Position numbers and translations under genes: made by a program
Part shown: positions 1 to 64,000 of the stretch, piece by piece
How the letters are laid out: each line of letters starts with the position of its first letter
Position numbering within the stretch: the first letter of the stretch is position 1
Sequence record: OR498728.1
Source: Escherichia phage ZX4221
Reading direction: 5' to 3' (one strand)
DNA length: 64,000 nt
The notes under the pieces: generated by a model
Database searches by the model: none
Told to the model about the DNA's origin: nothing
The model's input: only the letters and a program-made list of their open reading frames with translations

Positions 1-1100
1 GCCCCCTTAACATTTTCTTAACAATTTCTTAACAACCCCTACATAGTTATGCTTTTAAGGCACTTGTTAGCAACTTGTTAGCCCCTTGTTAAATATCTGT
101 TAAGACCACGTAAAAGCCTTGTAAGAGTCTTTAGCATAGCCTTTAAAGCCTCTGTAAAGCCCTATAAAGAGGTGTTTGTATAGTTGGGGTGTAATTACTA
201 GGAAGAGACTTAAAAGAGCTTACAAAGAGCTATAGAGAGCTTTTAAGAGGGCTATTTAGAGAATCACTAAGAGGGAAAGGGAACGATAAGAAAAGAGATA
301 GTGACCATGTTAATAGCTTGTTAAAAAGATTAAACACTTGTTAGGAACTTGTTAATTATCTTAACAAAATAACTCTTAAAAATTAACTTGTTAGCTCTTG
401 TTAGTCATCTGTTAAGACTCTGTAAAGTCTATGTATCAACTGTTAAGAACTTGTTACACCCTTGTTAGTTCTGTTAAGAATCTGTTAAGACCTCTGAAGA
501 GATGTTAAGAGGATGTAGTAGCTGTTAAGAGATTGTTAAGGATATTTTAAAATTCTGCAAAGTACTTGTAAGGGAGCTGTTAAGGGCTACCAAGCAGATA
601 TACATCTTCTACAGATATTTTTGAGTTCCTTCAAAGACCCTAAAAAATGACTTGATAGTCCTATTTTATAAAAATTTTAAAATTCTGAATAATTACCTAG
701 ACAGTATTCTAAAAATACAGGCATAAACAGGCTTATAAGATACCTTGTTAATACCGTGTTAGACCTTGTGAGATAAGGTCTGTAAAGATATTCCTGTTAA
801 GTTTGTTAAAACAGTCTATATAGAGGTTTAGTAATACCTAGTGAACACCTATAGAGGGTAACATAGCTGACATAGAGATTAAGAGGTGTATAGGTGCTTC
901 TAAGAGATTATAGAGAGGTGGTTAAGGTGATTGTATAGGTTGTTAAGAAGGCTTGTTAGAAGGCTTGTTAGAGGGCTATTTAGAAGGTTTATACAGAGGG
1001 CTATTAAGACCACTAGATAGATACTAAGATACTATATAGTACTATATAACTATATATATATATATATAGAGAGTAAGCTTAAGAAGGTTGTTAAGAAGGG
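1..1100. repeat. Iteron-like array of short (C/T)TGTTA(A/G) motifs, partly at 10-11 bp phasing; candidate origin or protein-binding array
   Basis: About 30 copies of CTTGTTAG/CTGTTAAG-type motifs read by eye (e.g. 65, 76, 87, 98 are 11 bp apart); second recurring motif TATAGAG(A/G)G; no ORF >=60 aa; window starts inside the region so its left edge is unknown. Confidence 0.55.
1051..1068. repeat. (TA)9 dinucleotide run, possible DNA unwinding element
   Basis: tatatatatatatatata seen directly, embedded in the motif array. Confidence 0.9.
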
Positions 1101-1157
1101 TAGATATTTTATTCACATATGATGGTGACCAAGAGGTTGGGACAACCGATAAAATTT

Positions 1158-1190
1158 TATAAAAATTAAAAAGCCCCCAATTAAGGAGGC
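1158..1190 (-). terminator. Rho-independent terminator ending the leftward operon
   Basis: On the minus strand GCCTCC-TTAATT-GGGGGC hairpin followed by TTTTTAATTTTT; lies just past the stop of CDS 1203..1796. Confidence 0.6.
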
Positions 1191-1202
1191 TCTTAAGATA
1201 TT

Positions 1203-1796
1203 TTAAATCAGTGTTTCCAGAACTGTCTTCAGTGATGACTTGGTTGTCTGATAAAAATGAGTAAATCCATTGTTGTTATCAAATACCTGCATCATGATAT
1301 CATCTCCCTTGATTGGGTACACTCGGATATCATAGTGGAACCCATTAAATACAGCAGAACCATTACAGAATGAACTGAAATCATCCACTGAGATATACTC
1401 CTCATGTCCTGTGATTTTTATACAGATACCCTTACTCGGTCTCTTAGGGTTAATATCTTCCATCACAGACATACTCTGTCCACCAAGAGAGACCATAGTG
1501 ACCACTTTACGGTTCTTCTGTCTGAAGTACATCTTAACTTTCTGCAAAGTGTCTTCATAGAATGGATAAGACCTTTCTACAAAGATTCCTTCTAATGGCT
1601 CTTTACCATTTTCAACTTCTCTGTTATGCCGCACTGCAAAGATAATTTGTTGGAACCAGTCAAGATTTTCTTCGGAGAGTGCTTCCCGAATATCATTCCA
1701 GTCAAGGACTAGGTAGTTGCCTTCAACATCTTTTAAGTTATCTTTTTCCATATCTATCACACCATTATCGTAAAACTTGGTAAGCTGGAACTGCAA
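1203..1796 (-). CDS. hypothetical protein (197 aa)
   Basis: ORF-track ORF; last gene of leftward operon; overlaps next ORF so true start may be internal; no motif recognised. Confidence 0.5.
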   Translation of the reverse strand: MQFQLTKFYDNGVIDMEKDNLKDVEGNYLVLDWNDIREALSEENLDWFQQIIFAVRHNREVENGKEPLEGIFVERSYPFYEDTLQKVKMYFRQKNRKVVTMVSLGGQSMSVMEDINPKRPSKGICIKITGHEEYISVDDFSSFCNGSAVFNGFHYDIRVYPIKGDDIMMQVFDNNNGFTHFYQTTKSSLKTVLETLI

Positions 1797-2229
1797 ACTT
1801 GTTGCCGTTGTTCTTAATGAGGTCTTCTTCTGTTACTAAGAATGTAAGACCAAACAAATGTAAATAGATGCTATCACACTCAAATATCTTAAATAGGTAT
1901 TTACCGTCATGATAAACAGATTCTACTACACCTTTTGCAACAACCTCTCCAGTCTTGAAGTCTTTAAGGCGGTATACATTACCAACTTTAGGAACTGTTT
2001 TCATCTCAGGTTCTTTTAGCTTCTCACCAACTTCTACATCACCTAGTAAGTTAGAACTTTCAAAAGCTATATGTTTCATATAAGCTTCTGAGCATTCCAA
2101 GATAAAACAATGCACAAGAGCCTTAGCAGCATGTCTTGAACAATTCAACTTATCACAAATCTCTTTGTACATTTTATCTTTAGTTGAATTGTTAAGCATT
2201 GCTTTTTGAACTACTACTTTAATTTTCAT
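1765..2229 (-). CDS. hypothetical protein (154 aa)
   Basis: ORF-track ORF, tightly packed with neighbours; no motif recognised. Confidence 0.5.
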   Translation of the reverse strand: MKIKVVVQKAMLNNSTKDKMYKEICDKLNCSRHAAKALVHCFILECSEAYMKHIAFESSNLLGDVEVGEKLKEPEMKTVPKVGNVYRLKDFKTGEVVAKGVVESVYHDGKYLFKIFECDSIYLHLFGLTFLVTEEDLIKNNGNKFAVPAYQVLR

Positions 2230-2641
2230 AAGCTCTCCGAATAACCTTGTTAAGCATCTCTAAAGTCAGCTTTCCAGATTCTAAATGTGGCACAATGAGT
2301 TTTAAAGCTTCTTCAACATCATGCACAACACCTATTATACCTTCTTCATAGGCTTCTACAAGGATGTCTTTTACACCGATATAACCTTCATTGATAAGTA
2401 TTTGCATATCAAAATCTTTTGATTGCTTGTTTAACTTACCTCTCCAATACCCATCAGCATTAAAAGATATCACTTCACACTCTTTAAAATCCATATCATC
2501 TGCATTGAATGGAGTAATTATTGTGCATTGGATTGGATACTCTACACCAGTGTCGTCAACATCAAAGACCTTCACAGAAGTGAGTGGTTTCTTTGTTTTA
2601 GAGCAGTAAACTGTCAATCTTTTACCAATAAGCTCTTTCAT
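2219..2641 (-). CDS. hypothetical protein (140 aa)
   Basis: ORF-track ORF in leftward operon. Confidence 0.5.
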   Translation of the reverse strand: MKELIGKRLTVYCSKTKKPLTSVKVFDVDDTGVEYPIQCTIITPFNADDMDFKECEVISFNADGYWRGKLNKQSKDFDMQILINEGYIGVKDILVEAYEEGIIGVVHDVEEALKLIVPHLESGKLTLEMLNKVIRRAYEN

Positions 2642-2694
2642 TTCGCTACCTTTTAAGTTTCTACAAAGGGGCTATCAAATAACCCCTCAAGCTA

Positions 2695-2919
2695 CTACTC
2701 AGACTTTTCAGTCTTTTTATCGGATTTCTTACTAGTCTTCTTCTCAGCTTTCTGCTCAGGTTCCTTCTCAGAAGTTGCCTTGATAACCATATCAAGAAGC
2801 TCTGATAGGTCACTCTTCAGCAGAGTAACAGGCTGCTCATTGTAGAAGTTTTTGTCAAGATAAACTTTGAACTCTTCAATAGAAGGAAATCCAAAAATTG
2901 GTACAGGTGTCTTAATCAT
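2695..2919 (-). CDS. hypothetical small protein with lysine/glutamate-rich C-terminus (74 aa)
   Basis: ORF-track ORF; C-terminal KKTSKKSDKKTEKSE tail. Confidence 0.4.
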   Translation of the reverse strand: MIKTPVPIFGFPSIEEFKVYLDKNFYNEQPVTLLKSDLSELLDMVIKATSEKEPEQKAEKKTSKKSDKKTEKSE

Positions 2920-2995
2920 TACTTAGTTTCTCCATAGGCATCTTTTAAGATTGCCTTGTTAATCATTTCAGCGATTGCAAAACGAACACATACAG

Positions 2996-3529
2996 CTATA
3001 ATTGTAGGTTGCATTCTTTACTTACCTCTTCAAGTTTAACCTCAGAGTCCTTAAGTCGTTTCTTATGAACTCTAAACCTCATTAGTGAGATGATGATACC
3101 AACTAAAGGGACAGCATACAAGTACCAAACATCATATACCTTTGCAGTAATCTGTGTAATGGTCAAATCTTGAGCTATAGAACTGATTGCTGATACTGCC
3201 AGTAATGTTGCTAAGAAAAATGCCAGTACCATTACTGTACTTAAACAACCTCTGGCATGGTGTTCATGCTTAATGCACTTATTCTTTTCGTCAACAACCC
3301 TGTTGTAGTCGTTTGTAAAGTCTCTGTAGAAAGCTTTCAAGTATTCTTTATTGTAGCCTTCAAAGCAACCTGTACCGTACCAATAATCACCACCGAAATG
3401 TGCTATGATACCAGTTTCTCCGTTTGGTTTAGTTACTCTCAAAGATGTGTGATGACGAGTATCTTGATAGTCTATTTTGTATCTTTCTTCGTAAATCATT
3501 TTCCAATCCCTCTCAATCGTTTGTTCCAC
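2996..3529 (-). CDS. hypothetical membrane protein (177 aa)
   Basis: ORF-track ORF; one clear hydrophobic segment (VMVLAFFLATLLAVSAISSIA). Confidence 0.5.
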   Translation of the reverse strand: MEQTIERDWKMIYEERYKIDYQDTRHHTSLRVTKPNGETGIIAHFGGDYWYGTGCFEGYNKEYLKAFYRDFTNDYNRVVDEKNKCIKHEHHARGCLSTVMVLAFFLATLLAVSAISSIAQDLTITQITAKVYDVWYLYAVPLVGIIISLMRFRVHKKRLKDSEVKLEEVSKECNLQL

Positions 3530-3714
3530 TCAAGGTCAACAAGTCTTTGTAGGACTTTCCCTCTAGGTGTTACACCTTTTAAATCTGCATCGTAGCAATG
3601 GTAAAAGTCACCTTCAGCATGTCTACCATAACATTTTCTGATGTTCTGACTTCTGCGATATTGTTCTAATAATGATATCTTATAGTAATCTTCAACTGTA
3701 GTTAGTTTTTTCAT
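3496..3714 (-). CDS. hypothetical protein (72 aa)
   Basis: ORF-track ORF; stop overlaps start region of downstream gene. Confidence 0.4.
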   Translation of the reverse strand: MKKLTTVEDYYKISLLEQYRRSQNIRKCYGRHAEGDFYHCYDADLKGVTPRGKVLQRLVDLEWNKRLRGIGK

Positions 3715-4379
3715 TCTTTCACCATAGCATTTCTGAACTGACGTTGAGTTTCTCTTGTAATTTCGTCTGGAGTAAACCCTGCTTTCAGCATATCTCTGAA
3801 AAGAACTTCTAAGTGATTCTTTTCAATGATGTAAATTGCATTCTGCACAGATGTTTTAAGTTCCTTCAGGTCACTGCTAATTTCTTCGCACTTGTTGACA
3901 ATCTCTGTATCAACTTTCTTAAAGACTGGCATGGTATATCTACGACCACCATTAGCAGCATCCATGAAAAATTTAAAAGATTCCTCAGAGTCCTTTAAAG
4001 CAATCCCGATAAAGTCCTTGTAAGCACCTGTGAAAGCTAAAGACTCAATCTCAGCAGTTGAGTAAACAGTTCCTGCACACAGTCTTGCAGAGGTACTAAA
4101 TGTGTAGCTTTGTGTTATGTCAAAGTCTAAGTTCTTCAGTGGTCGAAAATAAACTGTGCCAGTATGTGAGACATGTGTTACAACAGCCTCCACACTCTTT
4201 GAAGGGTTCTGTTTAACATACAGGATAATTTTATCGTGTTCTTTCACTTTAGGCATATCTATTCTCCGGAAACTAAAAAAGGGAACTACCTCTCGATAGC
4301 TCCCATCATAGTTAATATTGTATACTCGGTCAAGAGTATTTTTTAGGCAGTAATGCGCTACGCTTGTTGCTCTCTTCAC
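3711..4379 (-). CDS. hypothetical protein (222 aa)
   Basis: ORF-track ORF in leftward operon. Confidence 0.5.
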   Translation of the reverse strand: MKRATSVAHYCLKNTLDRVYNINYDGSYREVVPFFSFRRIDMPKVKEHDKIILYVKQNPSKSVEAVVTHVSHTGTVYFRPLKNLDFDITQSYTFSTSARLCAGTVYSTAEIESLAFTGAYKDFIGIALKDSEESFKFFMDAANGGRRYTMPVFKKVDTEIVNKCEEISSDLKELKTSVQNAIYIIEKNHLEVLFRDMLKAGFTPDEITRETQRQFRNAMVKE

Positions 4380-4911
4380 TCAATAGTGCGATAAATTCAT
4401 CACCTTTCCCTTTCCACGGACTGAATGTAGGGATGTGCTCTCTGATAGCCTCAATCACTGTTTTCAGGGCATTGTTCTTTAACCACCAATCAGACACTGC
4501 CGAAGCTACGATGTAGTAAGCACCATCATCTGTGAAGATTGGCTCAGAGATACATGGTGAAATCATAGTGGTAATGATAGAGCCATTATTCATGTAGTAT
4601 GTTCTTTTTTCAACCTTGTCAAGAAGTCTATGAAGGTCTGCAAAGAGACTTACCACCTCTTTATGGTCAATATCTTTTTCAAGATTTGCCCTGTATTTCA
4701 ATAGTGCAGCATCAACCTCTTTATCATTGAATTTGAAGTATTGGACTTCTTCATTCACACATACACTAATATTGTTGGTGTTTATCGTCAATTTGCACAG
4801 TTTGACTGGAGAGTTGATGTTGGTCTGGAAAAGTGCTACACAGCCTTCTACATTCCCGAAATGTTTGACTAGTGTAACTTCTGGTTGAATGTGCTCATGC
4901 TCTTCTGACAT
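4330..4911 (-). CDS. hypothetical protein (193 aa)
   Basis: ORF-track ORF; ATGA-type overlap with upstream gene at 4911. Confidence 0.5.
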   Translation of the reverse strand: MSEEHEHIQPEVTLVKHFGNVEGCVALFQTNINSPVKLCKLTINTNNISVCVNEEVQYFKFNDKEVDAALLKYRANLEKDIDHKEVVSLFADLHRLLDKVEKRTYYMNNGSIITTMISPCISEPIFTDDGAYYIVASAVSDWWLKNNALKTVIEAIREHIPTFSPWKGKGDEFIALLSEESNKRSALLPKKYS

Positions 4912-5255
4912 TACAGTTTCCTCATTAAATACTTTTTAAGTTGTGTGTTAGGTTTCTCAAAAACTTCTATAGAAGATATCTTGACAGATTCACCGCGCAT
5001 ACCAGTATGCTTGAAAATATAGTACTCTAACATCCCTATGTATTTTGCTGGTAAGTCATATTTTACGTACACCGTTACAGAATCTTCAAATTCAACAATC
5101 TTTGTACCATCTTTGTAGTTAAACTCTTTAGGATGGTTGTAATTGTCGATGTCGTACATTAAAAAGAGTCTTTTACGCTGCATATCTAGCTTATTTGTCA
5201 AAGACTCTTTGATATCTGAAAAGTTTTTATAGACTATGACATGGAGCTTACTCAT
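4911..5255 (-). CDS. hypothetical protein (114 aa)
   Basis: ORF-track ORF. Confidence 0.5.
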   Translation of the reverse strand: MSKLHVIVYKNFSDIKESLTNKLDMQRKRLFLMYDIDNYNHPKEFNYKDGTKIVEFEDSVTVYVKYDLPAKYIGMLEYYIFKHTGMRGESVKISSIEVFEKPNTQLKKYLMRKL

Positions 5256-5541
5256 CGTTAAACTCTCTGACGAAGAAATAGTTGACTTTGTTATTACCTA
5301 CCATAAGGTCAAAGCAGGTATTCTCAAAAGGCTTGTTGTAGGCATCATATGAAGTGTACGTATCAGCTACTTGTTTAGTGTTAAGCTTTTTACTTGATGG
5401 ATTTAAGAGGCCACCATACAGTTTCTTGATAGCCTCTTCTACAACAGACCAGATGATTTCGTCAGTAATTTCTTCGTACAGGTCAAGTTCACGCTCTAGT
5501 GAGAAGTCACAAATAGGGAAAATAACCTGCACTTTACTCAT
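5248..5541 (-). CDS. hypothetical protein (97 aa)
   Basis: ORF-track ORF. Confidence 0.45.
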   Translation of the reverse strand: MSKVQVIFPICDFSLERELDLYEEITDEIIWSVVEEAIKKLYGGLLNPSSKKLNTKQVADTYTSYDAYNKPFENTCFDLMVGNNKVNYFFVREFNDE

Positions 5542-5936
5542 TAACGAATAACCTGTGTGACTTGAATTGCTTCAGTTACGGACAAATCACCTACTTTCTC
5601 TTCTTTGATAAAAGTGAAGGTGAGTTCAACAGGTTCCTCCTCTTCTTGCTCAACTGGAATGCCGTTAAGCTCATCAAAGATTGATTGAGTTGTCCAGTCT
5701 TCTCCACCATCTGGGTAGTGGATTGCGTAAAGTGGAAACTCTAAATTATACCAAGCAAAAACAGGGCAACCATCTGCATCATCTCGACATCTGTGGAGAT
5801 ATGTGTTTGTGCCTTCAAAATGCAAATGGAGATTACCATTCTTCTCAAAGAGAATAGCATCTTGCAGGTCTAGTTCCTCATTTTCGCTGTAACGGCTGAC
5901 ATCAACTTTAACGTGAATATGACTGTTATTATTCAT
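5541..5936 (-). CDS. hypothetical protein (131 aa)
   Basis: ORF-track ORF. Confidence 0.5.
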   Translation of the reverse strand: MNNNSHIHVKVDVSRYSENEELDLQDAILFEKNGNLHLHFEGTNTYLHRCRDDADGCPVFAWYNLEFPLYAIHYPDGGEDWTTQSIFDELNGIPVEQEEEEPVELTFTFIKEEKVGDLSVTEAIQVTQVIR

Positions 5937-6327
5937 AAAAACCTCTCTCTGCTTGTTCGATTTTTGCTCTTAAAATTTCACAATGTTGAAAATGGTAGTT
6001 AGCTTCTTGTTCATGTGTTGCTAACTGCCTTTCAAGAACAGTTTTATAATAACCTGCAAGTTGCTCTTTTGTCAACGGGTGTTCTGAAATAATATCAAGT
6101 CCACTTTCGCCAAGAGGGTTGAATTGTCCATACTCATTGACATTGTAAGTCTCAAACTTGAACAGGCCATTGTTCACAGACTCAATAGGCGACAGTTCAA
6201 CAAGCTCTACAGTAAACCGTGTATACACCTTGTCGCCTCTTGAAACCACATTATTTCCGACAATGCGTACAAGCGAACCATTACGTGTGTACTTAAAAGT
6301 CCCAAAGTCACTAGCCCAAAGCTTCAT
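5929..6327 (-). CDS. hypothetical protein (132 aa)
   Basis: ORF-track ORF; followed on its strand by terminator at 6342..6368. Confidence 0.5.
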   Translation of the reverse strand: MKLWASDFGTFKYTRNGSLVRIVGNNVVSRGDKVYTRFTVELVELSPIESVNNGLFKFETYNVNEYGQFNPLGESGLDIISEHPLTKEQLAGYYKTVLERQLATHEQEANYHFQHCEILRAKIEQAERGFYE

Positions 6328-6341
6328 AATTTTCTCCTTAG

Positions 6342-6368
6342 AAAATAAAAAAGGCTCCCGAAGGAGCC
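6342..6368 (-). terminator. Rho-independent terminator after endolysin gene
   Basis: Minus strand GGCTCC-TTCG-GGAGCC hairpin followed by TTTTTTATTTT. Confidence 0.7.
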
Positions 6369-6378
6369 TATGAAGATA

Positions 6379-6843
6379 TTACTTTGGGTATACACTGTCA
6401 AGATAAATGTCAGCTTCCATTCTACGTCTGTTTTTCAGACCATTTGAAGTGACCTTCTTACCTTTGACTGTAACCTTGTTCCACCACTGCATAGCTTCTG
6501 CACAACCTACCTTGTTACCAGCATTGTGGCGCTTGATAAATGTAGAATCCTGCATAGCTGTGATACCGATGTTGTATGTTTCACTTACAAGTGCATCGAA
6601 CTCATTCTGAGAAGTTGGAGCCTTGATAGCTTTATTCACTGCTGCAACAAACTTCTCAACATCTGCGAGAAGATACTGTTCAGCTTGTTCAGCCGTGATT
6701 TTCATACCCATCTTAACAGGTTTTCCGTCAATACGGATTGTACCATACCCAATTGTTGGGATTCCGGCAGAGTCTTCGTAAGCCTCTAACTTCAGACCTT
6801 CAAAGAACTTAATAGCTTCTAAACCTTTTCTTGAGAGTTGCAT
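6379..6843 (-). CDS. endolysin, T4-lysozyme-like (glycoside hydrolase family 24)
   Basis: N-terminal FEGLKLEAYEDSAGIPTIGYGT matches the T4 lysozyme catalytic Glu/Asp/Thr region; 154 aa. Confidence 0.8.
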   Translation of the reverse strand: MQLSRKGLEAIKFFEGLKLEAYEDSAGIPTIGYGTIRIDGKPVKMGMKITAEQAEQYLLADVEKFVAAVNKAIKAPTSQNEFDALVSETYNIGITAMQDSTFIKRHNAGNKVGCAEAMQWWNKVTVKGKKVTSNGLKNRRRMEADIYLDSVYPK

Positions 6844-8228
6844 TATGCCTCCCCTGCTGGGTTAACTGTAACTGTTGCCGCATTAGATGTCACAGAGCCA
6901 CCTGCACCAGTAACTACACAGGTGTAGCTTCCTGCATCAGTAGTAGTTGCACCTTCTTTGGTGTAAGTTGCAGCAGTTGCGTCTAGGATGTTTTCCTCAC
7001 CCTTCTTCCACTGGTAACCTGTTGCACCTGTTGCCACAACATTCAGCGTTAAGGTCTCACCTTCAGTGATTTCTTGATTGGCTGGTTGTTGAGTGATGAC
7101 AGGAAGAGCATTAACGGTAACCGTTGCAGCATTAGATGTGACTGTTGTACCACCTGCACCAGTAACTACACAGGTATATGAACCAGCATCGGCAGGGTCT
7201 GCTTTAGCTTTCGTGTAAGTTGCACCAGTTGCGCTAGGGATGTTCACATTATCTTTCTTCCATTGATAACCTGTTGCACCTGTGGCCTCAATGCTCAGCG
7301 TCAAACTGCCACCTTCATTGACTACTTGGTTAGTTGGCTGCTTGGTAATAACTGGCAAAGCATTTACCGTGACAGTTGCAGGGTTAGAAGTAACAGAACC
7401 TCCAGCACCAGTTACAACGCAAGTGTAAGAACCTGCATCTGCTGGAAGCGCACCAGATTTGCTATAGTTAGCATTTGTAGCTGATGGGATGTCAGAGCCA
7501 TCTTTCTTCCATTGGTAGCCTGTTGCACCTGTTGCAGTAACTGATAAGTCAATGTTTCCACCCTCATTAATGGTCTGGCTAGAAGGTTGCTGTGTAATCA
7601 CAGGTAGTGCGTTAACAGTAACCGTTGCCGCATCTGAGGTAACACTTGTTCCACCATCTCCAGATACAACACAAGTGTATGAACCAGCGTCAGAAGGTGC
7701 TACAGATTGTTTTGTATAGGTTGCAGATGTGGCACTGGAGATATTCTCACCATCCTTCTTCCATTGATACCCAGTGGCATTAGTTGCGAGAACACTTAGG
7801 GTAAGTGCTCCACCTTCATTGACTGTTTGGTTTGTCGGTTGCTGAGTAATTACTGGTGGCTTAATGGCATCCTTCAACTTAGCATTCAACATTGAGAACG
7901 GTTTAACTCTTGCCAACCATTCACAATACACTGTGTCAACGTCTTTACCATTGATAATTGCATATTGTAAATCCATGAAGAAGTCAGAAGTTCTCATTTG
8001 AGCACCGACGCTGTAAAGCAAATCATCACTAAAAGGAACTTTGTAGTCTGGTTTGTAGTCAAACTTCTTAACCTCTGCGATATCAGCTTCAGGCCAATAT
8101 GAGCTATAGGTGAGTGGTAAAATAGCTTCTTGATATGTTCTAAAATCATATCTCTTACCAGCCTTTACATTTGCGATGAAGCCCTTCACAAATTCTTTGA
8201 AGTCTGGGTAAGTCTTTGCTTTAATCAT
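6843..8228 (-). CDS. protein with four tandem Ig-like repeats fused to an N-terminal domain paralogous to the next gene
   Basis: Four repeats of ~80 aa (VITQQP..NEGG..L..ATGATGYQWKKDG..AGSYTCVV..VTVN); N-terminal ~120 aa aligns by eye with 8225..8596. Confidence 0.6.
   Translation of the reverse strand: MIKAKTYPDFKEFVKGFIANVKAGKRYDFRTYQEAILPLTYSSYWPEADIAEVKKFDYKPDYKVPFSDDLLYSVGAQMRTSDFFMDLQYAIINGKDVDTVYCEWLARVKPFSMLNAKLKDAIKPPVITQQPTNQTVNEGGALTLSVLATNATGYQWKKDGENISSATSATYTKQSVAPSDAGSYTCVVSGDGGTSVTSDAATVTVNALPVITQQPSSQTINEGGNIDLSVTATGATGYQWKKDGSDIPSATNANYSKSGALPADAGSYTCVVTGAGGSVTSNPATVTVNALPVITKQPTNQVVNEGGSLTLSIEATGATGYQWKKDNVNIPSATGATYTKAKADPADAGSYTCVVTGAGGTTVTSNAATVTVNALPVITQQPANQEITEGETLTLNVVATGATGYQWKKGEENILDATAATYTKEGATTTDAGSYTCVVTGAGGSVTSNAATVTVNPAGEA
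6900..7860. repeat. Four ~240 bp tandem coding repeats (Ig-like domains)
   Basis: Nucleotide and protein periodicity visible inside CDS 6843..8228. Confidence 0.7.
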
Positions 8229-8596
8229 TTCTTTTTAGCCTCTAAACGTGCGTTTAATCTAAAATAGCCTTTATGTTGTGGAGACACATCACCAACAACG
8301 ATACCTTCAACTTTATAACCTTTACCGATTACATACTGGATATCCATAAGAAATGTACCAAGTCCTACAATGTGGAACATTGGATATAATAACTTATCTG
8401 AATCTGGGAGATTAATATCTGGGTTGTAGGTAGGTTGTTTACTAGTAGGTGTAATATCTTCTTCAGGCCATTTACTTAGTCTCCATGTCAAAGGTGTTGG
8501 GATAACATCATTAAGATTGTACCTCCCACCATTCTCCACGGAATGGATATAGGATTGTAGGAAGCAATAAAAGTCTTTTGCACTCTTAGCTTTCAT
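8225..8596 (-). CDS. hypothetical protein, paralog of the N-domain of the Ig-repeat protein
   Basis: Shared pattern K.K...DF..F....V..G.RY.......PLT....WPE.DI ... SD.LLY ... MD.QY.I with 6843..8228. Confidence 0.5.
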   Translation of the reverse strand: MKAKSAKDFYCFLQSYIHSVENGGRYNLNDVIPTPLTWRLSKWPEEDITPTSKQPTYNPDINLPDSDKLLYPMFHIVGLGTFLMDIQYVIGKGYKVEGIVVGDVSPQHKGYFRLNARLEAKKK

Positions 8597-8607
8597 TAAA
8601 TATCCTT

Positions 8608-8636
8608 ATAAATAGATAAAGGGGCATTAGCCCCTG
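8608..8636 (-). terminator. Possible rho-independent terminator
   Basis: Minus strand AGGGGC-TAAT-GCCCCT hairpin followed by TTTATCTATTT (interrupted T-run). Confidence 0.4.
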
Positions 8637-8643
8637 TTTACAC

Positions 8644-9234
8644 TTAAGCTTTGGTCTTAAGTAGGTTCTTAAGTTTTTTGAGATTCATGCTCTCGTCAAA
8701 CTTAAAACCAAATCCATTGACATAATCAATGAACTCGGATTTCTTACTAAGTGATAGCGCGTAACTCATATCAAAGTTATTACTTGTTTCTGCGTCTGGA
8801 CTAGAGTTCACATCAAATGAAATTTCTGTAGGCTCTTGCTTGCTACTTCTCATATTATCAATCAATAGGCATGTATAGTTCGCTGGATAGAAGTTTGCAC
8901 TACCATCAACATACCCATACTTATTGTTGTGAATAAGGTTTGAAAATACCTTAAGAAATGTTTCTGAGTCGTGGCATACAAGTTTGAATTGGCTGCATTC
9001 TCCAAGAGCCACTAAAGAATAAGGGCTTTCACTATCAATGTCGTAGTTTGGATTTGATGTTGTAACCGTCACACGCATCAAGTTATTAGCAATAGTCTTC
9101 TGCTTGAAAGAATTTGGGACATAGTGAAGACCTCTATCACACTGATTAACTAACTCTTTAAGTAGGTCATTTGCATATGGTGAATTAATTGATACAGAGC
9201 CATCACTATTATAGTTAAAACTTACTGTTAACAT
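8644..9234 (-). CDS. hypothetical protein (196 aa)
   Basis: ORF-track ORF. Confidence 0.5.
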   Translation of the reverse strand: MLTVSFNYNSDGSVSINSPYANDLLKELVNQCDRGLHYVPNSFKQKTIANNLMRVTVTTSNPNYDIDSESPYSLVALGECSQFKLVCHDSETFLKVFSNLIHNNKYGYVDGSANFYPANYTCLLIDNMRSSKQEPTEISFDVNSSPDAETSNNFDMSYALSLSKKSEFIDYVNGFGFKFDESMNLKKLKNLLKTKA

Positions 9235-9461
9235 TTTTCAGTTCTCCTGCGATTTATGATTTTGCTGCAATAGAGAAACGAAGTAAACTCACTGGAAGAA
9301 ACCATTAAGTGTTGTTCACTAGATTGAGCCATTGCCCTGAAATACATTCCAGTCAAAGCATCGTAGTGACTATTCTTTCCAATTGAGGTTATATAGCCAT
9401 GACTCTTTGCAGTTTTATATAAATCTATAATATCTGCGATTTCTAATTGGGAACTACACAT
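9228..9461 (-). CDS. hypothetical protein (77 aa)
   Basis: ORF-track ORF, first gene region of leftward operon. Confidence 0.4.
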   Translation of the reverse strand: MCSSQLEIADIIDLYKTAKSHGYITSIGKNSHYDALTGMYFRAMAQSSEQHLMVSSSEFTSFLYCSKIINRRRTEKC

Positions 9462-9702
9462 AGATAATCCTCTTGTCTTCTGTAATTTTGAAAGAACAGG
9501 TACAGACCAATTTCAGAGGATGAATAGTAGAGTGACTCTACCCTTTTTGATTCCTTACAGTGATTGGTATTTTTACCTTTCTTCGGGTTGTTTGATTTTC
9601 TCATTAAGTCTCCTTTGTAGAACAAGGCAGACCTACAGCTTTAAGTAAGATGGTACAGTAATCCATACAACAAGTCAAGAACTATTGCAAGTTAAAAAAG
9701 TT

Positions 9703-9727
9703 GTTGACAAAGGACTTGACAAGGTGT
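9703..9727. promoter_or_regulatory. Conserved double TTGACAA motif (copy 1) in divergent switch region
   Basis: GTTGACAAAGGACTTGACAAGGTGT; near-identical copy at 52310..52334; spacing to any -10 is not canonical. Confidence 0.45.
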
Positions 9728-9785
9728 AGGCTTATAAATACTTAGAAGATAACTTAAAAGGTTCCTCTAAAAAGGCTATTTAAAC

Positions 9786-9805
9786 AGATATCTTTCTGGA
9801 TATCT
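9786..9805. promoter_or_regulatory. Inverted repeat AGATATC-N6-GATATCT, operator-like
   Basis: Perfect 7 bp arms seen directly, ~50 bp upstream of CDS 9854. Confidence 0.35.
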
Positions 9806-9853
9806 ATCTTTTATCTTAAAAGCCTTTTAAGAGGTCTTATAAGAGGCATACCA

Positions 9854-10225
9854 ATGAAAAACAGAACAAACAAAGGCCAGTTTAAAAAAGGCCAGTCTGG
9901 AAACCCATCTGGAAGACCAAAAGGCTCTCGTAACAAAAGCTCACTTGTAAAAGCTCAACTGACCATTGATAATTCTGCTGAGTTTGCTGCAAAGTTGTTT
10001 GAGGCGATTGTTACAAGGGATGCTGCTAAGCTTGCAGAGTTCGGTTTAAACACAGATGACGTAACCATCAAGAGCATGATTGAGGTCGGTAAAACTATCA
10101 TGACTCACTCAGCAGGTGAGATGAAAGCAATTGCAGCAGATACTAAGAAGACCCCTGATAATGGTGGTCAACCACAGACAGATAACAAACCAACGTTCTC
10201 TGCTGTAGCGACTCTCAAAAAATAA
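9854..10225 (+). CDS. hypothetical protein with GNPSGRPKG motif (123 aa)
   Basis: ORF-track ORF; AAGAGG Shine-Dalgarno 8 nt upstream of ATG. Confidence 0.55.
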   Translation: MKNRTNKGQFKKGQSGNPSGRPKGSRNKSSLVKAQLTIDNSAEFAAKLFEAIVTRDAAKLAEFGLNTDDVTIKSMIEVGKTIMTHSAGEMKAIAADTKKTPDNGGQPQTDNKPTFSAVATLKK

Positions 10226-10237
10226 TTTTAAAAGGTG

Positions 10238-10267
10238 TTGACAGACTCTACAAAGTTACTCTAAAGT
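10238..10267 (+). promoter_or_regulatory. Possible sigma70-like promoter
   Basis: TTGACA at 10238, 17-18 nt spacer, weak -10 (TAAAGT). Confidence 0.3.
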
Positions 10268-10306
10268 CTGTCACATCAAACAACAAATGAGAAAAGAGAG
10301 TAAAAT

Positions 10307-11722
10307 ATGAGCGAATTATTTAAACATGCGCACCTTCATGCAGGTCGAACTGAAAATGGTGCTGTAAACCATACTTCATCAATGTCTGCTCTGGTAGACT
10401 TCTACAAAGCCGCTGGCTCAAGCCGTAGCAATGTAGAAATCTTACCAGACCTGTTCTACAAAGCTTTGCGTGAGGATGTTGATGTTGCAGTTCGTATTTT
10501 ACTGCATATGCGAGATGTACGAGAAGGTATGGGTGAGCGTAAAGCTTTCCGAACTGTTTTACTTCAAGCGATTGAAGATAAGGTTTTAGAACCTACACAG
10601 GTTCTTCGCATTATGGATAAGATTGCAGAGCTTGGTCGTTTTGATGACTTCAAAATCTTCGTAGGTACTCGTTTTGAGACAGATGCCTTCAAACATTTAG
10701 AAGCAGCATTACTAGACCCTGCAACAGCAGGTTTAGCGGCTAAGTGGTTACCACGAGTAAAACCACGCCACAAACAGTTTGTAAAACGTTTCTGTAAGTT
10801 TGCAAACTTAAGTGAGAAGGAGTATCGCACACTGTTATCTGCACTGTCCGATACGGTTGAGCAAAAAATCTCTGCTAATGAGTTTGGTAAGATTGACTAC
10901 AGCAAGATTCCTTCACTCGCTGCTGCACGTTACCAAAAGCTCTTTAACCGTAAAGATGGTGAACGTTACAAAGCTTATATCGAGTCACTCTCAAAGGGTG
11001 AGGCTAAGATTAACGCTGGTGCTGTTTACCCATACGATGTGATTAAATCTATCAAGTATGGTAATGCAGGTGTTGCTAATGAGCAGTGGAAAGCACTACC
11101 AAACTGGATGGCAGAGGGTGAAAACATCTTGTGTATGACTGATGTTTCAAGCTCAATGTCTTGGGTGAATCTTGGTTCAATCACTGCCCTTGATATTGGC
11201 GTATCACTTGCCTTGTATGTAGCAGAACGCAATACAGGTTGCTTTAAGAATGAGTTAATGGTTTATTCAACAAACCCTCACTTCATCGAACTGAGTGGTG
11301 ATTTGAGAAACCGTCACCGTCAGGTAATGCGTCATGTTGAATATGGTTCAACTAACTTACAAGCAGCTTTTGACCGCATTCTTGAAATAGGTAAGAGAAA
11401 CAACTTGACTCAGAAAGATATGCCAAGTAAGCTTATTATCTTCTCTGATATGGAGTTTAATCAGGTTGATGGTGCAAATGGTCGTACAAACTTTGAAGCA
11501 ATTCAGAGTAAGTACAAAAAAGCTGGATACGAAATGCCACAACTAGTATTCTGGTACTTAGCAAACCGTAATGGTACTTGCGAAGTATCTGTTAAAGATA
11601 ATGGTGTAGCAATGGTATCAGGGTTCTCTCCAGCCACTTTAAAAGCTCTGCTTGGTGGTGAGAAGTTTGACCCAATCAACGTAATGCTCAAAGCAGTAAT
11701 GGTTGACCGTTACATCTGGTAA
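10307..11722 (+). CDS. vWA (MIDAS) domain protein, putatively Ro60/TROVE-like RNA-binding protein
   Basis: 471 aa; C-terminal half has MIDAS-like TDVSSSM ... GSTN ... FSDME; N-terminal TENGAV...ALVDFYKAAGSSR resembles the start of TROVE domains from memory; good RBS; gene is certain, TROVE assignment is inference. Confidence 0.6.
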   Translation: MSELFKHAHLHAGRTENGAVNHTSSMSALVDFYKAAGSSRSNVEILPDLFYKALREDVDVAVRILLHMRDVREGMGERKAFRTVLLQAIEDKVLEPTQVLRIMDKIAELGRFDDFKIFVGTRFETDAFKHLEAALLDPATAGLAAKWLPRVKPRHKQFVKRFCKFANLSEKEYRTLLSALSDTVEQKISANEFGKIDYSKIPSLAAARYQKLFNRKDGERYKAYIESLSKGEAKINAGAVYPYDVIKSIKYGNAGVANEQWKALPNWMAEGENILCMTDVSSSMSWVNLGSITALDIGVSLALYVAERNTGCFKNELMVYSTNPHFIELSGDLRNRHRQVMRHVEYGSTNLQAAFDRILEIGKRNNLTQKDMPSKLIIFSDMEFNQVDGANGRTNFEAIQSKYKKAGYEMPQLVFWYLANRNGTCEVSVKDNGVAMVSGFSPATLKALLGGEKFDPINVMLKAVMVDRYIW

Positions 11723-11730
11723 AAAGTTTA

Positions 11731-11768
11731 AAAAGGGTATTGACAATGTGTTTAATACCCTTTAATAT
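11731..11768 (+). promoter_or_regulatory. Sigma70-like promoter for the tRNA array, embedded in a hairpin
   Basis: TTGACA 11740-45, 17 nt spacer, TAATAT 11763-68; flanked by 9 bp inverted repeat AAAGGGTAT/ATACCCTTT. Confidence 0.55.
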
Positions 11769-11830
11769 GTTCTACATAGAAACGAAATGAGAGCTTTTCT
11801 AAGATACTGAAAAATATTTTAAAAAAGTTC

Positions 11831-11860
11831 TTGACAACCACTAAAAAATAATGTTAAAGT
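11831..11860 (+). promoter_or_regulatory. Possible second promoter upstream of first tRNA
   Basis: TTGACA at 11831-36 with weak -10 about 17-18 nt downstream. Confidence 0.3.
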
Positions 11861-11886
11861 GGTTACATAGAGTTTGAAAAGTTTAT

Positions 11887-11963
11887 CTCTGTTTAGCTCA
11901 GCTTGGTAGAGCGTTCCGTTTGGGGCGGTAAGGCCGGAGGTTCAAGTCCTCCAACAGAGACCA
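11887..11963 (+). tRNA. tRNA-Pro (anticodon TGG)
   Basis: Hand-folded: acceptor CTCTGTT/AACAGAG, D-stem GCTC/GAGC, anticodon loop TTTGGGG, T-arm GGAGG-TTCAAGT-CCTCC, CCA encoded. Confidence 0.75.
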
Positions 11964-11970
11964 AATTAAT

Positions 11971-12048
11971 GTTCCAGTAGACAAAACGGTAAAGTCACCA
12001 CTCTTTCAAAGTGGATATTTGAGGGTTCAAATCCCTTCTGGAACGCCA
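11971..12048 (+). tRNA. tRNA-Glu (anticodon TTC)
   Basis: Acceptor GTTCCAG/CTGGAAC, anticodon stem CCACT/AGTGG with loop CTTTCAA, T-loop TTCAAAT, CCA encoded. Confidence 0.7.
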
Positions 12049-12055
12049 GTCTTGA

Positions 12056-12128
12056 CAGAAGACCAATTGCAGCAAACTTAATCTTATTCATCTGACACGA
12101 AATCGGACAAAGAAGAGATTTGGTCTGG
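12056..12128 (+). ncRNA. Stem-closed structured element A (CAGAAGACC ... GGTCTGG family), Y-RNA-like candidate
   Basis: 5' CAGAAGACCAA pairs with 3' TTGGTCTGG (7 bp); conserved 5' box CAGAAGACCnnnTnCAGCAA; inner hairpin AATCT/AGATT; directly follows tRNA-Glu. Confidence 0.4.
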
Positions 12129-12139
12129 TCATTAAGAAT

Positions 12140-12216
12140 TGCGGGTATAGAGAAAGGGCGTCTCACATGTCTCATTAGCATGGTATCGGCAGGTTCGACT
12201 CCTGCACCCGCCTCCA
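12140..12216 (+). tRNA. tRNA-Met (anticodon CAT), copy 1
   Basis: T-arm GCAGG-TTCGACT-CCTGC, acceptor TGCGGGT/ACCCGCC with mismatch at pair 1-72, anticodon loop CTCATTA; CCA encoded. Confidence 0.6.
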
Positions 12217-12222
12217 ATTTTG

Positions 12223-12283
12223 CAGAAGACCGTATTCAGCAACAAACTACTTTTTGCGGATAAAAGAAAAAAACACGGTCTGG
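12223..12283 (+). ncRNA. Stem-closed structured element B (same family)
   Basis: 5' CAGAAGACCGT pairs with 3' ACGGTCTGG (7 bp); same 5' box as element A. Confidence 0.4.
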
Positions 12284-12294
12284 CAATGTATTAA

Positions 12295-12371
12295 GGTTAG
12301 GAAGCACATAAGGTATGTGCGGTCGCCTGTTAAGCGAATGGCACAGGGTTCGAATCCCTGACTAACCGCCA
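12295..12371 (+). tRNA. tRNA-Asn (anticodon GTT)
   Basis: D-stem GCAC/GTGC, anticodon loop CTGTTAA, T-arm CAGGG-TTCGAAT-CCCTG, acceptor GGTTAGG/ACTAACC, CCA encoded. Confidence 0.7.
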
Positions 12372-12380
12372 AATTTAAAT

Positions 12381-12468
12381 GTGTCGTTATCCCGTAGATG
12401 GTAGCGGTGGGGACTGTAAATCCCTTGTCATTGAGACTCGGTAGGTTCGACTCCTACACGGCACACCA
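12381..12468 (+). tRNA. tRNA-Tyr (anticodon GTA), long variable arm
   Basis: 88 nt; acceptor GTGTCGT/ACGGCAC, anticodon stem GGGGA/TCCCT loop CTGTAAA, T-arm GTAGG-TTCGACT-CCTAC, CCA encoded. Confidence 0.7.
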
Positions 12469-12474
12469 AATAAA

Positions 12475-12552
12475 GGTTATGTAGTTTAATCTGGTTAAAA
12501 TACTCCCCTGTCACGGGAGATGATGAGGGTTCAAATCCCTTCGTAACCGCCA
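12475..12552 (+). tRNA. tRNA-Asp (anticodon GTC)
   Basis: Anticodon stem CTCCC/GGGAG perfect, loop CTGTCAC, T-loop TTCAAAT, acceptor GGTTATG/CGTAACC, CCA encoded. Confidence 0.75.
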
Positions 12553-12639
12553 AATTATAATAAGTATTTCAAGATGATGTTTTGAGAGGGCTATTTAGCC
12601 CCTCCCTTAAAGAGTTCTTACGAGTATTCTTTAAAGGAG

Positions 12640-12713
12640 CAGAAGACCAAATGCAGCAAGAATGTATGAAATTTCAAGCCAATTTAATTTTGAAAATTTA
12701 AACTTGGTCTGGC
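12640..12713 (+). ncRNA. Stem-closed structured element C (same family)
   Basis: 5' CAGAAGACCAA ... 3' TTGGTCTGG; inner hairpin AAATTTCAA/TTGAAATTT. Confidence 0.4.
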
Positions 12714-12725
12714 TCAACAAATTTA

Positions 12726-12857
12726 CAGAAGACCGTTTACAGCAAAACTTAAACAATCTATTTCTCCGGTAAAGAAAAGGCGAAGGTTCGATTCCTTCAC
12801 TCGGCAGATGTCGAGTTGGTGTAATGGTAGCACTTAAGATGATAAACAACGGTCTGG
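12726..12857 (+). ncRNA. Stem-closed structured element D enclosing a circularly permuted tRNA-like module; Y-RNA (YrlA-type) candidate
   Basis: Outer 8 bp stem AGACCGTT/AACGGTCT; inside, in order: anticodon-like arm TTTCT-CCGGTAA-AGAAA, T-arm GAAGG-TTCGATT-CCTTC, ACTCGGC-A-GAT-GTCGAGT acceptor hairpin, D-arm GTGT-AATGGTA-GCAC. Confidence 0.5.
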
Positions 12858-12860
12858 TAA

Positions 12861-12999
12861 TTATCTTTGTAGATAAGTTATTAAGCTTCCCTGTGAGTAT
12901 GCGACCACAAAGGTGAAAGGGTAGATTCTAGATTTAACCCGAAAAGACACATCGCTACAGACCTTAAGCAAGTCTGGGTAGCTTATCTACAAAGATAAT
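12861..12999 (+). ncRNA. Structured element bounded by a perfect 17 bp inverted repeat
   Basis: TTATCTTTGTAGATAAG (12861-77) and its exact reverse complement (12983-99) enclose ~105 nt with internal hairpins. Confidence 0.4.
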
Positions 13000-13004
13000 T
13001 TAAT

Positions 13005-13080
13005 GGAAGTGTAGCAGAATGGTGATGCGGCAGACTTTTAATCTGACAGGCGATGGGTTCGAATCCCTCCACTTCTACCA
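13005..13080 (+). tRNA. tRNA-Lys (anticodon TTT)
   Basis: Acceptor GGAAGTG/CACTTCT, anticodon loop CTTTTAA, T-loop TTCGAAT with imperfect T-stem ATGGG/CCCTC, CCA encoded. Confidence 0.6.
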
Positions 13081-13084
13081 ATAT

Positions 13085-13161
13085 GGTTCAGTCGCAGATA
13101 AGGTAATGCAGGGGTTTCATAAGCCCTATGAATGTGGGTTCGATTCCCATCTGAACCTCCA
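13085..13161 (+). tRNA. tRNA-Met (anticodon CAT), copy 2 (initiator, elongator or Ile-lysidine not resolved)
   Basis: Acceptor GGTTCAG/CTGAACC perfect, anticodon stem GGGGT/GCCCT loop TTCATAA, T-arm GTGGG-TTCGATT-CCCAT, CCA encoded. Confidence 0.7.
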
Positions 13162-13162
13162 A

Positions 13163-13238
13163 GCTGGTATAGTTAAGAAGGTTATAACACTCCCCTGATA
13201 AGGGAACATCGGTGGTTCGATTCCACCTACCAGTACCA
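13163..13238 (+). tRNA. tRNA-Ile (anticodon GAT)
   Basis: D-stem GTTA/TAAC, anticodon loop CTGATAA, T-arm GGTGG-TTCGATT-CCACC, acceptor GCTGGTA/TACCAGT, CCA encoded. Confidence 0.7.
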
Positions 13239-13253
13239 ATTCCAATAAAGTTG

Positions 13254-13282
13254 TTGACATTGAGATGTGACCACTTTATAGT
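13254..13282 (+). promoter_or_regulatory. Internal sigma70-like promoter within tRNA array
   Basis: TTGACA 13254-59, 17 nt spacer, TATAGT 13277-82. Confidence 0.55.
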
Positions 13283-13574
13283 AACTAAAATACTTCATAA
13301 TATGTATAATTCAAACACCAATACATGAGTGTTAGACGTAACACAATGTGGGGAAATTTGTTGTACATATTCTGAATAGTTTTCGTTGCGTAGCGTCTAT
13401 TTTGCAAACTTAAAATAAATGCAAACGACAATGTTTTTCTGGCAGTAGCTTGATAGGCTAAACACCAGTGAGGTCTTCCAACCCCTCATCAAAGAATTTG
13501 GCGTACTCGCCCACGGTATGATTAATAAGGTGGGCATCTTTAAGGGCTTTTTAAGAGAGTCTTTAAAGATTAAT

Positions 13575-13651
13575 GCACCCTTAGTTCAACTGGACAGAGC
13601 AAATGACTTCTAATCATTGAGTTACAGGTTCGAATCCTGTAGGGTGTGCCA
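13575..13651 (+). tRNA. tRNA-Arg (anticodon TCT)
   Basis: Anticodon stem AATGA/TCATT perfect, loop CTTCTAA, T-arm ACAGG-TTCGAAT-CCTGT, acceptor GCACCCT/AGGGTGT, CCA encoded. Confidence 0.75.
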
Positions 13652-13793
13652 AATAGTTAGCAGATTGCTTAGACGACCTTATCGGGTCTCCGTGTAAGGA
13701 GGTGGTCTGTATCTCATGTTTTCCAGAACATGTAAATAATCTGAGAAGGGGCTTTACAGTGTTGCGAAAATACGGTAAGCTTCGAATTATAGT

Positions 13794-13876
13794 GTGGGAC
13801 GATGTTAAGACTCTAAGGCATGAGCAACGGCCTCCAAAACCGTTTCAAAGGGGTTCAACTCCTCCGTCCCATGCCA
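13794..13876 (+). tRNA. tRNA-Trp-like (anticodon CCA) with atypical extended D-region
   Basis: Acceptor GTGGGAC/GTCCCAT, anticodon arm ACGGC-CTCCAAA-ACCGT, T-loop TTCAACT, CCA encoded; about 8 extra nt between acceptor and D-stem, so canonical fold not achieved by hand. Confidence 0.4.
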
Positions 13877-13889
13877 AAGTCTTATTAGG

Positions 13890-13977
13890 GGTAGGTAGCG
13901 GCTAATGGTAGCCAAACTGTCTTGAAAACAGTTGCCACTGTAGAGATACGGTGAGGGTTCGACTCCTTTACTTACCG
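13890..13977 (+). tRNA. tRNA-Ser (anticodon TGA), long variable arm, CCA not encoded
   Basis: Acceptor GGTAGGT/ACTTACC, 3 bp D-stem, anticodon stem ACTGT/ACAGT perfect with loop CTTGAAA, ~20 nt variable arm, T-loop TTCGACT. Confidence 0.6.
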
Positions 13978-14235
13978 CCTAATAAGATTTTACACCGTCC
14001 ATGCTTGCTCGCATTTTCGGTTTATCCCTCGTGTATTGTCGTACACACTGATAAAGCACCTAGTAGGTGTCACGGAGAAGAGATAATATCAAGCTCTCCA
14101 AAGGTTCTAGTCACCGGATTGAACAAGACTATGCAAAGACCTAAATAGGTCTTTTTAGAGGGCTTCTAAGGTTATTACAGCTTGTTGTGGAACCTTGTTG
14201 CTTAGGTTCTTAGAAGTTCTCTAAAAAGATTTAAT

Positions 14236-14312
14236 GCACCTATAGCCCAACTGGTAGAGGCAGCAGACTTAGAATCTGCTCAGTGTGAGTTCGAATCTCT
14301 CTAGGTGTACCA
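14236..14312 (+). tRNA. tRNA-Leu-type anticodon TAG, class I (short variable arm) architecture
   Basis: 77 nt; acceptor GCACCTA/TAGGTGT, anticodon stem GCAGA/TCTGC perfect, loop CTTAGAA, 5 nt variable loop, discriminator A, CCA encoded. Confidence 0.6.
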
Positions 14313-14319
14313 AATTAAT

Positions 14320-14395
14320 GCAGGTGTAGCAAAATGGTTATGCGGCTGACTCTTAATCAGTAAGACGATGGGTTCAATTCCCTCCACCTGTACCA
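14320..14395 (+). tRNA. tRNA-Lys (anticodon CTT)
   Basis: Paralog of tRNA-Lys(TTT): acceptor GCAGGTG/CACCTGT, anticodon loop CTCTTAA, T-loop TTCAATT with same imperfect T-stem, CCA encoded. Confidence 0.6.
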
Positions 14396-14401
14396 AACAT
14401 T

Positions 14402-14477
14402 GGGGATGTAGTTTACATGGTTAAAACATAAGTTTTGCAAACTTAAGTACAGGGTTCAATTCCCTGCTTCTCCACCA
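14402..14477 (+). tRNA. tRNA-Ala (anticodon TGC)
   Basis: G3:U70 wobble pair present in acceptor stem; anticodon stem TAAGT/ACTTA perfect, loop TTTGCAA; T-arm CAGGG-TTCAATT-CCCTG; CCA encoded. Confidence 0.75.
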
Positions 14478-14483
14478 ATTAGT

Positions 14484-14558
14484 GCATCCATAGTTTAAAC
14501 GGGAAAATTACAGTCTTCCAAACTGAGGTTGAGGGTTCGATTCCCTCTGGATGCTCCA
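14484..14558 (+). tRNA. tRNA-Gly (anticodon TCC)
   Basis: Acceptor GCATCCA/TGGATGC perfect, anticodon loop CTTCCAA, T-arm GAGGG-TTCGATT-CCCTC, CCA encoded. Confidence 0.75.
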
Positions 14559-14565
14559 AATTAAT

Positions 14566-14641
14566 GCTCCTATCGTATAATTGGCTATTACGGTTGCCTT
14601 GTAAGCAACTTATCAGGGTTCGAATCCTTGTGGGAGCACCA
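14566..14641 (+). tRNA. tRNA-Thr (anticodon TGT)
   Basis: Anticodon stem GTTGC/GCAAC perfect, loop CTTGTAA, T-arm CAGGG-TTCGAAT-CCTTG, acceptor GCTCCTA/TGGGAGC, CCA encoded. Confidence 0.75.
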
Positions 14642-14645
14642 ATTC

Positions 14646-14731
14646 AGAGGTCAAGTGAAAGACCGCTGGTGTCAACTGAAGACCGTAACAAATTCCACGG
14701 AGTTGAGTTAGCGGCACAACTTCAGACCTCT
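14646..14731 (+). ncRNA. Structured element E, divergent relative of the CAGAAGACC family
   Basis: Outer stem AGAGGTC/GACCTCT; contains CTGAAGACCGTAACAAATT resembling the family 5' box; nested stems CCGCT/AGCGG and CTGAAG/CTTCAG. Confidence 0.3.
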
Positions 14732-14736
14732 TTCAT

Positions 14737-14811
14737 ACTCGCTTAGTTTATATGGTAAAACATCACCCTTACAAGATGGAGAAAAAGGTTCAAGTCCTTT
14801 AGTGAGTACCA
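14737..14811 (+). tRNA. tRNA-Val (anticodon TAC)
   Basis: D-stem GTTT/AAAC, anticodon loop CTTACAA, T-arm AAAGG-TTCAAGT-CCTTT, acceptor ACTCGCT/AGTGAGT, CCA encoded. Confidence 0.7.
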
Positions 14812-14812
14812 T

Positions 14813-14890
14813 GTTCCAGTATCCCAATTGGCAGAGGATGCAAGCTCAAACCTTGTACTAGTGACGGTTCGAATCCGTCTTGGAACACCA
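14813..14890 (+). tRNA. tRNA-Leu-type anticodon CAA, class I (short variable arm) architecture
   Basis: 78 nt; acceptor GTTCCAG/TTGGAAC, anticodon stem GCAAG/CTTGT, loop CTCAAAC, ~6 nt variable loop, T-arm GACGG-TTCGAAT-CCGTC, discriminator A, CCA encoded. Confidence 0.55.
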
Positions 14891-14895
14891 ATTTT

Positions 14896-14971
14896 GCAGG
14901 ATTAGTTCAAATGGATAGAGCAACAGTCTACGAAGCTGTTAATAGGGGTTCGAATCCCTTATCCTGCGCCA
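14896..14971 (+). tRNA. tRNA-Arg (anticodon ACG)
   Basis: Acceptor GCAGGAT/ATCCTGC perfect, D-stem GTTC/GAGC, anticodon loop CTACGAA, T-loop TTCGAAT, CCA encoded. Confidence 0.75.
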
Positions 14972-14989
14972 GATAAGTAAGAGGAATTT

Positions 14990-15232
14990 ATGCAAACATT
15001 AATCGTCGTTGAACATGAAAATTCCAATAGTATTGAGTTTGTAAGGGTTCCCACTATAGATACCCACATTTTCTTGAAAGTCGGATGGGGATGTGACCCA
15101 ATAAAAGTAGAAAATTTTATTGGTCATTACTTTGGTGGAAGACAACTTAAAAGCGTCAATTTTGAGACAATGTTACCAGAAAACTCAGAAACAAATAATA
15201 ATGTTTATCTCCTTACGAGGATTAGACAATGA
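14990..15232 (+). CDS. hypothetical protein inside tRNA array (80 aa)
   Basis: AAGAGGA Shine-Dalgarno 6 nt before ATG; stop overlaps next start (ATGA). Confidence 0.45.
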   Translation: MQTLIVVEHENSNSIEFVRVPTIDTHIFLKVGWGCDPIKVENFIGHYFGGRQLKSVNFETMLPENSETNNNVYLLTRIRQ

Positions 15233-15786
15233 GATATCTGAAGTATGCTTCATGGATTTTCCTAGCTTTGTTAGACCCATTGGCAGCAACCTTAGCAGTT
15301 ATCTTAGCACCCTTTGTAGTCCCATTCTACAGTGAGAAGAAAGGCCATCTACCTTTTGGATTCAGATGGATGGAGACATATGACAACCCGATTGATGGCG
15401 ATGAAGGTCATATGAAACGATGGGCTAAGATTAGAAAGATTGGTAAGCTCGGTGTCTATATGCAGAGAGTTGGCTGGCTCTGGAGAAACAAAGCTTATAA
15501 CTTCTCTTACCATGTGTTAGGAAGAGATGTAAAAGATGTTACTAAGTGGAAAGGTAATATCAACGTGAGTTCTGACCCTGAAGATAATCAGACAGGTTAT
15601 CTCCTAATGTGGAACAGTAATGCTTGGGGATTATTTGCTTTTATCCCATCAATTAAAATCTTTGGTAAACAATTCTACTGGAGAATTTATGTTGGATGGA
15701 AACTTAAAAGTGTTGTCCCAGAAGAAAGAGCATTCTCAAGGGAAAGAGTTATGTTGGCATTCTTTATTCATCCACTGAGAAAGTAA
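15229..15786 (+). CDS. hypothetical protein with hydrophobic N-terminus inside tRNA array (185 aa)
   Basis: ORF-track ORF; translationally coupled to 14990..15232; N-terminal WIFLALLDPLAATLAVILAPFVVPF looks membrane-associated. Confidence 0.5.
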   Translation: MRYLKYASWIFLALLDPLAATLAVILAPFVVPFYSEKKGHLPFGFRWMETYDNPIDGDEGHMKRWAKIRKIGKLGVYMQRVGWLWRNKAYNFSYHVLGRDVKDVTKWKGNINVSSDPEDNQTGYLLMWNSNAWGLFAFIPSIKIFGKQFYWRIYVGWKLKSVVPEERAFSRERVMLAFFIHPLRK

Positions 15787-15794
15787 AGATTTAA

Positions 15795-15870
15795 AGGGGA
15801 TTAGTTTACAAGGTTAAAACCTCGGTCTTTGAAATCGAAGAAGTTGGTTCAATTCCAACATCCCCCGCCA
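15795..15870 (+). tRNA. tRNA-Gln (anticodon TTG)
   Basis: Anticodon stem TCGGT/ATCGA, loop CTTTGAA, T-arm GTTGG-TTCAATT-CCAAC, A1-C72 mismatch at top of acceptor, discriminator G, CCA encoded. Confidence 0.65.
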
Positions 15871-15872
15871 AT

Positions 15873-15951
15873 GCTCCATTACTCCAATTGGCAGAGAGGC
15901 CAGACTTAAAATCTGTGTTATGTATCGGTTCGAATCCGATATGGAGTACCA
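15873..15951 (+). tRNA. tRNA-Leu-type anticodon TAA, class I (short variable arm) architecture
   Basis: 79 nt; acceptor GCTCCAT/ATGGAGT, anticodon stem CAGA/TCTG, loop CTTAAAA, ~7 nt variable loop, T-arm ATCGG-TTCGAAT-CCGAT perfect, discriminator A, CCA encoded. Confidence 0.55.
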
Positions 15952-15956
15952 AATTT

Positions 15957-16032
15957 AGCGGTATAGCATAACTGGCAATGCAGCAGTCTCTGAAGCTGTC
16001 TTATTAAGGTTCAAATCCTTATGCCGCTGCCA
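15957..16032 (+). tRNA. tRNA-Gln (anticodon CTG)
   Basis: Acceptor AGCGGTA/TGCCGCT, D-stem GCAT/ATGC, anticodon loop CTCTGAA, T-arm TAAGG-TTCAAAT-CCTTA, discriminator G, CCA encoded. Confidence 0.65.
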
Positions 16033-16063
16033 CTTCTAAGGGTTCTTACGAGAGTCCTTAAAT

Positions 16064-16139
16064 GTGGCCTTATCATAAATGGTAATGACCCATGCTGTGA
16101 ACATGGTCTATACGGGTTCAAATCCCGTAGGTCACCCCA
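16064..16139 (+). tRNA. tRNA-His (anticodon GTG)
   Basis: Anticodon stem CCATG/CATGG perfect, loop CTGTGAA, D-stem TCAT/ATGA, T-arm ACGGG-TTCAAAT-CCCGT, discriminator C; no encoded G-1 (preceding base is T). Confidence 0.7.
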
Positions 16140-16145
16140 ATTTAT

Positions 16146-16221
16146 AGTCCAAGTAGCTTATATGGTTAAAGCGCGTGTCTGAAAAACATGAGAAGAGGGT
16201 TCAAATCCCACTGGACTACCA
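16146..16221 (+). tRNA. tRNA-Phe (anticodon GAA), irregular acceptor/linker geometry
   Basis: Anticodon stem CGTGT/ACATG, loop CTGAAAA, D-stem GCTT/AAGC, T-loop TTCAAAT; acceptor pairs only as 6 bp or with a 4 nt linker to the D-stem; boundaries uncertain. Confidence 0.55.
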
Positions 16222-16237
16222 ATTTCAAAGGTGCTTA

Positions 16238-16972
16238 ATGAAAGAGATGACAGAACAAGGTAAGGAGATTTTTAATCTCTTAAAAACCGGTAGAGGGTTT
16301 TCTAATCCCCTTATTACTGGTGCAGCAGTTCTCGGTGGAACCGTAGCTGCCTCTACATCACTTGTAAGCTCTATTAGCTCTGTAACAGACCCTACAATAA
16401 AGGATAAGCTTATTGCTGCTGGACTTACAACAGTTCTGCTTAACAGCTTTACAACGAGTCTGACAAGCACTACATCAACCACTAAGACACTGACAGATTA
16501 TGGTCAAAAGTCCATTGATGAGTTTTCATCACGTATGCAGGTAGCAAAAGGATATTCCAATGTTATGGGTGCAGCAGGAGAACAAGTCGGTTGTACACCA
16601 TTTAGTGGTATTATGGGTGTTGCTACAGAATATGGTCAAAAAGCTATTGACACAATTAACAGTGCACTAGATGGTGTTAATGATGTGTTAAGTGACTTAC
16701 AAGATGCTATTGATGAAGGTCTTGATACTATTTCTGATTTAGCTAACCAAGCTGTTAGCAAGATTAATGAAGGTATCTCGAAGATTACAGCTTATGCAGA
16801 TGAAGTTGTGCAGATGATTGAAGAAGAAGCTGCCCTTATTGCAGAGTACCTTAAAACGAATATCAATGGGTTCTTAGCAGGTATCTTACCAGACTGGTTT
16901 GATGATGCTTGTAAAACTGGTGTAATTGATACTATTGCAACACCAGAAATGAAGAACGCATTACAGAAATAA
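16238..16972 (+). CDS. hypothetical Ser/Thr-rich protein (244 aa)
   Basis: ORF-track ORF trimmed to first ATG with RBS (AAAGG) that does not overlap tRNA-Phe. Confidence 0.5.
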   Translation: MKEMTEQGKEIFNLLKTGRGFSNPLITGAAVLGGTVAASTSLVSSISSVTDPTIKDKLIAAGLTTVLLNSFTTSLTSTTSTTKTLTDYGQKSIDEFSSRMQVAKGYSNVMGAAGEQVGCTPFSGIMGVATEYGQKAIDTINSALDGVNDVLSDLQDAIDEGLDTISDLANQAVSKINEGISKITAYADEVVQMIEEEAALIAEYLKTNINGFLAGILPDWFDDACKTGVIDTIATPEMKNALQK

Positions 16973-16973
16973 T

Positions 16974-17066
16974 GGAAGATTAACCCTAAAAGGTAAGGGA
17001 GCAGTTTGCTAAACTGCCAGTAGCTGAGAAATCGGTGTACCAGTTCAAGTCTGGTATCTTCCTCCA
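16974..17066 (+). tRNA. tRNA-Ser (anticodon GCT), long variable arm
   Basis: 93 nt; acceptor GGAAGAT/ATCTTCC perfect, anticodon stem GCAGT/ACTGC perfect, loop TTGCTAA, T-arm ACCAG-TTCAAGT-CTGGT, CCA encoded. Confidence 0.75.
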
Positions 17067-17070
17067 ATTT

Positions 17071-17146
17071 GAATCCGTGACAGAAATGGCTATGTGCCTG
17101 TCTGCAAAACAGGTTTATAAGGGTTCGAGTCCCTTCGGATTCTCCA
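17071..17146 (+). tRNA. tRNA-Cys (anticodon GCA)
   Basis: Acceptor GAATCCG/CGGATTC perfect, anticodon stem CCTGT/ACAGG perfect, loop CTGCAAA, T-arm AAGGG-TTCGAGT-CCCTT, CCA encoded. Confidence 0.75.
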
Positions 17147-17183
17147 AGTTATTTTACTCTCTCTCAATTAAAATAATAATAAT

Positions 17184-17243
17184 GCCCTGCTATAAGTATT
17201 CTTCCTTTCGCTACCGAAGAGTATTTTTAGACAGGGCTTTTTT
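17184..17243 (+). terminator. Possible terminator after tRNA array (long-loop hairpin plus T-run)
   Basis: GCCCTG ... CAGGGC stem with ~42 nt loop containing an inner hairpin, followed by TTTTTT. Confidence 0.45.
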
Positions 17244-17308
17244 ACAGAGTTATACTTTATAAGAAGACTTATACAGTATGTCTCTGACGTACATTGTGGT
17301 TTCTCCTT

Positions 17309-17332
17309 GACGGTCTCTGTACCGTCTTTTTT
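17309..17332 (+). terminator. Rho-independent terminator
   Basis: GACGGT-CTCTGT-ACCGTC hairpin followed by TTTTTT. Confidence 0.7.
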
Positions 17333-17368
17333 AAGGAGAAACATGGTTAATTATTTGGAGAAAACATA

Positions 17369-17569
17369 ATGAGCGAGACCGTTTATAAAGAACTTTATGA
17401 AGCTAATAAGAAGCTAGAATTTATGCAGAACACTATCATGGCAATTGCAGACAGATTGTCTGTAGCAACAGGTATTGATATCAAAGAAGCCTCTATGGAT
17501 GCACTTCTTGATGCTGTTGATGCAAAGTTCGAAGTTAAGAAAGAAGAGACTGCTACAGACTCTGAATAA
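17369..17569 (+). CDS. hypothetical small protein upstream of large terminase (66 aa)
   Basis: ORF-track ORF with GGAGAAA RBS; too small to call small terminase with confidence. Confidence 0.45.
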   Translation: MSETVYKELYEANKKLEFMQNTIMAIADRLSVATGIDIKEASMDALLDAVDAKFEVKKEETATDSE

Positions 17570-17590
17570 TTCTATTTGCGGAGGTGCTTA

Positions 17591-19192
17591 ATGGACTTAA
17601 ATGCTGTTAAGCAGAAGCGAGTGGAAGATGTTAGGAAAGTCCTAGCTGGAGAGTTGGGGCTTTCTGATGAAGTAAAAGAAATTATCAAATCATTCGGTAA
17701 AGACCCCTCTAAATTCCTTCCAACTCAAATTCTGACTTTATTAAGATACACACCAGACCAAGTTAGACTTATCTTCAAATTGATGACTGATAAGAACTAT
17801 GTAGCCCCTCAGCCGGGTTCTCAAGAGGTCTTTTTAAATACTAATGCTGACTTGGTTCTCTATGGTGGTGCTGCTGGTGCTGGTAAAACTGCTGCATTGT
17901 TAATGGACTCTTTAAGGTTTATTGAAGACCCTAACTATAATGCTGTATATTTCCGTCGAAATACAACACAGTTACAAGGTGGTTTGTGGCCTGCTGCAAA
18001 GAAACTATTTGGTAAGTTTGGTGGGGTTCCTCACGAGCAGAAGATGACTATCACATTCCCTTCTGGGGCAACTATTAAGTTCACCTATCTAGAACTTGAA
18101 AAGCACGCTGAAGGTCATCAGGGTATTGAATACTCAGCTATCTACTTTGACGAAGGTACACACTTCTCTGCTTCACAGATTTCATACCTACAGACCCGTC
18201 TACGTTCTGGTGCTGAAGGTGATTCATACATGAAGATTTCTATGAACCCAGATAGAGACCACTTCATTTATGATTGGGTAGAGCCATTCTTAGATGAAGA
18301 AGGTTACCCAGACCCTGAGAAGTGCGGTCGTATTCGTTGGTATGTTATGAATGATGGTGTGATGGTTTCTGATTGGGAAAGAGACAAGATTCTTGAAATG
18401 TTCCCTCTTGAGATTCCCCAGACATACACCTTCATCTCTGGTACGATTGATGATAACCCAATTCTTGACTTCTTAGAACCTAAATATCGTGGTAAGTTGG
18501 AAAACAACACACCTGTAAACGTTGCAAGACTTCGTTTCGGTAACTGGAAGGCTCGTGCAGAAGGTTCAAACTATTGGCAAAGACAATGGTGTGAGATTGT
18601 TGATTCACTCCCAGAAGATGTGTTTGATGTCAGAGCATGGGACTTAGCAGCGACTTTACCATCTGAAATTAACCCTAATCCAGACTGGACAGCGGGTGTT
18701 AAGATGGGTAAATCTAAAAAAGACGGTTGCTATTATATCATTGATGTAGTAAGATTTAGAGATAGACCCTCTGGAGTCGAAACACAAATTAATTTGACTG
18801 CTGAAAGTGACGGTAAGCGAACTGGTATTTTTATCCCTCAAGACCCAGGCGCTGCTGGTAAATCCTATGCAACATCCCTCATCAGGAAACTTGCCGAGAA
18901 AGGTTATCGCGCAAGAGCTAAACCAACAAATAAAGATAAAGTTACCCGCTTTGCGGGATTTTCTGCTGCTTCTGAAGCTGGACTTGTAAAAGTCTTGAGA
19001 GGTAGTTGGAACGAAGCTTACTTTCAAGAACTTGAAGGTTTTTGTGGTGATGGTAAAACTAAAGATGACCAAGTGGATGCTACCAGCGATGCTTTCAACA
19101 GTCTTAACGAAGTTAAATTATTCAAGCCACCATCAATGGGTGCTCACACAGACTTAGTGAGAGGAAACCCATACGAGGGGCTTAGACGTTGA
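17591..19192 (+). CDS. terminase large subunit
   Basis: Walker A-like LVLYGGAAGAGKT near N-terminus; size and position ahead of portal; start set to ATG after GGAGGT RBS. Confidence 0.85.
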   Translation: MDLNAVKQKRVEDVRKVLAGELGLSDEVKEIIKSFGKDPSKFLPTQILTLLRYTPDQVRLIFKLMTDKNYVAPQPGSQEVFLNTNADLVLYGGAAGAGKTAALLMDSLRFIEDPNYNAVYFRRNTTQLQGGLWPAAKKLFGKFGGVPHEQKMTITFPSGATIKFTYLELEKHAEGHQGIEYSAIYFDEGTHFSASQISYLQTRLRSGAEGDSYMKISMNPDRDHFIYDWVEPFLDEEGYPDPEKCGRIRWYVMNDGVMVSDWERDKILEMFPLEIPQTYTFISGTIDDNPILDFLEPKYRGKLENNTPVNVARLRFGNWKARAEGSNYWQRQWCEIVDSLPEDVFDVRAWDLAATLPSEINPNPDWTAGVKMGKSKKDGCYYIIDVVRFRDRPSGVETQINLTAESDGKRTGIFIPQDPGAAGKSYATSLIRKLAEKGYRARAKPTNKDKVTRFAGFSAASEAGLVKVLRGSWNEAYFQELEGFCGDGKTKDDQVDATSDAFNSLNEVKLFKPPSMGAHTDLVRGNPYEGLRR

Positions 19193-19208
19193 TAGCTAGG
19201 TGAGAAGA

Positions 19209-20675
19209 ATGGCAGATATTACAGAAACACAAGAAAGCTTACCACCATTTAGAATGGGTGAAGTAGGTTCTTTGGGTCTGAAGGTTAAGAATGGTAGAAT
19301 CTATGAAGAACCTCGTCAGGCACTAAGGTTCCCTGAAAGTATTAAAACTTTCCAATTAATGATGCGTGACCCTGCTGTAGCAGCATCTGTAAATATTATT
19401 AAGATGTTTGTCAGAAAAGTCAACTGGAGATTCGTACCTCCAAAGGGAAAAGAGCAAGACCCTAAAATGCTTGAAAGAGCAGACTTCTTTAATTCTTTAA
19501 TGGATGACATGGAGCATGATTGGGCAGATTTTATTAACTCTGTAATGTCATTCTGCACTTATGGGTTCTGTGTTAACGAAAAGGTTTATAAGAAACGTCA
19601 GGGTAAAAAAGGAAAGTATCAGTCGAAATTTGATGATGGTCTAATTGGGTGGGCTAAATTACCAATCAGAAACCAGTCAACACTTGATAAGTGGTATTTT
19701 GACGAAGACTTTAGAAAAGTTACTGGTGTTAGACAAAATCTAAGAAATGTTTCACATATTGCTGGAGCAATTAATCTTGGAGAAAGACCACTAACAAGAA
19801 AACTTCCACGAGCTAAATTCATGCTGTTTAAGTATGATGATGAGTATGGTAACCCAGAAGGTCGTTCACCATTACTTAATGCTTATGTACCGTGGAAGTA
19901 TAAAGTACAGATTGAAGAGTATGAAGCTGTTGGTGTTTCAAGAGACTTGGTAGGTATGCCAAAGATTGGTTTACCACCAGATTATCTGGATGAAAATGCA
20001 GAACCTGAAAAGAAAGCTTTCGTACAATACTGCAAAACTGTTGTTAATGATATGATTGCTAACGACAGAGCAGGTTTAATCTGGCCTAGATATATTGACC
20101 CAGATACTAAAGAGGATATTTTTGAGTTCTCATTAGTTTCTAGACAGGGTGCTAAAGCATATGACACAGGTTCTATCATTGACAGATATTCTAAGCAGAT
20201 TATGATGGCATTTATGTCAGATGTTCTTGCTATGGGTCAGTCAAAATACGGTTCATTCTCTCTTGCAGATTCTAAGACAAGCTTATTAGCAATGTCAGTA
20301 GATATTCTGCTGAAGCAAATTAAGAACGTAATTAACCGTGACTTAGTTGCACAGACTTATGCTCTTAATATGTGGGATGACGAAGAACATGTACAAATCA
20401 CATATGATGATATCGAAACTCCAGACCTTGAAGCAATTGGTTCTTATATTCAGAAGACTGTTGCAGTAGGTGCTTTGGAAGTTGACAAAGAGCTATCTAA
20501 CAAACTTAGAGAGCATATTGGTCTTCCTCCTGCTGATGAGTCTCAGCCAGTATCTGAAAAGCTTTCTCCAAATAGCCAAAGCCGTTCAGGAGATGGTTAT
20601 AAGACCGCTGGAGAAGGTACTGCAAAGACACCTTCAGCGAAAGACCCAAGCACAGCAAATAAGGCAAATAAATAA
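19209..20675 (+). CDS. portal protein (putative)
   Basis: ~490 aa ORF immediately after large terminase; acidic C-terminus; assignment by position and size. Confidence 0.6.
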   Translation: MADITETQESLPPFRMGEVGSLGLKVKNGRIYEEPRQALRFPESIKTFQLMMRDPAVAASVNIIKMFVRKVNWRFVPPKGKEQDPKMLERADFFNSLMDDMEHDWADFINSVMSFCTYGFCVNEKVYKKRQGKKGKYQSKFDDGLIGWAKLPIRNQSTLDKWYFDEDFRKVTGVRQNLRNVSHIAGAINLGERPLTRKLPRAKFMLFKYDDEYGNPEGRSPLLNAYVPWKYKVQIEEYEAVGVSRDLVGMPKIGLPPDYLDENAEPEKKAFVQYCKTVVNDMIANDRAGLIWPRYIDPDTKEDIFEFSLVSRQGAKAYDTGSIIDRYSKQIMMAFMSDVLAMGQSKYGSFSLADSKTSLLAMSVDILLKQIKNVINRDLVAQTYALNMWDDEEHVQITYDDIETPDLEAIGSYIQKTVAVGALEVDKELSNKLREHIGLPPADESQPVSEKLSPNSQSRSGDGYKTAGEGTAKTPSAKDPSTANKANK

Positions 20676-21175
20676 TGGCTGAAGTTATCTCTATTTCAAA
20701 TGCTACACGAGTGCATTCGTATAGAGGTGTCCTTATCATTACTGATAAGCTATCTGTAGAGGCTGGCTCAAGGGTCAGCCTTTCAGGTTATGTTAGTGAT
20801 GGTGGAATCTCTGACGTTTTCACTATTTGTAGGTTACTTGATGCACCAATGAGTGGAAAACCGTTTATTTCAGGAAATTGTAGTGAAATTGTTAAAATTC
20901 CATTTGACAGTTCATGCCTTTTGGGTGTAAAGTTATATAACTGCGAGAATAAACGTATCAATGTTAATAGCATTGAAGCCGCTTTCATTACCCTCGACAC
21001 TGCATTTCAATCTCCAATGACAGTTAATAAAGAAACAAACAGACTTGAATACATTTTTTCACAAAATGATTACAAAGTACTTGTCAAAGGTAAAGTATAT
21101 GATATGATTGTAAATGTGGTAGATGAATCTGGTAACCATTCAACAGTCCTTAAACAAAAAGTAAGGTTTAATTAA
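20675..21175 (+). CDS. hypothetical head-module protein (166 aa)
   Basis: ORF-track ORF, start overlaps portal stop. Confidence 0.5.
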   Translation: MAEVISISNATRVHSYRGVLIITDKLSVEAGSRVSLSGYVSDGGISDVFTICRLLDAPMSGKPFISGNCSEIVKIPFDSSCLLGVKLYNCENKRINVNSIEAAFITLDTAFQSPMTVNKETNRLEYIFSQNDYKVLVKGKVYDMIVNVVDESGNHSTVLKQKVRFN

Positions 21176-21507
21176 TGGGAACATTAACTATTGATGGTAA
21201 GAATAAAATCCTCGCCACGCTAACCCCAACGACTATTATTTTACACAATGTAGACCCAACGGCAGACCCTACAGCAAATAAGGTTACTCAGCCAGTGGCT
21301 ATTTATTTTTCTGAACCGGATAATGGCTTAATTGCCTCAGAAGACACAGTTAATATTACTGTTCCAGCTTCTGCAACGGTCTCACACTATAGCTTGTGGG
21401 ATGCTAACGATAAATGCGTGGCAACTGGTGCTCTTAGCAAACCTCAATTCTTTGCTGAAGAAGGTATCTATGTTATCTCTTCAGTCTCTGTAGATTTAAA
21501 CAAATAG
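21175..21507 (+). CDS. hypothetical head-module protein (110 aa)
   Basis: ORF-track ORF, ATGA overlap with upstream gene. Confidence 0.5.
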   Translation: MGTLTIDGKNKILATLTPTTIILHNVDPTADPTANKVTQPVAIYFSEPDNGLIASEDTVNITVPASATVSHYSLWDANDKCVATGALSKPQFFAEEGIYVISSVSVDLNK

Positions 21508-21518
21508 GGTGAGTAAAA

Positions 21519-22865
21519 ATGAGTTCGAATATCTTCAGACTTGCTGATAGATTATTCAACCAACCTTTACTAGCCACTGAATCATTAGCTCACTCAGCAG
21601 CAACTTATGTGAATAACAGATTGCTGGGTGATGTCCAAGCAGCAGTAAACTTTGATAAACCCAAAGGTGATGCAAGAAGTCTTTTAAAAGTAAAAGATGA
21701 CATTGCTATTATCCCTATTATGGGTGGCTTAACTCACCGTATGACATTCATTGATGCAATGTGTACAGGTGGTCTAAGCTCTTATGAAGGTTTACGTAGA
21801 GGCTTTGATGAAGCTTTAGCAGACGAGTCAATCAAGACTATTGTTCTGCATATTGATTCTGGTGGTGGTGAAGCTTCAGGTTGCTTTGAATTAGCACGTC
21901 ACATTATGGCTTCAAGAGGCCAAAAGAAAATTATTGCTTATGTAGATGAGTTCGCTTGTTCCGCTGCATATGCTCTTGCATCTTCTGCTGAAGAAATTAT
22001 TGCGTCACCAGATGCAGATGTTGGTTCTATTGGTGTAATCATGGTTCATCAGGAATTAACTAAGGCATTTGAAAAGAATGGCGTAACAATTAACGTCATC
22101 AAAGCTGGTGAGTTTAAAGGTATGGGTTCACCATTCCAAGCACTTTCAGAAGAAAGCAAAGAAAGACTTCAAAAGAGAATTAATGATACCTACGCAACCT
22201 TTACAGGTTTTGTAGCTGAATCTCGTAATCTCTCTGAAGAAGCTGTAAAGAATACTGAGGCGAATGTTTATTCTGCTCAGGAAGCTCTTGAACTTGGTTT
22301 AATTAACTCAATCATGTCTCAAGATGATTTCTTAAATTACTTACAAGGTTCTGAAGAGGCTCCTGTAAGTTTAAACGTTAACAATTCAGGTGAAGAAATG
22401 ACTGAACAAGAAAAGCAAGAACTAGAAGCTTTGCGTCTTCAGGTTGCTCAAATGAAAGCTAAAGAACAGGAAGCTGCTTTGTCAGATTTGACTAATAAGA
22501 TTTCTGCTTCTGCTGAAGCTTTTGGGTTTGATGCAAAAGAAGCTGCAACGACTATTTTAGGTGCTGGTCTTGATAACCCTCTGAGTGTTCTGTTTATGAA
22601 TGCTATGGAAGGTGCTAACCAGAAACTTAATGAAACTATCGCGTCCCATGCTTCTGCAATGGAAGAAAAAGAATCAGAAATTACCAAGCTGAAAGAAACT
22701 GCTGGTGCTGTTCTTGAACACTCCAACGCTATGGAAGAAGTGGGTAATGACGGCGAAGCTGATTTGGTTGAAGAAGAAAAAGAACCAGCTAAGAATGCTT
22801 CCGAAGACACCGCTGAACAACGCAAACTGGCTCTCCAGAATGCTCTAAAATCTCTTATCAAATAA
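21519..22865 (+). CDS. prohead protease (S49/ClpP-like) fused to scaffold-like acidic coiled-coil C-terminus
   Basis: IAIIPIMGG ... HIDSGGGEASG ... SAAYALASSAEEIIASPDADVGSIGV resembles S49-family serine peptidases; C-terminal half is E/K/A-rich. Confidence 0.65.
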   Translation: MSSNIFRLADRLFNQPLLATESLAHSAATYVNNRLLGDVQAAVNFDKPKGDARSLLKVKDDIAIIPIMGGLTHRMTFIDAMCTGGLSSYEGLRRGFDEALADESIKTIVLHIDSGGGEASGCFELARHIMASRGQKKIIAYVDEFACSAAYALASSAEEIIASPDADVGSIGVIMVHQELTKAFEKNGVTINVIKAGEFKGMGSPFQALSEESKERLQKRINDTYATFTGFVAESRNLSEEAVKNTEANVYSAQEALELGLINSIMSQDDFLNYLQGSEEAPVSLNVNNSGEEMTEQEKQELEALRLQVAQMKAKEQEAALSDLTNKISASAEAFGFDAKEAATTILGAGLDNPLSVLFMNAMEGANQKLNETIASHASAMEEKESEITKLKETAGAVLEHSNAMEEVGNDGEADLVEEEKEPAKNASEDTAEQRKLALQNALKSLIK

Positions 22866-22876
22866 GGAACACAATA

Positions 22877-23254
22877 ATGGCATATCAAGGTTTTACTAAG
22901 TTAGGTAAAAGAGAACCTCTGAATGATATCATTCTTTGGGAACAGGTTACCCCAACAGGCCACTCTCGTAAAGAGTACACTCCACAGGCATCTACAGAAT
23001 ATCGTGTAGGCGAAGTTCTGAAAGCAGATGGTACTAAAGTTACAGCAGGACAAGAAGCTCAGGCTGATTCGGTATGTATCGTTAACTTTTATGCAGACCT
23101 GCAACTGTCTTACCACGGTCAGTTGAAAGTTGTTGGCATTTACCGCGACGCAGAACTAAAAGACCTGCTTACTCTTGAGTCAGGTGTTGATGCTGCCGCA
23201 GTCAAGACAGCTCTGGCTGCTAAAGGTATTGATTTCGTACCAACTGGCCTGTAA
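22877..23254 (+). CDS. hypothetical protein, possible head decoration protein (125 aa)
   Basis: Position between protease-scaffold and major capsid gene. Confidence 0.4.
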   Translation: MAYQGFTKLGKREPLNDIILWEQVTPTGHSRKEYTPQASTEYRVGEVLKADGTKVTAGQEAQADSVCIVNFYADLQLSYHGQLKVVGIYRDAELKDLLTLESGVDAAAVKTALAAKGIDFVPTGL

Positions 23255-23287
23255 TAACAATAATAAGACATTCTGGAGAATTTTACA

Positions 23288-24394
23288 ATGTTGACTAATT
23301 CTGAAAAAAGCAGATTTTTCCTTGCTGACCTGACTGGTGAAGTCCAGTCTATCCCAAATACTTACGGGTATATTTCCAACTTAGGTCTGTTCCGTTCAGC
23401 ACCAATCACCCAAACTACTTTCCTTATGGACTTGACTGATTGGGATGTTAGCTTGCTTGATGCGGTAGACCGTGATAGCCGTAAAGCAGAGACTAGCGCA
23501 CCTGAGCGTGTTCGTCAAATCAGCTTCCCAATGATGTACTTCAAAGAAGTTGAAAGCATCACTCCTGACGAGATTCAGGGTGTACGTCAGCCAGGCACTG
23601 CAAACGAACTGACTACTGAAGCTGTAGTACGTGCTAAGAAGCTGATGAAGATTCGTACCAAGTTCGATATTACTCGTGAGTTCCTGTTTATGCAAGCTCT
23701 GAAGGGTAAAGTTGTTGATGCTCGTGGTACTCTGTACGCTGACCTGTACAAGCAGTTCGACGTTGAGAAGAAGACTATCTACTTCGACCTTGACAACCCT
23801 AATGCTGACATCGACGCTGCTATTGAAGAACTGCGTATGCACATGGAAGACGAAGCTAAGACTGGCACTGTAATCAACGGTGAAGAAATTCACGTAGTTG
23901 TTGACCGCTTATTCTTCAGCAAACTGGTTAAGCATCCTAAGATTCGTGACGCTTATCTTGCACAGCAGACTCCGCTGGCTTGGCAACAGATTACTGGTTC
24001 TCTGAGAACTGGTGGTACTGACGGAGTTCAGGCTCACATGAACACTTTCTACTACGGTGGTGTTAAGTTTGTCCAGTACAACGGTAAGTTCAAAGACAAG
24101 CGTGGTAAGGTTCACACTCTGGTGAGCATTGACAGCGTAGCGGCAACTGTTGGTGTAGGTCATGCTTTCCCTAACGTTTCTATGCTGGGTGAAGCAAACA
24201 ACATCTTCGAAGTGGCATATGGTCCATGTCCTAAGATGGGTTATGCAAATACACTTGGTCAGGAACTGTACGTATTCGAATACGAAAAAGACCGTGACGA
24301 AGGTATTGACTTTGAAGCTCACTCTTACATGCTGCCATACTGCACACGTCCTCAGTTGCTGGTAGACGTTCGTTCTGACGCTAAACCAGACTAA
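23288..24394 (+). CDS. major capsid protein (putative)
   Basis: 368 aa ORF after protease-scaffold with strong AGGAG-type RBS; assignment by position and size. Confidence 0.6.
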   Translation: MLTNSEKSRFFLADLTGEVQSIPNTYGYISNLGLFRSAPITQTTFLMDLTDWDVSLLDAVDRDSRKAETSAPERVRQISFPMMYFKEVESITPDEIQGVRQPGTANELTTEAVVRAKKLMKIRTKFDITREFLFMQALKGKVVDARGTLYADLYKQFDVEKKTIYFDLDNPNADIDAAIEELRMHMEDEAKTGTVINGEEIHVVVDRLFFSKLVKHPKIRDAYLAQQTPLAWQQITGSLRTGGTDGVQAHMNTFYYGGVKFVQYNGKFKDKRGKVHTLVSIDSVAATVGVGHAFPNVSMLGEANNIFEVAYGPCPKMGYANTLGQELYVFEYEKDRDEGIDFEAHSYMLPYCTRPQLLVDVRSDAKPD

Positions 24395-24415
24395 TATTCT
24401 TAAGGAGGGTTATGA

Positions 24416-24865
24416 ATGTGTTATACAGGCGACCCAGCCAATAACCCTCTTGATAGAGTAAGAATCCTCTGCACAGACACCAATAATGATGAAATTCTTA
24501 TTGAGCAGTCTGTGCTAGAGTGGTTCTATCTAGAATCTGGAAAGGATGAAAAGAAAGCAGCCATCAAAGCTCTTAAATATTTACTCTTTCAAGTAGCCAA
24601 GATGGGAGATGAGAAAGTTGGTGGTGTTTATTTACGTAACTCTTCCAGATTCAAATCTCTGAAAGCTGTTTATGACGACCTTGTTAAAAGCTCTGTTTCA
24701 GGACTGCCCTATGCAGGTGGTATTAATCAGTGCGATATTGACATGCGTCGTCAGAATCCTTGCTCTGTCAAGAAATACACAGAATATGGTGATGCTGCCA
24801 GATACGAAGGCAGAGATTACTGCAACCGTGTTAATGGCGTATTTATTATCGAGCGAGATGAATAA
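24416..24865 (+). CDS. hypothetical protein, head-tail connector region (149 aa)
   Basis: ORF-track ORF with AAGGAGGG RBS. Confidence 0.45.
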   Translation: MCYTGDPANNPLDRVRILCTDTNNDEILIEQSVLEWFYLESGKDEKKAAIKALKYLLFQVAKMGDEKVGGVYLRNSSRFKSLKAVYDDLVKSSVSGLPYAGGINQCDIDMRRQNPCSVKKYTEYGDAARYEGRDYCNRVNGVFIIERDE

Positions 24866-25347
24866 TGGTTAAAAGGGTTATTCACCCCGCTAGAGCAAAA
24901 TTAGTCGGGGCTATGAAGAACTTGCAAACGGCTAATGCTCAAGTTGGGTATTTTCAAGAACAAGGTCAACATAGCTCTGGTTTTTCTTATCCTGCTTTAA
25001 TGTATTTACAAGAAGTTATTGGGGTTCCTTCAGCTTCTGGTAAAGTATATCGTAGGTTGTTTGAAATCACTATGATGCTAAACAGACAGACCTTGTTAGA
25101 GCAGACTAAGAAGAATCTATATAAGCAACTTAGTAGTCTTAACACAGACCCTTCAAATACCTTAGAAGCATTTGCAAAGAATGCTCAGAAGGCAATTAAA
25201 AGAGGTTTTGGTAATTCTGCTATCCTCCCTCCTAACGCACCTTCCACAGTCAAGAAAAAAGGCTTTAATGCACCTCTTGTTGAGACAGGTGACTTAAGGG
25301 AGAACCTTGCTTATAAAATTTCTACTAAGAAGGGTATTAAAAAATGA
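24865..25347 (+). CDS. hypothetical protein, head-tail connector region (160 aa)
   Basis: ORF-track ORF, overlapping start/stop with neighbours. Confidence 0.45.
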   Translation: MVKRVIHPARAKLVGAMKNLQTANAQVGYFQEQGQHSSGFSYPALMYLQEVIGVPSASGKVYRRLFEITMMLNRQTLLEQTKKNLYKQLSSLNTDPSNTLEAFAKNAQKAIKRGFGNSAILPPNAPSTVKKKGFNAPLVETGDLRENLAYKISTKKGIKK

Positions 25348-25745
25348 GGCTCTTAAACAGACACAGCTTTGTAGTAAAGCGTAAAGTCTCTGAAGATGGT
25401 TATTATAATGATGATGGTGATTGGGTAGCTTCACAAGATATTGTAGAGGTTAACTGTAAAGGTAATATCCAGCCGTATATCAAAGGTTCTGTAAAGAATG
25501 GTACACAGATTGCTTTACCGGAAGGTATTAGGCTTACCGATACAAGAATCCTGTATACCACATATAAACTTAGAACTTCAGATGATGTAGAGTGGAATGA
25601 GTCTGACATTGTTATGATTGATGGTCATGAGTATGAAGTATTTATGACTATGGATTGGTCACAGCAATTAGCCCATACGTCCCATTATGAATATATCATT
25701 ATTAGAAGGGATAAAATGAATGCAGTTAGAAACAGCAGAACTTGA
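25344..25745 (+). CDS. hypothetical protein, head-tail connector region (133 aa)
   Basis: ORF-track ORF. Confidence 0.45.
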   Translation: MRLLNRHSFVVKRKVSEDGYYNDDGDWVASQDIVEVNCKGNIQPYIKGSVKNGTQIALPEGIRLTDTRILYTTYKLRTSDDVEWNESDIVMIDGHEYEVFMTMDWSQQLAHTSHYEYIIIRRDKMNAVRNSRT

Positions 25746-26319
25746 AAAAGGTCTAGTTAGAACCTTAGTGGATGTTATTGGTCACAGACTAGCTCGTGAT
25801 AAAAATAATAGACCAAATGTAATTAGAGCTTACCCTTCTGATAACTCAAATGACAAAGGTTTAAAACCTGACCAACCATTTATTACCGTATATTGTCAAG
25901 ATGCTGCAACACCTTATGGTTGGGTTCTTGATAAGTTTGTTGAGGATGATGTAGTTTGCTACAGAATTGCTTTTCAGATTCCAGTATTAATTACGGTGAA
26001 TGGTAAAGGTGCTCACAGTATTATGCTTGAGCTTAAACAACGATTAGAGATGAGTTCAGTCAGGGATTTAATTCTTGAAGAGACAGGAGCTACAGTTTTA
26101 GACACTGGAGCTATCCCAAATGACTACACTTATCTTAATACAGATTTCGAAAATTCTGCACCTCTTGTTGTAACTCTTGTAAAAAATTCAGTCCTGAAAG
26201 ATGAACGTGGAGGTATTATTGAACGTGTCATTGTTGATGGTGAATTAGTTTACGAAGAAGGACAAGAGCCACCAGAATATACTATCCATCTAGATGTAGA
26301 CTCCAAAGGGGTAAAATAA
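25720..26319 (+). CDS. hypothetical protein, tail completion region (199 aa)
   Basis: ORF-track ORF. Confidence 0.45.
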   Translation: MQLETAELEKGLVRTLVDVIGHRLARDKNNRPNVIRAYPSDNSNDKGLKPDQPFITVYCQDAATPYGWVLDKFVEDDVVCYRIAFQIPVLITVNGKGAHSIMLELKQRLEMSSVRDLILEETGATVLDTGAIPNDYTYLNTDFENSAPLVVTLVKNSVLKDERGGIIERVIVDGELVYEEGQEPPEYTIHLDVDSKGVK

Positions 26320-27672
26320 ATGTGGAATCCAATTGTTAATGTAGATATTACATTGAACACCGCAGGAACTACAAGAGAAGGTTTTGGGCTACCACTATTT
26401 TTAGCTTCAACAGATAACTTTGAAGAAAGAGTCCGTGGTTACACTTCCTTAACTGAAGTTGCTGAAGATTTCGATGAAAACTCTGCTGCATATAAGGCTG
26501 CTAAACAACTTTGGAGTCAGACTCCTAAAGTAACCCAGCTTTATATTGGTAGACGTGCTATGCAGTACACTGTATCAATTCCTGACTCTGTTACTGAAAG
26601 TACCGATTATTCTTTAACTGTAGCTGTTAGAGGTGGAGTTTCTCAACCATTCCAGTACACTTCACAGTCAGAAGATACTGCTGAGAAGGTGTTACAGCAG
26701 CTTAAAACACAGATTGAAGCAGAACCTTCTGTAAAAGACCTTGTTACTGTCAATGTAACTGGTACTGGTGGTTCAGCAACAATGGTAATCACCAAAGCTG
26801 GTGACAACGACTTCGTGAAGGTTACTACTACAGCACAAACAGTGTCAATTGCAAGCACAACTGCTGACACAGCATCGACTGCTCTGGCAGCTATTGAAGC
26901 TTATTCGACTGACTGGTATTTCATTGCAGCAGAAGACAGAACTCAACAGTTTGTCTTAGCAATGGCTTCTGAGATTCAAGCTCGTAAGAAGATTTTCTTT
27001 ACAGCTAACTCTGATGTAGCAGCACTGCAAGGTACAGAATTAGCCAGTGCAAATGACGTTCCAGCACAACTTGCTAAGAATAAGTACACTCGTACAGTTT
27101 GCTTGTGGCATCACACAGCAGCAGAAGATTATCCAGAAATGGCATACATTGCTTATGGTGCTCCATATGATGCAGGTTCAATTGCTTGGGGTAACGCACA
27201 GTTAACTGGTGTAGCTGCTTCTCTACAGCCATCTAATCAAAGACCTCTGACAAGTATTCAGAAGTCAGCTTTAGATGCACGTCACTGTAACTTTATTGAC
27301 CTTGATGGTGGTGTTCCAGTGGTTCGTAGAGGGATTACTTCTGGTGGGGAATGGATTGATATCATCCGTGGTGTTGACTGGTTAGAATCAGACCTGAAAA
27401 CTTCTCTGAGAGACTTGCTAATTAACCAGAAGGGTGGTAAGATTACTTATGATGATACTGGTATTACCCGTATTCGTCAAGTCATTGAAACCTCTCTGCA
27501 AAGAGCAGTCAACAGAAACTTCCTGTCATCTTACACAGTTAATGTTCCTAAAGCCTCTCAAGTTGCTTTAGCAGACAAGAAAGCTCGTATCCTGAAAGAT
27601 GTTACCTTCGCAGGTATCTTAGCAGGGGCTATCTTGGATGTTGACTTGAAAGGTACAGTGGCTTACGAATAA
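26320..27672 (+). CDS. tail sheath protein (putative)
   Basis: 450 aa ORF directly upstream of a ~150 aa tube-like gene and the tape measure gene; assignment by synteny. Confidence 0.55.
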   Translation: MWNPIVNVDITLNTAGTTREGFGLPLFLASTDNFEERVRGYTSLTEVAEDFDENSAAYKAAKQLWSQTPKVTQLYIGRRAMQYTVSIPDSVTESTDYSLTVAVRGGVSQPFQYTSQSEDTAEKVLQQLKTQIEAEPSVKDLVTVNVTGTGGSATMVITKAGDNDFVKVTTTAQTVSIASTTADTASTALAAIEAYSTDWYFIAAEDRTQQFVLAMASEIQARKKIFFTANSDVAALQGTELASANDVPAQLAKNKYTRTVCLWHHTAAEDYPEMAYIAYGAPYDAGSIAWGNAQLTGVAASLQPSNQRPLTSIQKSALDARHCNFIDLDGGVPVVRRGITSGGEWIDIIRGVDWLESDLKTSLRDLLINQKGGKITYDDTGITRIRQVIETSLQRAVNRNFLSSYTVNVPKASQVALADKKARILKDVTFAGILAGAILDVDLKGTVAYE

Positions 27673-27687
27673 TAGAGGTAAATTGGA

Positions 27688-28134
27688 ATGGCTATGTATC
27701 AGCAATATTCCCCTAAAGACGTTGTGTGTAGCTGGAATGGTATTGCCATTGAAGGCTTTGCCCCAGACTCATTCTTACGTCTACAGAGAACATCACCACT
27801 TGTGACACCAGTTGTAGGTGCAGGTGGTCAAGTTGCTCTGACAAGAAATGCAGACAAGACAGGTACTATTGAGATTGAGCTAATGCAGACTTCTCTCTCT
27901 AATCAGATGCTTTCTGCAATTCAAGCTAAACAAGACAATATGGAACTTGAAGAAGATATCTCTTCTAACTTCGTAATCTACGACCCATCAGGCTCTGTTC
28001 TGGCAACTGGTATTAATGCTTGGTTGCAGGAACTACCACAGATTGAACTTGGTCGTGACCAGAACTCTAAAACTTGGATTTTTGGTTGTGAGAAGCTAGA
28101 CTACACTTCTACAATTCCAGCGTCAAGTGTTTAA
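27688..28134 (+). CDS. tail tube protein (putative)
   Basis: 148 aa ORF after sheath, followed by a strong terminator. Confidence 0.5.
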   Translation: MAMYQQYSPKDVVCSWNGIAIEGFAPDSFLRLQRTSPLVTPVVGAGGQVALTRNADKTGTIEIELMQTSLSNQMLSAIQAKQDNMELEEDISSNFVIYDPSGSVLATGINAWLQELPQIELGRDQNSKTWIFGCEKLDYTSTIPASSV

Positions 28135-28146
28135 TAAATCCTATAA

Positions 28147-28178
28147 GGGGGAGACTTTAAAAGGTCTTCCCCTTTTTT
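28147..28178 (+). terminator. Rho-independent terminator after tail tube gene
   Basis: GGGGGAGAC ... GTCTTCCCC hairpin followed by TTTTTT. Confidence 0.7.
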
Positions 28179-28207
28179 GTTTCTTTTAAAAGTATTAAGG
28201 AATCACA

Positions 28208-28606
28208 ATGAAAACAGAAGCTAGAGTAATTAATGGTAAGAAAGTAAATATCGTTCTGCTTGGGGCAAGAGATGGTATTAAGATGTCTATGAAGTTGGGT
28301 AAAATTGTTGTTCCAACCTTTGCACAGATGCTGTCAAGCCTGACTGATAAAGATAAGAAAGAAGCTCCAATGGTTCCATTTAAAGAACTTGTTGAGGCTT
28401 GTTTTGACAGAATTGAAGAAATTAACCTTGAAGAAATGGCTACCCTGCTATTTCAAGGGGCAACTGTTGATGACTTCCCACTTAATATTGATACATACTT
28501 CCAAGCAAACTATGGCGAATTTATTGATTACTTAGCATTTGCGCTGGAGGCAAACTTCGGAAGTTTTTTCGAAGCAAGCATTTTCAAAAGCCTAACTTCT
28601 CAGTAA
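28208..28606 (+). CDS. tail assembly chaperone (putative)
   Basis: 132 aa ORF upstream of tape measure. Confidence 0.4.
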   Translation: MKTEARVINGKKVNIVLLGARDGIKMSMKLGKIVVPTFAQMLSSLTDKDKKEAPMVPFKELVEACFDRIEEINLEEMATLLFQGATVDDFPLNIDTYFQANYGEFIDYLAFALEANFGSFFEASIFKSLTSQ

Positions 28607-28608
28607 AC

Positions 28609-28847
28609 ATGGGTAACACTCTACAGACACCACTAACTGATGCTGCTGTAGAGGCAACCTATGAAGAAGCAGACGAGATGAAATTTGTGCTTGCTATTTA
28701 TGGTATGGAAGGGTGTAAAGAAACACTTGACCAACTCTTTGCTATGACATTCTCTGATTTATTATCATTGAGACAATTTCTTGAAATTCAGAGGTCGTAT
28801 AAAGAGGAAATTGCTTACAACGAACTTAGAAGAGCAGGAAAAATGTA

Positions 28848-28848
<1 letters not shown>
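28609..28848 (+). CDS. hypothetical protein, possible second chaperone (79 aa)
   Basis: Small ORF abutting tape measure start. Confidence 0.4.
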
Positions 28849-34235
<5,387 letters not shown>

Positions 34236-34236
<1 letters not shown>

Positions 34237-35705
34237 TGGCAGGATTAACTACAACAGGATTACAAACTCTAAGATATCAGGAGATTTTTGATAATATCAA
34301 ATCAAGACTTCTTAGAGATATTTCACCCAACCTTGACGTTTCTGAAGATAGCCAATTAGGACTCTTCCTAGCTTCAATTGCAAGGTCTTTAGCAGATACT
34401 CATGAGATTCTATCAGAAATCTACGATGGGGGTACAATTGATAAGGCTGAAGGCTTTAACCTTGATGATATTACAGCTTTAAATGCGGTATACAGATATG
34501 TTGCTCAGGCAACAAGAGGTCAAGTTGAGTTTACTGGAACGACTGGTGCTACCATTCCTTCAACAACAAGATTAAGAAGTACTGCCGGAAACATCTTTTA
34601 TCCAGTTAATAATATTACCCTTACTCCATCATATTGTGTTGAAGCTATCCTTGAAGTTAACTCTTTACGAACTGATGCAGATTATGTTATTATTATTGAT
34701 AACGTCATTTTCTCATATAAACCAACCTCATCAGACACAATCACCACGCTTCTAACAAAATTAGCAGAAGCTATTAATGGTGGTATTGTAGCAAAAGCAG
34801 AAGTCATTAATGATGGAGCCTCACTAAGAGTCTATAAAGAAGAGGGTGATATCATTGCAAGAACAAACCCTATGGTTGTCACTGCAACAACATTTCTGAC
34901 CTTTACAAAAATTACAACTATTTCAGATGTAGTAGCTGAAGAGGTTGGTGCTACCCCTGCTTTGGCTGGTACGCTTATTGAGATTGAGACAACTGTTGAT
35001 GGTCTTGACAGTATTTATAACAGGTATGACTTAACAACTGGTAGAAACGAAGAAACTGACACAGAACTTAGACAGAGATATTTAGAATCTTTAGCAGTTA
35101 CTGGTGTAGGGACTTTGGATGCAATTGTAGCTGCTGTTAAAAGAGTTCAAGGTGTCTCAGATGCTTCAGGTGTTGAGAATGATACTGAAGAGACAAGCTC
35201 AGAAGGTCTTCCACCAAAATCTTTTAAGATTGTTGTAGTTGGTGGTCAAAATGATAATGTTGCTCAAGCAATCTGGGATACAAAACCTGCTGGTATTAGG
35301 GCTTATGGCTCAATTTTTGGTACAGCCCATGATTTAGGTGGTTTGGCACATAATATTTATTTTAGCAGACCAACACCAAAATACGCATTTGTTAAAGTCT
35401 CTTACTCTTTATATGATGAAGAAAGCTTGACAATCCCTGAAGAGGATATCAGAGACAGCATTGTACAAGGTATTAATGCTTATGGGAGAACTCTTAAGGT
35501 TGGTAATGATGTTATCCCTAACAGAATCTATGGATATATCTATGACGTAATTAAAGGTATTGAGATTAATGAGGTTAAAGTAGCCTTATCAAACAGTCAA
35601 TCAGTCCCACCTAGTGACGGGCAGTATACTACAGCAAGAATTACTGTTGACGGTGACCAATATACTGTTTGGGAAAGCAGCCAGTATACCATCACTAAGG
35701 AGTAA
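34236..35705 (+). CDS. baseplate J-like protein (putative)
   Basis: 489 aa ORF in wedge position; assignment by synteny. Confidence 0.45.
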
Positions 35706-35707
35706 TA

Positions 35708-36562
35708 ATGTTTGAAAAGATTGATAGTGTTTATTACAAAACACTTGATGAAAGGACTGTAACACAGTTTAAAGATAAATTTATCTATACAAGTATCTTG
35801 AAAGCAATCACTGATGAATTACAAACTCTAGAGGATGTTTGCTGGCAGATGCACACAGAGAGAAATATCAGGACGTCAGTAGGCCAACAACTTGATAACA
35901 TTGGCTCACTGATTAAAGTTCCTAGACCTTTAGGTGCAGATGATGAAACATATAGGGCTATGCTTTATATCCAAATCTTCCTAAGACGCTCTGACACCAC
36001 CCCAACATTCTTGCAAAAAGCAATTATGACGCTATATGGTGCAACTTTCTCTCAGATTTTTGAGCATATTACTCCTAAGACTGGTGGTATCGTTATCCGT
36101 ATCAACACTAGAAAAAGCGTTCTAGATGCTGCATATACATTGTCAAAGATTTCTGCAACAACTACTGGCTCCGCTGTCATCTTAAGAGATGTTACTTTAA
36201 ATGGAACTGCTTGGACTCCTGTAGAGGTTGCTGATTCATCACTTGCTATTGTTGATGATAAAGAGAACTGGTTTGTAACTGATGCTAACAGAGGTCTTGT
36301 CACAAATAACACTGGTGGCTCTCTGGAATCCAACTTAGTAGGTAGTCTTGCAGATGCTGGTGTTATTGATGGTTACTTTAGGGTTGACAGAACAGCAAAC
36401 TCACAGAGTGATGATTATATGACTGTAGATAGGTCCAATAATAGTGGCTATTTCATCGTTGGTAAAGAAGCTATCGCAGGTGGTGCATATGGAATCATGG
36501 CTGAGGTTGCACAAATTGTCAAAGGCAGAAAAGATAAATCACAACAAGAAGGAAATTCTTAA
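35708..36562 (+). CDS. baseplate wedge protein (putative) (284 aa)
   Basis: Position. Confidence 0.4.
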
Positions 36563-36864
36563 TGGCAGTTTTAAATTGGTCTACAAATGAAGTAGATACT
36601 GATGGTAACCAGTTAAAAGTTTTACCACCACCGGAAGTTCAAGAGACAGGTCTTTTAAAGGGTGAACCTATGGGTAGGCAGTGGTTCAACTATATTATCA
36701 ACTACCTGCTTAATAAAGTAAACGGCACTGTTGGTGAAGTTCGCTCATATGCAACTGAGCAACCAGATTTAGTGGCTAATGGCTGGAATCTGATTAAATC
36801 TGAGACAGGGACTGCATCAACAAGTACAGGAAACCTTTACACATATGAATATGTAGGAGCTTAA
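36562..36864 (+). CDS. hypothetical tail protein (100 aa)
   Basis: ORF-track ORF. Confidence 0.4.
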
Positions 36865-36866
36865 TA

Positions 36867-38042
36867 ATGGCAGTAGGTGAAATTCAAATTAGTGCCTTGC
36901 CACAAGCGGCCTTACCAGTTGATTTAAGTGATATCTTCCACCTTAAGCAAGGTGTTGAGGATAAAAGATGTACGCTTGAACAGTTGTTAGCACCTCACGC
37001 ATCTCTGAGGAATAATCCTCATGGTGTAACTAAATCACAAGTGGGTCTTGATAATGTTATTAACTCTCTCCAATTAGTTGCAGCCAATAACTTGTCAGAC
37101 ATTGTGAATGTTGCTGAGGCAAGAGCAAATCTACAAATTATGTCGTCAGAAGAAGTGAATAACTCAATTCAGCAACATATTGACGACAAAAGTAACCCAC
37201 ACAATACAACGAAAGCACAGGTAGGTTTAAGTAATGTTCAGAACTGGACAACATCTAATCTGTACAATGAAGATGCTGATAAGTACGCTACCGCGAGAGC
37301 AGTGAATAATTTATACAAAGCTATTCAAGCATCATATCCAGTAGGGACTATTCACCTATCTGTTAACTCTGCCAACCCATCCACTTACTTGCTTTGTGGA
37401 GGTACTTGGGAGTTAGTTTCTAAAGGTAGAGCACTGGTTGGTTATGATACAGATTCTAGACCTGTTGGTTCAACTTTTGGTTCTCAGACTGTAGTATTGA
37501 CAAATAACAATTTACCAGCACATACTCACTCTATCTATCTAACAGGGGGTGGTCATACACACTCTGCAAGTGTATCTATCTCTAGTTTTGATTATGGTTC
37601 AAAGAGTACATCAACTTTTGACTACGGTACGAAGGCAACTAACAGTGCTGGTGCTCACACCCACACATTTAGTGGAACGACAAGTAATGCTGGTAACCAC
37701 AACCATAGAGTACCTCTGAGGGGTAATGATAGAAGTGGGTCAAATGCTATTACCGCATCTGCTGATGCTGGGGTTGGTAATGCTTCATATACTGACTTAG
37801 CTGGTGCTCACACCCATAGCTTCTCAGGTACAACTGCATCATCTGGTGCTCATAGTCATACTGTTGCAATTGGTGCTCACAGCCACACTGTCAATATTGG
37901 TTCACACAGTCATACGGGCACTGTTACTGTTTCTAGCTCTGAGCATACACACTCAGGGACATCTGGTTCTGTTGGTGGTGGTCAAGCTTTCAGTGTTGAG
38001 CAGCCATCTTTTGTAGTATATGTGTGGCAGAGAACAGCTTAA
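36867..38042 (+). CDS. tail fibre protein (short), C-terminal His-box repeats
   Basis: Repeated HTHS/AHTH/HSHT motifs and C-terminus ...FSVEQPSFVVYVWQRTA shared with the next gene. Confidence 0.6.
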   Translation: MAVGEIQISALPQAALPVDLSDIFHLKQGVEDKRCTLEQLLAPHASLRNNPHGVTKSQVGLDNVINSLQLVAANNLSDIVNVAEARANLQIMSSEEVNNSIQQHIDDKSNPHNTTKAQVGLSNVQNWTTSNLYNEDADKYATARAVNNLYKAIQASYPVGTIHLSVNSANPSTYLLCGGTWELVSKGRALVGYDTDSRPVGSTFGSQTVVLTNNNLPAHTHSIYLTGGGHTHSASVSISSFDYGSKSTSTFDYGTKATNSAGAHTHTFSGTTSNAGNHNHRVPLRGNDRSGSNAITASADAGVGNASYTDLAGAHTHSFSGTTASSGAHSHTVAIGAHSHTVNIGSHSHTGTVTVSSSEHTHSGTSGSVGGGQAFSVEQPSFVVYVWQRTA

Positions 38043-38051
38043 TTTCTTTAC

Positions 38052-38072
38052 AGGGGCTTTGTAGCCCCTTTT
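38052..38072 (+). terminator. Rho-independent terminator
   Basis: AGGGGCT-TTGT-AGCCCCT hairpin followed by TTTT. Confidence 0.65.
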
Positions 38073-38088
38073 AAGAGGAAAATTTATA

Positions 38089-40638
38089 ATGGCAGATTAC
38101 AAATTGAGTCAATTAAACTCAATCGACACAATTCGTTCAGAAGACCTATTGCACATCAGAGTTAAGAAAAGACCTGAAATGTTGGGTGACGAAGACCGTA
38201 GAATGACCTATCAAGACTTCTTAGCTTCCTTCAAACTAGAAAGGTTTGTTCAGATTGCTGGGAGTACTATGGTTGGGGATTTAGGTATTGTCAAGTTACT
38301 TTACGGTGGTAAGGCAGTATTTGACCCAACAGGCTCTTCTGAGATTACTATTGGGGATATTTTAAAGACTTTTAAAATTAACTCAAATGGGCTTAAACTC
38401 ACTATTGCAGATGCCACAAGGTCGGCAACTGTTTATCATACTTTGAATAAACCAAGCCCTAATGAACTTGGTATGAGAACTAATGAAGAGAATGATGCAA
38501 GATATGCAAGGCTTGCTGTTACAAACACATTCTCTGGGACTCAGAACATTCAAGGTGATGCTAACTTACTTCGCCTTAGAAACCGAAATGCAAACAATGC
38601 ACAATACATTGAAGGTGTAAACCCAGATGGTTCAGCTAGATGGTGGGTTGGTATTGGTAGCAATGGTTCTGACGAAGTAAAACTGTACAATAACAAATAC
38701 AACTCAGTCTTGACTGTTGCAAGTAATATCTCTGTTAATAAGTCTTTAGCAATCACTGGACAAGTCCAACCTTCAGATTTCTCTAACTTAGATGCTAGAT
38801 ACTTTACTCAGACAGTTGCTAATCAGAGATTTGCACAGTTAGCTGGCAATAATACTTTTACAGGTGCTAACACATTTAGGACTATGAGTGTTATTTCAAA
38901 TGCTGCTGCTATCACACTGCAATGTGCATCAGCAAACGAATCACTGTATCTACTTGCAAAAGATTATGAAGGTGGAAACTTATGGTATCTTGGTAAAGGT
39001 AGTTCAGGTGCTGGTGTAACTATCTACAACTATACCACTAACACCTCTTTGGTCTTAGATGCTGCTGGAGTATCAGCAAATAAAAATGTCAGAATCACTG
39101 GACAAGTTCAACCTTCAGATTGGGCTAACATTGACTCTAGATATATTCCGGCAGCAACATTAAGTACAATTGCAAGAACTAATGCAAGGAATACTTTTAA
39201 TGGTGTACAGACAGTTGTTACGGATAATGAAGGTCTGATTGTTAAAAACTCTACTCAGAATAGACCATTATATATTCGTGGTGTGGACACTGCTAATGTA
39301 TCAAGATGGTGGATTGGTGTTGGTGGTGCTGATACGAATGATGTTACCCTAAATAACAGTTATTCTGGAACCCAATTGGTTCTCGGGAATACAACATCAT
39401 ACATTAACAAAACATTGACTATTGCTGGACAAGTTCAACCTTCAGATTTTTCTAACTTAGATGCTAGATACTTTACGCAAAGTGCTAGTGATAGCAGATA
39501 CCTAAGAATCAGAAGCACTAGCTTCAATGTGGGAAACACTGAGAAGTGGGCTAAAATTGCCACTGTTGTGATGCCACAATCAGCATCAACTGCTGTTATT
39601 GAGGTATTTGGTGGGTCAGGTTTTAATATTAATACACCACAACAAGCAGGTAAATGTGAAATTGTTCTGCGAACTTCAAATAACAATCCAAAGGGCTTAA
39701 ATGTTGTTGCTTGGAGAACATCAGATAACACCATCGTCAGGGATATTGGTTATGTGAATACTTCTGGAGACACCTATGATATTTACTATCTTGCTGGTAC
39801 GTATCAAAACAGCACAACGACAAGGGTTCAGTCTTCTAGGAATGCAAGTGTACAGTTGTTTGAAGTCCCACAGACATTTGATGATGCTCCACAAGGTATT
39901 GTGAAGGGTACAATTGCAAAATACTACACAAGTTTGCAAAAACCAACCCCTTCAGATATTGGTGCATACACTAAAGCAGAGACTGACCAGAAGATTGCAG
40001 ATGCAATTAGTGACTCTACAGACCTGAATAAAATCTATCCAGTAGGTATTGTGACGTGGTTTAACAGCAATGTTAACCCTAATACAGCACTTCCTGGGTT
40101 AACTTGGACGTACCTGAACAATGGTGTTGGTAGAACTATTAGGATTGCAGCAGCAAATGGTTCAGATGTTGCTACAACTGGTGGTTCAGATTCTGTAACG
40201 TTATCTGTTGGTAACTTACCTTCACACACGCATAGTTTCTATGCTACCACTTCATCATTTGATTATGGTACTAAGACGACAAATACGACTGGCAACCATG
40301 CTCATGATAGAGGTAACATGGAAATTTCTGGTGTGTTTGGTTGGTTCAGAAGTGATAACGGTGCATTCTACACTGCTAGTGGTGCATTTGTGATGGGTGG
40401 TAGTCAGGCTTCGCATGGCTTCACAGGCTCTAACTTCACTTATGGTGCGCCTGTTGATTTCCACGCGTCAAGAACTTGGACAGGTGTAACCAACACGACT
40501 GGTAACCACGCCCACAGTGTAGGTATTGGCGCTCACAGCCACACAGTTAGTGGTAACACAGGTGGTACTGGTTCTGGTTCAGCATTTAGTGTTACTAACC
40601 AGTTCTATAAGCTAATGGCTTGGGTAAGAACTGCTTAA
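38089..40638 (+). CDS. tail fibre protein (long), internal repeats and C-terminal His-box domain
   Basis: 849 aa; three internal copies of ...ITGQVQPSD(F/W)(S/A)N(L/I)D(A/S)RY...; C-terminal NLPSHTHSF ... GNHAHSVGIGAHSHTV ... MAWVRTA. Confidence 0.65.
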   Translation: MADYKLSQLNSIDTIRSEDLLHIRVKKRPEMLGDEDRRMTYQDFLASFKLERFVQIAGSTMVGDLGIVKLLYGGKAVFDPTGSSEITIGDILKTFKINSNGLKLTIADATRSATVYHTLNKPSPNELGMRTNEENDARYARLAVTNTFSGTQNIQGDANLLRLRNRNANNAQYIEGVNPDGSARWWVGIGSNGSDEVKLYNNKYNSVLTVASNISVNKSLAITGQVQPSDFSNLDARYFTQTVANQRFAQLAGNNTFTGANTFRTMSVISNAAAITLQCASANESLYLLAKDYEGGNLWYLGKGSSGAGVTIYNYTTNTSLVLDAAGVSANKNVRITGQVQPSDWANIDSRYIPAATLSTIARTNARNTFNGVQTVVTDNEGLIVKNSTQNRPLYIRGVDTANVSRWWIGVGGADTNDVTLNNSYSGTQLVLGNTTSYINKTLTIAGQVQPSDFSNLDARYFTQSASDSRYLRIRSTSFNVGNTEKWAKIATVVMPQSASTAVIEVFGGSGFNINTPQQAGKCEIVLRTSNNNPKGLNVVAWRTSDNTIVRDIGYVNTSGDTYDIYYLAGTYQNSTTTRVQSSRNASVQLFEVPQTFDDAPQGIVKGTIAKYYTSLQKPTPSDIGAYTKAETDQKIADAISDSTDLNKIYPVGIVTWFNSNVNPNTALPGLTWTYLNNGVGRTIRIAAANGSDVATTGGSDSVTLSVGNLPSHTHSFYATTSSFDYGTKTTNTTGNHAHDRGNMEISGVFGWFRSDNGAFYTASGAFVMGGSQASHGFTGSNFTYGAPVDFHASRTWTGVTNTTGNHAHSVGIGAHSHTVSGNTGGTGSGSAFSVTNQFYKLMAWVRTA

Positions 40639-40645
40639 TCCCTTG

Positions 40646-40674
40646 TTGACTGATTGTTAAGATGGTGTTAATAT
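40646..40674 (+). promoter_or_regulatory. Sigma70-like promoter
   Basis: TTGACT 40646-51, 17 nt spacer, TAATAT 40669-74. Confidence 0.45.
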
Positions 40675-40717
40675 TCTTTATGGGTATTCTCACCATCTTG
40701 GCTGATGAGGTGATTAA

Positions 40718-40915
40718 ATGCCTACAATCCTAGCAATTCTTCTAAAAAATCTAGGTAGCTTCTTCTGGAAACTCATTTTATCCCTTCTAAGTGAATACAT
40801 GATTGAGAAAGTGTTCTTTAAGCTTGCAAGATATCTTGCGAGTAAAACAGACACACCTATTGATGATGAGTTCGTAGATAACTTAGAAAAAGCTTTTAAG
40901 GGGGAGAATAAATGA
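40718..40915 (+). CDS. hypothetical small protein with hydrophobic N-terminus (65 aa), possible lysis-associated
   Basis: ORF-track ORF. Confidence 0.35.
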   Translation: MPTILAILLKNLGSFFWKLILSLLSEYMIEKVFFKLARYLASKTDTPIDDEFVDNLEKAFKGENK

Positions 40916-41283
40916 AGTGGCTAGAGGAAGCTTTTAAAAATAATATTGGTGCAATTGTAGTTGGTATTTTTAGTGTTATTGGGATGTATACCACCATGCA
41001 AGTCTCGGATGGTAAGCAAGAAGTGTCTGTCACAACAAAGTTACAGCAGCTAGATAATTATAGCAAATCTAATTACTCAGCTATTCGTGATTTACAGTCT
41101 GACATGAGACTGATTCAGCTAGGGATGGAGAACCAGAAAGTTCAGTTAGAGAATGTTAAGGGTGAGAATGCAAAACTTACTAAGACTCTTGATAAATTCT
41201 CTGACAGTGTGAACAATCTGGCTCAATCAGTATCAGCCTTGCAAGCTATTACTGAAAAGAACACAAAGAATACTGAAAAATAA
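40912..41283 (+). CDS. membrane-anchored coiled-coil protein (spanin- or holin-like candidate)
   Basis: One N-terminal TM (IGAIVVGIFSVIGMYTTM) followed by heptad-like Q/L/N-rich sequence. Confidence 0.4.
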   Translation: MKWLEEAFKNNIGAIVVGIFSVIGMYTTMQVSDGKQEVSVTTKLQQLDNYSKSNYSAIRDLQSDMRLIQLGMENQKVQLENVKGENAKLTKTLDKFSDSVNNLAQSVSALQAITEKNTKNTEK

Positions 41284-41290
41284 AATTTAA

Positions 41291-41315
41291 GGCTCCTTTT
41301 TACGGGAGCCTTTTT
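41291..41315 (+). terminator. Terminator at convergence point of rightward and leftward modules
   Basis: GGCTCC-TTTTTAC-GGGAGCC hairpin followed by TTTTT. Confidence 0.65.
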
Positions 41316-41318
41316 GTT

Positions 41319-42218
41319 TTACTTGCCTACTGACAGAGGTGCTTCAATCTTACCTGCATGTTGGTAGTTATTAATCCCACCAATAAAATCACTTGCTGTA
41401 AGATGTTTTAAGTCACTTAAAGTGTTAAGTGAGATACCAATCTCAAAAGTTGGTGCATGGAACTCTTCATTGTTCATCAGTTCATAAACCTGTTTCATAT
41501 GGTTCTGATAAATCTGAGTATCTCCAAAGACACCTATCAAGTACCGTGGAGTGTATCCAGTCATCTTACAAAGAACTTCCAGAATAAAACCGTAAGATGC
41601 AATATTAAACGGAAGTCCTAAAAAGGTGTCTACTGAACGTTGATACCATTGTAAGTCAACTTCACCCTCGTTAGTGATATAAATCTGAAACAGAACATGA
41701 CAAGGTGCTAAAGCCATTGAGTTTGCTGCAATATCTGCTGCATTCCAAGCATTAACAAGCATGTAACGGTCTGTGATATCACCCTTCATCTTCGCTACTA
41801 AGGTCTCTAGTTGGTCTACAACACAACCATTATGACCTTCAAAGTTTCTCCACTGAACTCCGTAGATTCTTCCACCTGCATCTTCTAACCAATCTTGTTC
41901 AGAGGAATAATTAGAGCTTAACCAGCGTTTAAAATCGTCTGACCAGATTGTCCAGCGTTCTCCATCATTTTCACCCCAAGTACGGTAACGGAGTTCACCC
42001 AGCTTATTCTCACCGTTCAGAAACCATAAAGCTTCACCGATAACTTGTCGTGTAAACACCTGTTTAGATGTTAAGAGTGGGAAACCAGTTCGCATATCAA
42101 AACGAAACTGAGGTGGAGCAAATGCAGAGATAACATCTCCAGTTCGTGTAGTACGCAGTTCACCAACTGATAAAACATGGTTCAGAATATTTTTGTAACT
42201 TGTATCTGCTTGTGACAT
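41319..42218 (-). CDS. thyA: thymidylate synthase
   Basis: ALAPCHVLFQIY ... QLYQRSVDTFLGLPFNIASY matches the ThyA active-site region (E. coli ALAPCHAFFQFY ... LYQRSCDVFLGLPFNIASY). Confidence 0.9.
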   Translation of the reverse strand: MSQADTSYKNILNHVLSVGELRTTRTGDVISAFAPPQFRFDMRTGFPLLTSKQVFTRQVIGEALWFLNGENKLGELRYRTWGENDGERWTIWSDDFKRWLSSNYSSEQDWLEDAGGRIYGVQWRNFEGHNGCVVDQLETLVAKMKGDITDRYMLVNAWNAADIAANSMALAPCHVLFQIYITNEGEVDLQWYQRSVDTFLGLPFNIASYGFILEVLCKMTGYTPRYLIGVFGDTQIYQNHMKQVYELMNNEEFHAPTFEIGISLNTLSDLKHLTASDFIGGINNYQHAGKIEAPLSVGK

Positions 42219-42219
42219 A

Positions 42220-42765
42220 TCAAAAGTGTCCTTTTACTTGTGGTGTATAGATATCAAAAGTTGCTTTTCCATCTGCTGATGGTCTTGACTGAATCTTAGC
42301 GAAAATTTTACGGTCATGCAACTTGTCAAAGAAGTTCTCAAAAGGTAGATACACAGTTGCCTCTTCAGTAACTTCATGGAAAACTGTATGGAACACTACA
42401 TCAGCATATGGTAAAGCACTGACAAGGATACCTGCACCACCAATTACGAAAACATCCTCTTCAATATTACTATCAAGATACTTTAAAAATGCTCCAAAAG
42501 AGTCTTTATGAGCTTTAGCAAACATAACATCATCTTTACTAAAATCTATACCGTAATAAGGCACAGAGTTTGTCAAGATAAGATTTTCACGTTCAGGTAA
42601 AGGTTTACTTCCCAGAGTCTTGAAAGTCTCGTTACCCATTACTACTAAATTGTCTTTAGTGAGTCTCTTAAACTCTTGCATATCCTCTTTATGTCGAGGC
42701 CACGGCATACCAGTTGGAGTACCAAACTCACCATTTTCACCACTTGCAAAGATTAATTTAATCAT
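42220..42765 (-). CDS. dihydrofolate reductase
   Basis: N-terminal MIKLIFA..NGEFG...MPW...LVVMGNETFKTLG..LPER.NLILT resembles DHFR; immediately upstream of thyA on the same strand. Confidence 0.8.
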   Translation of the reverse strand: MIKLIFASGENGEFGTPTGMPWPRHKEDMQEFKRLTKDNLVVMGNETFKTLGSKPLPERENLILTNSVPYYGIDFSKDDVMFAKAHKDSFGAFLKYLDSNIEEDVFVIGGAGILVSALPYADVVFHTVFHEVTEEATVYLPFENFFDKLHDRKIFAKIQSRPSADGKATFDIYTPQVKGHF

Positions 42766-43022
42766 TTTGTAAACCCTTTCTTAATGAACCAGTTGATAAC
42801 ATTCTTCACAGCTTTATTGCTATGGTAGATTAAGTGTGGCGTAGGCTGGTATGAACCATAAGCCCAGAAAGCAATAACTTCACTACACCCTGTACACCTT
42901 GTACTCTCTTCAGCAATATGACCGTTGACTATTTCACTTACCTCACCTTGTAAGTCTGTGCATCCACAATGTGGACAACGGATAGGTGCTCCGTCAGACT
43001 CATAGCAGTGTTCAATTTTCAT
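42762..43022 (-). CDS. zinc-ribbon protein (86 aa)
   Basis: CPHCGC ... CTGC cysteine pairs. Confidence 0.5.
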   Translation of the reverse strand: MKIEHCYESDGAPIRCPHCGCTDLQGEVSEIVNGHIAEESTRCTGCSEVIAFWAYGSYQPTPHLIYHSNKAVKNVINWFIKKGFTK

Positions 43023-43538
43023 TTATTTAACCTCAAAAACTGGTTCAAGAACCAATATAAAATCTACACAGTCATCTTCTTCATCCAGAATACCATCAAA
43101 GTTCTTAGGAACGAAGTCGAAGAGGCTCATAACAAAACAGTCAGAAGTAACCCTGATAGTTCCTCCCATGTTCTCTACAGTCAACACTGTACGACTTTCT
43201 TTTACCTCTCTCAGAAGATTACTCACAAAGTCATCTAAGAAGTACTTCATCAGTGACTTAAAACCTTTAGGGTAATCTGTACCAGAGTATGTTTCAATCT
43301 GGGGTACAAGCTTAACATTTATACTAGTCTTTGTTAAGAATGTGCTAGAGAACATGCTATCAGGTAACTTACAAACAGTCTTTCCAGTACCTTCATGCTC
43401 AATCTCAACAAAACCAGCTTCGTCGCCACATGTAACTATTTTAAAAGATGCTTCATTCTCATACTGTGAAGCCATAAACTTTTTAAGCATCACTTTAAGG
43501 AAATCTGCATGAGCATCTTGTAAGTATATATCAATCAT
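43023..43538 (-). CDS. hypothetical protein (171 aa)
   Basis: ORF-track ORF. Confidence 0.5.
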   Translation of the reverse strand: MIDIYLQDAHADFLKVMLKKFMASQYENEASFKIVTCGDEAGFVEIEHEGTGKTVCKLPDSMFSSTFLTKTSINVKLVPQIETYSGTDYPKGFKSLMKYFLDDFVSNLLREVKESRTVLTVENMGGTIRVTSDCFVMSLFDFVPKNFDGILDEEDDCVDFILVLEPVFEVK

Positions 43539-43551
43539 AGTTAATCACCTA

Positions 43552-43911
43552 TTATGGGAACAGACACTTGATGTCATCGTTTTTAAAAACAAAACTTGTG
43601 TAGTTGTGACCGTCAACATCCAGCCAAACCGCCTGAACATCTACACCATCAAGATTGTGGTGAAGCTCTTTGATGAAGTGGTCTTTCACAATCTGACTGC
43701 TGGTTGTTTCCAGCTTAATGTTTGAGATTGCTGAACCTACAGCCATATAACCCATGACGCGTTTCTTCTCAGTATGCTTAATCTTACCATCTTTGTAGGC
43801 CATAATGAGATTGGAAAGAATCTTCACACCATAATATTTTTCAAGGTGAGTCGGTACACCATAAAAACCTAATGCGAAGTTTTCAGAGTGGATAATGTTT
43901 TCACGTTTCAT
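43552..43911 (-). CDS. hypothetical protein (119 aa)
   Basis: ORF-track ORF. Confidence 0.5.
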   Translation of the reverse strand: MKRENIIHSENFALGFYGVPTHLEKYYGVKILSNLIMAYKDGKIKHTEKKRVMGYMAVGSAISNIKLETTSSQIVKDHFIKELHHNLDGVDVQAVWLDVDGHNYTSFVFKNDDIKCLFP

Positions 43912-43912
43912 A

Positions 43913-44242
43913 TTAATCTGCCAGCCTTAAATTAAAATTAACACCAAATTTTTCGCATACTTCCAACATATACTCAAGGGAGACATTACCAGTGAGGTGG
44001 ATTATGTTGGATACACGAGCCTGAGAGATACCACAAATTTTAGCAACTTGCTCTTGGGAAAGACCTCTGGATTTAATCTCTCTCTTAAAACGATGTGCAA
44101 CGAAATCTCTCATTTCGTCTACATCCATTGGACAAACATAACTCTCCATTTCAGCCTCTCTGTCAGCCTCCCAATCATCTTGTGGAGCATAAGGGTCAAA
44201 AACCTCATTCATCTTTCTTCTTCCGTTTGCGTGAAGTATCAA
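43913..44242 (-). CDS. helix-turn-helix DNA-binding protein (XRE-like)
   Basis: GLSQEQVAKICGISQARVSNI is a typical HTH signature. Confidence 0.6.
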   Translation of the reverse strand: MILHANGRRKMNEVFDPYAPQDDWEADREAEMESYVCPMDVDEMRDFVAHRFKREIKSRGLSQEQVAKICGISQARVSNIIHLTGNVSLEYMLEVCEKFGVNFNLRLAD

Positions 44243-44417
44243 TCAATGAATCTATGTTTGTAGCCCTAACCTTTTCACGTTCATCGTTAAGATAATCATC
44301 AAGAGCCTTTTCAATCTGTGAATCATCTTGACAGATAACTGTAAAGACTGTAAAGCCATCTGTATCGTCAATTATCTTACCATAACCGCTTCTGGGATGT
44401 AACTTTTTAAGAGCCAT
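44205..44417 (-). CDS. hypothetical small protein (70 aa)
   Basis: ORF-track ORF. Confidence 0.4.
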   Translation of the reverse strand: MALKKLHPRSGYGKIIDDTDGFTVFTVICQDDSQIEKALDDYLNDEREKVRATNIDSLIDTSRKRKKKDE

Positions 44418-44418
44418 A

Positions 44419-44802
44419 TTAGATACCTGTGCAGCTTCTGTTTTCTAAGAAATATTCAACACCGTACATAGATTTTTGCATCAAATCTTCTTTAAACTGG
44501 ATACGATGGTTGAGCATAGCCTGTACATCAATATCGTCATGGTGCTTCTCTTTAATATTTGCAGATTGCAGGAAATACTCTGCAAGAACACGATACTGAT
44601 AGTCAGTCACCTTATCTGTCATCTCTGTCAAAGACTCTTCAGAGATTGGTTTAAGTAGCTCACCATTAGCTAGGGCAACACCTTTTACAATCTGGCAAGT
44701 GTCTTCTGGAACACCTGATAAGTCCACATTTGGAAGTTCTGTTGCATTGACTGGTAAATTCATTGCCATAACCATTGCAGCAGCTAATAAAATCTTTTTC
44801 AT
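44419..44802 (-). CDS. secreted/periplasmic protein with N-terminal signal peptide
   Basis: MKKILLAAAMVMAMNLPVNA then polar sequence. Confidence 0.55.
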   Translation of the reverse strand: MKKILLAAAMVMAMNLPVNATELPNVDLSGVPEDTCQIVKGVALANGELLKPISEESLTEMTDKVTDYQYRVLAEYFLQSANIKEKHHDDIDVQAMLNHRIQFKEDLMQKSMYGVEYFLENRSCTGI

Positions 44803-44917
44803 AATGACCTCAAAGTTATATTAAATTTTGTATTACATTGAGTATAAAAATAAGCTATAACACCTGACTTGTCAACAGACTTTATAGCTTATTTGGCAGA
44901 TTTTTTATAAGGTTACT

Positions 44918-45291
44918 GCCATCCTTCCATACCAAACCTCACCTGACCTCGCCTAACCCTACCTTACCCCACCATACAGCACCTTATTAAAACACCCTGT
45001 TTAAAGACCTTTTAAAAAGGTAAGTCTCATTTTAATGTAGCTGAGACTAACTACCCATACCTCACCCTACCAGACCCTACCAGACCAGACCTTACCCTAC
45101 CAGACCCTACCGAACATCACTTAAAAACCCTCTTAGAAGACTCTTAAGTGATGTAATCGAATTTTAATGTAGCTCCGATTAACTACCCATACCTCACCTC
45201 ACCCAACCATACCATGCCTTGCCAGACCGCACCTTACCTCATTAAAAGACCCTCTTAAAAGACCTTTTAAAAAGGAGCCTCCGAAGAGGCT
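44918..45291. repeat. Composite intergenic repeat block I: three units of a pentamer-periodic CC tract (NNACC)n plus a conserved hairpin module
   Basis: Tracts such as ATACC TCACC CTACC AGACC CTACC AGACC AGACC TTACC...; conserved modules TTAAAAGACCCTCTTAAAGACCTTTTAAAAAG, GTCTCATTTTAATGTAGCTGAGAC and ATCACTTAA...TTAAGTGAT recur here and at 46428..46730. Confidence 0.7.
45265..45291 (-). terminator. Rho-independent terminator downstream of CDS 45303..45743
   Basis: Minus strand AGCCTC-TTCG-GAGGCT hairpin followed by CCTTTTTAAAAGG. Confidence 0.6.
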
Positions 45292-45302
45292 ACCTAGTCA
45301 AC

Positions 45303-45743
45303 TTAGAAAGGTTTTCTACGTTGCTTGTTAATGTTAGCTTTCATAGCAGCTAAATGGTTTTGCTGTTCAATCAGTCGTGAACGTTCTTGATGACTAAGCG
45401 CCATAGTGTTCACATTCTCAATTGCTTGAGTGGCTTGCTTTAAAGCTCGACCAATCTTACCAGACATTTTGCGTTTTGCAATAGTTGCTTGATGCTTAGG
45501 TTCAACCACACGATAACCAACACCCATTGAAGCAACCAGGTAAATCTTCTCTTCTTTAAGAAGCTTTTCAATAAACTTCTCAAGTCGGTTTAGACGTGTA
45601 AGTGCATAAGCCTTCATTTCATCTTCGTACTTAACAATGTCACCTTGATAAGTTGGCTTCACAATACCTAAGAAGGTGTCCATCTCGGAATGTGATACAG
45701 TGTCGCCGTAACTAAACTTTGCTGCTAATGCTTTTGTATTCAT
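45303..45743 (-). CDS. hypothetical protein (146 aa), cassette gene 2
   Basis: ORF-track ORF; flanked by the composite repeat blocks. Confidence 0.5.
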   Translation of the reverse strand: MNTKALAAKFSYGDTVSHSEMDTFLGIVKPTYQGDIVKYEDEMKAYALTRLNRLEKFIEKLLKEEKIYLVASMGVGYRVVEPKHQATIAKRKMSGKIGRALKQATQAIENVNTMALSHQERSRLIEQQNHLAAMKANINKQRRKPF

Positions 45744-45745
45744 AA

Positions 45746-46351
<606 letters not shown>

Positions 46352-46427
46352 TTAGTTGATTGTTAAGTTGTTTGTAAAGAACCCTCAACAGAAGACTCTT
46401 TAGAAACTTGGTAGATTTTTAACGTGG

Positions 46428-46730
46428 CTACTACCATCCACCCACACCGTGCCACACCACACCACACCATACCCAACTCCACCTAATCCTACCACACCTT
46501 ATTAAAAGACCCTCTTAAAGACCTTTTAAAAAGATAAGTCTCATTTTAATGTAGCTGAGACTAACTACCCATACCGAACCTCACCGCACCATACTACACC
46601 TGACACCACCTTACACCACCGCACCATACCTGACCGAGCTACACATCACTTAAAAACCCTTTTCAAAGACTCTTAAGTGATGCTGGTGAGTACCCGTTGG
46701 TTTATGCTGCTCAGTATACTCACCAAATTT
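46428..46730. repeat. Composite intergenic repeat block II: two units of the same CC-tract plus hairpin module
   Basis: CTACCATCCACCCACACCGTGCCACACCACACCACACC... tract and the same hairpin modules as block I; ends with inverted repeat GGTGAGTA/TACTCACC. Confidence 0.7.
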
Positions 46731-46736
46731 TCTATG

Positions 46737-46925
46737 TCAACAAATTTCTAATAAAGTTTTATGAAGATTTTGCTTAACAACCCGCCTCACATGCCTGTGC
46801 TCTTTCTTAATAAAGAGTGACCTCTTCTTGATAGAGCGCCTATTCTTGTAAGTGTTGCTAGGGTACTTATCATGAACCGGACAACAACTACCCGTATTTG
46901 TAAACTTGATAATCTCTCTTTTCAC
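46737..46925 (-). CDS. hypothetical small basic protein (62 aa)
   Basis: ORF-track ORF; Arg/Lys-rich. Confidence 0.35.
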   Translation of the reverse strand: MKREIIKFTNTGSCCPVHDKYPSNTYKNRRSIKKRSLFIKKEHRHVRRVVKQNLHKTLLEIC

Positions 46926-48061
46926 TATTCATAATCCCTAATAACTAGCCCGACAGGGAACTGTAAAGAACCCTTACGAGTCATCTTCTGGAACTGTACT
47001 GTTAAAGGCTTCCCGATAAACTCATCAGGATGCTCAGCAAGATACTGTTTCTTCTCATGAGTAGTCTTCCATGAGACATCTACAAAGACGTTAGGAAGAG
47101 TCTCTACAACGAACTTACCGTGGCCACGCTTATCAGTCTTTACACCAGTCACTTTAAACTCTTCAGTGTGCATCTTCTTATGCTTAATCAAGAAGTATGA
47201 ACGGTGACCACACTCGTAGAAAGATTCTTCAGAGATTGAGCGGTACATTGCACCTTCAAACTTAGCTTCAACCCACTTATCATGAGCTTCATCAAACTCT
47301 TCCCAAGAGTTAACACGGATAGTCTGTACAGGAACAACTCTACAGGTATCACCAAACTCAACAATGGGTGAGTTATCAATAACTTCACGACGCTCAGGCC
47401 AAGTTTTTGAATTGTCGCAGATATCATACCAGTAGAACTTAAGAAGGTGACGGTCTGGATTGTCAGCATTCTTAATCATAGACACAATATCTTCTAAGTC
47501 CCAACCATGAGCATAAATCTCACCATCAAAGTCTTCTACTTGTGGATGCAATTTAAGCAACAAAAGCAAATCTGGGATTAGTTCTTCTGGGACGTTGTAA
47601 ATAGTATTCTCACGAGAATAAGCCGTGAAGCTAACTAAATCAGCATCTCTTGAAATTCTACAACGTACACCATCAAGTTTTGGTTGAGCATCAGCAGGGA
47701 ATATTAAATACTTTGCATGACTCACCTTTGCAGCATCATGAGCAAGCTGCACACCTACCTTCTCAGTATTCTGTGCAGACTCTTTTGTGTAAGCATAACC
47801 TTTACGGTCAACTTGCTTTTTATACTTAGCAGCAACTTCAAAGAGAGCTTGCTGTTCAGCGTTACGCTCATTCTTTTTACCGATGTTTTTAGGTTCTGCT
47901 GTATACTCTTCAAACATCATCTTGCCATTTTCTTTACCGTAGGTTGTAATAACTTTGTCACCTACAGCAACACATGACCAGACATTGAAAGAGCCATCTT
48001 TATTTTGTTTGTACAGTATTGTCATTTTTAACCTCTGAGTGATACCAAGTGTAACAAGCAT
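46925..48061 (-). CDS. ATP-dependent DNA ligase
   Basis: KxDG adenylation motif (PKLDGVRC) in a 378 aa protein. Confidence 0.8.
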   Translation of the reverse strand: MLVTLGITQRLKMTILYKQNKDGSFNVWSCVAVGDKVITTYGKENGKMMFEEYTAEPKNIGKKNERNAEQQALFEVAAKYKKQVDRKGYAYTKESAQNTEKVGVQLAHDAAKVSHAKYLIFPADAQPKLDGVRCRISRDADLVSFTAYSRENTIYNVPEELIPDLLLLLKLHPQVEDFDGEIYAHGWDLEDIVSMIKNADNPDRHLLKFYWYDICDNSKTWPERREVIDNSPIVEFGDTCRVVPVQTIRVNSWEEFDEAHDKWVEAKFEGAMYRSISEESFYECGHRSYFLIKHKKMHTEEFKVTGVKTDKRGHGKFVVETLPNVFVDVSWKTTHEKKQYLAEHPDEFIGKPLTVQFQKMTRKGSLQFPVGLVIRDYE

Positions 48062-48218
48062 TACATGCGTAAAGCTCTAAGTCATTTTTATCTGGTTTAT
48101 GGAAACAGTTTGACCCACAACGACACCGGAATAGTTTACCATCAACACGAAGAATGAATGTTTCAAGCTCACCATCTTCTGTAAGAACTGCGTTCTTAAA
48201 TTTATCTTCTACAGTCAT
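48000..48218 (-). CDS. hypothetical Cys-rich small protein (72 aa)
   Basis: CRCGSNC ... CNAC cysteine pairs. Confidence 0.4.
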   Translation of the reverse strand: MTVEDKFKNAVLTEDGELETFILRVDGKLFRCRCGSNCFHKPDKNDLELYACNACYTWYHSEVKNDNTVQTK

Positions 48219-48520
48219 TTTCTCTTACCACCAATCTCTACGTCGATAACTTGAACATCGCCAGCAACATCAAACTTATGAATGATGCTTTCCACAGTGT
48301 AAGTCCAACCCCCAATGCGAACCAACTCACCTTCTCGTGGGACGATTGGATTACGTTGAGCTACGGTTGTAGTGGAGTGAACAACATCATAACAGTAGAT
48401 ATAGTTTACTAGGACTTCCATCGTAAAAACCTCACTCAATAACCGTAGTATGTGATTGACTATTTTTATCATATCTATAAGATGTTGTTGTTTGAGAGTT
48501 TGGACATCTGACAACAACAA
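48215..48520 (-). CDS. hypothetical protein (101 aa)
   Basis: ORF-track ORF; start probably internal as it overlaps the next gene. Confidence 0.4.
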   Translation of the reverse strand: MLLSDVQTLKQQHLIDMIKIVNHILRLLSEVFTMEVLVNYIYCYDVVHSTTTVAQRNPIVPREGELVRIGGWTYTVESIIHKFDVAGDVQVIDVEIGGKRK

Positions 48521-48668
48521 TATCTGTGCTTATTGCATCACCATTTAACTTATAGACTTTGCAATCTTGCATCTCTGGTGGGAGGCTATAAGAAGCGTTT
48601 TTGTCCTCGTAAGAGGGATTACAGCCAGATAGAAAAATAACACCAAGCGCAATTACTACTTTCCACAT
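48432..48668 (-). CDS. putative lipoprotein (78 aa)
   Basis: MWKVVIALGVIFLSGC: signal peptide with lipobox-like LSGC. Confidence 0.5.
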   Translation of the reverse strand: MWKVVIALGVIFLSGCNPSYEDKNASYSLPPEMQDCKVYKLNGDAISTDIVVVRCPNSQTTTSYRYDKNSQSHTTVIE

Positions 48669-48855
48669 AATACTTCTCCTATTTACTGTTCACGATGTTC
48701 TACTTCTCTGTACGTTCGTCGATAGTTTATAATAAGCTGTGCTAATTCGTTGCTTTTAACATCTGAACGTAGCAGTTGCCAATCAAAACCTTTACCGACT
48801 CTTCCATATAAACTAAAGAATTTTACTTTGCGTTTCATTTTGGTGTTCCCAATAC

Positions 48856-49083
48856 TCAGAGGTCAACGCTAATACGTTCACCCTTAAGGACTCCTGTACG
48901 GTCTCTTGCAATCTTACCGTCAACAATAAGGATATGCGCAGACTTTAAAGATTCACTATTAAAACCTTTTACGAACTTACTAGGCATCACCACAATAAGC
49001 ATCTCTTGAATCAACTCTGGAGTGTAGCAATTATCGTGAAGTTGCTGAATAACGTCTGCAAGTGTCATTTTTGATGTCTCCAA
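48856..49083 (-). CDS. hypothetical small protein, paralog of 49271..49489
   Basis: Shared C-terminal pattern (I/F)(V/A)(D/G)GKIA(R/K)D(R/K)TG.LKGER(I/V). Confidence 0.45.
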   Translation of the reverse strand: METSKMTLADVIQQLHDNCYTPELIQEMLIVVMPSKFVKGFNSESLKSAHILIVDGKIARDRTGVLKGERISVDL

Positions 49084-49274
49084 TATTCAATATCAATAAG
49101 TTCTTGTGCAATGCTTTTCAGATTACCTTTCAAGAAAACCTTCTCAGAACCTGAAAGAGATGAATTGTCAATTAACCTGTTCATTCTCTCAAACAACTTC
49201 TGCTTACGGTTCTTGATAGTTTCCTTTGAAGCACCTTTCATCATCGCTGCATGGGTTCTTCCACGGTGGCTCAT
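49065..49274 (-). CDS. hypothetical small protein (69 aa)
   Basis: ORF-track ORF between the two paralogs. Confidence 0.4.
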   Translation of the reverse strand: MSHRGRTHAAMMKGASKETIKNRKQKLFERMNRLIDNSSLSGSEKVFLKGNLKSIAQELIDIEYWRHQK

Positions 49275-49489
49275 AGTAAACTCTCAATATTTACACGCTC
49301 ACCTTTTAAGTAGCCTGTCTTATCTTTTGCGATTTTACCTCCAGCAATAAAGATATCTACTCTACGTAGAACTTCAGGGTTTACCTTCAAATTCCTACAG
49401 CTACTGCAAAGAACAATAAACATCCCTTCAATCTCTTTTTGAGAATAACCTGCACATTGCAACTGAACTTCAATCTCTGAAAGTGTCAT
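49271..49489 (-). CDS. hypothetical small protein, paralog of 48856..49083
   Basis: See paralog. Confidence 0.45.
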   Translation of the reverse strand: MTLSEIEVQLQCAGYSQKEIEGMFIVLCSSCRNLKVNPEVLRRVDIFIAGGKIAKDKTGYLKGERVNIESLL

Positions 49490-49550
49490 GTGACCTCCTA
49501 TACAAGATATAGTATAAGGTACTCTTCCATGAGCACCTTGTCAATACTAA

Positions 49551-52250
49551 TTAGTGTACTTCAAGCCAGCTTTTGCCAACCTTACCAGTACCTGTAACAA
49601 GCGTTTCTTTCTTAAGACCTAAGTTTTTAGAAGCTTGTCCATAATACCAGTCAGTAACTGCTTTCACATCTGCCGTCATACTCTCTGGACATTCCCAACT
49701 CGTCTCGTCGTGATATGCGCAGAGCAAACGAGCACCAATAGCTGGTTGACGACCATTCAACTTCATCAAACCTTCGTCAATCATACGACGACAAGCAAGG
49801 TTAATCGCCTCATTTTGAATCTGAGCCTCTGAACCCATTAGCAAATAATTCAATAACTTATGTGGAGATTTACACCACAACCAAGCTCCAGCAACCCTTA
49901 CAAAACCCCCTTTAGAGATTGCAGCAGTTTTACCAAACACCTCTTCAAGTGCCTTTTTAGTTGCTTTGTAGTCAGCTTCCAAGTCATCTAGCAACTTCTT
50001 AATTTTAGGCAAACGAATAAAGTAAGTCTGTTTAGTCAGTGCACCTTCCTGAGTAGTTGCAGCTTTAATCGTCTTAGCAAACTTCTCATCACCTGCACCG
50101 AACAGTAGTGCATAGATACCATTCTTAGCTTTCTTACGGCCCTTGCTAATCTCATGGAGAAGGTTCTCATCCTGAGTAGCTCGACAAGTCAAGATATCCT
50201 GCTCATCATTCAAGCTAAAGTAAATACTGTTCAGTGTGTGTGCATCAGTCCCTGAATAGACAACGTAAAGGTCGTTCTCAGAGTCATAGCGAAGGTACTT
50301 ATCAATCTCTGGGTTGAGGTACTCATCAAAGTGTTTGCAGTAATAGCGTCCATCTTCTTGACGAATAAACTCAATCTCTTCTTTACCTTGCGTTACCGCT
50401 TTGGTGAAGTCTTTGTCACCCATAAAGTTACAAAGAAGAACTAGCTGGGCTGAGTTCATGTCTACAGAGACAACGTTAGTACCTTCCTCACAAATCCATA
50501 CTGCCCTCATTGGTTCCCCATAGACAGCAGCACCAGACGGTACGTTTACAATACCATACTGTGTCATACGTCCAGTTGAAGTACCAAATACCATTGCACC
50601 AGCACTAAGGCGACCATCTGGACGAATCTGGTTCAACCAACCTTTTTCATCATCCTTTGAGTTCTCAATAGTTCTGCGTCGGTGCATCAAGGTATAGTAC
50701 TTAGCAATCTTCTGTCCAAGCTCACCTTCAATCGTATCATAAGATGATTCAGTAAGTTTTGGTGAAGTACGGATTAAGCAAGGCTCAAGCAAATCTGTGT
50801 ACTTCTTCACAGACCAGTTATGCTCAATGTATTGGACACCTTCATGTTCAACATAACTCAAACCACACCGTTCAACCATCTCCTGCCACTTAGGATGCTT
50901 GGTAATCATCTTTTTGTTGTCTTTGAAACGACAAACCTTAACAGGACGACCATCTGAGTCTTTCTTGTAGTTCCAGTCATCTGGAATCCAACCAACTGAT
51001 TTCAAGTAGTCTTTAACAACTGCTACCTGAGTCATACGAGAAACTTCGAACTCAATTGGTGTATATGGTGCATCAATCAAACCTGTGTAGCGACTTGACT
51101 CAAGTTCAAAGTGGTTAACAACATGACTGTTATAGTACTTCACAGTCTTAACTGTTTTTACTGGCTTCCAGTCTTTGCACTTCTTACCAATCTTTGCATT
51201 CAACTCATTGCAAATTGCACGAGCATCCTTCATTGCTACAAAACCTTCCTTGTACTCTTCACCAGTTACAGAGTTGGTTGGGGTATAGCAATTCCGCTTT
51301 TCAATGTTAAAAATCTTGGTAGTTGGTTTACCAAATGGCTTGATTTCATATGTCTGCATCTCACCGTTACGTACCTGTTGACGATACTTTGTCTTAGGGT
51401 ACTTGGTAATTCTTTTCAGTCCATCTGCATGACCAAACGCTTCAACATACTCATTCCAAGCTTTTGCAAACTCTTCTCCAGTAACTTTACCTTTGGTTTT
51501 AATAGTTGGAGGAAGATGTGGTTCAACTTCTGAAGCAAGCTCATTAGTCAACTTGTCAAGTTCCTTTACATGGAACTCCATAAGCTCTTTATCAGCTTTC
51601 CAACCATTGATAGCCTGTTGACTCATCCAGAAAGATGTTTCTTTAGCTCGCATGTAGGTTTCATAAGTATCTACGCCACACTTCTTCAGCTTGAGATATT
51701 CATTATCCAGTGCACGTTTAGTTTTGGCGTTAATACGAATATCCTCTACGACACGAGTGAAGATTTCTGCATTCCACACACCCCAATGTTCAATCTCTGG
51801 TTTACGTACACCAACACGAGCACCCCATGCTGCCAAGCCATGAGCACCTTTATAGCCCTTTGGAGTTGGTCTATCCATCCACTGAACACGAGACTGGATA
51901 AGAGAATCCTGAAAGAAATTACTCCACGGCTTACACTTTGGATTATCAAAGTTCCATAAATCAGGTGCAATGTGATTGAAAACCCACCAGTCATAACCCA
52001 GACCATTATGGATGCAAAGTCGTTTTGCCTTTAACGCAAACTCAATACCTTCACGCAAACCACCCTTGATGTACTTGGTGTATTTGTGACCGAGGATAGG
52101 CTCATCTGTAAAGACCCATACAGGTGGCTCTTCATCGTCAGATTTATAGTCTGCGAAAGCCATTACGTGCACTTTAGTGAACTCAAGGAGTAAACCATCA
52201 GTTTCTGTATCACCAACTAAATGTAAGTTTTTAAAATCTACGTTTTCCAT
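49551..52250 (-). CDS. DNA polymerase, family A, with 3'-5' exonuclease domain
   Basis: N-terminal DTETDGL (exo motif I); VDMNSAQLVLL (motif A-like); KNGIYALLFGAG (motif B-like); YHDE (motif C); start set to ATG following AGAGGGAG RBS. Confidence 0.85.
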   Translation of the reverse strand: MENVDFKNLHLVGDTETDGLLLEFTKVHVMAFADYKSDDEEPPVWVFTDEPILGHKYTKYIKGGLREGIEFALKAKRLCIHNGLGYDWWVFNHIAPDLWNFDNPKCKPWSNFFQDSLIQSRVQWMDRPTPKGYKGAHGLAAWGARVGVRKPEIEHWGVWNAEIFTRVVEDIRINAKTKRALDNEYLKLKKCGVDTYETYMRAKETSFWMSQQAINGWKADKELMEFHVKELDKLTNELASEVEPHLPPTIKTKGKVTGEEFAKAWNEYVEAFGHADGLKRITKYPKTKYRQQVRNGEMQTYEIKPFGKPTTKIFNIEKRNCYTPTNSVTGEEYKEGFVAMKDARAICNELNAKIGKKCKDWKPVKTVKTVKYYNSHVVNHFELESSRYTGLIDAPYTPIEFEVSRMTQVAVVKDYLKSVGWIPDDWNYKKDSDGRPVKVCRFKDNKKMITKHPKWQEMVERCGLSYVEHEGVQYIEHNWSVKKYTDLLEPCLIRTSPKLTESSYDTIEGELGQKIAKYYTLMHRRRTIENSKDDEKGWLNQIRPDGRLSAGAMVFGTSTGRMTQYGIVNVPSGAAVYGEPMRAVWICEEGTNVVSVDMNSAQLVLLCNFMGDKDFTKAVTQGKEEIEFIRQEDGRYYCKHFDEYLNPEIDKYLRYDSENDLYVVYSGTDAHTLNSIYFSLNDEQDILTCRATQDENLLHEISKGRKKAKNGIYALLFGAGDEKFAKTIKAATTQEGALTKQTYFIRLPKIKKLLDDLEADYKATKKALEEVFGKTAAISKGGFVRVAGAWLWCKSPHKLLNYLLMGSEAQIQNEAINLACRRMIDEGLMKLNGRQPAIGARLLCAYHDETSWECPESMTADVKAVTDWYYGQASKNLGLKKETLVTGTGKVGKSWLEVH

Positions 52251-52309
52251 TTTTACTCCCTCTAAAATCATTAACCTCATACATTACTGCAAAAAATTAT
52301 AAAAAGCAA

Positions 52310-52334
52310 GTTGACAATGTACTTGACAAGGTGT
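52310..52334. promoter_or_regulatory. Conserved double TTGACAA motif (copy 2) in divergent switch region
   Basis: GTTGACAATGTACTTGACAAGGTGT; matches 9703..9727 at 22 of 25 positions. Confidence 0.45.
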
Positions 52335-52422
52335 TAATCTTTGCGAAGTGGGTTTTTACTTAAAAGGTTACTTAACAGTTTAACTATACAGATACTTTAA
52401 AACTCTTAAAAGATTATTTAAT

Positions 52423-52464
52423 AGCTTTTAAAAAGCTTTAAAGTATAACGTATAGAATACGTTA
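52423..52464. promoter_or_regulatory. Two operator-like palindromes upstream of the rightward replication module
   Basis: AGCTTTTAAAAAGCT (perfect 15 bp palindrome) and TAACGTA-TAGAA-TACGTTA (7 bp arms). Confidence 0.35.
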
Positions 52465-52507
52465 AGATAAAAGATTAAAACTTAATAGTTACTTAAAAGA
52501 GGCTTAC

Positions 52508-52930
52508 ATGCAGAAAATGTTTGTTCACCCAGACATAGCTGACTTTGTTAGAGCTTTGCAGAAGTTGGAAGAACTTGACATTGCTGCTCAACGGGAATAT
52601 GCTCACCATCACAGGAGAATGGTTGATATACAACATGAAATAGAGTTGTCTGAAAACTATGAAGATGACTTAAAATGCTCTGTATTTGAGCATATGAAAG
52701 ATGTTGCTACAGCGAGACGTAAAGCTAAAGACACAGTTGCTTTACTAGATTCTCTTAAAAAGAGGTTGCAAAGTGGTACAGACCTGTGTAATCTAGCGTC
52801 ACTGATTAATGATGTTGAAACTTCTTGGGATAGACATTACTATCCACGTTCTGAAAAGACACTTGACTTTTCTTCATCCGAAAACTTAAAATGTTCTAGA
52901 AAGAAACTTAACCAACTGAGAGAGAAATAA
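52508..52930 (+). CDS. hypothetical protein (140 aa)
   Basis: ORF-track ORF, AAAGAGG RBS. Confidence 0.5.
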   Translation: MQKMFVHPDIADFVRALQKLEELDIAAQREYAHHHRRMVDIQHEIELSENYEDDLKCSVFEHMKDVATARRKAKDTVALLDSLKKRLQSGTDLCNLASLINDVETSWDRHYYPRSEKTLDFSSSENLKCSRKKLNQLREK

Positions 52931-52931
52931 T

Positions 52932-53744
52932 ATGAACACTACTGTAGACCAAATGCTTAAAGAAAAAGGTATTGACGAAGCATTCTTAATCAATGCCGTA
53001 GAAAGCATGGCTATGATTCTTCGTGGAAACAACTACACAGAACGGTTTATGCCTGCAAGCTATAACTTGCCTAAAGACAAGTCTGATAACGGTGCTTTTG
53101 CAGAACAGGTTAACATGATGTTGACAGACACTTCACTAGCTCTGGCATCTATCGCTGTTGGTGTTGACGCACTTGCTGAGTTCATTTTTTATGAAATGCA
53201 AAAGAATGACTATATCAGGATGTCAGACGAAAATAAAGAGCTGTTGCTGACTCAGGATAATGATTCCCTTATTGATACAATCATTGCATCAACAAGTGCT
53301 GTTATGGCTGCTCTTGAGAAGCGCATGGAAGAGAAGCTTTCACGATATGAAAAGTTTGATTGGGGTGTAGAAGAGTTAACCCCACGAATCAGAGAGATTA
53401 TCCAGCAAACTAAAGAGTCTTTAGCAGAAGCTGTGAAAGATGATTCTGTAGCTGATGTAGAACCACTACAGGTGAAGGTCGCTCTGATGATTCCAGCTAT
53501 TTCTACAATGATGAATATCGTTGCACTAATCCAACTTGCTCAGATGTTGGGTGTAACCATTGAGTTCGTTGAGGAGATGACTGGTGGTGTCAGTATGCAA
53601 GCAATCAATGATGTTTTGGTAAACATTGGTGCTTCAATCATTGAAGAGAAGCTTCGCATTCACTTTGGTGACGATTTTGTGAAGCAAGTCTCAGCTATGG
53701 CTGAAAAAGAGCACTCACAAATTACTAGTGAACAACTTCACTAA
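52932..53744 (+). CDS. hypothetical protein (270 aa)
   Basis: ORF-track ORF. Confidence 0.5.
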   Translation: MNTTVDQMLKEKGIDEAFLINAVESMAMILRGNNYTERFMPASYNLPKDKSDNGAFAEQVNMMLTDTSLALASIAVGVDALAEFIFYEMQKNDYIRMSDENKELLLTQDNDSLIDTIIASTSAVMAALEKRMEEKLSRYEKFDWGVEELTPRIREIIQQTKESLAEAVKDDSVADVEPLQVKVALMIPAISTMMNIVALIQLAQMLGVTIEFVEEMTGGVSMQAINDVLVNIGASIIEEKLRIHFGDDFVKQVSAMAEKEHSQITSEQLH

Positions 53745-53763
53745 GCATTTATAAATCTTACAA

Positions 53764-53786
53764 GCCTCCTTAATTGGGGGCTTTTT
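53764..53786 (+). terminator. Rho-independent terminator
   Basis: GCCTCC-TTAATT-GGGGGC hairpin followed by TTTTT; same hairpin sequence as the minus-strand terminator at 1158..1190. Confidence 0.7.
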
Positions 53787-53804
53787 AGTAATTAAGGGGA
53801 TAAA

Positions 53805-54548
53805 ATGAGTAATATTATTGCGTTTACTGGGAAGGCACGTTCTGGAAAAGATACCTCATGTTCTATTGTTAAGAATATCTTAGAAGATGAGTATGGCTAC
53901 AATGTTGCAGTAATGGCCTATGCAGACAATCTTAAGCTGTCTGCATCAAAGATATTTGACTTGACATGGAATGACCTGTACGGTGAAACTAAAGAGACTC
54001 CACAGGTTTTTGATTTATCATACTCTGAACTGATGTTCAAAGTTACAGAAGCTATGGAGTTCACCTTCAGAGATGAACGTTACCATATGGACTTTAAGCT
54101 TATGTCGGAGTTAACCGGACGATTAATCATGGAACTTAAGAAGGTTGCTAAGCCAACTCTATTGACACGTCTGGGATTTAGCAAGAAGTATAAATTCTCA
54201 TCAAGACAAATTCAACAGATTTGGGGCACTGAAGTAATACGTAAAGTTATGGGTGACAAATTCTGGGCTAAAGACCTTGAAAAAAGAATGGTAAACTTCT
54301 TTGACGTTTGCTCACTTAGGAATCAAGAAGGTGTTGTTTTAATCAGTGACTTAAGGTTTGACTCTGAAGCTGAGTGGCTGAGTAGATTTGCACACCAGAT
54401 TATTGAAGTAAAAAGAGACAATGTGGACAAGGTTTCATCACATGTTTCAGAAAATGGAATTTCTACTAAATATGCGCGTGACATTATCCATAATAATGGT
54501 ACTCTTGCAGACCTTGAAAGTAAGCTGAGAGCTATCCTGAAAATTTAA
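53805..54548 (+). CDS. deoxynucleoside monophosphate kinase (putative)
   Basis: N-terminal P-loop IIAFTGKARSGKDT typical of phage dNMP kinases. Confidence 0.55.
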   Translation: MSNIIAFTGKARSGKDTSCSIVKNILEDEYGYNVAVMAYADNLKLSASKIFDLTWNDLYGETKETPQVFDLSYSELMFKVTEAMEFTFRDERYHMDFKLMSELTGRLIMELKKVAKPTLLTRLGFSKKYKFSSRQIQQIWGTEVIRKVMGDKFWAKDLEKRMVNFFDVCSLRNQEGVVLISDLRFDSEAEWLSRFAHQIIEVKRDNVDKVSSHVSENGISTKYARDIIHNNGTLADLESKLRAILKI

Positions 54549-54556
54549 AAGAGAGA

Positions 54557-54757
54557 ATGAAGATGAGAGTAAAAGATAATTTTAAGGTTATTGACCATCG
54601 TTTAGTGGAACTCTCATCTCTTTCCAATGAGGTAATGATTGAACGTCTTAAGAGAGTTGAATCACGAAGGAAAGAGATTGCAGATGAGATTCATGAACTG
54701 GACAAGATTGAAAATGGATTGAAGGCAGAACTACAACGAAGAGGTGCTAATGTCTAA
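54557..54757 (+). CDS. hypothetical small coiled-coil protein (66 aa)
   Basis: ORF-track ORF. Confidence 0.4.
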   Translation: MKMRVKDNFKVIDHRLVELSSLSNEVMIERLKRVESRRKEIADEIHELDKIENGLKAELQRRGANV

Positions 54758-56735
54758 AGGTCGTAAATTGAAAGAGGCTGGTCAGTTTATTGGTCATTGT
54801 GCATGTCCACGTTGTGGTTCATCAGATGCTGGTTCAATCTACCATCATGACGATGATTCTTATTCAATGACTTGCTTTAGCTGTAACAAAGGTTTCCCAG
54901 AGTGGGATTTTGATAAAGGACAAATCGTGAGCACTTATTCTACTGGTTCAGATAATAAAAACCGTACTTTCCGTGGAATGGATTTAGACGATGTAAAAGA
55001 AAACCTAGAAGCAATGGACTTGAAAGATAGGAAGATTCCTGCAAAAGTCCTTGAACGTTTAGGTATCAAGGTTGACATTGATAGTGACGGTGAAATTGAT
55101 GCACATTTCTATCCAACTTACAAACGTAATGAAGATGGCAAACTAGAACATGTTGGTTATCGTGTTCGTCACCGTTACCCAGAAGACCATCCAAAAGAAC
55201 ACCTACGTGGTAAGTTAAAAGACTTTTCAGGTGGTGTTGGAGATATTAAAGGTGAACTGGCAATGTTCGGTTCATGGATTGCTCCAGAAGGTGGGAACCG
55301 ACTGTTCATCTGGGAAGGTGAGATGGAATGTGCGACAGCTATCTACATGACTTCTTTGGCGATTAAAGATAAGTCTCGTCGTAAGAATTACTGTCACGTA
55401 TCTGTTCCATCAGGTGCAAACATTAAGTCTATCAAAGACAACTATCAGTACATCACATCATTTGATGAGATTTACTTGTGCTTTGATAACGATGAAGCAG
55501 GTGCTAAAGCTACCAAAGAGGCGGCTGGTATCCTACCTATTGAGAAGGTTCGTTTGTTCCAGTATCCAGAAGGTGTAAAAGACCTTAACGAATGGTGGAC
55601 AAAGTTCTATAAAGAGAAAGACACAGTTCTGGAAGGATTTAAACAGCGTATCTACAACGCACCTCGTTACTGCCCTGCTGGTATCAAGAACTTTGCAGAT
55701 GGTTTTGAGGCAATGAAGAATCGTGGTCAGATTCCATTGATTCCTTTCCCAGAATCTTTCGGGGATTTGAACAGGTTGACTTATGGTGGTTATGGTTTAG
55801 GTGAGATTACAACTCTGGCAGCACCATCTTCAGTAGGTAAATCAGCATACACCCGTGAAATGATTTACACTGCTTGGAAGGAAACCGATTACAATATTGG
55901 TGTAATTCCAGTTGAAGATACCTATGAAGAGTTGATGGAGATGCTCTGTGCAATCCACCTGAGCAAGCAGATTTCTGAGATTCCTTATGACGAACGTGAT
56001 TGGGATGAATTAAAGGAAGCACACGCAGAACTATCTAAAGGTCGTCGTATCCACATCGTAGACCATCAAGGGGCAATTGACCAAGATAACCTGCTGGAAT
56101 TTGTTGACTATCTTGTTAACAGTTTAGACTGTAAGATTATTATTCTTGACCCTATTACGTTGGCTCTGTCACGTTCAGATACGGATGAAGAGGAAGTTTT
56201 GTCTGAACTATTGCGTCGTTGCAAACGCTACCAGTATGCACAGGTTAACGTCTGTCACGTTCGTAAGAGTGCAGGTGGTCAGAAAGCTAACTCTGAAGGT
56301 GGGGATATTTCTGAAGAGGATATCAAGGGTTCTGGTGCATACTTCCAGATTTCCATGAACAACATTCTGTTAATGCGTAACAAGGTTGACCCAGACCCTG
56401 TTAAGAAAAACTTGACAAAAATCAAGTTAACTAAGTGTCGTCGTCATGGTAAGTCAACAGGTATTGCTGGACACACTTGGTACAATCCAGATACAGGCCG
56501 CCTTATCAAAGCTTCTGGATGTGGTGTTGACATTGATGGTGCAGCAGAAAATATCCGTCAACAGTTTGGCATTGGTGAAGCTGAAGACCATTACGATGAC
56601 TCTTTACCTCATTATGAGGATGAAGTGTTTGACCGTGAGACTGGTGAAGTCTATACTGAAGAACAGCGTCAAAGCTCAACGATTCCACCTGTATTAAGTG
56701 AGGATGCAGATGACTGCCCGTTCGAAACTGAGTGA
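54750..56735 (+). CDS. bifunctional primase-helicase
   Basis: N-terminal zinc-binding CPRCGS ... CFSC; TOPRIM-like E ... CFDNDEAG; helicase Walker A AAPSSVGKSAYT; start set to first ATG after GAAGAGG. Confidence 0.8.
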   Translation: MSKGRKLKEAGQFIGHCACPRCGSSDAGSIYHHDDDSYSMTCFSCNKGFPEWDFDKGQIVSTYSTGSDNKNRTFRGMDLDDVKENLEAMDLKDRKIPAKVLERLGIKVDIDSDGEIDAHFYPTYKRNEDGKLEHVGYRVRHRYPEDHPKEHLRGKLKDFSGGVGDIKGELAMFGSWIAPEGGNRLFIWEGEMECATAIYMTSLAIKDKSRRKNYCHVSVPSGANIKSIKDNYQYITSFDEIYLCFDNDEAGAKATKEAAGILPIEKVRLFQYPEGVKDLNEWWTKFYKEKDTVLEGFKQRIYNAPRYCPAGIKNFADGFEAMKNRGQIPLIPFPESFGDLNRLTYGGYGLGEITTLAAPSSVGKSAYTREMIYTAWKETDYNIGVIPVEDTYEELMEMLCAIHLSKQISEIPYDERDWDELKEAHAELSKGRRIHIVDHQGAIDQDNLLEFVDYLVNSLDCKIIILDPITLALSRSDTDEEEVLSELLRRCKRYQYAQVNVCHVRKSAGGQKANSEGGDISEEDIKGSGAYFQISMNNILLMRNKVDPDPVKKNLTKIKLTKCRRHGKSTGIAGHTWYNPDTGRLIKASGCGVDIDGAAENIRQQFGIGEAEDHYDDSLPHYEDEVFDRETGEVYTEEQRQSSTIPPVLSEDADDCPFETE

Positions 56736-56991
56736 TAGTTATAAAAGAGAGGGGTTCATACCCTTCTTTGAAGAAAAAAGTTTAAATAAATTTCAGGAAG
56801 AGTGTTTGACAAAGATTGATAGGTTCTATAGAATGCTCCTCATGAAATGCGATGGGGAGGTTGCTATAAAAGAAGACTCCTACCAAAGCACGATTACAGT
56901 CATCATTACACTGCCTCAGCATAATATTAGTTGGCTGTTTATAATTAAAGAAAATGTGTTTGAATATCAAGTATATCGGAGAATATCATGA
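56698..56991 (+). CDS. hypothetical protein (97 aa), overlaps primase-helicase 3' end
   Basis: ORF-track ORF only. Confidence 0.3.
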   Translation: MRMQMTARSKLSDSYKREGFIPFFEEKSLNKFQEECLTKIDRFYRMLLMKCDGEVAIKEDSYQSTITVIITLPQHNISWLFIIKENVFEYQVYRRIS

Positions 56992-57137
56992 AACACTCTA
57001 AAGCATTTGAAAAAGTTTTTGGGGATTCCTTAAAAGCCACTGCTGGCAAACCAGCAAAATACTATGAAGAGAAGCGTGTAAGAACTGGAAAAACTGCACG
57101 CAAAGCAGCTTCTAAAGATAAGCACAACTTCCAGTAA
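56988..57137 (+). CDS. small basic protein (49 aa), not in ORF track
   Basis: ATG preceded by GGAGAA; reads MKHSKAFEKVFGDSLKATAGKPAKYYEEKRVRTGKTARKAASKDKHNFQ, lysine-rich. Confidence 0.3.
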   Translation: MKHSKAFEKVFGDSLKATAGKPAKYYEEKRVRTGKTARKAASKDKHNFQ

Positions 57138-57144
57138 TTAATGT

Positions 57145-57173
57145 TTGACAATAGAGTATCAACAAATTAGAAT
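57145..57173 (+). promoter_or_regulatory. Sigma70-like promoter
   Basis: TTGACA 57145-50, 17 nt spacer, TAGAAT 57168-73. Confidence 0.5.
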
Positions 57174-57209
57174 TGGTACTCTTCATAAATTGAGATAGAG
57201 GTTTAAATA

Positions 57210-58067
57210 ATGTCTAAAGTTGTTAAAATGAAAGCTCCGGTAGAGAAGTACAATGGTACTGAACGTCAAACTCTGCGTTACCTGCTGAAAGATGTTTGGT
57301 TTTATTACCTGAACACTTCCCCACGTCCGGGAAAAGGTAAATCCATTGATAAGAAATTCCCAGGAAAAGACTGCAACTACAGTGTTTCAATTCTGGCAGA
57401 AGATGGTAACAAGCTGTTTAAAGAGTTCACTAAGTCTAAGAAAAACCCAGAAGGTTGGGATAAGGTTACTACTGAAGCAGTTGATGCAGATGACTTCGAA
57501 GAGAAGTTTGGTTGCAAACCACCTTTTGAAGCAGACACTTACTACATCTTGAAAGTAAGTCGTGCAGCAGCTTATAAAGATGGTGCTGTGTGGACAGCTA
57601 AACAGTCATTCCCTGTAATGCTGATTGAAGAAGTAAATGGTAAGCGTGTAGCTGTTAAACAGCCGATGAAGAAAATCAAAGCTCAAGCATCTGATAAGCA
57701 TGAAGATGACAAGAACTATGATGTAATTCATCCAGATATTGCAGTTGGTAACGGTTCTTTTGGTAGTGTGATTCTTTCTACTCACTTCTACACCTTTGAG
57801 AACAATGTTCTGACAAAACCTATTCAGGAACAGTTTATCATTGATACACTTGTACCTTACACTGGTGGTAATGGTGCTAATGGCGAACCTGAACTGGATG
57901 AAGACGAACTGGCTATGCTTGGCCTTGATGGTGTTGAAGATAACGGTGAAATCACTGAAGAAGATGCAACAGACCACAAACCTTCGAATGATTCTGATGA
58001 TGGTGACGATGAAGACTTACCAGACCCAGATGACGAAGAAGATGAAGACTTCGATACAGAAGACTAA
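57210..58067 (+). CDS. single-stranded DNA-binding protein (putative) with acidic C-terminal tail
   Basis: C-terminus DSDDGDDEDLPDPDDEEDEDFDTED resembles the acidic tails of phage SSBs; strong RBS and promoter; terminator follows. Confidence 0.45.
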   Translation: MSKVVKMKAPVEKYNGTERQTLRYLLKDVWFYYLNTSPRPGKGKSIDKKFPGKDCNYSVSILAEDGNKLFKEFTKSKKNPEGWDKVTTEAVDADDFEEKFGCKPPFEADTYYILKVSRAAAYKDGAVWTAKQSFPVMLIEEVNGKRVAVKQPMKKIKAQASDKHEDDKNYDVIHPDIAVGNGSFGSVILSTHFYTFENNVLTKPIQEQFIIDTLVPYTGGNGANGEPELDEDELAMLGLDGVEDNGEITEEDATDHKPSNDSDDGDDEDLPDPDDEEDEDFDTED

Positions 58068-58086
58068 TCTCTAAAAGTTACTTTAA

Positions 58087-58113
58087 AGCCCTGTACTTAG
58101 TATGGGGCTTTTT
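58087..58113 (+). terminator. Rho-independent terminator
   Basis: AGCCC-TGTACTTAGTAT-GGGGCT hairpin followed by TTTTT. Confidence 0.6.
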
Positions 58114-58129
58114 CATATGGAGAGTCACA

Positions 58130-59170
58130 ATGGAGAAGTATACGCTAACAAAACTTCCCGATTCAGTTACACATGTCTTTATTGACTCTGATAGTATTGC
58201 CTATAAGGGTGCTTGTGTAGTTGAGAAAGCAAAATATAAATACGTCAATAAACTCACAGCAGAAGAATCTGAACCATTTGATAATGCAAAAGATGCTGCA
58301 AGATGGTTAGCAGACCAGAGAATCCTTGTAGAAGAGCTTGGCCTAACATTTGATGAAGATGAATGGGAAAGACAGACTTGGAAAGAAGCTAAGAGTGAAA
58401 AAGAAGCTATAATGGCGACTCAGCAGGTTCTTCAGGAATGGCTTAAGGTTGTTGGTAAAGAAAGAACTTGGGTAGGTTACTTAACAGAGAAGGGTGTACA
58501 TAAACATAAAGACGTTAAAGGTCTTGAGCACCAATATCAAGGTAACCGTAAAGATGCCGTCACACCAACACACTTAGTCGCTTGTCGTGAATATCTTTTA
58601 TCCAGACCAGAGTTCAAACTCTTAAAGGGAGGCTTCGAAGCCGATTCCATCGTAATTGCTAAAGCTGAAAAGATGGGTAAGAAGGCTGCTCTTATGAGTA
58701 TTGACAAAGACCTTCGACAAGCTGAAGGTACTTATTGCATTGATATGACTTATGAAAAGTCACCACTAATTTTTATTGCTGATAATAATGTTGGTGATAT
58801 CTGGGATTGTCCTATCAAATCAAAACCAAAAGCTGCAAAAACAGTTGGTGTAGGTTTTAAATTTTTGTGTTATCAGGCTGTTGCTGGAGATAATGCAGAT
58901 AACTACTTTGGCCTTAAAGGTGCTGGAAAAGTAGCTGTGATGAATGCTTTAGATGGTAAAGAGACTTATAAAGAGTGTCTTGATGCTATCTATGAACTCT
59001 ATGCTAAAAAAGAGTCTTATACCTATGTATCGTGGGATGGACAGACTGTTACCAAAACACCATTAGAGTTAATGGAACAGCATTTCTGGATAGCATATCA
59101 AGAGAGAAATCCAAAAGATAATTTCTCTTTTAAGAAATATAATTGGGAGCCGTGTATGAATGAAGATTAA
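58130..59170 (+). CDS. 5'-3' exonuclease / flap endonuclease (FEN family)
   Basis: VFIDSDSIAY, YQGNRKD, EADSIV and SIDKDLRQ match the conserved FEN/RNase H-like nuclease motifs. Confidence 0.7.
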   Translation: MEKYTLTKLPDSVTHVFIDSDSIAYKGACVVEKAKYKYVNKLTAEESEPFDNAKDAARWLADQRILVEELGLTFDEDEWERQTWKEAKSEKEAIMATQQVLQEWLKVVGKERTWVGYLTEKGVHKHKDVKGLEHQYQGNRKDAVTPTHLVACREYLLSRPEFKLLKGGFEADSIVIAKAEKMGKKAALMSIDKDLRQAEGTYCIDMTYEKSPLIFIADNNVGDIWDCPIKSKPKAAKTVGVGFKFLCYQAVAGDNADNYFGLKGAGKVAVMNALDGKETYKECLDAIYELYAKKESYTYVSWDGQTVTKTPLELMEQHFWIAYQERNPKDNFSFKKYNWEPCMNED

Positions 59171-59657
59171 AGGATTTGGCAATTGTCCTACCTATGGTCA
59201 TTGGGTATCTTTATGTGGGGAAGTTGACCCCACTAAACATTTTGGTTTTGTCTATTTAGTACACTGTAAGAAAACCGGACAATATTATATTGGAAAGAAA
59301 CAGCTTAATAGCGTGACCAAAAGAAAAGTTGCTGGCAAGACTCGGAAGAAAGTAGTCACTAAGGAGAGTGATTGGATGACTTATGAGACTTCTTCTGAGT
59401 ATATTAAAAAAGATATTGAGAACTTTGGAAAAGAATTTTTTGACTTTTACATTATCCAAACCTACTACACGAAAGGTGGTCTAGTTTATGGTGAAGCAAA
59501 CCTCCAACATAAATTCGATGTAATGACAAAAAGGATTGACTCTAAGCTCAGACTCTTCTACAATGCCAATATTGCAGCAATTAAGTTTATCACTAAAGAA
59601 ACTTATGAAGATGCTGAAAAAAGAATCCATAAGGTAATGAAAGCAAATTGTGCTTGA
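59160..59657 (+). CDS. GIY-YIG-like endonuclease (candidate)
   Basis: FGFVYLVHCKKTGQYYIGKK has VY(L)...YIG spacing like GIY-YIG nucleases; remainder not diagnostic. Confidence 0.4.
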   Translation: MKIKGFGNCPTYGHWVSLCGEVDPTKHFGFVYLVHCKKTGQYYIGKKQLNSVTKRKVAGKTRKKVVTKESDWMTYETSSEYIKKDIENFGKEFFDFYIIQTYYTKGGLVYGEANLQHKFDVMTKRIDSKLRLFYNANIAAIKFITKETYEDAEKRIHKVMKANCA

Positions 59658-59663
59658 TAACTA

Positions 59664-59909
59664 TTGAGAGAGAATAAAATGTTTAACAAAAGTAAAGCTG
59701 TGAGTCATGTAGCAAAGGTTGACAGCAAGATTGAAGAACTTGAGCGCATTCTTGCAAATGCCAGAGAGTCAATAATTAAAGAGGTTGAAGCTGTTGAATC
59801 TCAAATGCAGCACCTAATGCTTAAACGTCAAGAGTTACGTGAGCATCTGGAATATATTGAAACACGAGAGCTAAAAGTTAACAGATTTTTAAGGAGTCCG
59901 AATGTTTAA
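59664..59909 (+). CDS. hypothetical coiled-coil protein (81 aa)
   Basis: ORF-track ORF. Confidence 0.4.
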   Translation: MRENKMFNKSKAVSHVAKVDSKIEELERILANARESIIKEVEAVESQMQHLMLKRQELREHLEYIETRELKVNRFLRSPNV

Positions 59910-60657
59910 CTCAAGAGAATCAGTAAAAAACTGGAATCTTCGTTGCGGAAACACCCAAAAGCAACCTTACAGTGATGAGTATTGGGAATCTTTGAAATCC
60001 CAATCTCTGTGTATGCTTGAAGAAGCAAAAGAGCTTGTAAAAGCAATTGAAGAGAAAGACCCCATTGAGACACTGGATGCTCAGGCAGATTTGCAATACG
60101 TTCTTGACGGTCTGATTTATCTGTCACAACATGACCACAATGGCGCTATGGAAGCTGTTTGTCATAATAATGACCTGAAGTATACAGACAACTATGAAGA
60201 AGCTTTAAAGCGTCTTGCAGATGTTGAGAAGCGTACTGGTCAAGAGTGTATCATCAGAATGTCAGTGGTTGATGGTAAAGAATGGTATGCGATTGTCCGT
60301 GCAGCCGATGGGAAGATTATGAAGCAATCAAATCTCCCTAAAGTACAGCTTGGTGAATACATTGTAGAGCTTGAAAGCCAAGAACTTTTTGTGGTAGTAT
60401 CTGAGACATGCGTTATCTGCAAAGGTATTGTAGGTAGCTTAAAGGATTTGGGTGTAGATGGTTTTGTAGAAGTTAATCCAATTACCTCTAAAGCAGATAA
60501 AGATTTCTGTAAAGAGAATGGACTATGGATTGCAGATATTGTCTACTACGATGGTGAGCAGTTCCATGTAACCTCATACCCGAAACTGAATTATGATGCT
60601 AATAACCTGAAGTGCTGGTTAAAAGGGGTTGGTTATAATGGATTCACAGAACATTAA
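59902..60657 (+). CDS. hypothetical protein (251 aa)
   Basis: ORF-track ORF; acidic helical N-terminal region. Confidence 0.5.
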   Translation: MFNSRESVKNWNLRCGNTQKQPYSDEYWESLKSQSLCMLEEAKELVKAIEEKDPIETLDAQADLQYVLDGLIYLSQHDHNGAMEAVCHNNDLKYTDNYEEALKRLADVEKRTGQECIIRMSVVDGKEWYAIVRAADGKIMKQSNLPKVQLGEYIVELESQELFVVVSETCVICKGIVGSLKDLGVDGFVEVNPITSKADKDFCKENGLWIADIVYYDGEQFHVTSYPKLNYDANNLKCWLKGVGYNGFTEH

Positions 60658-60961
60658 TAAAGAAGGTGTGGCTCAGAAGAGCCACTTCTCAAACTACAAT
60701 ATTTCTATGACGGTGTTTATGAATGACCCGTTACTTGAGAAGTATGGTGAGACTCCAGATACACTTCTGGATAATGAACAAGTTTTAAAAGCAGTCCTGT
60801 ACAAATATGGGATTGATATTGAGAAAGAGTATTCCTTTGAAATCTGCCAACACAGAAATACTTTTGGTAAAGTTGTGATGGCTCCACTCTTCATGGGTGT
60901 AGAAAGAACTGACTATGGTTGGTTATATCTAAAAAGAAACTTGGAGAAATACCGTGTCTAA
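60629..60961 (+). CDS. hypothetical protein (110 aa)
   Basis: ORF-track ORF. Confidence 0.45.
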   Translation: MVIMDSQNINKEGVAQKSHFSNYNISMTVFMNDPLLEKYGETPDTLLDNEQVLKAVLYKYGIDIEKEYSFEICQHRNTFGKVVMAPLFMGVERTDYGWLYLKRNLEKYRV

Positions 60962-61295
60962 AGCAAAAAAGTTATCTTATGATGACATTATCTCAGGTGC
61001 TAAGTTAGGTGTTGACAGTATCGGACAAGACGTTAAGCACGGAGACACAGTTATGTACTGTGATGACCGAAGAGGGAGAAGTGCAATCTTGTTTGGAAGG
61101 ATTGTTTGCAAGATGCGAGGTAATTACGTTGTTGCAGACATGGATGTGAACGTTACACAAAAACTTGAAACACTTATGGATGATAATACATCATCATCAT
61201 GGTTCTTCCTGAATTGTATGCACACTTCTTCAGTCACAAAAGTAAGTGATAAGTTTTACGATATGTGGCAGAATGAGCAAATTTTCAAGATTTAA
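60954..61295 (+). CDS. hypothetical protein (113 aa)
   Basis: ORF-track ORF. Confidence 0.45.
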   Translation: MSKAKKLSYDDIISGAKLGVDSIGQDVKHGDTVMYCDDRRGRSAILFGRIVCKMRGNYVVADMDVNVTQKLETLMDDNTSSSWFFLNCMHTSSVTKVSDKFYDMWQNEQIFKI

Positions 61296-61301
61296 ACTAG
61301 G

Positions 61302-61324
61302 GAGCCTCTTTGGAGGCTCTTTTC
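61302..61324 (+). terminator. Rho-independent terminator
   Basis: GAGCCTC-TTTG-GAGGCTC hairpin followed by TTTTC. Confidence 0.65.
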
Positions 61325-61341
61325 ATCTGTAGGATTTAAAA

Positions 61342-63576
61342 ATGATTAAGACAATTAAAAAATCAAACGGTACAGTAGTAAACTTTGACCCAGAAAGACT
61401 GAATAAGTGGGCATCATGGGCAGATAAGCGTGGTATTATCTGGTCAGAAGTCACTATGGAAGCTATGAAACGTGTCTATGAAGGTTGCACTACAAAAGAG
61501 ATGCACCAAGCCATGATTGATGTTTGTGTTGATAAACAAACTCAAGAGTACTCAGATATGGCTGGACGGCTACTGCTGGGAATTATCTACAAAGAAGCCT
61601 TTGGAGGCTTTACTAAGGTTCCTACGTTGGTTACCTTCGTTAAAAATATGGAGAGAGCAGGACTTTGGGAGAAGATGGACTATTCTCAGGAAGAGCTTGA
61701 ATATCTGCAAGGGTACATTGTACACTCAAAAGATATCTCTTACGGTTATGCAGTCCTGAAACAGTTCAGAGACAAGTATGGTATCCGTGATATTAAAACG
61801 GGAAGACTTTTTGAGTCACCACAATTTATGTTTATGGGTATGGCTATGAAAGCCTTTGAGAAGCAACCAAAGCACCGTAGACTGCAAGATGTTATCAAGC
61901 TGTACACTTACCTATCTGACCTGAAGATTAACGCTCCTACGCCTTATCTGAATGGTTTAAGAGCTACTAAATCAGGTTATGCGTCATGCTGTTTGATTAA
62001 GGCGAATGATACCGCTGAATCACTTGGTATTGCTGCAAAGGTTGCTTATGATATGACTACAAAGCAAGCTGGTATTGGGATGCTGATGGAGACTCGTACT
62101 ATTGGTGATGGTATCCGTCAAAATACTATTGAGCACATGGGTAAACTACCTTATTACAAGCTTGTACGTTCATCTGTAGAGGCAAACAAACAAAAGAGCC
62201 GTGGTGGTTCAGCTAACAACTTCTACACCGCTCTAGACCCGCAGATTGAAGATTTACTGCGTTTGAAGCACCCTACAACGGTTCCTTCGAAACGTATTAA
62301 CGAGATGGACTACTCATTTGGTACAAATGATTATTTCTGGCAGTGTGTTCAATATGATACAGACTGGTTGCTATTCTCTTACAAGGATGCACCAAAGCTC
62401 TATGACATGTTCTACACAGCATCTGCTGATGAGTTTGCTATGGCAGTTGGTCACGCAGTACATTCAGGTGTTAAGCACAGACGGGTGAAGGCTCGTGAAA
62501 TTGCTAAACTGTTTATCCAGCAGCGTTATGCAACAGGCCGTGTGTACCCATTCTTCACGAATAATGCAAACACACATACACCATTTAAAGAGCCTTTGAA
62601 GATGTCAAACCTTTGTATGGAAATTGTGTTGCCAGTGTACGGCTTTGAGAAAGAGACAGACCTTTACAGAGATGATGCTGTGAAAGAGGATGGTGAGGTA
62701 GCTCTTTGCTTCCTAGCTAGTTTGGTTGCAGGGAGAATTTCAGAAGATGAATACGCTGACGTTGCTTATTATGCTCTTGCAATGGTTGACTCCGTTATTG
62801 ACCTTATGGATTATCCGTATCCGTCGATGCGTAACCATGTTCAGAAGCGTCGTTCTGTTGGTATTGGCCTTACAAATGTGGCTCATTACCTTGCAAAAAA
62901 CTACGTGAACTACTCTTCAAGAGCAGGTAAGACGAAGCTTCATGAGCTTGCTGAAATGCACTCTTACTACTTACACGAAGCTTCTTTAAGACTTGCTAAA
63001 GAACGTGGTGTACCTGAGTATATGCAGTTCACTAAGTATCCTGAAGGTTGGGTTCCTCCGAAGACAGCTAACAGGAAGATTGATGAGAAGCATGATGCAA
63101 AACTTCGTTATGATTGGGATGACTTAGCACAACGTATTAAAGAAAATGGTGGAATCCGTAACTCTGTATTAGAAGCTTACATGCCTAATGAGAGTTCTTC
63201 ACTGGCAACTAATACGACAAACGGCTTGTACCCAATTCGTGACTTTATTTTAACTAAAAAGTCTGCAACTGGTAACGTACTGTTTATTGTTCCAGATTAC
63301 GAAGAGTTGAAGTATGTCTATGAAATTGCTTGGGATATTGACACCTTTGACCTGATTGATTGTTATGCAATTGTTCAAAAGTTCACTGGTCAAGCTATCT
63401 CTTCAGATTTCTATGTTGACTACGCAAAAGCTAAGAAGGTATCATTGGCTCAAGCTTTGAAGTATATGATTTATGCCAACTCAGTAGGTATGAAAACCAT
63501 GTACTACCTTAACAGTCGCATTGGTGTAGGTAAATCTGCACTACAAGATGCTTATTGCGAGGGTTGTGGTGTTTAG
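61342..63576 (+). CDS. nrdA: ribonucleotide reductase large subunit (class I)
   Basis: 744 aa; active-site-like SNLCMEIVLP and C-terminal CEGCGV cysteine pair. Confidence 0.85.
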   Translation: MIKTIKKSNGTVVNFDPERLNKWASWADKRGIIWSEVTMEAMKRVYEGCTTKEMHQAMIDVCVDKQTQEYSDMAGRLLLGIIYKEAFGGFTKVPTLVTFVKNMERAGLWEKMDYSQEELEYLQGYIVHSKDISYGYAVLKQFRDKYGIRDIKTGRLFESPQFMFMGMAMKAFEKQPKHRRLQDVIKLYTYLSDLKINAPTPYLNGLRATKSGYASCCLIKANDTAESLGIAAKVAYDMTTKQAGIGMLMETRTIGDGIRQNTIEHMGKLPYYKLVRSSVEANKQKSRGGSANNFYTALDPQIEDLLRLKHPTTVPSKRINEMDYSFGTNDYFWQCVQYDTDWLLFSYKDAPKLYDMFYTASADEFAMAVGHAVHSGVKHRRVKAREIAKLFIQQRYATGRVYPFFTNNANTHTPFKEPLKMSNLCMEIVLPVYGFEKETDLYRDDAVKEDGEVALCFLASLVAGRISEDEYADVAYYALAMVDSVIDLMDYPYPSMRNHVQKRRSVGIGLTNVAHYLAKNYVNYSSRAGKTKLHELAEMHSYYLHEASLRLAKERGVPEYMQFTKYPEGWVPPKTANRKIDEKHDAKLRYDWDDLAQRIKENGGIRNSVLEAYMPNESSSLATNTTNGLYPIRDFILTKKSATGNVLFIVPDYEELKYVYEIAWDIDTFDLIDCYAIVQKFTGQAISSDFYVDYAKAKKVSLAQALKYMIYANSVGMKTMYYLNSRIGVGKSALQDAYCEGCGV

Positions 63577-63631
63577 TTTTAATAACTATGAGGGTCGTAA
63601 AAGACCCTCTAAAATTAACTTTGGAGAAACT

Positions 63632-63889
63632 ATGAAAGACCTAATAGAAAAACATGAGAGACCAATATACCTGTTCTACAAACCCCGCAAAACATTATAC
63701 TACGTGAGCAGCACAGGCATCATGATAAAGCAGAATGATGACTTATGGGTAACTGGAGCCTCTTACATCTCTACAGCAGATGGTAAAATCTACGCAAGAC
63801 CTTACGAGATGTTCAATGAAGAAAATTGGGAAGTTTTAGACAGAAAACAAGCCTTAGAGATGATAAAGAAAGGAGAAATCACACTATGA
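63632..63889 (+). CDS. hypothetical small protein between RNR subunit genes (85 aa)
   Basis: ORF-track ORF trimmed to ATG after GGAGAAA RBS. Confidence 0.4.
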   Translation: MKDLIEKHERPIYLFYKPRKTLYYVSSTGIMIKQNDDLWVTGASYISTADGKIYARPYEMFNEENWEVLDRKQALEMIKKGEITL

Positions 63890-64000
63890 TTAACCAACAC
63901 CCAATCTTTTTAGGTGGTGAAAGAAAAACATTTGACTCCCTTAATAAACACTACCCAAAAATCTTTGAGCTATACAAACAACAAAAAGCGCAAGACTGGT
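63886..64000 (+). CDS. ribonucleotide reductase small subunit (putative), 5' partial at window edge
   Basis: ATG after AAAGGAG RBS; N-terminus ...KHYPKIFELYKQQKAQDW resembles the NrdB N-terminal region; truncated by window. Confidence 0.45.
   Translation, partial: MINQHPIFLGGERKTFDSLNKHYPKIFELYKQQKAQDW

Follow-up and report, generated by a model that had tools for sequence, protein, structure and literature searches.

A helically phased, conserved motif array within the predicted terminal repeat of the Felix O1-like Escherichia phage ZX4221

Why would a phage devote 1.2 kb of non-coding DNA to short motifs that recur about once per helical turn? We addressed this question for positions 1-1200 of a 64,000-nucleotide stretch of the Escherichia phage ZX4221 genome (OR498728.1), which we refer to as the window. 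The original prediction for this locus was a replication origin or a packaging or regulatory region. Homology to mapped direct terminal repeats (DTRs) sustained the packaging half of this proposal, while the origin half fared poorly, as set out below. ZX4221 is a Felix O1-like myovirus. Phages of this group are widely employed to type Salmonella, in biocontrol and in therapy, and one (Bas63) serves as a chassis for engineering.

A phased motif array in non-coding DNA

Exact copies of YTGTTAR numbered 27 in positions 1-1200 (24 on the + strand and 3 on the - strand), whereas the motif density of the remaining 62.8 kb predicts ~1.4. The extended consensus of the array was cTTGTTAAGA. The 5-nt core, TGTTA/TAACA, was present in 28 + 5 copies in the same interval. 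When spacings between successive + strand cores were measured, 15 of 27 fell between 9 and 12 bp, with 11 of those 15 being exactly 11 bp. Cores up to 120 bp apart showed a pairwise phasing of 10.25 bp, with a Rayleigh R of 0.65 against 0.25 for the 95th percentile of the null, and no random placement among 2000 attained an R as high as that observed. Base periodicity of 10-11.5 bp likewise peaked at positions 1-600 across the whole 64 kb (power 8.7 vs a median of 1.9). The ~30 copies of (C/T)TGTTA(A/G) at 10-11 bp spacing that had been proposed were therefore borne out, being 27 exact copies phased near the helical turn.

A second proposed motif, TATAGAG(A/G)G, was also confirmed, with all four copies lying in positions 1-1200 and none elsewhere in the 64 kb. 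Its shorter form, TATAGAG, was found five times in positions 1-1200 compared with 0.04 expected (Table 1). The (TA)9 tract was present as described.

Positions 1-1200 contained no open reading frame longer than 37 aa, and the short frames changed place and strand among 13 relatives. We rejected hidden small genes in this interval, as no open reading frame was conserved among relatives. The description of the block as non-coding consequently stood, except that its last ~35 bases hold the intrinsic terminator of the leftward operon (1169-1194). Rfam covariance models applied at a permissive threshold returned only a sub-threshold Phe_leader match over this terminator (26 bits vs a gathering score of 55). 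A sigma-70 promoter scan of the non-coding region found 7 sites; since this is near the 4.9 +/- 2.4 expected, it provides no evidence for promoters. A consensus scan of the 1.2-kb region found no IHF, Fis, PhoB or OmpR-type site and a single DnaA box.

Table 1. Coordinates of features in the window. A slash marks a cut position.
Feature	Position	Strand	Basis or remark
DTR equivalent	1-591		Homology to mapped DTRs; position 1 is the predicted left virion end
Left DTR boundary, /GCCCCCTTAACA	1-12	+	Preceded in concatemers by ...GTAAAWGYTA
Three inverted motif copies: TTAACA (7-12), CTTAACAA (17-24 and 28-35)	7-35	-	11-bp period; kept in 11-12 of 13 relatives
Four direct YTGTTAR copies (64, 75, 86, 97)	64-103	+	11-bp period
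Central DTR without TGTTA cores; other 10-12-bp units (TAAAG and AAGAGCT types)	104-307		TRF periods of 10-12 at 140-169 and 203-262
Main array: 16 TGTTA cores on + strand, 1 inverted (361-367)	308-586	+	Spacing in multiples of ~10-11 bp
Right DTR boundary, TGTTAAGGGCTACC/AAGCAGATATAC	578-603	+	Cut position 591/592
Subterminal non-coding flank, unique sequence beside left DTR	592-1165		Alignment of 13 relatives
Most conserved AT-rich flank block, CTATTTTATAAAAATTTTAAAATTCTGAAT	661-690		97% identity over 13 relatives, 90% in Mooglevirus
TATAGAG copies at 819, 850, 909 and 1065 (fifth at 231, within DTR)	819-1071	+	Motif scan
12-bp tandem repeat TTGTTAGAAGGC, ~4 copies	940-987	+	TRF; relatives vary by whole units
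(TA)9 microsatellite	1051-1068		Read in sequence
Single DnaA-box consensus match, TTATTCACA	1109-1117	+	0.08 expected per 1.2 kb
Intrinsic terminator, leftward operon	1169-1194	-	10-bp stem, 5 GC pairs, then T run; annotated terminator in relatives
Candidate small terminase subunit, DUF5681, 123 aa	9854-10225	+	Pfam PF18932, gene context
Large terminase subunit TerL	17576-19192	+	phrog_979, E 1e-233; Terminase_6N, Terminase_6C

The probable left end of the chromosome

Positions 1-1200 matched 255 phage records, all of them Felix O1-like, with a best identity of 93.8%. In relatives whose records are opened elsewhere, the homologous non-coding DNA spans ~1.65-1.8 kb and lies between converging gene blocks; in Felix O1, transcriptons 97-131/1-23 and 40-24 converge at the homologous place (PMC3185647). 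The records of D4, H12, E9, Pr103Blw, HP1 (Mooglevirus) and NBEco005, on the other hand, open exactly at the homologue of base 1. The first 581 bases of D4 are identical to its last 581 bases (100%), and DTR-homologous sequence was found at two places per record in E9, Pr103Blw, HP1 and NBEco005. A repeat at both virion DNA ends was seen only in such close relatives, as the window stops short of the right end of ZX4221.

Published end mapping in these phages points the same way. PhageTerm assigned a DTR to D4, E9, H12 and I14.1 (PMC11737134), a 581-bp DTR to Pr103Blw (PMC8303462) and a 613-bp DTR to Ro111lw (PMC6454146), while the ends of UAB_Phi87, which has a 608-bp DTR, were determined by Bal31 digestion and run-off sequencing (PMC4837284). 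The Pr103Blw record carries a "short direct terminal repeat" annotated at 1-581, and the HP1 record a repeat_region at 1-570.

The annotated repeats in mapped relatives span /GCCCCCTT(A/T)ACA to GGGCTACC/AAGCAGATATAC, where the slash is the cut. The annotated DTR lengths of Pr103Blw (581) and HP1 (570) equal the distance from boundary to boundary, whereas in UAB_Phi87 this distance (614 bp) exceeds the experimental 608 bp by 6 bp, making the match to its ends approximate. Since ZX4221 carries /GCCCCCTTAACA at 1-12 and GGGCTACC/AAGCAGATATAC at 584-603, we take positions 1-591 as the equivalent of the repeat. Both boundaries were invariant in 33 loci from three genera, drawn from GenBank and IMG/VR, apart from one A/T position at which the left boundary varies. 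The sequence TGTTAAGGG has only two exact copies in the region. These are the outermost motif copies at each DTR end, are inverted relative to each other and lie 3 and 5 nt from the cuts, with the left-end copy occupying 4-12 on the - strand. We also considered a cut-site word shared by the two boundaries (TGCTW/G or GCTA(G)CC), which was discarded as too short to evaluate and unconserved in Sf19, SUSP1 and phiEa21-4.

These comparisons indicate that positions 1-1200 are very probably the left physical end, a 591-bp DTR plus flank, of a Felix O1-like (Felixounavirus) chromosome. The region is thereby of a known kind, the Felixounavirus DTR and subterminal region, with the repeat already documented for the genus. 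The ZX4221 repeat is homologous to the DTRs of UAB_Phi87, Pr103Blw, Ro111lw and D4 (86-95% identity) and has the same boundaries and the same place between converging operons; it differs in being a 591-bp version with a longer (TA)n nearby. The suggestion that the region runs beyond the window edge holds on a concatemer or circular map, where ~480 further non-coding bases lie leftward, but not for virion DNA, in which position 1 would be the chromosome end. Identifying the block as a chromosome end would set the point at which to open genomes and the DNA that engineered or rebooted genomes must retain, and would explain assembly artefacts in this block.

DTR packaging may not hold across the subfamily, since one phiEa21-4-like phage "appeared" headful by PhageTerm (PMC6256631). 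An IMG/VR scan with the neighbouring gene recovered close relatives only (77-94% identity) and no new distant lineages.

Conservation and possible functions of the array

Cores within the DTR were more strongly conserved than their surroundings. TGTTA/TAACA cores were 98% conserved in the alignment of 13 relatives compared with 84% for other DTR positions, and in three Mooglevirus genomes their identity was 95%, against 70% in the rest of the DTR (p<0.0002 by permutation). Since aligners favour repeats, we added alignment-free core counts, which gave 18-23 plus 2-6 cores per DTR vs 1.2-4.2 expected (8 taxa, three genera). The best core phasing was 10.25 bp in all of these taxa, which also shared the same cluster pattern. 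In this pattern, ~24 TGTTA(A/G) cores are arranged as three inverted copies, four direct copies, a gap and a main array of ~17, and an orientation map placed the motif-free gap in the central DTR of all taxa compared.

The core array was present in four genera of Ounavirinae. Suspvirus phiSUSP1 retained both boundaries and the array, with a neighbouring protein only 56% identical to that of ZX4221; the related Suspvirus mistaenkt has a GC content of 47% (Olsen preprint). Erwinia phage phiEa21-4 (Kolesnikvirus) carried 14 + 7 cores in the syntenic converging gap, which was otherwise unalignable, and it also contained AAGCAGATATAC, the outer 12-mer of the right boundary.

The length of the DTR varied in steps. 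Across the 33 loci, lengths of 567-659 bp were quantised at ~11 bp (R 0.72-0.78, p<0.0002), falling into classes of 569/570, 580/581, 591/592, 601-603, 613/614, 633 and 651-659 bp. Array units are therefore gained and lost whole. The conservation of the DTR cores indicates that they are under purifying selection, and we consider it likely, on comparative sequence evidence, that the phased arrays are functional protein-binding sites.

In the flank (592-1165), conserved blocks alternated with variable repeats. Conservation of the seven YTGTTAR copies located here was not above background (64% vs 73%, Mooglevirus). TATAGAG was conserved across genera at 819 and 1065, and relatives had four copies of its reverse complement, CTCTATA, on the opposite side of the DTR. 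The most conserved AT-rich block (661-690) had no sigma-70 promoter match. At the homologue of the (TA)n tract, 12 of 13 relatives carried (TA)3-5, so the long (TA)9 is an expansion specific to ZX4221. The DnaA-box match was not strictly conserved in Mooglevirus.

We estimate a probability of about 70% that the region is a terminal repeat and a packaging or end-formation region whose arrays function in protein binding. We tie the array to end formation because its outermost motif copies directly adjoin the invariant cut sites. In replicating concatemers, the region would form a ~1.7-kb junction between two converging operons, insulated from transcription. The phased cores could then serve as a one-face cooperative array that the terminase holoenzyme binds, holding or wrapping the junction DNA, so that the large subunit, TerL, would be positioned on the two invariant boundary sequences and then cut them. 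Duplication of the repeat would accompany packaging, on the model of T7-type phages. That terminase is the binder is plausible, at odds that we place slightly short of even.

A different protein could occupy the array instead. The conserved, phased, one-face layout calls for some binder without identifying which, and an HTH_3 regulator is encoded at 43913-44242; all four genera infect Enterobacterales, so a shared host factor such as a nucleoid protein is conceivable. Either could act in another terminus function, namely end protection, junction silencing or the pairing of repeats to form concatemers. We consider such a binder unlikely, given the contiguity of the cut sites with the outermost motif copies and the failure of the array to match an IHF, Fis, DnaA, PhoB or OmpR-type consensus.

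A replication origin, instead of or besides a role at the terminus, was also weighed, with the phased repeats as iterons for an initiator and AT-rich DNA as the unwinding element. Secondary origins close to the left end are a feature of T7-type phages. In ZX4221, the phased repeats do accompany AT-rich DNA, of which the block at 661-690 is conserved, and one DnaA-box match lies at 1109. However, the classic pairing of phased iterons with a meltable (TA)9, on which the origin prediction was built, found no support in the comparison, since the (TA)9 tract is specific to the window and is not conserved among relatives. At 11 bp each, built on a core of 5-8 bp, the ~24 units of the array contrast with the 3-7 units of ~17-22 bp beside an initiator gene that typify iterons; the DnaA box stands alone rather than in a cluster, and IHF and Fis consensus sites are absent. 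The array also sits within a terminal repeat whose ends get cut. Virion DNA ends at this place, with the repeats forming part of a terminal repeat, had been named in the original prediction as evidence against an origin, and this arrangement is the one found in close relatives.

The location of the replication genes offers origin function at the array little help. Genes flanking the array have no assigned function, and the replication genes (at roughly 41-56 kb) lie 40-55 kb distant, where they flank another intergenic region, 52281-52507 (24.5% GC). This is an AT-rich divergent region between the polymerase and primase/helicase genes with tandem TTGACA promoters. GC skew was rejected as an origin marker because it follows transcription direction throughout the 64 kb. 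On this evidence, we regard an origin within the array as quite improbable.

That the array is a functionless minisatellite, produced by slippage in freely varying non-coding DNA, would suit the polymorphic copy number of the 12-bp unit (940-987) and (TA)n and the ~11-bp steps in DTR length, but is very improbable given that conservation across genera is far higher in cores than in spacers, with the cluster pattern retained, and that the array persists in phiEa21-4 despite unalignable surroundings.

The packaging reading can be compared with systems in which cutting and packaging sites have been studied. Lambda cosB R sites and SPP1 pacL/pacR consist of several phased sites beside the nuclease cut, some of them inverted, and are believed to wrap the DNA around an oligomer of the small subunit. 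They comprise 3-7 sites, which helix-turn-helix domains recognise, and lambda also depends on IHF. The ZX4221 array similarly places several phased putative sites near the cut, but has more of them and no IHF consensus.

The T7 junction resembles that of ZX4221 in combining a short exact DTR with a short motif repeated many times in one orientation. In the T7 sequence, we counted 13 CCTAAAG heptamers in one orientation between -106 and +332 around the 160-bp repeat. Most T7 copies fall outside the repeat and are spaced at 13 bp, whereas most of the ~24 copies in ZX4221 fall inside it and are spaced at ~11 bp, the leftmost three being inverted. The two junctions share no sequence homology, so that the resemblance is functional. 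The T7 junction together with a phage origin is described as sufficient for plasmid packaging (Chung & Hinkle 1990, as cited in PMC13236587). In T7, packaging and the phage-encoded RNA polymerase are coupled (PMC3276506), whereas Felix O1 lacks an RNA polymerase of its own (PMC3185647). Since most insertions near T7 genome ends are tolerated (bioRxiv 10.1101/2024.10.10.617714), the comparable T7 arrays are not proven essential; for Bas63, the PhageMaP paper reports no data for the terminal region.

The published accounts of Felix O1-like DTRs that we consulted do not appear to describe the conserved, phased TGTTAAGA array or the 11-bp length classes, nor do they appear to mention that the boundaries are invariant or to propose the small-terminase candidate considered below. 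Array, cut sites and length classes would together make a defined cis-element with which to examine the recognition and duplication of short terminal repeats, a question largely open outside T7.

A candidate small terminase subunit

Annotations of Felix O1-like genomes lack a small terminase (PMC4837284). In ZX4221, a gene for a DUF5681 protein (PF18932, 54 bits) opens the packaging and morphogenesis operon, 7.3 kb upstream of the TerL gene, with a Ro60-like gene and 26 tRNAs intervening. The phiEa21-4 counterpart shares 59% identity with its product. In each of the five distant metagenomic contexts that we compared, the DUF5681 gene was linked with a large-terminase gene. It lay immediately upstream of, or overlapped, that gene in four of them (in one, L046, the TerL match was weak, E ~4e-6), and only two HNH endonuclease genes separated the pair in the fifth. 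Gene neighbourhood, which is the sole basis for the assignment, makes the DUF5681 protein a candidate, and a testable one, for the small terminase "missing" from Ounavirinae.

Database comparisons gave little further indication of function. NCBIfam and PHROGs offered no functional name for DUF5681, with one faint PHROG match to a small terminase (E 0.009), and neither PDB sequence searches nor Foldseek matched it to a small terminase. Its AlphaFold model consisted of a disordered arm and a helical hairpin (mean pLDDT 70), for which Foldseek found no PDB match below E 4.6. No motif array was found within +/-4 kb of the DUF5681 genes on the five distant contigs.

Two open reading frames upstream of TerL were also considered as small terminases, a 66-aa frame at 17369-17569 and a DUF7217 frame at 16175-16972. 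Both encode acidic products that are helical or Ser/Thr-rich, and both were set aside because they had no DNA-binding signature.

That the DUF5681 protein in particular is the binder of the array is a tentative and rather doubtful proposal. The family has an invariant N-terminal motif, KGxSGNPxGRPxGSxN, and the best PDB profile match of the DUF5681 arm was the HMG-I(Y) AT-hook, although this match was weak and short (PsGRPKGSrNk vs PRGRPKGSKNK, E 0.18). More speculatively still, the Ounavirinae DTR might act as a phased "landing strip" on which a DUF5681 small terminase oligomerises, placing TerL on two inverted TGTTAAGGG-N3-5-cut sites. The most speculative step is that its AT-hook-like arms would insert into the TTAA centre of each TGTTAAGA unit, one turn apart. 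We think this scheme unlikely to be correct as a whole; if true, it would be a recognition mode undescribed for terminases and would explain the missing small subunit in Felix O1-like phages. At the level of sequence, 9 of 12 positions match between the HMGA AT-hook (PDB 2EZD) and the DUF5681 arm, whose binding to DNA is predicted only, and the DUF5681 protein differs from HMGA in being a phage protein with a helical hairpin core.

Subterminal motifs across genera

In Felix O1 (L010 2035-2500) and at homologous loci, the non-coding flank across the terminal repeat from the window's flank, which belongs to the right genome end and lies outside the window, carries four copies of CTCTATA. This is the reverse complement of the TATAGAG copies at window 819-1065, so the subterminal motifs share one orientation when each virion end is read towards the interior. 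The flank at the right genome end also contains a conserved GCCCATAACCCGAAAGGGAAGGGCAA element and a pair of terminator hairpins, likewise conserved. The Erwinia phage phiEa21-4 (L017) has a different motif, CTTCTAA, in about 12 copies in the left flank of its putative repeat (L017 16570-16920), and four copies of CTTCTCA in the right flank. From one genus to another, then, the motifs next to the repeat differ, but the TGTTAAG array within it has stayed the same.

The copy number of the TTGTTAGAAGGC tandem repeat and of the (TA)n tract varies among otherwise close relatives, making both possible strain-typing markers and likely sources of assembly errors.

Features of the window by position
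Feature	Position	Strand	Remark
12-bp tandem repeat TTGTTAGAAGGC	940-987		
(TA)n tract	1051-1068		
Tandem -35-like boxes GTTGACAA..ACTTGACAAGGTGT	9704-9721	+	divergent intergenic region
DUF5681 protein gene	9854-10225	+	AT-hook-like N-terminal motif invariant
Ro60-like RNA-binding gene	10307-11722	+	471 aa; phrog_850
Cluster of 26 tRNA genes	11887-17146		
HTH_3 / Cro-C1-type regulator	43913-44242	-	109 aa; phrog_1373; nucleotide-metabolism operon
Tandem -35-like boxes GTTGACAA..ACTTGACAAGGTGT	52311-52328	+	divergent intergenic region

A candidate small terminase

Distant homologues of the DUF5681 gene lie directly upstream of large terminase genes, which makes its product a probable candidate for the small terminase "missing" from Felix O1-like phages. 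In the window, the Ro60-like gene and the tRNA array directly downstream of it stand between the DUF5681 gene and TerL, the large terminase subunit gene. The PhageMaP preprint raises the possibility that some members of this "tRNA" cluster are Y-RNA-like partners.

Probable regulatory features and absence of GATC

An identical, rightward-reading pair of tandem -35-like boxes is present in both divergent intergenic regions, and AT-rich leaders with CTTAAAAG-type words follow downstream of each pair. The two rightward operons are likely transcribed by the host polymerase mainly from these promoters. Among the 31 ORFs subjected to a Pfam scan, only the HTH_3 protein has a conventional DNA-binding domain.

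GATC is wholly missing from the 64-kb window (0 matches versus ~186 expected from dinucleotide-preserving shuffles), a deficit suggesting that sites for Dam, MutH or GATC restriction are under strong negative selection.

What the first reader, a model, noticed from the sequence alone, without database searches (positions are those of the whole stretch)
6843..8596. Ig-repeat protein and its stand-alone N-domain paralog beside the endolysin
CDS 6843..8228 carries four tandem Ig-like repeats fused to an N-terminal domain that is paralogous to the adjacent CDS 8225..8596. Ig-like domains in phages usually decorate virions or mediate adhesion, yet this pair is in the leftward operon next to the lysozyme, not in the structural module. 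The repeat number is likely variable by recombination.
Basis: partly seen in the sequence, partly recalled or inferred. Interest (0 to 1): 0.45.

Follow-up and report, generated by a model that had tools for sequence, protein, structure and literature searches.

The report
Known capsid decoration protein plus paralog
The Ig-repeat gene is the already solved Hoc-like capsid decoration protein (Hex-Dec) of Felix O1-like phages, so it is ordinary; the small gene next to it is a conserved, unstudied copy of its capsid-binding domain.

Summary
CDS 6843..8228(-) has a 122-aa N-domain plus four 83-86-aa Ig-like repeats. CDS 8225..8596(-) is a paralog of that N-domain (36% identity, E 9e-17), and a GH24 endolysin follows.

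The puzzle is already solved in the literature. The window is a Felixounavirus. The Ig protein is Hex-Dec (Bas63, PDB 9NCF chain S) or gp20 (Sf14, 9C2D). [quoted passage not shown] It was found in Felix O1 virions in 2010 (gp36). Variation between 1 and 4 Ig domains is published. I add chimeric repeat units that show several independent in-register recombinations.

The stand-alone paralog is the one part the two cryo-EM papers do not discuss.
- It has the CapBD fold and is under purifying selection (dN/dS 0.13).
- It is conserved in Felixounavirus, Mooglevirus, Suspvirus and a more distant lineage, and is absent from Kolesnikvirus.
- It overlaps the Hex-Dec start codon and is expressed late together with Hex-Dec.
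- It has lost both capsid-anchoring arginines (R79G in 29/29; R107 mostly Q/H).
- It is absent from the published virion protein lists and is a pseudogene in a viable clade.

Its function is unknown. My best guess is a dispensable late accessory protein for head decoration.

The parts
6843..8228 (-). [quoted passage not shown]
   Evidence: phmmer against the PDB: 9ncf_S (Bas63 'Immunoglobulin-like domain protein') E 7e-268 over residues 1-459; 9c2d_S (Sf14 gp20) E 2e-163. Pfam Ig_3 x4. Function taken from PMC12609058 and PMC11821841.
7863..8228 (-). CapBD, aa 1-122, with the capsid-anchoring Arg79 and Arg107
   Evidence: It differs from the solved Bas63 CapBD at 2 of 122 positions (K54E, V74I; read from the alignment). 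R79 and R107 are invariant in 31/31 Hex-Dec sequences. Sf14 R79 and R107 salt-bridge to MCP Asp221 (PMC11821841).
7605..7856 (-). Ig-like repeat R1 (aa 125-208)
7356..7604 (-). Ig-like repeat R2 (aa 209-291)
7104..7355 (-). Ig-like repeat R3 (aa 292-375). This unit is missing from most 3-Ig alleles.
6846..7103 (-). Ig-like repeat R4 (aa 376-461)
8225..8596 (-). Stand-alone CapBD paralog of 123 aa (Felix O1 ORF37, bas63_0125, VpaE1 ORF40c, phrog_4463). Its stop codon overlaps the Hex-Dec start (ATGA).
   Evidence: 36% identity to CapBD, E 9e-17. The AF2 model (pLDDT 64, pTM 0.66) matches only 9ncf_S and 9c2d_S in the PDB (TM 0.61). dN/dS is 0.13. R79 is G in 29/29 paralogs and R107 is mostly Q/H. 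It is expressed late in Felix O1 and is not in the virion protein list.
6379..6843 (-). GH24 endolysin. Its start overlaps the Hex-Dec stop by 1 nt.
   Evidence: Pfam PF00959, E 2.5e-40. This is Felix O1 gp35.
8620..8635 (-). Terminator-like GC hairpin plus T-rich tail, between the upstream 196-aa gene and the paralog
   Evidence: sequence read; conserved in SP116 and mio
6352..6369 (-). Terminator-like hairpin just after the endolysin stop (Felix O1 t35)
   Evidence: Felix O1 Table 2 lists t35 at the equivalent place
23288..24394 (+). Major capsid protein, the binding partner of CapBD. It carries Asp221.
   Evidence: 9ncf_A E 4e-248; D221 read from the alignment
22877..23254 (+). Beta-tulip decoration protein (Dec), the second decoration protein of the same capsid
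   Evidence: 9ncf_J E 6e-76

Best explanation
The window comes from a Felix O1-like myophage (Felixounavirus).

The Ig-repeat protein. CDS 6843..8228 encodes Hex-Dec (Sf14 gp20), a monomeric Hoc-like head decoration protein. Its N-terminal 122-aa capsid-binding domain (CapBD) plugs the centre of the 60 pentamer-proximal hexamers of the T=9 capsid. Arg79 and Arg107 anchor it to Asp221 of the major capsid protein. A flexible string of four Ig-like domains projects outward and probably acts as an adhesion or environment-sensing fibre. The number of Ig units changes by in-register unequal recombination between the 252-nt repeats.

The paralog. CDS 8225..8596 is an old tandem duplicate of the CapBD alone. 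It arose after the split from Kolesnikvirus. It keeps the fold and is under purifying selection. It is translationally coupled to Hex-Dec and expressed late with it. It has replaced both anchoring arginines and many other family-conserved residues.

Inference, not shown: the paralog is a dispensable late accessory protein of head decoration. It may act as a transient binder of hexamers or procapsids, or as an escort for Hex-Dec. It is not a stable, stoichiometric virion component.
For: Identity of the Ig protein:
- PDB hits 9ncf_S (E 7e-268) and 9c2d_S.
- The cognate MCP with D221 and the beta-tulip Dec are in the same window.
- Cryo-EM descriptions and Sf14 mass spectrometry.
- Felix O1 gp36 was found in CsCl-purified virions with 14 peptides and 44% coverage.
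- Bas63 g124 is dispensable on three K-12 strains and matters more on S17-1.

Repeat dynamics:
- Length classes of 210, 294, 377 and 461 aa.
- Orthologous units R1-R4.
- Chimeric units with different junctions: R1|R4 in three different 1-Ig alleles, R2|R4 in mio, R3|R4 in L005.

Paralog:
- Homology and fold.
- dN/dS is 0.13, against 0.044 for the CapBD.
- It is present in about 233 of 252 phage records across Felixounavirus, Mooglevirus and Suspvirus, and in a more distant 87-kb contig with the same gene order.
- Kolesnikvirus and other outgroups have a single copy.
- The GAGG ribosome-binding site and the stop/start overlap are conserved.
- Felix O1 ORF36 and ORF37 are both maximal at 60 min.
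- R79 is G in 29/29 paralogs and R107 is Q/H/N in 27/29. 43 positions are conserved within each group but differ between the two groups.
- It is not among the Felix O1 virion proteins, although smaller proteins were detected.
- It is not among the proteins that the VpaE1 proteome added to the Felix O1 set.
- No density was reported on the remaining hexamers in Bas63 or Sf14.
- It is a pseudogene in the viable phages SP116 and mio.
Against: Nothing argues against the identity of Hex-Dec.

For the paralog, the accessory or assembly role is inference only:
- No interaction was tested or modelled.
- The absence from virions rests on proteome lists with cut-offs. Felix O1 required at least 25% coverage, and VpaE1 Table S2 is held only as an image.
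- It also rests on icosahedrally averaged maps, which weaken the density of a monomer sitting on a 3-fold axis.
- Distant single-copy homologues also lack R79 and/or R107, so losing these arginines does not prove loss of capsid binding.
- The AF2 model is only moderately confident (pLDDT 64).
- Decoration proteins such as Hoc, Soc, gpD and pb10 are not known to need helper proteins (my own knowledge).
Confidence: 0.8

Rival explanations
1. The paralog is itself a minor or labile capsid decoration. It would be an Ig-less plug that occupies the 20 true 3-fold hexamers that Hex-Dec does not bind, or a small fraction of sites. It would have been missed because of icosahedral averaging, loss during purification, or proteomic cut-offs.
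For: It has the same fold as a domain that binds hexamer centres. The Sf14 paper explains Hex-Dec's exclusion from the 3-fold hexamers by a different Asp221 geometry, so a paralog with a changed contact surface could fit those sites. It is expressed late with the morphogenesis genes. Distant family members that lack R79/R107 are the only copy in their genomes and are presumably capsid binders.
Against: Both cryo-EM studies report no density on the other hexamers. It is not in the Felix O1 virion list, although proteins of 9.7-13.7 kDa were found, and it is not among the proteins VpaE1 added. The Bas63 capsid model contains only MCP, Dec and Hex-Dec.
Confidence: 0.2
2. The paralog has taken on a job unrelated to the capsid. 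Examples would be host interaction, anti-defence or decoy activity, or lysis timing, given that it sits in the endolysin cassette.
For: 43 positions are conserved within each paralog group but differ between the groups, including both anchoring arginines. It evolves about three times faster than the CapBD. It is dispensable in a natural clade, as accessory and host-specific genes often are. It lies within 1.4 kb upstream of the endolysin.
Against: The tight and conserved translational coupling to Hex-Dec and the shared late timing, distinct from the lysin's 25-min peak, point to a function with Hex-Dec. There is no hit in Pfam, NCBIfam or PHROGs to any defence, anti-defence or lysis family.
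Confidence: 0.15
3. The paralog is a decaying, functionless remnant of a partial duplication.
For: It has been lost by pseudogenisation in SP116, mio and related records (19 of 252) without loss of viability. It was never detected as a protein in the virion proteomes read here.
Against: dN/dS is 0.13 over 366 pairs with mean dS 0.85. The ORF is intact at 122-124 aa in about 233 records from three genera and in a more distant lineage. It has a good ribosome-binding site (AAGGA). It is transcribed late in Felix O1.
Confidence: 0.04
4. The Ig-repeat protein is a tail protein or tail-borne adhesin, as most GenBank records annotate it.
For: It is annotated 'tail protein' in most records. PHROG 3995 is labelled 'tail protein'. 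The Felix O1 paper called gp36 the 'major tail protein'.
Against: Two cryo-EM reconstructions place the N-domain in capsid hexamer centres (PDB 9NCF chain S, 9C2D chain S). The Bas63 authors state explicitly that the tail annotation is wrong.
Confidence: 0.01

Closest known systems
Bas63 (JohannRWettstein) Hex-Dec, PDB 9NCF chain S (PMC12609058)
   Same: It is the same protein family and has the same architecture: CapBD plus four Ig-like domains. The match is E 7e-268 over residues 1-459, and the CapBD differs at 2 of 122 residues. The gene neighbourhood is the same: paralog, Hex-Dec, endolysin. The MCP is the same and carries D221.
   Different: There are only point differences, mostly in repeat R3. 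Nothing differs in kind.
Shigella phage Sf14 gp20, PDB 9C2D/9C3A chain S (PMC11821841)
   Same: The CapBD is homologous (E 2e-163). The R79/R107 to Asp221 anchoring is described there. It binds only the pentamer-proximal hexamers and was detected in particles by mass spectrometry.
   Different: It has three Ig domains rather than four, and it belongs to the genus Mooglevirus.
T4 Hoc
   Same: It works in the same way. It is a non-essential monomer at hexamer centres with a string of Ig-like domains projecting from a small capsid-binding domain. Proposed roles are adhesion and aggregation sensing (as discussed).
   Different: The domain order is reversed, with Hoc's capsid-binding domain at the C-terminus. 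The capsid-binding domains are topologically distinct and not detectably homologous. Neither the phmmer nor the Foldseek search of the PDB with the paralog found Hoc. No stand-alone copy of the binding domain is known for Hoc (my own knowledge).
T5 pb10 decoration protein (PDB 5LXK, 8ZVI)
   Same: [quoted passage not shown] The Ig domain is detectably homologous (E 4e-12 and 7e-12).
   Different: It has one Ig domain, and its capsid-binding domain gives no match to the CapBD or the paralog.
Kolesnikvirus (Erwinia phage Hena2 / phiEa104) 'structural protein': CapBD plus a Big_2 domain
   Same: It is a distant homologue of the CapBD (profile hits P0101 and P0102; Foldseek E 3e-3 to phiEa104 E5AFW9). 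It sits in the same syntenic slot, between the 196-aa-type gene and the endolysin.
   Different: It is a single copy with no stand-alone paralog. The display domain is Big_2 rather than I-set Ig.

Membership tests
Ounavirinae Hex-Dec / gp20 hexamer-centre decoration protein | N-terminal capsid-binding domain homologous to the solved CapBD | tested here: met
   9ncf_S E 7e-268 and 9c2d_S E 2e-163, aligned from residue 1
Ounavirinae Hex-Dec / gp20 hexamer-centre decoration protein | Anchoring arginines R79 and R107, with the cognate MCP Asp221 in the same genome | tested here: met
   R79 and R107 are present and invariant in 31/31 sequences. The MCP at 23288..24394 has D221. The interaction itself is taken from PMC11821841.
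Ounavirinae Hex-Dec / gp20 hexamer-centre decoration protein | C-terminal string of 1-4 Ig-like domains | tested here: met
   Four Ig_3 / Ig_2 / I-set stretches; repeat boundaries
Ounavirinae Hex-Dec / gp20 hexamer-centre decoration protein | Physically located on capsid hexamers of this particular phage | not testable with these tools
   Inferred from near-identity to Bas63 Hex-Dec and MCP
T4 Hoc family | Ig-like domains at the N-terminus and the capsid-binding domain at the C-terminus, homologous to Hoc | tested here: not met
   The domain order is reversed. The CapBD and the paralog match only 9ncf_S and 9c2d_S in the PDB, by sequence and by fold. The Bas63 authors report a distinct topology.
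CapBD domain family (applied to the stand-alone paralog 8225..8596) | Sequence and fold homology to the CapBD | tested here: met
   BLASTP E 9e-17; phmmer E 3e-12; Foldseek TM 0.61 to 9ncf_S and 9c2d_S, the only hits below E 1e-3. The model is of moderate confidence (pLDDT 64).
CapBD domain family (applied to the stand-alone paralog 8225..8596) | Capsid-anchoring R79 and R107 | tested here: not met
   G in 29/29 paralogs at position 79. At position 107: Q 14, H 11, N 2, K 1, R 1.
CapBD domain family (applied to the stand-alone paralog 8225..8596) | Fused display domain (Ig or Big_2) | tested here: not met
   122-124 aa in all lineages, ending right after the CapBD
CapBD domain family (applied to the stand-alone paralog 8225..8596) | Present in purified virions or in capsid density | not testable with these tools
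   The literature is negative. It is not in the Felix O1 list or among the VpaE1 additions, and no density was reported on the other hexamers. None of these studies targeted it.
Phage tail protein (the GenBank / PHROG 3995 label) | Located in the tail | tested here: not met
   The solved homologues are capsid chains. The annotation is called incorrect in PMC12609058.

The most novel reading that the evidence does not exclude
The stand-alone CapBD paralog is an unrecognised third player in Ounavirinae head decoration. It would be a late, co-translated protein without Ig domains that binds capsid or procapsid hexamer centres or Hex-Dec itself. In doing so it would set where or how much Hex-Dec is displayed, for example by confining Hex-Dec to the 60 pentamer-proximal hexamers or by capping the 20 three-fold hexamers. 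That would make it a dedicated regulator or partner of a Hoc-like decoration protein, which I believe has not been described before (my own knowledge).
Probability: 0.25. Interest if true: 0.45.

Novelty: already known. Interest (0 to 1): 0.22.

Why it matters
For the Ig-repeat protein this matters little. It is a solved and published decoration protein, and the main practical point is that 'tail protein' annotations in hundreds of Felix O1-like genomes are wrong.

Two modest additions come out of this check.

1. Chimeric repeat units show that Ig-domain number changed repeatedly by in-register recombination. This supports the view that display length is a quickly tunable trait. Hex-Dec is conditionally important on host S17-1 (PhageMaP).

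2. [quoted passage not shown] It gives a cheap and specific experiment: knock out bas63_0125 and look at Hex-Dec occupancy. This could explain why Hex-Dec decorates only one of the two hexamer classes of a T=9 capsid.

Felix O1-like phages are used for Salmonella and E. coli biocontrol and as display scaffolds, so knowing every protein that touches the capsid surface has some applied value.

Tried and rejected
1. Programmed -1 frameshift fusing the paralog to Hex-Dec. An AAAAAG lies 3 nt before the ATGA overlap. I rejected this because the motif is absent in Mooglevirus and in L028/L031, and the frame offset differs in Suspvirus.

2. A shared late-promoter motif upstream of the paralog. TATTTATAAGG gave 4 matches against 1.7 expected, none upstream of structural genes. 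No sigma-70-like site lies in 8597..8643.

3. AF2 of a paralog-linker-CapBD fusion, to test heterodimerisation.

4. A word-indexed protein search with the CapBD returned almost only 210-aa one-Ig forms, so it could not give a repeat-number census. I used 28 IMG/VR loci instead.

5. VpaE1 proteome Table S2 is held only as an image, and the PhageMaP supplement is not held. The per-gene values for the paralog could not be read.

6. The 141-aa ORF upstream of the distant CapBD-Ig protein P0103 (L041) as a second, independent stand-alone copy. Only the first 27 residues are similar (E 7e-4 pairwise; hhalign probability 12%). This is inconclusive.

7. A wider family. An exhaustive profile search of 1.84 billion representatives gave only 13 hits, one of them spurious, all from phages that resemble Ounavirinae in gene neighbourhood where a long enough contig could be read.

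8. Two other phage gene-essentiality preprints contain no Felixounavirus.
Full report
**Observation**

The ORF listing gives 6843..8228(-) at 461 aa, 8225..8596(-) at 123 aa and 6379..6843(-) at 154 aa.

- Pfam finds four Ig_3 / Ig_2 / I-set stretches in the 461-aa protein. It finds Phage_lysozyme in the 154-aa protein and nothing in the 123-aa protein.
- The four repeats are aa 125-208, 209-291, 292-375 and 376-461. They are 66-77% identical as protein and 63-71% as DNA. TRF sees the 252-nt period.
- The N-domain (aa 2-119) aligns to the whole 123-aa protein at 36% identity, E 9e-17.
- The paralog's TGA overlaps the Hex-Dec ATG (ATGA). The Hex-Dec stop overlaps the endolysin start by one base.
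- Terminator-like hairpins at 8635..8620 and 6369..6352 on the - strand bracket the three genes.

**What the window is**

Megablast of 6300-9300 finds 239 phage records, all Felix O1-like, infecting Escherichia, Salmonella, Shigella and Citrobacter. The best matches are E. coli phages SME50 (99%) and vB_EcoM_Shy (98%). Most records annotate the Ig gene as 'tail protein'.

**What the Ig-repeat protein is**

A sequence search of the PDB gives 9ncf chain S (E 7e-268, residues 1-459) and 9c2d/9c3a chain S (E 2e-163). These come from the cryo-EM structures of Bas63 (PMC12609058) and Sf14 (PMC11821841).

Both papers describe the protein, called Hex-Dec in Bas63 and gp20 in Sf14, as follows:
- It is a Hoc-like monomeric decoration protein.
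- The Ig-like domains are flexible and unresolved.
- The gene lies more than 10 kb outside the structural module.

In Sf14 the CapBD is the first 118 aa. Arg79 and Arg107 salt-bridge to Asp221 of three of the six capsid subunits, and the protein was detected in particles by mass spectrometry.

The window protein has R79 and R107. Its CapBD differs from that of Bas63 at 2 of 122 residues. The window also encodes the cognate MCP (23288..24394, E 4e-248 to 9ncf_A, D221 present) and the beta-tulip Dec (22877..23254).

In Felix O1 the same gene is ORF36, next to lysin ORF35. gp36 was found in CsCl-purified virions in 2010 with 14 peptides and 44% coverage, and was mislabelled 'major tail protein'.

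In a Bas63 knockout screen, g124 was dispensable on three K-12 strains and more important on S17-1.

The N-domain is a structural, capsid-binding domain, and the protein is in the virion.

**Repeat number**

The Bas63 paper already reports 1-4 predicted Ig domains across Felixounavirus. In 28 loci where both genes could be read, Hex-Dec is 210/211 aa (3 loci), 294/298 aa (13), 377 aa (9) or 461 aa (3).

The units are orthologous. The 4-Ig form is R1-R2-R3-R4, most 3-Ig forms are R1-R2-R4, and most Felixounavirus 2-Ig forms are R1-R4.

Several units are chimeras with different junctions:
- L001/SP116: R1|R4
- L022: R1,R1|R4
- L024: R1|R4,R4
- mio unit 2: R2|R4
- L005 unit 3: R3|R4

This is direct evidence for several independent in-register unequal recombinations.

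**The paralog: a real gene with the same fold**

- phmmer of the 123-aa protein against the PDB hits only 9ncf_S and 9c2d_S.
- An AF2 model (pLDDT 64, pTM 0.66) matches only those two chains in the PDB below E 1e-3 (TM 0.61).
- In BFVD it matches its Sf15 orthologue, Hex-Dec proteins, and the phiEa104 BIG2 protein.
- It is phrog_4463, 'unknown function', with no Pfam or NCBIfam hit.

**The paralog: distribution and origin**

tblastn finds it at 76-100% identity in about 233 of 252 phage records from Felixounavirus, Mooglevirus and Suspvirus. It always lies between the 196-aa gene and Hex-Dec.

A more divergent 87-kb metagenomic contig has the same order: 195-aa gene, 122-aa paralog, 298-aa Hex-Dec, lysozyme.

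Outgroups have a single CapBD-family gene in that slot:
- Kolesnikvirus Hena2 has CapBD plus Big_2, followed by the endolysin.
- L043 has CapBD followed by a further roughly 85 residues (the contig ends right after the gene).
- L037 has CapBD plus a Lys/Ser-rich tail, followed by a lysozyme.

An exhaustive profile search of 1.84 billion representatives found only 13 proteins. The duplication therefore arose within Ounavirinae, after the split from Kolesnikvirus.

**The paralog: selection and divergence**

- Nei-Gojobori dN/dS is 0.13 for the paralog and 0.044 for the CapBD.
- 34 positions are conserved and identical in both groups. These are mostly hydrophobic and aromatic residues, plus the WPE.DI, LLY, F.MD.QY and LNA.L motifs.
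- 43 positions are conserved within each group but differ between them.
- R79 is G in 29/29 paralogs. R107 is Q, H or N in 27/29.
- However, distant single-copy homologues also vary at these two sites. Their loss suggests a changed specificity. It does not prove that capsid binding is lost.

**The paralog: expression and location**

- The paralog has an AAGGA ribosome-binding site.
- The GAGG ribosome-binding site for Hex-Dec lies inside the paralog's 3' end, and the stop/start overlap is conserved in all lineages.
- In Felix O1 RT-PCR, ORF36 and ORF37 are both maximal at 60 min, together with the packaging and morphogenesis genes. ORF35 (lysin), ORF38 and ORF32-34 peak at 25 min.
- gp37 is not among the Felix O1 virion proteins, although proteins of 9.7-13.7 kDa were detected.
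- The VpaE1 proteome added only gp54, gp58 and gp68 to the Felix O1 set. The paralog there is ORF40c, still 'hypothetical'.
- Both cryo-EM papers report no density on the other hexamers. The words 'paralog' and 'duplication' do not occur in the Bas63 paper, and 'gp19' and 'gp21' do not occur in the Sf14 paper.

**The paralog: dispensability**

19 of the 252 records have only the Hex-Dec hit. In SP116 and mio the paralog is a pseudogene carrying the same lesion: the start codon is lost, about 220 nt are deleted internally, and there are frameshifts. These are viable isolates.

**Mechanism**

Shown, here or in the cited papers:
- Hex-Dec is a capsid decoration protein anchored by its CapBD.
- The repeat number changes by recombination.
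- The paralog is a selected, late-transcribed protein with the CapBD fold. It is coupled to Hex-Dec, has a diverged surface, and is dispensable.

Inferred:
- The paralog acts with Hex-Dec during head decoration without being a stable stoichiometric virion component. It may bind hexamers or procapsids transiently, or escort Hex-Dec. I put this specific role at about 0.35-0.4.

Rivals for the paralog:
- A labile or low-copy plug on the 3-fold hexamers (0.2).
- A new function unrelated to the capsid (0.15).
- A functionless remnant (0.04).

**Comparison with known systems**

The protein works like T4 Hoc but is not a member of that family. The domain order is reversed and the binding domain is not homologous. 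It shares the Ig domain, but not the anchor, with T5 pb10. It is a member of the Hex-Dec/gp20 family (see the membership table).

**Verdict**

The finding as written is already explained by published work, so interest is low. The one part I did not find described in any paper read here is the stand-alone CapBD paralog. That is a modest, testable lead, not a surprise.

Noticed in passing
window 9854..11722 (+) and 11887..17146 (+): Divergently transcribed from the paralog/Hex-Dec cluster are a DUF5681 protein and a 471-aa DUF2828/DUF7788/vWA protein that GenBank records call 'RNA-binding protein'. Both are followed by 26 tRNA genes. The pairing of DUF5681 and the DUF2828 protein with the CapBD gene cluster is conserved even in distant lineages (L037, L043).
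   Followed up: partly
L041:1739-2164 (+), upstream of P0103 at L041:2179-2868: In a distant metagenomic phage, a 141-aa ORF lies directly upstream of a CapBD-Ig protein. It starts MLKAKQYDSFEEL..., which resembles the CapBD N-terminal helix (37% identity over 27 aa, pairwise E 7e-4; hhalign probability only 12%). It may be a second case of a stand-alone copy, or it may be chance.
   Followed up: partly
L037:6001-6462 (protein P0105): A distant single-copy CapBD homologue, directly upstream of a lysozyme, carries a Lys/Ser-rich low-complexity tail in place of any Ig or Big_2 domain. The anchor domain therefore appears to be combined with different display modules in different lineages (I-set Ig, Big_2, low-complexity tail).
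   Followed up: partly
window 8229..8245 (-), the paralog 3' end: An AAAAAG stretch lies 3 nt before the ATGA stop/start overlap, in a position where a -1 slip would fuse the paralog to Hex-Dec. It is not conserved outside Felixounavirus, and the frame relation differs in Suspvirus, so programmed frameshifting is unlikely.
   Followed up: yes
window 6846..7856 (-): The four Ig repeats are more alike as protein (66-77%) than as DNA (63-71%), and the longest exact shared word is 26 nt. The repeats have diverged at synonymous sites, which would lower the rate of recombination between them, yet recombinant alleles are still common.
   Followed up: partly
Bas63 paper PMC12609058, Fig. 3E legend (no window coordinates): The Bas63 baseplate map contains an unassigned density: two helices every 120 degrees around the 'PA'. 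The authors count 23 virion gene products but modelled 22. Nothing links this density to the paralog, but it is one place where a small unassigned late protein could sit.
   Followed up: no
Shigella phage vB_SflM_004 (proteins P0049 and P0096): In this record both genes look damaged. The paralog is 114 aa with an internal deletion, and the Hex-Dec call is only 82 aa. This is either a natural double loss or a sequencing or assembly error.
   Followed up: no
window 8644..9234 (-): The 196-aa protein upstream of the terminator (phrog_4034, unknown function) is syntenic with the CapBD gene in every lineage examined, including Kolesnikvirus and the distant metagenomic contigs. One distant homologue carries a faint Phage_Inh_N Pfam hint (L037).
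   Followed up: no

Follow-up and report, generated by a model that had tools for sequence, protein, structure and literature searches.

Both divergent transcription junctions in the 64,000-nucleotide stretch of phage DNA analysed here (the window) carry a 25-bp motif in which the hexamer TTGACA occurs twice. With a consensus -35 element, an upstream A-tract and a weak -10 element, the two sites are well supported by their sequences as sigma-70-type promoters. On balance, the motif is probably a promoter for the host sigma-70 RNA polymerase, present in two paralogous copies and bearing tandem -35 hexamers, the second of which would be read by region 4 of sigma-70. To judge from the related sequences compared here, that second hexamer is a conserved and recurrent element unaccounted for by canonical promoter rules. 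For the most part the finding is one of ordinary promoter annotation that corrects the published map of phage Felix O1; phages of the Felix O1 type are widely used in the typing and biocontrol of Salmonella and E. coli, and a gap in the genome paper is filled.

Genomic setting of the two sites

A 3-kb stretch around the first site (site A) shares 95-99% identity with over 160 Felixounavirus genomes, the best match to this query being the complete genome of Escherichia phage SME50 (99% identity). By this similarity, the 64-kb window belongs to Felixounavirus and represents a Felix O1-like coliphage. The Felixounavirus relatives are myoviruses that infect Escherichia, Salmonella and Shigella, and their genomes measure about 86-90 kb. 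The open reading frame (ORF) map together with the SME50 annotation resolves four transcription units, as described for Felix O1. At site A, a leftward unit on the minus strand has its boundary near 9600, with the edge of its first gene at about 9604, and a rightward unit on the plus strand runs from 9854 through genes for a gp41-like DUF5681 protein, a gp42-like protein and about 25 tRNAs, followed by packaging and structural genes. At the second site (site B), a leftward unit extends from the DNA polymerase gene (49551-52250, minus strand) outward, and a rightward unit for replication and nucleotide metabolism begins at 52508 (plus strand), placing the polymerase gene on one side of the site and primase and helicase genes on the other. 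Each motif lies between a leftward and a rightward module (about 9604 and 9854 at site A, 52250 and 52508 at site B), as the preliminary description had proposed.

The longest ORF for the DNA polymerase starts at 52280 on the minus strand, whereas the start annotated in SME50 is equivalent to 52250 and has a GAGGGAG Shine-Dalgarno sequence. Given this annotation and the Shine-Dalgarno sequence, the real start of the gene is 52250 and not 52280; when the start is taken as 52280, the leftward promoter of site B is hidden.

The gene downstream of site A matches DUF5681. The protein that it encodes (9854-10225), the first after site A, has a basic N-terminus of the GNPSGRPKG type. Directly before the tRNA cluster lies the gene for a 471-aa protein (10307-11722), whose annotation differs between records (vWFA, DUF2828 or Ro/TROVE-like RNA-binding). 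No small terminase has been recognised in Felix O1, and both the DUF5681 and the 471-aa proteins are uncharacterised. The sole annotated transcriptional regulator is an XRE-type helix-turn-helix (HTH) protein at 43913-44212 on the minus strand (Pfam HTH_3, E=6e-10, with a sub-threshold Sigma70_r4 hit). Its gene belongs to the transcription unit starting leftward at site B, and the solved structures closest to the protein have generic XRE, HipB or C-protein folds.

Relationship between the two copies

The 25-mer reads GTTGACAAAGGACTTGACAAGGTGT at site A (9703-9727) and GTTGACAATGTACTTGACAAGGTGT at site B (52310-52334). Both copies were found at 9703 and 52310, where they had originally been noticed, and the direct repeats of TTGACAA are 12 bp apart as reported (starts at 9704 and 9716, and at 52311 and 52323). 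Their identity had been given as 22 of 25 positions; it is 23 of 25, with two differences rather than three, at positions 9 and 11. The preliminary description had suggested a search for further copies as a check. With up to three mismatches allowed, there are exactly two matches in the window, against 0.00 expected from 100 dinucleotide-preserving shuffles, and only two in the complete SME50 genome, one in each half of the genome and at the same two junctions. The absence of further copies, which the preliminary description had listed among the refuting outcomes and which is the case in this genome, is no argument against function, since the architecture recurs in other phage lineages.

The similarity between the two sites reaches well beyond the 25-mer. 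Positions 9660-9860 align to 52267-52515 with a mean column identity of 72% over 257 columns, and the blocks common to both comprise ACTTAAAAGGTT about 24 nt downstream, ACAGATA, and a ribosome-binding region, AAGAGGCnTAC, before the start codons. Because this similarity extends loosely through the leader to the ribosome-binding site, the whole unit is a duplicated regulatory cassette. By this alignment the cassettes of sites A and B, each with its promoter, leader and ribosome-binding site, are paralogous, and features common to both are therefore not independent.

As the two cassettes align from the A-tract to the start codon, this genome contains one unit, made up of promoter, Shine-Dalgarno sequence and start codon, twice. 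In 2010, Arbiol reportedly described PeSL (promoter-early stem-loop) cassettes in T4-like phages. Each combines an AT-rich block with a sigma-70-like promoter, a Shine-Dalgarno sequence and a start codon, and a genome has several copies (Comeau 2014, PMC4122927). The predicted cassettes at sites A and B are like PeSL cassettes in being repeated composite units of promoter, Shine-Dalgarno sequence and start codon. They are unlike them in that PeSL cassettes have a stem-loop just upstream and occur in many copies in hyperplastic regions, whereas here two copies with a doubled -35 hexamer stand at divergent junctions. No terminator-like hairpin upstream of either motif was detected by the scan, the sole hairpin at site A (9527-9541) lying inside the first leftward gene.

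Words of the form CTTWWWAG (CTTAAAAG/CTTTTAAG, CTTTAAAG and CTTATAAG) number 49 in the window, where a first-order Markov model predicts about 17. They are concentrated in both leaders (9753-9843 and 52359-52499) and before many start codons, often as CTTAAAAGAGG. The words look like a conserved translation-initiation context, or are possibly a binding word.

Predicted promoters at the two junctions

Homologous regions were drawn from IMG/VR contigs via the neighbouring proteins, giving 10 distinct versions per site; as the sampling was by neighbouring proteins, the sample of relatives is unbiased regarding the motif. At site A, the first TTGACA (hexamer 1; 9704-9709, plus strand), the putative -35 element, is invariant in the 10 relatives and is separated by 17 bp from a TAnnnT hexamer, TAGGCT (9727-9732). 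With the TG that precedes it, this candidate -10 element spans 9725-9732 (plus strand). The TG is invariant in the relatives, where the -10 reads TAGGCT, TAGCCT, TAAGTT or TAGTGT; it abuts the hexamer at -14/-13, the TG of a canonical extended -10 being at -15/-14. At site B, hexamer 1 (52311-52316, plus strand), again the putative -35, is invariant and lies 18 bp from TAATCT (52335-52340), part of a candidate extended -10 of the form TG-n-TAATCT (52332-52340, plus strand). The TG and TA.TCT are kept, the versions among the relatives being TGTTAATCT, TGTTAGTCT and TGGTAGTCT, in which the TG is fixed and n varies.

The preliminary description had stated that neither site has a well-spaced -10. 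That statement does not hold for the first TTGACA, which is followed by TAGGCT at 17 bp in site A and by TGtTAATCT at 18 bp in site B. Both -10 hexamers match TATAAT in 3 of 6 positions, which is why they were overlooked at first and left uncalled by the consensus promoter scan, which made no plus-strand call at either site. Across the 10 + 10 distinct relatives, T-12, A-11 and T-7 are invariant at a fixed spacing from hexamer 1 and the inner three bases vary. Invariance of the three matching positions, with variation at the others, is the signature of a functional -10. Hexamer 1 agrees with the -35 consensus in 6 of 6 positions at both sites and does not vary in the relatives, and each -10 hexamer has A at position 2 and T at position 6 and lies within 16-18 bp of the -35. 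Upstream, an A-tract at 9694-9699 (plus strand; about -45 to -40), the A-run of which is kept in all relatives, resembles the proximal subsite of an UP element; the A-tract of site B is at 52301-52305. The role as an UP element is suggested by the E. coli UP consensus.

From these elements we infer promoter activity, with the 25-mer as the promoter core (about -37 to -13), hexamer 1 as the -35, the A-tract as an UP-like element and a minimal TAnnnT as the -10. RNA polymerase of E. coli or Salmonella would be expected to start about 7 nt past the -10, at about 9739-9740 for site A and near 52347 for site B, where AGTGGGTTTT at the predicted start is conserved in relatives. The copy at site A would drive the rightward gp41/gp42 and tRNA unit, and that at site B the rightward replication and nucleotide-metabolism unit. 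The predicted leaders run to the DUF5681 start codon (9739-9853, plus strand) and to the start codon at 52508 (52347-52507, plus strand), and each can be aligned with the other.

The motif had earlier been judged to look more like a shared regulator site or a non-canonical early promoter than like two independent sigma-70 promoters. A non-canonical promoter does not fit the elements above, which point to a sigma-70-type promoter with an extra conserved element, and no evidence for a dedicated regulator was found. What remains of the earlier view is that the sites are not independent, being apparent copies of one element, and that the doubled TTGACA is conserved, unlike an ordinary spacer.

Strong sigma-70 early promoters of virulent coliphages, such as T7 A1, T5 N25 and the T4 early promoters, have a UP-like A/T block, a near-consensus -35 and often a TG before the -10. 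The predicted Felix-type promoters resemble them in their likely use of the host polymerase, their A-tract, consensus TTGACA, 17-18 bp spacer and TAnnnT, and in being placed to drive early or middle genes together with tRNAs. They differ in that the -10 is unusually weak (3/6) and a second exact TTGACA is conserved in the spacer, a trait that those promoters are not known to have. T4 middle promoters have a MotA box, (a/t)(a/t)TGCTT(t/c)A, centred at -30, and go with the genes motA and asiA. This class was rejected, as the rightward promoters have no TGCTT box and TTGCTT occurs only as the leftward -35 of site B. A T4-type late promoter was likewise rejected: the candidate, TATAAATA at 9733-9740, has 4 copies in the window against 3.85 expected and is unconserved in relatives.

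On the minus strand of site A, the consensus scan called a promoter in a conserved region (9650-9678), consisting of TTGACT (9678-9673), a 17-bp spacer and TACCAT (9655-9650). At site B, the relatives point to a leftward promoter for the polymerase gene (52281-52309, minus strand), with TTGCTT (52309-52304), a 17-bp spacer and TAATGT (52286-52281). Its -35 is invariant in the relatives, the spacing is always 17 bp, the sequence of the spacer varies, and the -10 is TAATGT, TAAGGT, TAGGGT or TAGTGT, such that TAnnnT is kept. The divergent -35 elements of site B stand back-to-back, 1 bp apart.

Roughly a dozen further intergenic sites in the window have the form TTGACA-N17/18-TAnnnT, with the hexamer present once and the -10 better (examples are at 10238, 11740, 11831, 13254, 40646, 56806 and 57145), and other sigma-70-like intergenic sites in the window, e.g. 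that at 11831, also show the layout of A-tract and TTGACAA. The promoter of the tRNA cluster, TTGACA-N17-TAATAT (11733-11768), is embedded in a hairpin, GGGTATT...AATACCC. In SME50, TTGATA stands in the spacer of this promoter as a degenerate second copy of the hexamer, with the offset seen in the double-hexamer promoters; the window has TTAATA there. The 11-mer TTGACAAGGTG, identical to the second unit of the motif, forms the -35 region of a candidate promoter at 49544-49516 (minus strand), a single-hexamer promoter (TTGACA-N17-TACCTT) just past the stop codon of the polymerase gene.

According to its genome paper, Felix O1 lacks an RNA polymerase and, unlike T4, seems to encode no protein that alters the promoter specificity of the host polymerase (Whichard et al. 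2010, PMC3185647). In the same paper, promoter P41 was predicted with the first TTGACA of site A as its -35 (PMC3185647). P41 corresponds to site A; the published version has a 15-bp spacer and the hexamer TATAGG, and the doubled hexamer goes unmentioned (PMC3185647). The hairpin at 11733-11768 corresponds to terminators t42/t43 of that paper (PMC3185647). The junction between ORFs 40 and 41 was called odd, and the 96-97 intergenic region was said to have no homologous sequence (PMC3185647). The latter statement is incorrect, as the identical motif (site B) is present there. ORFs 41, 42, 97, 98 and 99 of Felix O1, along with ORF 96, were in the same RT-PCR time class (PMC3185647). No Felixounavirus transcriptome, transcription-start study or paper containing the motif string was found in the literature searched.

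The second hexamer within the spacer

The second TTGACA (hexamer 2) falls in the spacer of the predicted promoter at both sites, at 9716-9721 (plus strand; -23 to -18) in site A and at 52323-52328 (plus strand; -24 to -19) in site B. Promoter spacers are normally free to vary. Between the two hexamers the bases do vary, at all six positions of site A (AAGGAC, AAGTAC, TTCCTC, AGCCTC, AGGGGA and AATGAC) and at four positions of site B (ATGTAC, ATGCAC, ATGCGC, ATACAC, ATTCAC, AATAAC, AATCAC and AAGCAC), and hexamer 2 is invariant in the 10 distinct relatives of either site, that is, in 20 versions. At site B the inter-hexamer bases differ even between genomes that are nearly identical elsewhere. 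Positions 52319-52321 are a hotspot of variation (TGTAC, TGCAC, TGCGC, TACAC and TGTGC), in which all changes are transitions and the alternation of pyrimidine and purine is retained.

In the window, only the two switch-point promoters carry the doubled hexamer. Outside the hexamers, the two repeat units share just the following A and, mostly, the preceding C. No -10-like sequence is present 16-18 bp past hexamer 2 (TACTTA/CACTTA at site A, AAGTGG at site B). We know of no described role for a -35 hexamer within a spacer, nor, to our knowledge, does any structural model put sigma region 4 at the spacer position during productive initiation.

Recurrence in other phages

IMG/VR was scanned with the pattern TTGACAA-N5-TTGACAA-NN-TGT, and among the matches listed were Felix-like contigs and a large family of environmental contigs. 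The environmental contigs with the doubled motif are uncultured T4-like phages. In this clade the motif lies just upstream of a homologue of g55 (52% identity to cyanophage g55, a late sigma factor), at a locus that adjoins helicase and gp47-like genes. When regions upstream of g55 were sampled via the protein alone, 68 distinct sequences were obtained, and TTGACA (up to one mismatch) followed at 17-18 bp by TAnnnT was found in 65 of the 68. Among these 65 promoter-bearing regions, the spacer contains a second TTGACA that is perfect in 57 and within one mismatch in 61. The T4-like sequences are split about evenly between a hexamer period of 11 bp and one of 12 bp; hexamer 2 sits 5 or 6 nt before the -10, whose distance from hexamer 1 remains 17-18 bp. 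In the rare variants of hexamer 2 (TTGCCA, TTGACT), positions 4-6 are changed more often than TTG.

Other sigma-70-like promoters in the T4-like contigs have a single hexamer. TATAAT is found in 0 of 62 double-hexamer promoters of these contigs as compared to 28 of 133 single-hexamer promoters, a comparison to be taken as indicative since the sequences are related. The T4-like double-hexamer promoter is oriented away from g55 and enters, in antisense, the end of the preceding gene, which encodes a 124-aa protein (e.g. contig L093, 3868-3950, IMG/VR). Such an antisense promoter could control g55 through an antisense RNA or as a roadblock.

Horizontal transfer, suggested by a near-identity of 34 nt between site A and class I of the T4-like sequences (AAAAAGTTGTTGACAAAGGGCTTGACAA..TGTA), was rejected. 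Diverged Felix relatives vary freely outside the hexamers, and the 34-nt match is therefore mostly one of shared consensus elements. Three other candidates were discarded. A T4-like hairpin between the inter-hexamer AAAGGGC and a downstream GCCCTTT in class I has no covariation in class II. For a Bacteroidetes-type -33/-7 promoter of g55, the TAnnTTTG-like strings overlap the Shine-Dalgarno sequence or start codon and are mis-spaced. As for an RNA element, the Rfam matches in 9500-10000 were all at chance level, and three T4-like loci yielded none of relevance.

In Kolesnikvirus, the sister genus, represented by Erwinia phages MM7 and phiEa21-4, each switch-point promoter contains just one hexamer (TTGACA-N17-TACATT and TTTACA-N17-TACACT), and hexamer 2 is thus not required for switch-point function. 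Kolesnikvirus has a double-hexamer promoter at the end of the early region, AAAAAGCCC-TTGACA-TTC(C/T)AC-TTGACA-GGGGC-TAAAGT (MM7 83706-83734, which is L285 43706-43734; phiEa21-4 L287 764-792), facing about 1-1.6 kb of repeat-rich non-coding DNA and then two tiny ORFs. The switch-point promoters of MM7 share a block, GGTGA(A/T)(A/T)..C.AC, upstream of the single -35. Two unrelated viral contigs (IMG/VR L162, 1396-1440, and L197) have iteron-like arrays of at least four head-to-tail TTGACAA units with a 12-bp period, the units being TTGACAATATGT x4 and TTGACAAGTCAT x4.

Possible roles of the second hexamer

Hexamer 2 reproduces the -35 consensus exactly and lies one helical turn past hexamer 1. 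It would be read by sigma-70 region 4, serving as an auxiliary docking or holding site that either raises polymerase occupancy where the -10 is weak or parks the polymerase. We infer region 4 as the reader since hexamer 2 is an exact -35 consensus in lineages sharing little else, degrades as -35 elements do, with variants that keep TTG, and tolerates a shift of one base (period 11 or 12). A reader common to enterobacterial and uncultured T4-like phages would most simply be the host polymerase. The -10s of double-hexamer promoters are weaker, at 3/6 in the Felix sites and without TATAAT at the T4-like loci. A polymerase bound at hexamer 2 would have no -10 to use (AAGTGG at site B, TACTTA at site A), so binding there could inhibit rather than help, and hexamer 2 could be a brake or roadblock. 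The antisense direction of the T4-like promoter, into the upstream gene, would be unexpected of a plain expression signal. Tentatively, tandem -35 promoters may even constitute a distinct, recurrent class of phage promoter in which the spacer TTGACA has a specific job. Hexamer 2 would then offer region 4 an alternative docking register, one that captures or parks the host polymerase or that works after a phage factor repositions or masks region 4, and selection would have kept the tandem arrangement at the divergent junctions of Felixounavirus, upstream of g55 in T4-like phages and at the end of the early region in Kolesnikvirus.

The leading alternative, possible though we think it rather unlikely, is that the two TTGACA(A) units are tandem operator half-sites for a phage protein, such as the HTH protein (43913-44212), or for a host factor. 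Cooperative binding over the -35 and spacer would co-regulate both rightward units, by shut-off or by activation of a weak -10, and the single-hexamer promoters would be spared. The confinement of the doubled hexamer to the two switch-point promoters, absent as it is from the dozen or so others in the window, would suit such an operator, as would the location of the HTH_3 protein gene in the unit starting leftward at site B and the single time class of the ORFs downstream of both sites. However, three lineages that probably have no specific regulator in common all use the exact -35 consensus as the repeat unit, a rigid dimer would not usually go with a period that is 11 bp in some members of a clade and 12 bp in others, and the units lack an extended common flank beyond the following A and, mostly, the preceding C. 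Moreover, XRE-type HTH dimers usually bind inverted rather than direct repeats, the nearest structures are generic, and nothing connects the HTH protein to the motif. In favour of an operator, the weak -10 and the direct repeats around the -35 also recall the lambda CII-dependent promoters. Sites for lambda CII and P22 C1 are TTGC-N6-TTGC direct repeats with a 10-bp period that straddle the poor -35 of pRE. A C1 motif is quoted in PMC4837284. Like those sites, the motif has short direct repeats about one helical turn apart that overlap the -35, together with weak core elements; unlike them, its period is 11-12 bp and not 10, its unit is the -35 consensus, and its second unit lies downstream of the -35. 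A CII-type activated promoter was rejected given that the repeats are TTGACA, the -35 consensus, at a 12-bp period, and no gene of the CII family was seen in the phage. Readings of the repeat as a Pho-box, an IHF site or a CII-like site were dismissed for mismatches in period or sequence.

As TTGACAA is close to its own reverse complement (TTGTCAA), it might also serve the leftward promoters as a bidirectional -35, which we regard as very unlikely. The scan's minus-strand candidate at site A, TTGTCA (9710-9705) with an 18-bp spacer and AATAGT after a TG, is in line with such use and keeps a spacing of 18-19 bp in diverged relatives, but a better leftward promoter exists there (TTGACT-N17-TACCAT). 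At site B, no conserved -10 lies 16-18 bp from the TTGTCAs (a TATAAT at 10/22 bp is absent from relatives), the conserved leftward promoter, TTGCTT-N17-TAnnnT, is outside the motif, and the T4-like clade has nothing suitable leftward. That hexamer 2 is the -35 of a second, overlapping rightward promoter starting about 12 nt downstream seems extremely improbable. A T4-like subgroup (L150, L185) does have TAGCCT 18 bp past hexamer 2, but most T4-like members have TGTTCC, TATGTC or TAGCCC at that spacing, and the Felix sites have no T at -7 or conserved TAnnnT 16-18 bp past hexamer 2. In the lac control region, P2 and P1 are overlapping polymerase-binding sites, and P2 has its own -10 and start. 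The motif is like lac P2/P1 in that a second promoter-like site overlaps the productive promoter and might affect it through competition or recruitment, and unlike lac P2 in that hexamer 2 has no -10 partner.

We consider it highly improbable that the element mainly holds polymerase or forms an R-loop for replication priming or insulation of transcription units. The T4-like and Kolesnikvirus promoters face a gene end in antisense or non-coding repeats rather than a downstream ORF, and site B lies between the polymerase and the primase/helicase genes, in keeping with an origin or roadblock. Both sites are also minima of the cumulative GC skew, but the skew here simply follows the coding strand; both Felix copies have conserved leaders and ribosome-binding sites leading into genes, and no evidence of a DNA-unwinding element was found. 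Exceedingly unlikely, too, is that hexamer 2 is a functionless relic of an internal 12-bp duplication within a duplicated cassette. Sites A and B being paralogous, their common features are indeed not independent evidence of function; yet hexamer 2 is invariant where most inter-hexamer bases have changed, and it recurs in two other lineages with unrelated flanks.

Under the favoured reading of a sigma-70 promoter with tandem -35 hexamers, the presence of the same cassette at both junctions provides a model for co-expression of the replication unit with the gp41/42 and tRNA unit. A -35 hexamer conserved within the spacer in several unrelated phage lineages lies outside the standard promoter model. 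If hexamer 2 is functional, it would be a new element of promoter grammar and a compact part for tuning polymerase occupancy; if it is inert or a plain operator, the result is ordinary promoter annotation.

Repeats at the start of the window

The first 1.1 kb or so of the window (1-1100) is non-coding and rich in short direct words that follow the pattern YTGTTAR. Within the initial 1000 nt, CTTGTTA or its reverse complement is present 13 times. For CTGTTAAG/CTTAACAG, 8 occurrences fall in the initial 800 nt, and the window-wide total of 19 compares with 3.7 expected. CTTAACAG is also found once in the leader of site B (52371). The equivalent region of Kolesnikvirus (L285 43780-44000) has TTCTAAAC words instead. 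A (TA)n run is present at about 1040-1070. The stretch at 1-1100 could be an iteron, packaging or origin array.

What the first reader, a model, noticed from the sequence alone, without database searches (positions are those of the whole stretch)
10307..13000. Candidate phage Ro60/Y-RNA system: vWA protein gene immediately upstream of a tRNA array seeded with stem-closed structured RNAs
The 471 aa protein has a clear MIDAS-type vWA signature (TDVSSSM ... GSTN ... FSDME) in its C-terminal half and a helical N-terminal half starting TENGAV..ALVDFYKAAGSSR, which I infer resembles Ro60/TROVE proteins. Within 1.5 kb downstream sit four paralogous RNA elements whose 5' and 3' ends pair to close the molecule, and one contains a tRNA-like module. 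Established knowledge: Ro60 proteins bind Y RNAs through a stem formed by the RNA termini, bacterial YrlA-type Y RNAs carry a tRNA-like domain, and such genes are often next to tRNA genes. A protein-plus-ncRNA pair of this kind in a virulent phage tRNA array would be a distinct, little-described system.
Basis: partly seen in the sequence, partly recalled or inferred. Interest (0 to 1): 0.85.

Follow-up and report, generated by a model that had tools for sequence, protein, structure and literature searches.

The report
Phage Ro60-like protein with partner RNAs
A Felix O1-type phage encodes a ring-shaped Ro60-like protein and, in the spacers of its tRNA genes just downstream, a family of small RNAs with a shared "handle"; that handle recurs next to the same gene in many distant phages and closely matches the unexplained Class I RNAs of social amoebae.

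Summary
The window is a Felixounavirus.

**RNAs.** Four paralogous RNAs lie in the tRNA-operon spacers: A 12059-12128, B 12226-12283, C 12643-12712, D 12729-12857. They share a 7-bp terminal stem with an invariant G-C pair and a U-N-CAGCAA box. D carries a circularly permuted tRNA-like domain. A fifth structured RNA, E, follows.

**Wider distribution.** The same handle sits within 1 kb of the gene, on its strand, in 45 of 66 distant phage loci; 27 of those have no tRNA. All 52 covariance-model hits lie on the gene strand. Long forms match Rfam YrlA (E=1e-5). Short forms match only Rfam's Dictyostelium Class I RNA model, end to end. Both stay below the gathering scores.

Binding, expression and RNA ends are inferred, not shown.

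The parts
10238..10267 (+). sigma-70-like promoter upstream of the Ro60-like gene (TTGACA-18-TAAAGT)
   Evidence: Consensus scan. Such sites are not enriched over shuffles, so this is only a candidate.
10307..11722 (+). Gene for a 471-aa Ro60-fold protein (DUF2828 helical N-terminal half plus DUF7788/vWA C-terminal half with an intact MIDAS site); ortholog of Bas63 gp130
11740..11860 (+). Two sigma-70-like promoters (11740-11768 and 11831-11860) in front of the tRNA/small-RNA operon
   Evidence: sequence read.
11887..12048 (+). tRNA-Pro and tRNA-Glu, the first genes of the array
12059..12128 (+). Element A: short handle RNA (AAG, stem GACCAA/UUGGUC, box UUGCAGCAA, 3' CUGG)
   Evidence: Model R1 gives 28.2 bits, E=3.6e-5, and A was not in the training set.
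12140..12216 (+). Atypical tRNA-Met(CAT) between A and B, called by ARAGORN only
   Evidence: It is absent from the Rfam tRNA hits and scores 15.9 bits as tRNA-Sec.
12226..12283 (+). Element B: short handle RNA, 58 nt
   Evidence: R1 36.3 bits (B was in the training set). Rfam Dicty_Class_I_RNA 22.9 bits, end to end. Fold z=-2.4.
12295..12552 (+). tRNA-Asn, tRNA-Tyr and tRNA-Asp
12643..12712 (+). Element C: short handle RNA
   Evidence: R1 24.9 bits, E=2.9e-4, not in the training set.
12729..12857 (+). Element D: long handle RNA. Stem 12730-12736/12849-12855; box UUACAGCAA 12737-12745; anticodon-like hairpin 12761-12777; T arm 12782-12798; acceptor-like hairpin 12799-12816; D arm 12818-12834. 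Together these form a circularly permuted tRNA-like domain.
   Evidence: (tRNA model positions 7-64, 22 bits). In one search the acceptor-like hairpin has 3 pairs with compensatory changes, and one stem change, C to U, keeps a G-U pair.
12859..13001 (+). Element E: 143-nt RNA closed by a stem of about 23 bp. It contains a miniature handle hairpin at 12958-12976 (CAGAC-CUUAAGCAA-GUCUG).
   Evidence: Fold z=-5.4. Six pairs carry compensatory changes between Felixounavirus and Mooglevirus-type orthologs.
13005..13238 (+). tRNA-Lys, tRNA-Met and tRNA-Ile; the array continues directly after E

Best explanation
The region encodes a phage ribonucleoprotein of the Ro60/Y-RNA type, built from non-canonical parts.

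**Protein (shown).** The 471-aa protein has the Ro60 architecture: a helical HEAT-like ring closed by a vWA domain with an intact MIDAS site. By sequence it belongs to the very large DUF2828/DUF7788 family.

**RNAs (shown).** Four paralogous small RNAs (A-D) and a related one (E) are encoded just downstream, inside the spacers of the phage tRNA operon. A-D share a "handle". This is a 6-7 bp terminal stem whose sequence varies but always pairs, with an invariant G-C pair one step in from the end, an AA before the invariant G, and UG(G) after the 3' strand. A single-stranded U-N-CAGCAA box abuts the 5' strand. The rest is a variable module: AU-rich in A-C, and a circularly permuted tRNA-like domain in D.

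**Mechanism (inferred).**
1. The RNAs are transcribed with the tRNAs from the promoters at 11740 and 11831. They are released by the tRNA-processing enzymes (RNase P, RNase Z/E) plus exonuclease trimming back to the stem.
2. The handle is the docking site for the Ro60-like ring, as the terminal stem and conserved motif are for Ro60 on Y RNAs.
3. The variable modules act as adaptors or decoys. The tRNA mimic in D could engage tRNA-binding host factors, or tether an exoribonuclease such as PNPase as bacterial and phiLo Y RNAs do.
4. The complex protects the infection from an RNA- or tRNA-directed host response. This fits the report that the Bas63 ortholog gp130 counters the Ppl defence system.

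For: **RNA family in the window.**

**Comparative association.**
- A strict grammar gives 173 hits on the gene strand, 21 on the other strand and 14 in shuffles, over 83 loci.
- Covariance model R1 gives 52 hits at E<=0.05 in 66 distant loci (38-47% protein identity), all on the gene strand.
- 45 of 66 distant loci have an element within 1 kb, and 27 of those have no tRNA in the locus.
- Most remaining loci carry a CUGCAA-box or long variant directly downstream of the gene.
- Reciprocal test from RNA to gene: of 54 IMG/VR pattern matches with stem closure, 31 have a DUF2828 gene in the held flank, always on the same strand. Of 71 matches without closure, 3 do.

**Covariation.**
- 6 of 7 handle pairs change on both sides. 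The set was selected for pairing, so only the enrichment counts are independent evidence.
- The acceptor-like hairpin of D has 3 compensatory pairs.
- In long forms from 8 distant phage loci plus the window, 14 of 16 pairs covary.

**Link to true Y RNAs.** Rfam YrlA matches long forms in L030 (41.4 bits, E=1e-5) and L021 (38.2 bits) over the whole model.

**Literature.** Bas63 gp130 is Ro60-like and counters Ppl. phiLo Ro60 binds two phage Y-like RNAs and host PNPase. YrlA RNAs lie within 4 kb of Ro60 genes on the same strand.
Against: - No experiment here shows transcription, RNA ends or protein binding.
- The protein does not match the TROVE profile or any PDB sequence.
- No element reaches an Rfam gathering score. 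YrlA and Y_RNA do not hit the window elements at E<=10.
- The YrlA Rsr-binding motif GNCGAA is absent.
- Short forms have no significant folding energy.
- About 18 of 66 distant loci lack a strict-grammar element.
- Some perfect handle RNAs lie in loci with no DUF2828 gene in the held flanks.
- In KVP40-like loci the handle encloses the gene's own ribosome-binding site. In that lineage at least, this suggests a cis-regulatory role rather than a free RNA.
Confidence: 0.75

Rival explanations
1. The elements are only by-products of the tRNA operon: processing spacers, leader/trailer signals for RNase P/Z/E, or decayed tRNA genes. On this view they have no relationship to the upstream protein.
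For: They sit in tRNA spacers, with about 10 nt separating A and B from the neighbouring tRNAs. D contains tRNA pieces. Some GenBank records annotate 'tRNA pseudogene' or 'tRNA-OTHER' in this stretch.
Against: The same handle RNAs flank the DUF2828 gene in 27 distant loci that have no tRNA within about 5 kb. All 52 R1 hits lie on the gene strand and near the gene. Searching from the RNA recovers the gene. In D the tRNA parts are permuted in the YrlA order, and the acceptor-like hairpin keeps pairing through compensatory changes.
Confidence: 0.05
2. The handle is a cis-acting regulatory site rather than a free RNA. It would be an operator on the mRNA or precursor, through which the Ro60-like protein (or a host factor) controls translation or processing of its own gene and of the tRNA operon.
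For: In KVP40-like loci L019 and L020 the handle lies in the 5' UTR, with the Shine-Dalgarno sequence in the loop and the AUG in the 3' strand. Several other loci have an element 14-70 nt upstream of the start codon.
Against: In the window the four copies lie downstream of the gene, past the two promoter-like sites at 11740 and 11831, and between tRNAs. Many distant loci have the RNA downstream of the gene followed by its own intrinsic terminator. Long forms carry elaborate tRNA-like modules that an operator would not need. The two roles could coexist, as with autoregulatory RNA-binding proteins.
Confidence: 0.12
3. The protein acts without RNA, as a vWA/MIDAS protein-binding anti-defence factor. 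The handle RNAs would then serve another partner, for example a host RRM-type or Hfq-like protein or an RNase, and are merely co-inherited with the gene.
For: The MIDAS site is invariant, and MIDAS sites usually bind proteins. PhageMaP showed only that gp130 counters Ppl, not that RNA is involved. The only protein shown to bind Dictyostelium Class I RNAs directly is the RRM protein Rnp1A.
Against: The whole-protein fold match is to Ro60, whose known ligands are RNAs. The tight, strand-specific linkage of RNA and gene persists at 38-47% protein identity. Long forms are detectably YrlA-like, and YrlA is a known Ro60 ligand.
Confidence: 0.08

Closest known systems
Bacterial Ro60 (Rsr) with YrlA/YrlB Y RNAs (Salmonella, Deinococcus, mycobacteriophages; Chen et al. 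2014, PMC4201824)
   Same: - A ring-plus-vWA protein with small RNAs encoded within a few kb on the same strand.
- One long RNA with a tRNA-like domain in the order T arm, acceptor-like hairpin, D arm, alongside shorter RNAs that lack it.
- A terminal stem formed by the 5' and 3' ends, with a conserved motif next to the 5' strand.
- Rfam YrlA detects distant long forms at E=1e-5.
   Different: - The protein is DUF2828/DUF7788, with no TROVE profile match and a shorter helical half.
- The handle motif is U-N-CAGCAA, not GNCGAAN0-1G.
- The window elements are not found by the YrlA model.
- The RNAs are embedded in a tRNA operon, and there are five of them.
- Element D keeps an anticodon-like arm.
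Thermus phage phiLo Ro60 with Yrl1/Yrl2 (PMC12135203; PDB 9KOP, 9L5Y)
   Different: The phiLo protein is a canonical TROVE protein. Its RNAs carry the CGAA motif and lie upstream of the gene. Binding to the RNAs and to host PNPase was shown experimentally there and not here.
Bas63 (Escherichia phage JohannRWettstein) gp130, PhageMaP preprint 10.1101/2024.10.10.617714
   Same: It is the direct ortholog (bas63_0130). The authors noted the Ro60-like structure and its position upstream of the tRNAs, and showed that it counters the Ppl defence system.
   Different: They only speculated that "some tRNA genes are possibly Y RNAs". The candidate partner RNAs found here are not the annotated tRNAs but unannotated spacer elements with a distinct handle.
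Dictyostelid Class I RNAs (Rfam RF01414; Kjellin et al. 2021, PMC7919456)
   Same: The grammar is the same:
- length of 40-65 nt;
- a 6-bp terminal stem that covaries, with an invariant 5' G paired to C;
- an AAG start and a CUG(U) end;
- the motif (C)CUUACAGCAA directly after the 5' strand;
- a variable AU-rich remainder.

RF01414 aligns end to end at exactly the grammar-defined coordinates (22.9-31.9 bits). It is the only non-tRNA Rfam family that hits these elements.
   Different: - The Rfam gathering score of 41.5 bits is not reached.
- Class I RNAs are eukaryotic RNAs with their own DUSE promoters, reported as unique to Dictyostelia.
- Their known direct binder is the RRM protein Rnp1A.
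- No link between Class I RNAs and a Ro60-like protein has been reported.
- Whether dictyostelids encode a DUF2828 protein could not be checked here.

Membership tests
Pfam DUF2828 (PF11443) / DUF7788 (PF25043) | Score above the Pfam gathering thresholds | tested here: met
   DUF7788 scores 149.1 bits against a cut-off of 27.1; DUF2828 scores 101.8 against 29. All 120 listed homologs carry at least PF11443, and nearly all carry both domains.
Ro60 / TROVE (PF05731) | Sequence match to the TROVE profile or to Ro60 sequences | tested here: not met
   No TROVE hit at E<=1. No PDB sequence hit with the single sequence or with a 37-sequence profile.
Ro60 / TROVE (PF05731) | Fold: helical-repeat ring closed by a C-terminal vWA domain | tested here: met
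Ro60 / TROVE (PF05731) | MIDAS motif in the vWA domain | tested here: met
   DxSxS (D279, S281, S283), T349 and D381 are invariant in 37 homologs.
Ro60 / TROVE (PF05731) | Binds Y RNA on the outer surface and single-stranded RNA ends in the central cavity | not testable with these tools
   Needs biochemistry or a complex structure.
YrlA Y RNA (Rfam RF02553) | Covariance-model score at or above the gathering score (69 bits) | tested here: not met
   Window element D gets no hit at E<=10. Distant long forms score 41.4, 38.2 and 26.7 bits (E=1e-5, 8e-5, 0.18).
YrlA Y RNA (Rfam RF02553) | tRNA-like domain with T arm, acceptor-like stem-loop and D arm in that order, enclosed by the terminal stem | tested here: met
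   Element D. Thirteen further long forms from 8 distant loci, with 14 of 16 pairs covarying. The YrlA model aligns T arm, hairpin and D arm of L030.
YrlA Y RNA (Rfam RF02553) | GNCGAAN0-1G motif near the 5' end (the proposed Rsr-binding site; PMC4201824) | tested here: not met
   Direct reading of A-D: U-N-CAGCAA occupies that position.
YrlA Y RNA (Rfam RF02553) | Encoded within 4 kb of the Ro60 gene on the same strand | tested here: met
   A-E lie 0.3-1.3 kb downstream on the + strand. All 52 R1 hits in distant loci are on the gene strand.
Dictyostelium Class I RNA (Rfam RF01414) | Covariance-model score at or above the gathering score (41.5 bits) | tested here: not met
   Scores are 31.9 (L042), 28.8 (L040), 28.2 (L023), 25.4 (L035) and 22.9 (window B), all end to end. 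There were no hits at gathering level. Six other loci that contain short forms gave no hit at E<=5.
Dictyostelium Class I RNA (Rfam RF01414) | A 6-bp terminal stem that covaries, with an invariant 5' G paired to C, and the 11-nt motif CCUUACAGCAA next to the 5' strand | tested here: met
   In alignment A3 the G-C pair is invariant, the other 6 pairs change on both sides, and T.CAGCA is invariant. Exact CCTTACAGCAA occurs in L023, L025, L028 and others. Window D has GUUUACAGCAA.
Dictyostelium Class I RNA (Rfam RF01414) | Mature ends AAG... and ...CUGU | tested here: inconclusive
   The flanking sequence is compatible (AAG/UAG/UUG before the stem, C-U/A-G after it), but the RNA ends were not mapped.
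Dictyostelium Class I RNA (Rfam RF01414) | DUSE promoter about 60 nt upstream; dictyostelid host | tested here: not met
   These are phage loci, with bacterial-type promoters or tRNA-operon context.

The most novel reading that the evidence does not exclude
The phage handle RNAs and the dictyostelid Class I RNAs would be one RNA class, defined by a shared protein-docking handle: a terminal stem with a G-C pair plus a (C)UUACAGCAA box. Their common partner would be the DUF2828/DUF7788 Ro60-like protein.

On this reading, Class I RNAs, whose function has been unknown since 2004 and which are said to be unique to Dictyostelia, are the amoebal counterpart of Y RNAs. [quoted passage not shown]

The long phage forms join this handle to a YrlA-type tRNA mimic. 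They would be the link between Class I RNAs and classical Y RNAs.
Probability: 0.35. Interest if true: 0.95.

Novelty: new variant of a known kind. Interest (0 to 1): 0.85.

Why it matters
Ro60/Y-RNA particles are known from animals, some bacteria and a few phages. This finding extends the principle to a much larger protein family: 8,698 clusters at 50% identity match the profile, and every one of the 150 best-scoring matches listed has the ~470-aa size of the phage proteins.

It also supplies the previously missing RNA partners, with a simple handle that can be mutated.

For phage biology, it gives a concrete hypothesis for how Bas63 gp130 counters the Ppl defence system. It also suggests why the gene sits at the head of a tRNA array.

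For RNA biology, the near-identity of the handle to Dictyostelium Class I RNAs makes a twenty-year-old question directly testable: what Class I RNAs bind and what they do.

Tried and rejected
**Searches that found nothing useful**
- Rfam at gathering thresholds found only tRNAs in the window and only tRNAs and one tmRNA in 14 distant loci.
- YrlA and Y_RNA did not hit elements A-E even at E<=10.
- PDB sequence searches, with the single sequence and with a profile, found nothing.

**Attempts to test whether Dictyostelium has a DUF2828 protein and whether DDB_G0281243 is it (all failed)**
- The AlphaFold-database fold libraries were not available.
- Avesson et al. 2011 is not held.
- Text searches for PF11443 and DDB_G0281243 gave nothing useful.
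- The preprint's supplements do not describe the protein.
- The exhaustive profile search listed only phage-type proteins among its best 150.

**Tests that proved uninformative**
- Thermodynamic stability as evidence for the short forms was rejected, because their z-scores are not significant.
- A test for co-evolution of box variant and protein clade showed only that the CUGCAA-box loci form a clade. That is what phylogeny alone would give.

**Explanation rejected**
- The idea that the elements are only tRNA-processing spacers was rejected because of the tRNA-free loci.


Full report
**What the window is.**
The 2.7-kb region is 97-98% identical to many Felix O1-like phages (Felixounavirus; 295 phage records match). 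ORF 10307-11722 (+) encodes 471 aa and is followed by an array of 26 tRNA genes at 11887-17146. GenBank annotators call the protein "hypothetical", "vWFA protein", "DUF2828 family protein" or "RNA-binding protein". No record annotates any non-tRNA RNA in the array.

**The protein.**
Pfam assigns DUF2828 to the N-terminal half and DUF7788 to the C-terminal half, with only a weak VWA_2 match and no TROVE match. PHROG 850 is labelled "RNA-binding protein". No PDB sequence is detectably related, with the single sequence or with a 37-sequence profile.

An AlphaFold2 model built on that alignment is confident (pLDDT 88.7, pTM 0.89). Its fold is unambiguous:
- The 12 best Foldseek matches in the PDB are all full-length Ro60/TROVE proteins: Thermus phage phiLo, Deinococcus Rsr, Xenopus and human Ro60. 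They have E 2e-8 to 2e-6 and 516-563 aligned columns. Proteins that match only the vWA domain follow at E>2e-3.
- The MIDAS residues (D279, S281, S283, T349, D381) are invariant, as are many basic residues in the helical half.

So the protein works like Ro60 structurally but is not a TROVE family member by sequence.

The family is very large: 8,698 clusters at 50% identity match the profile at E<=1e-3.

**Prior art.**
The PhageMaP preprint reports that gp130 of phage Bas63 is structurally similar to Ro60 and counters the Ppl defence system. [quoted passage not shown] I confirmed that bas63_0130 is the ortholog of the window ORF. The Ro60 likeness is therefore not new. No RNA partner was identified there. 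I found no paper on DUF2828/DUF7788 partner RNAs, and none linking the RNAs below to Ro60.

**The RNA elements in the window.**
The motif CAGAAGACCNNNTNCAGCAA occurs exactly four times, all on the + strand, at 12056, 12223, 12640 and 12726. Each copy is matched downstream by NNGGTCTGG.

The 7-bp stem AGACCNN/NNGGTCU closes each element, and its two variable positions covary between paralogs. Directly after the 5' strand comes the single-stranded box U-N-CAGCAA.

Elements A (12059-12128), B (12226-12283) and C (12643-12712) are short, with AU-rich interiors.

Element D (12729-12857) contains, in order:
- an anticodon-like hairpin,
- a T arm,
- a 7-bp hairpin that corresponds to the two acceptor strands joined by a loop,
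- a D arm.

That is a tRNA circularly permuted between the D and anticodon arms. Among Ounavirinae orthologs the acceptor-like hairpin keeps pairing through three compensatory double changes. One stem change, C to U, keeps a G-U pair, which argues for selection at the RNA level.

Directly after D lies element E (12859-13001). It is a hairpin closed by about 23 bp (z=-5.4), with six compensatory pairs between Felixounavirus-type and Mooglevirus-type sequences. Inside it is a miniature handle, CAGAC-CUUAAGCAA-GUCUG.

A and B lie about 10 nt from the flanking tRNAs. Two sigma-70-like promoters (11740, 11831) precede the array. I therefore infer co-transcription with the tRNAs and release by tRNA-processing enzymes. 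This step is not shown.

**Is the handle tied to the protein or to the tRNAs?**
I fetched 80 IMG/VR loci encoding relatives of the protein, 66 of them distant (38-47% identity).
- A strict grammar was applied: a 6-bp stem starting with G, a 1-5 nt gap, a CAGCA box, and a 3' strand ending in C followed by N-G. It gives 173 hits on the gene strand, 21 on the opposite strand and 14 in shuffled sequence.
- Covariance model R1, built from 30 short forms, finds elements A and C, which were not in its training set (28.2 and 24.9 bits).
- R1 gives 52 hits at E<=0.05 in the distant loci, all on the gene strand. In the census, most short forms lie 30-420 nt downstream of the gene or 14-170 nt upstream.
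- 45 of 66 distant loci have an element within 1 kb, and 27 of these have no tRNA anywhere in the held locus.
- Most of the remaining loci show a variant (box AUUCUGCAA, or long RNAs of about 170 nt) directly downstream of the gene, followed by an intrinsic terminator.
- The reverse test scanned IMG/VR for GGNTNNTTACAGCAAAC. Of 54 matches with stem closure, 31 have a DUF2828 gene in the held flank, always on the same strand. Of 71 matches without closure, 3 do.

This rules out the view that the elements are only tRNA-processing leaders.

The pairing statistics of alignment A3 (100% paired, 6 of 7 pairs changed on both sides) are inflated, because the set was selected for pairing. The enrichment, strand and linkage counts are the independent evidence.

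**Two forms, two known relatives.**
Long forms in eight distant loci (L021, L024, L030, L042, L043, L071, L077, L078, L079 among the sequences aligned) repeat the architecture of D: handle, T arm, acceptor-like hairpin, D arm. In these, 14 of 16 consensus pairs covary.

Rfam's YrlA model matches some of them over its whole length: L030 at 41.4 bits (E=1e-5) and L021 at 38.2 bits. Both are below the gathering score of 69. The alignment covers the T arm, hairpin and D arm but not the handle. In the handle, the YrlA GNCGAA motif is replaced by the CAGCAA box.

Short forms (40-65 nt) are matched by only one non-tRNA Rfam family, Dicty_Class_I_RNA (RF01414). The matches run end to end and fall at exactly the coordinates my grammar defined: L042 31.9 bits, L040 28.8, L023 28.2, L035 25.4 and window B 22.9, against a gathering score of 41.5.

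The published description of Class I RNAs fits point by point:
- length of 42-65 nt;
- a 6-bp terminal stem with compensatory changes;
- an invariant 5' G paired to a C;
- an AAG start and a CUGU end;
- the 11-nt motif CCUUACAGCAA next to the 5' strand;
- a variable remainder.

Many phage RNAs contain CCUUACAGCAA exactly.

Two cautions apply. Six loci with short forms gave no RF01414 hit at E<=5. Class I RNAs are reported as unique to Dictyostelia, and their shown direct binder is the RRM protein Rnp1A.

The DdR-21 pull-down also recovered GuaB, NdkC and an uncharacterised protein, DDB_G0281243. I could not determine whether that protein, or any dictyostelid protein, belongs to DUF2828. DUF2828 proteins are reported in plants and in mimivirus-like sequences.

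**Most likely mechanism.**
Shown:
- a Ro60-fold protein;
- a family of adjacent, same-strand RNAs with a conserved handle and variable modules, some of them YrlA-like tRNA mimics;
- linkage that is conserved across distant phages.

Inferred:
- the handle docks the RNA on the ring, as the terminal stem and conserved motif do in Ro60/Y RNA complexes;
- the modules act as adaptors or decoys, for example by tethering PNPase as in Deinococcus, Salmonella and phiLo, or by engaging tRNA-directed host factors;
- the particle contributes to the anti-Ppl activity of gp130.

In KVP40-like phages the handle encloses the gene's own Shine-Dalgarno sequence and AUG, which suggests autoregulation as an additional or alternative use.

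**Verdict.**
The Ro60/Y-RNA interpretation is supported at the level of how the system works. Membership in TROVE, YrlA or Class I by their own models is not met.

I rate it a new variant of a known kind. The Ro60-like nature of the protein is already in a preprint. The partner RNAs, their handle, their wide distribution and the resemblance to Class I RNAs are, as far as the searchable literature shows, new.

Noticed in passing
window 13290-13574 (+): A 285-nt spacer lies between a strong promoter-like site (13254-13282, 11 of 12 consensus positions) and tRNA-Arg. It folds far better than shuffles (z=-4.74) and gets weak tmRNA and permuted-tmRNA hits. It may be another unannotated structured RNA in the array.
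   Followed up: partly
window 12140-12216 (+): The tRNA-Met(CAT) flanked by elements A and B is called by ARAGORN but not by the Rfam tRNA model (15.9 bits as tRNA-Sec only). At least one phage record annotates a tRNA pseudogene within the matched 2.7-kb region, though which gene it refers to was not checked.
   Followed up: no
window 12553-12636 (+): The spacer before element C holds a GC-rich hairpin (GAGAGGGCTATTTAGCCCCTCCC) and an inverted repeat (CTTTAAAGAG...TTCTTTAAAGG). Their role is unknown.
   Followed up: no
L019 and L020, 4965-5007 (KVP40-like Vibrio phage contigs): A handle element lies in the 5' UTR of the Ro60-like gene itself. The box is UUACAGCAA, the Shine-Dalgarno sequence is in the loop and the AUG is in the 3' stem strand. 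This suggests translational autoregulation by the protein.
   Followed up: partly
L111 4581, L192 3871, L195 1996, L137 4354 (IMG/VR contigs): These loci hold perfect short handle RNAs (about 60 nt) but no DUF2828 homolog within about 2-10 kb of held flank. The gene may lie farther away, or the RNA may also occur without it.
   Followed up: partly
L082 8710-9201: A full-length phage-encoded tmRNA (87 bits) lies 2.3 kb downstream of the Ro60-like gene and its two handle RNAs.
   Followed up: no
L052, L062, L068, L076, L080, L081 (just downstream of the gene): A clade of loci uses a variant box, AUUCUGCAA, in longer RNAs (about 170 nt) that end in an intrinsic terminator. In the four loci with only this box (L062, L076, L080, L081) the proteins are 78% identical to one another and 56% identical to the rest.
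   Followed up: partly
L001 4781-4903 and 5027-5119; L003 3197-3349 and 3361-3471: GenBank records annotate small "hypothetical protein" ORFs on top of elements C, D and E. These are probably spurious calls over non-coding RNA.
   Followed up: no
window 6843-8228 (-), 9854-10225 (+), 15229-15786 (+): Neighbouring genes: a 461-aa protein with four tandem Ig-like domains, a DUF5681 protein directly upstream of the Ro60-like gene, and a DUF7338 protein inserted in the tRNA array.
   Followed up: partly
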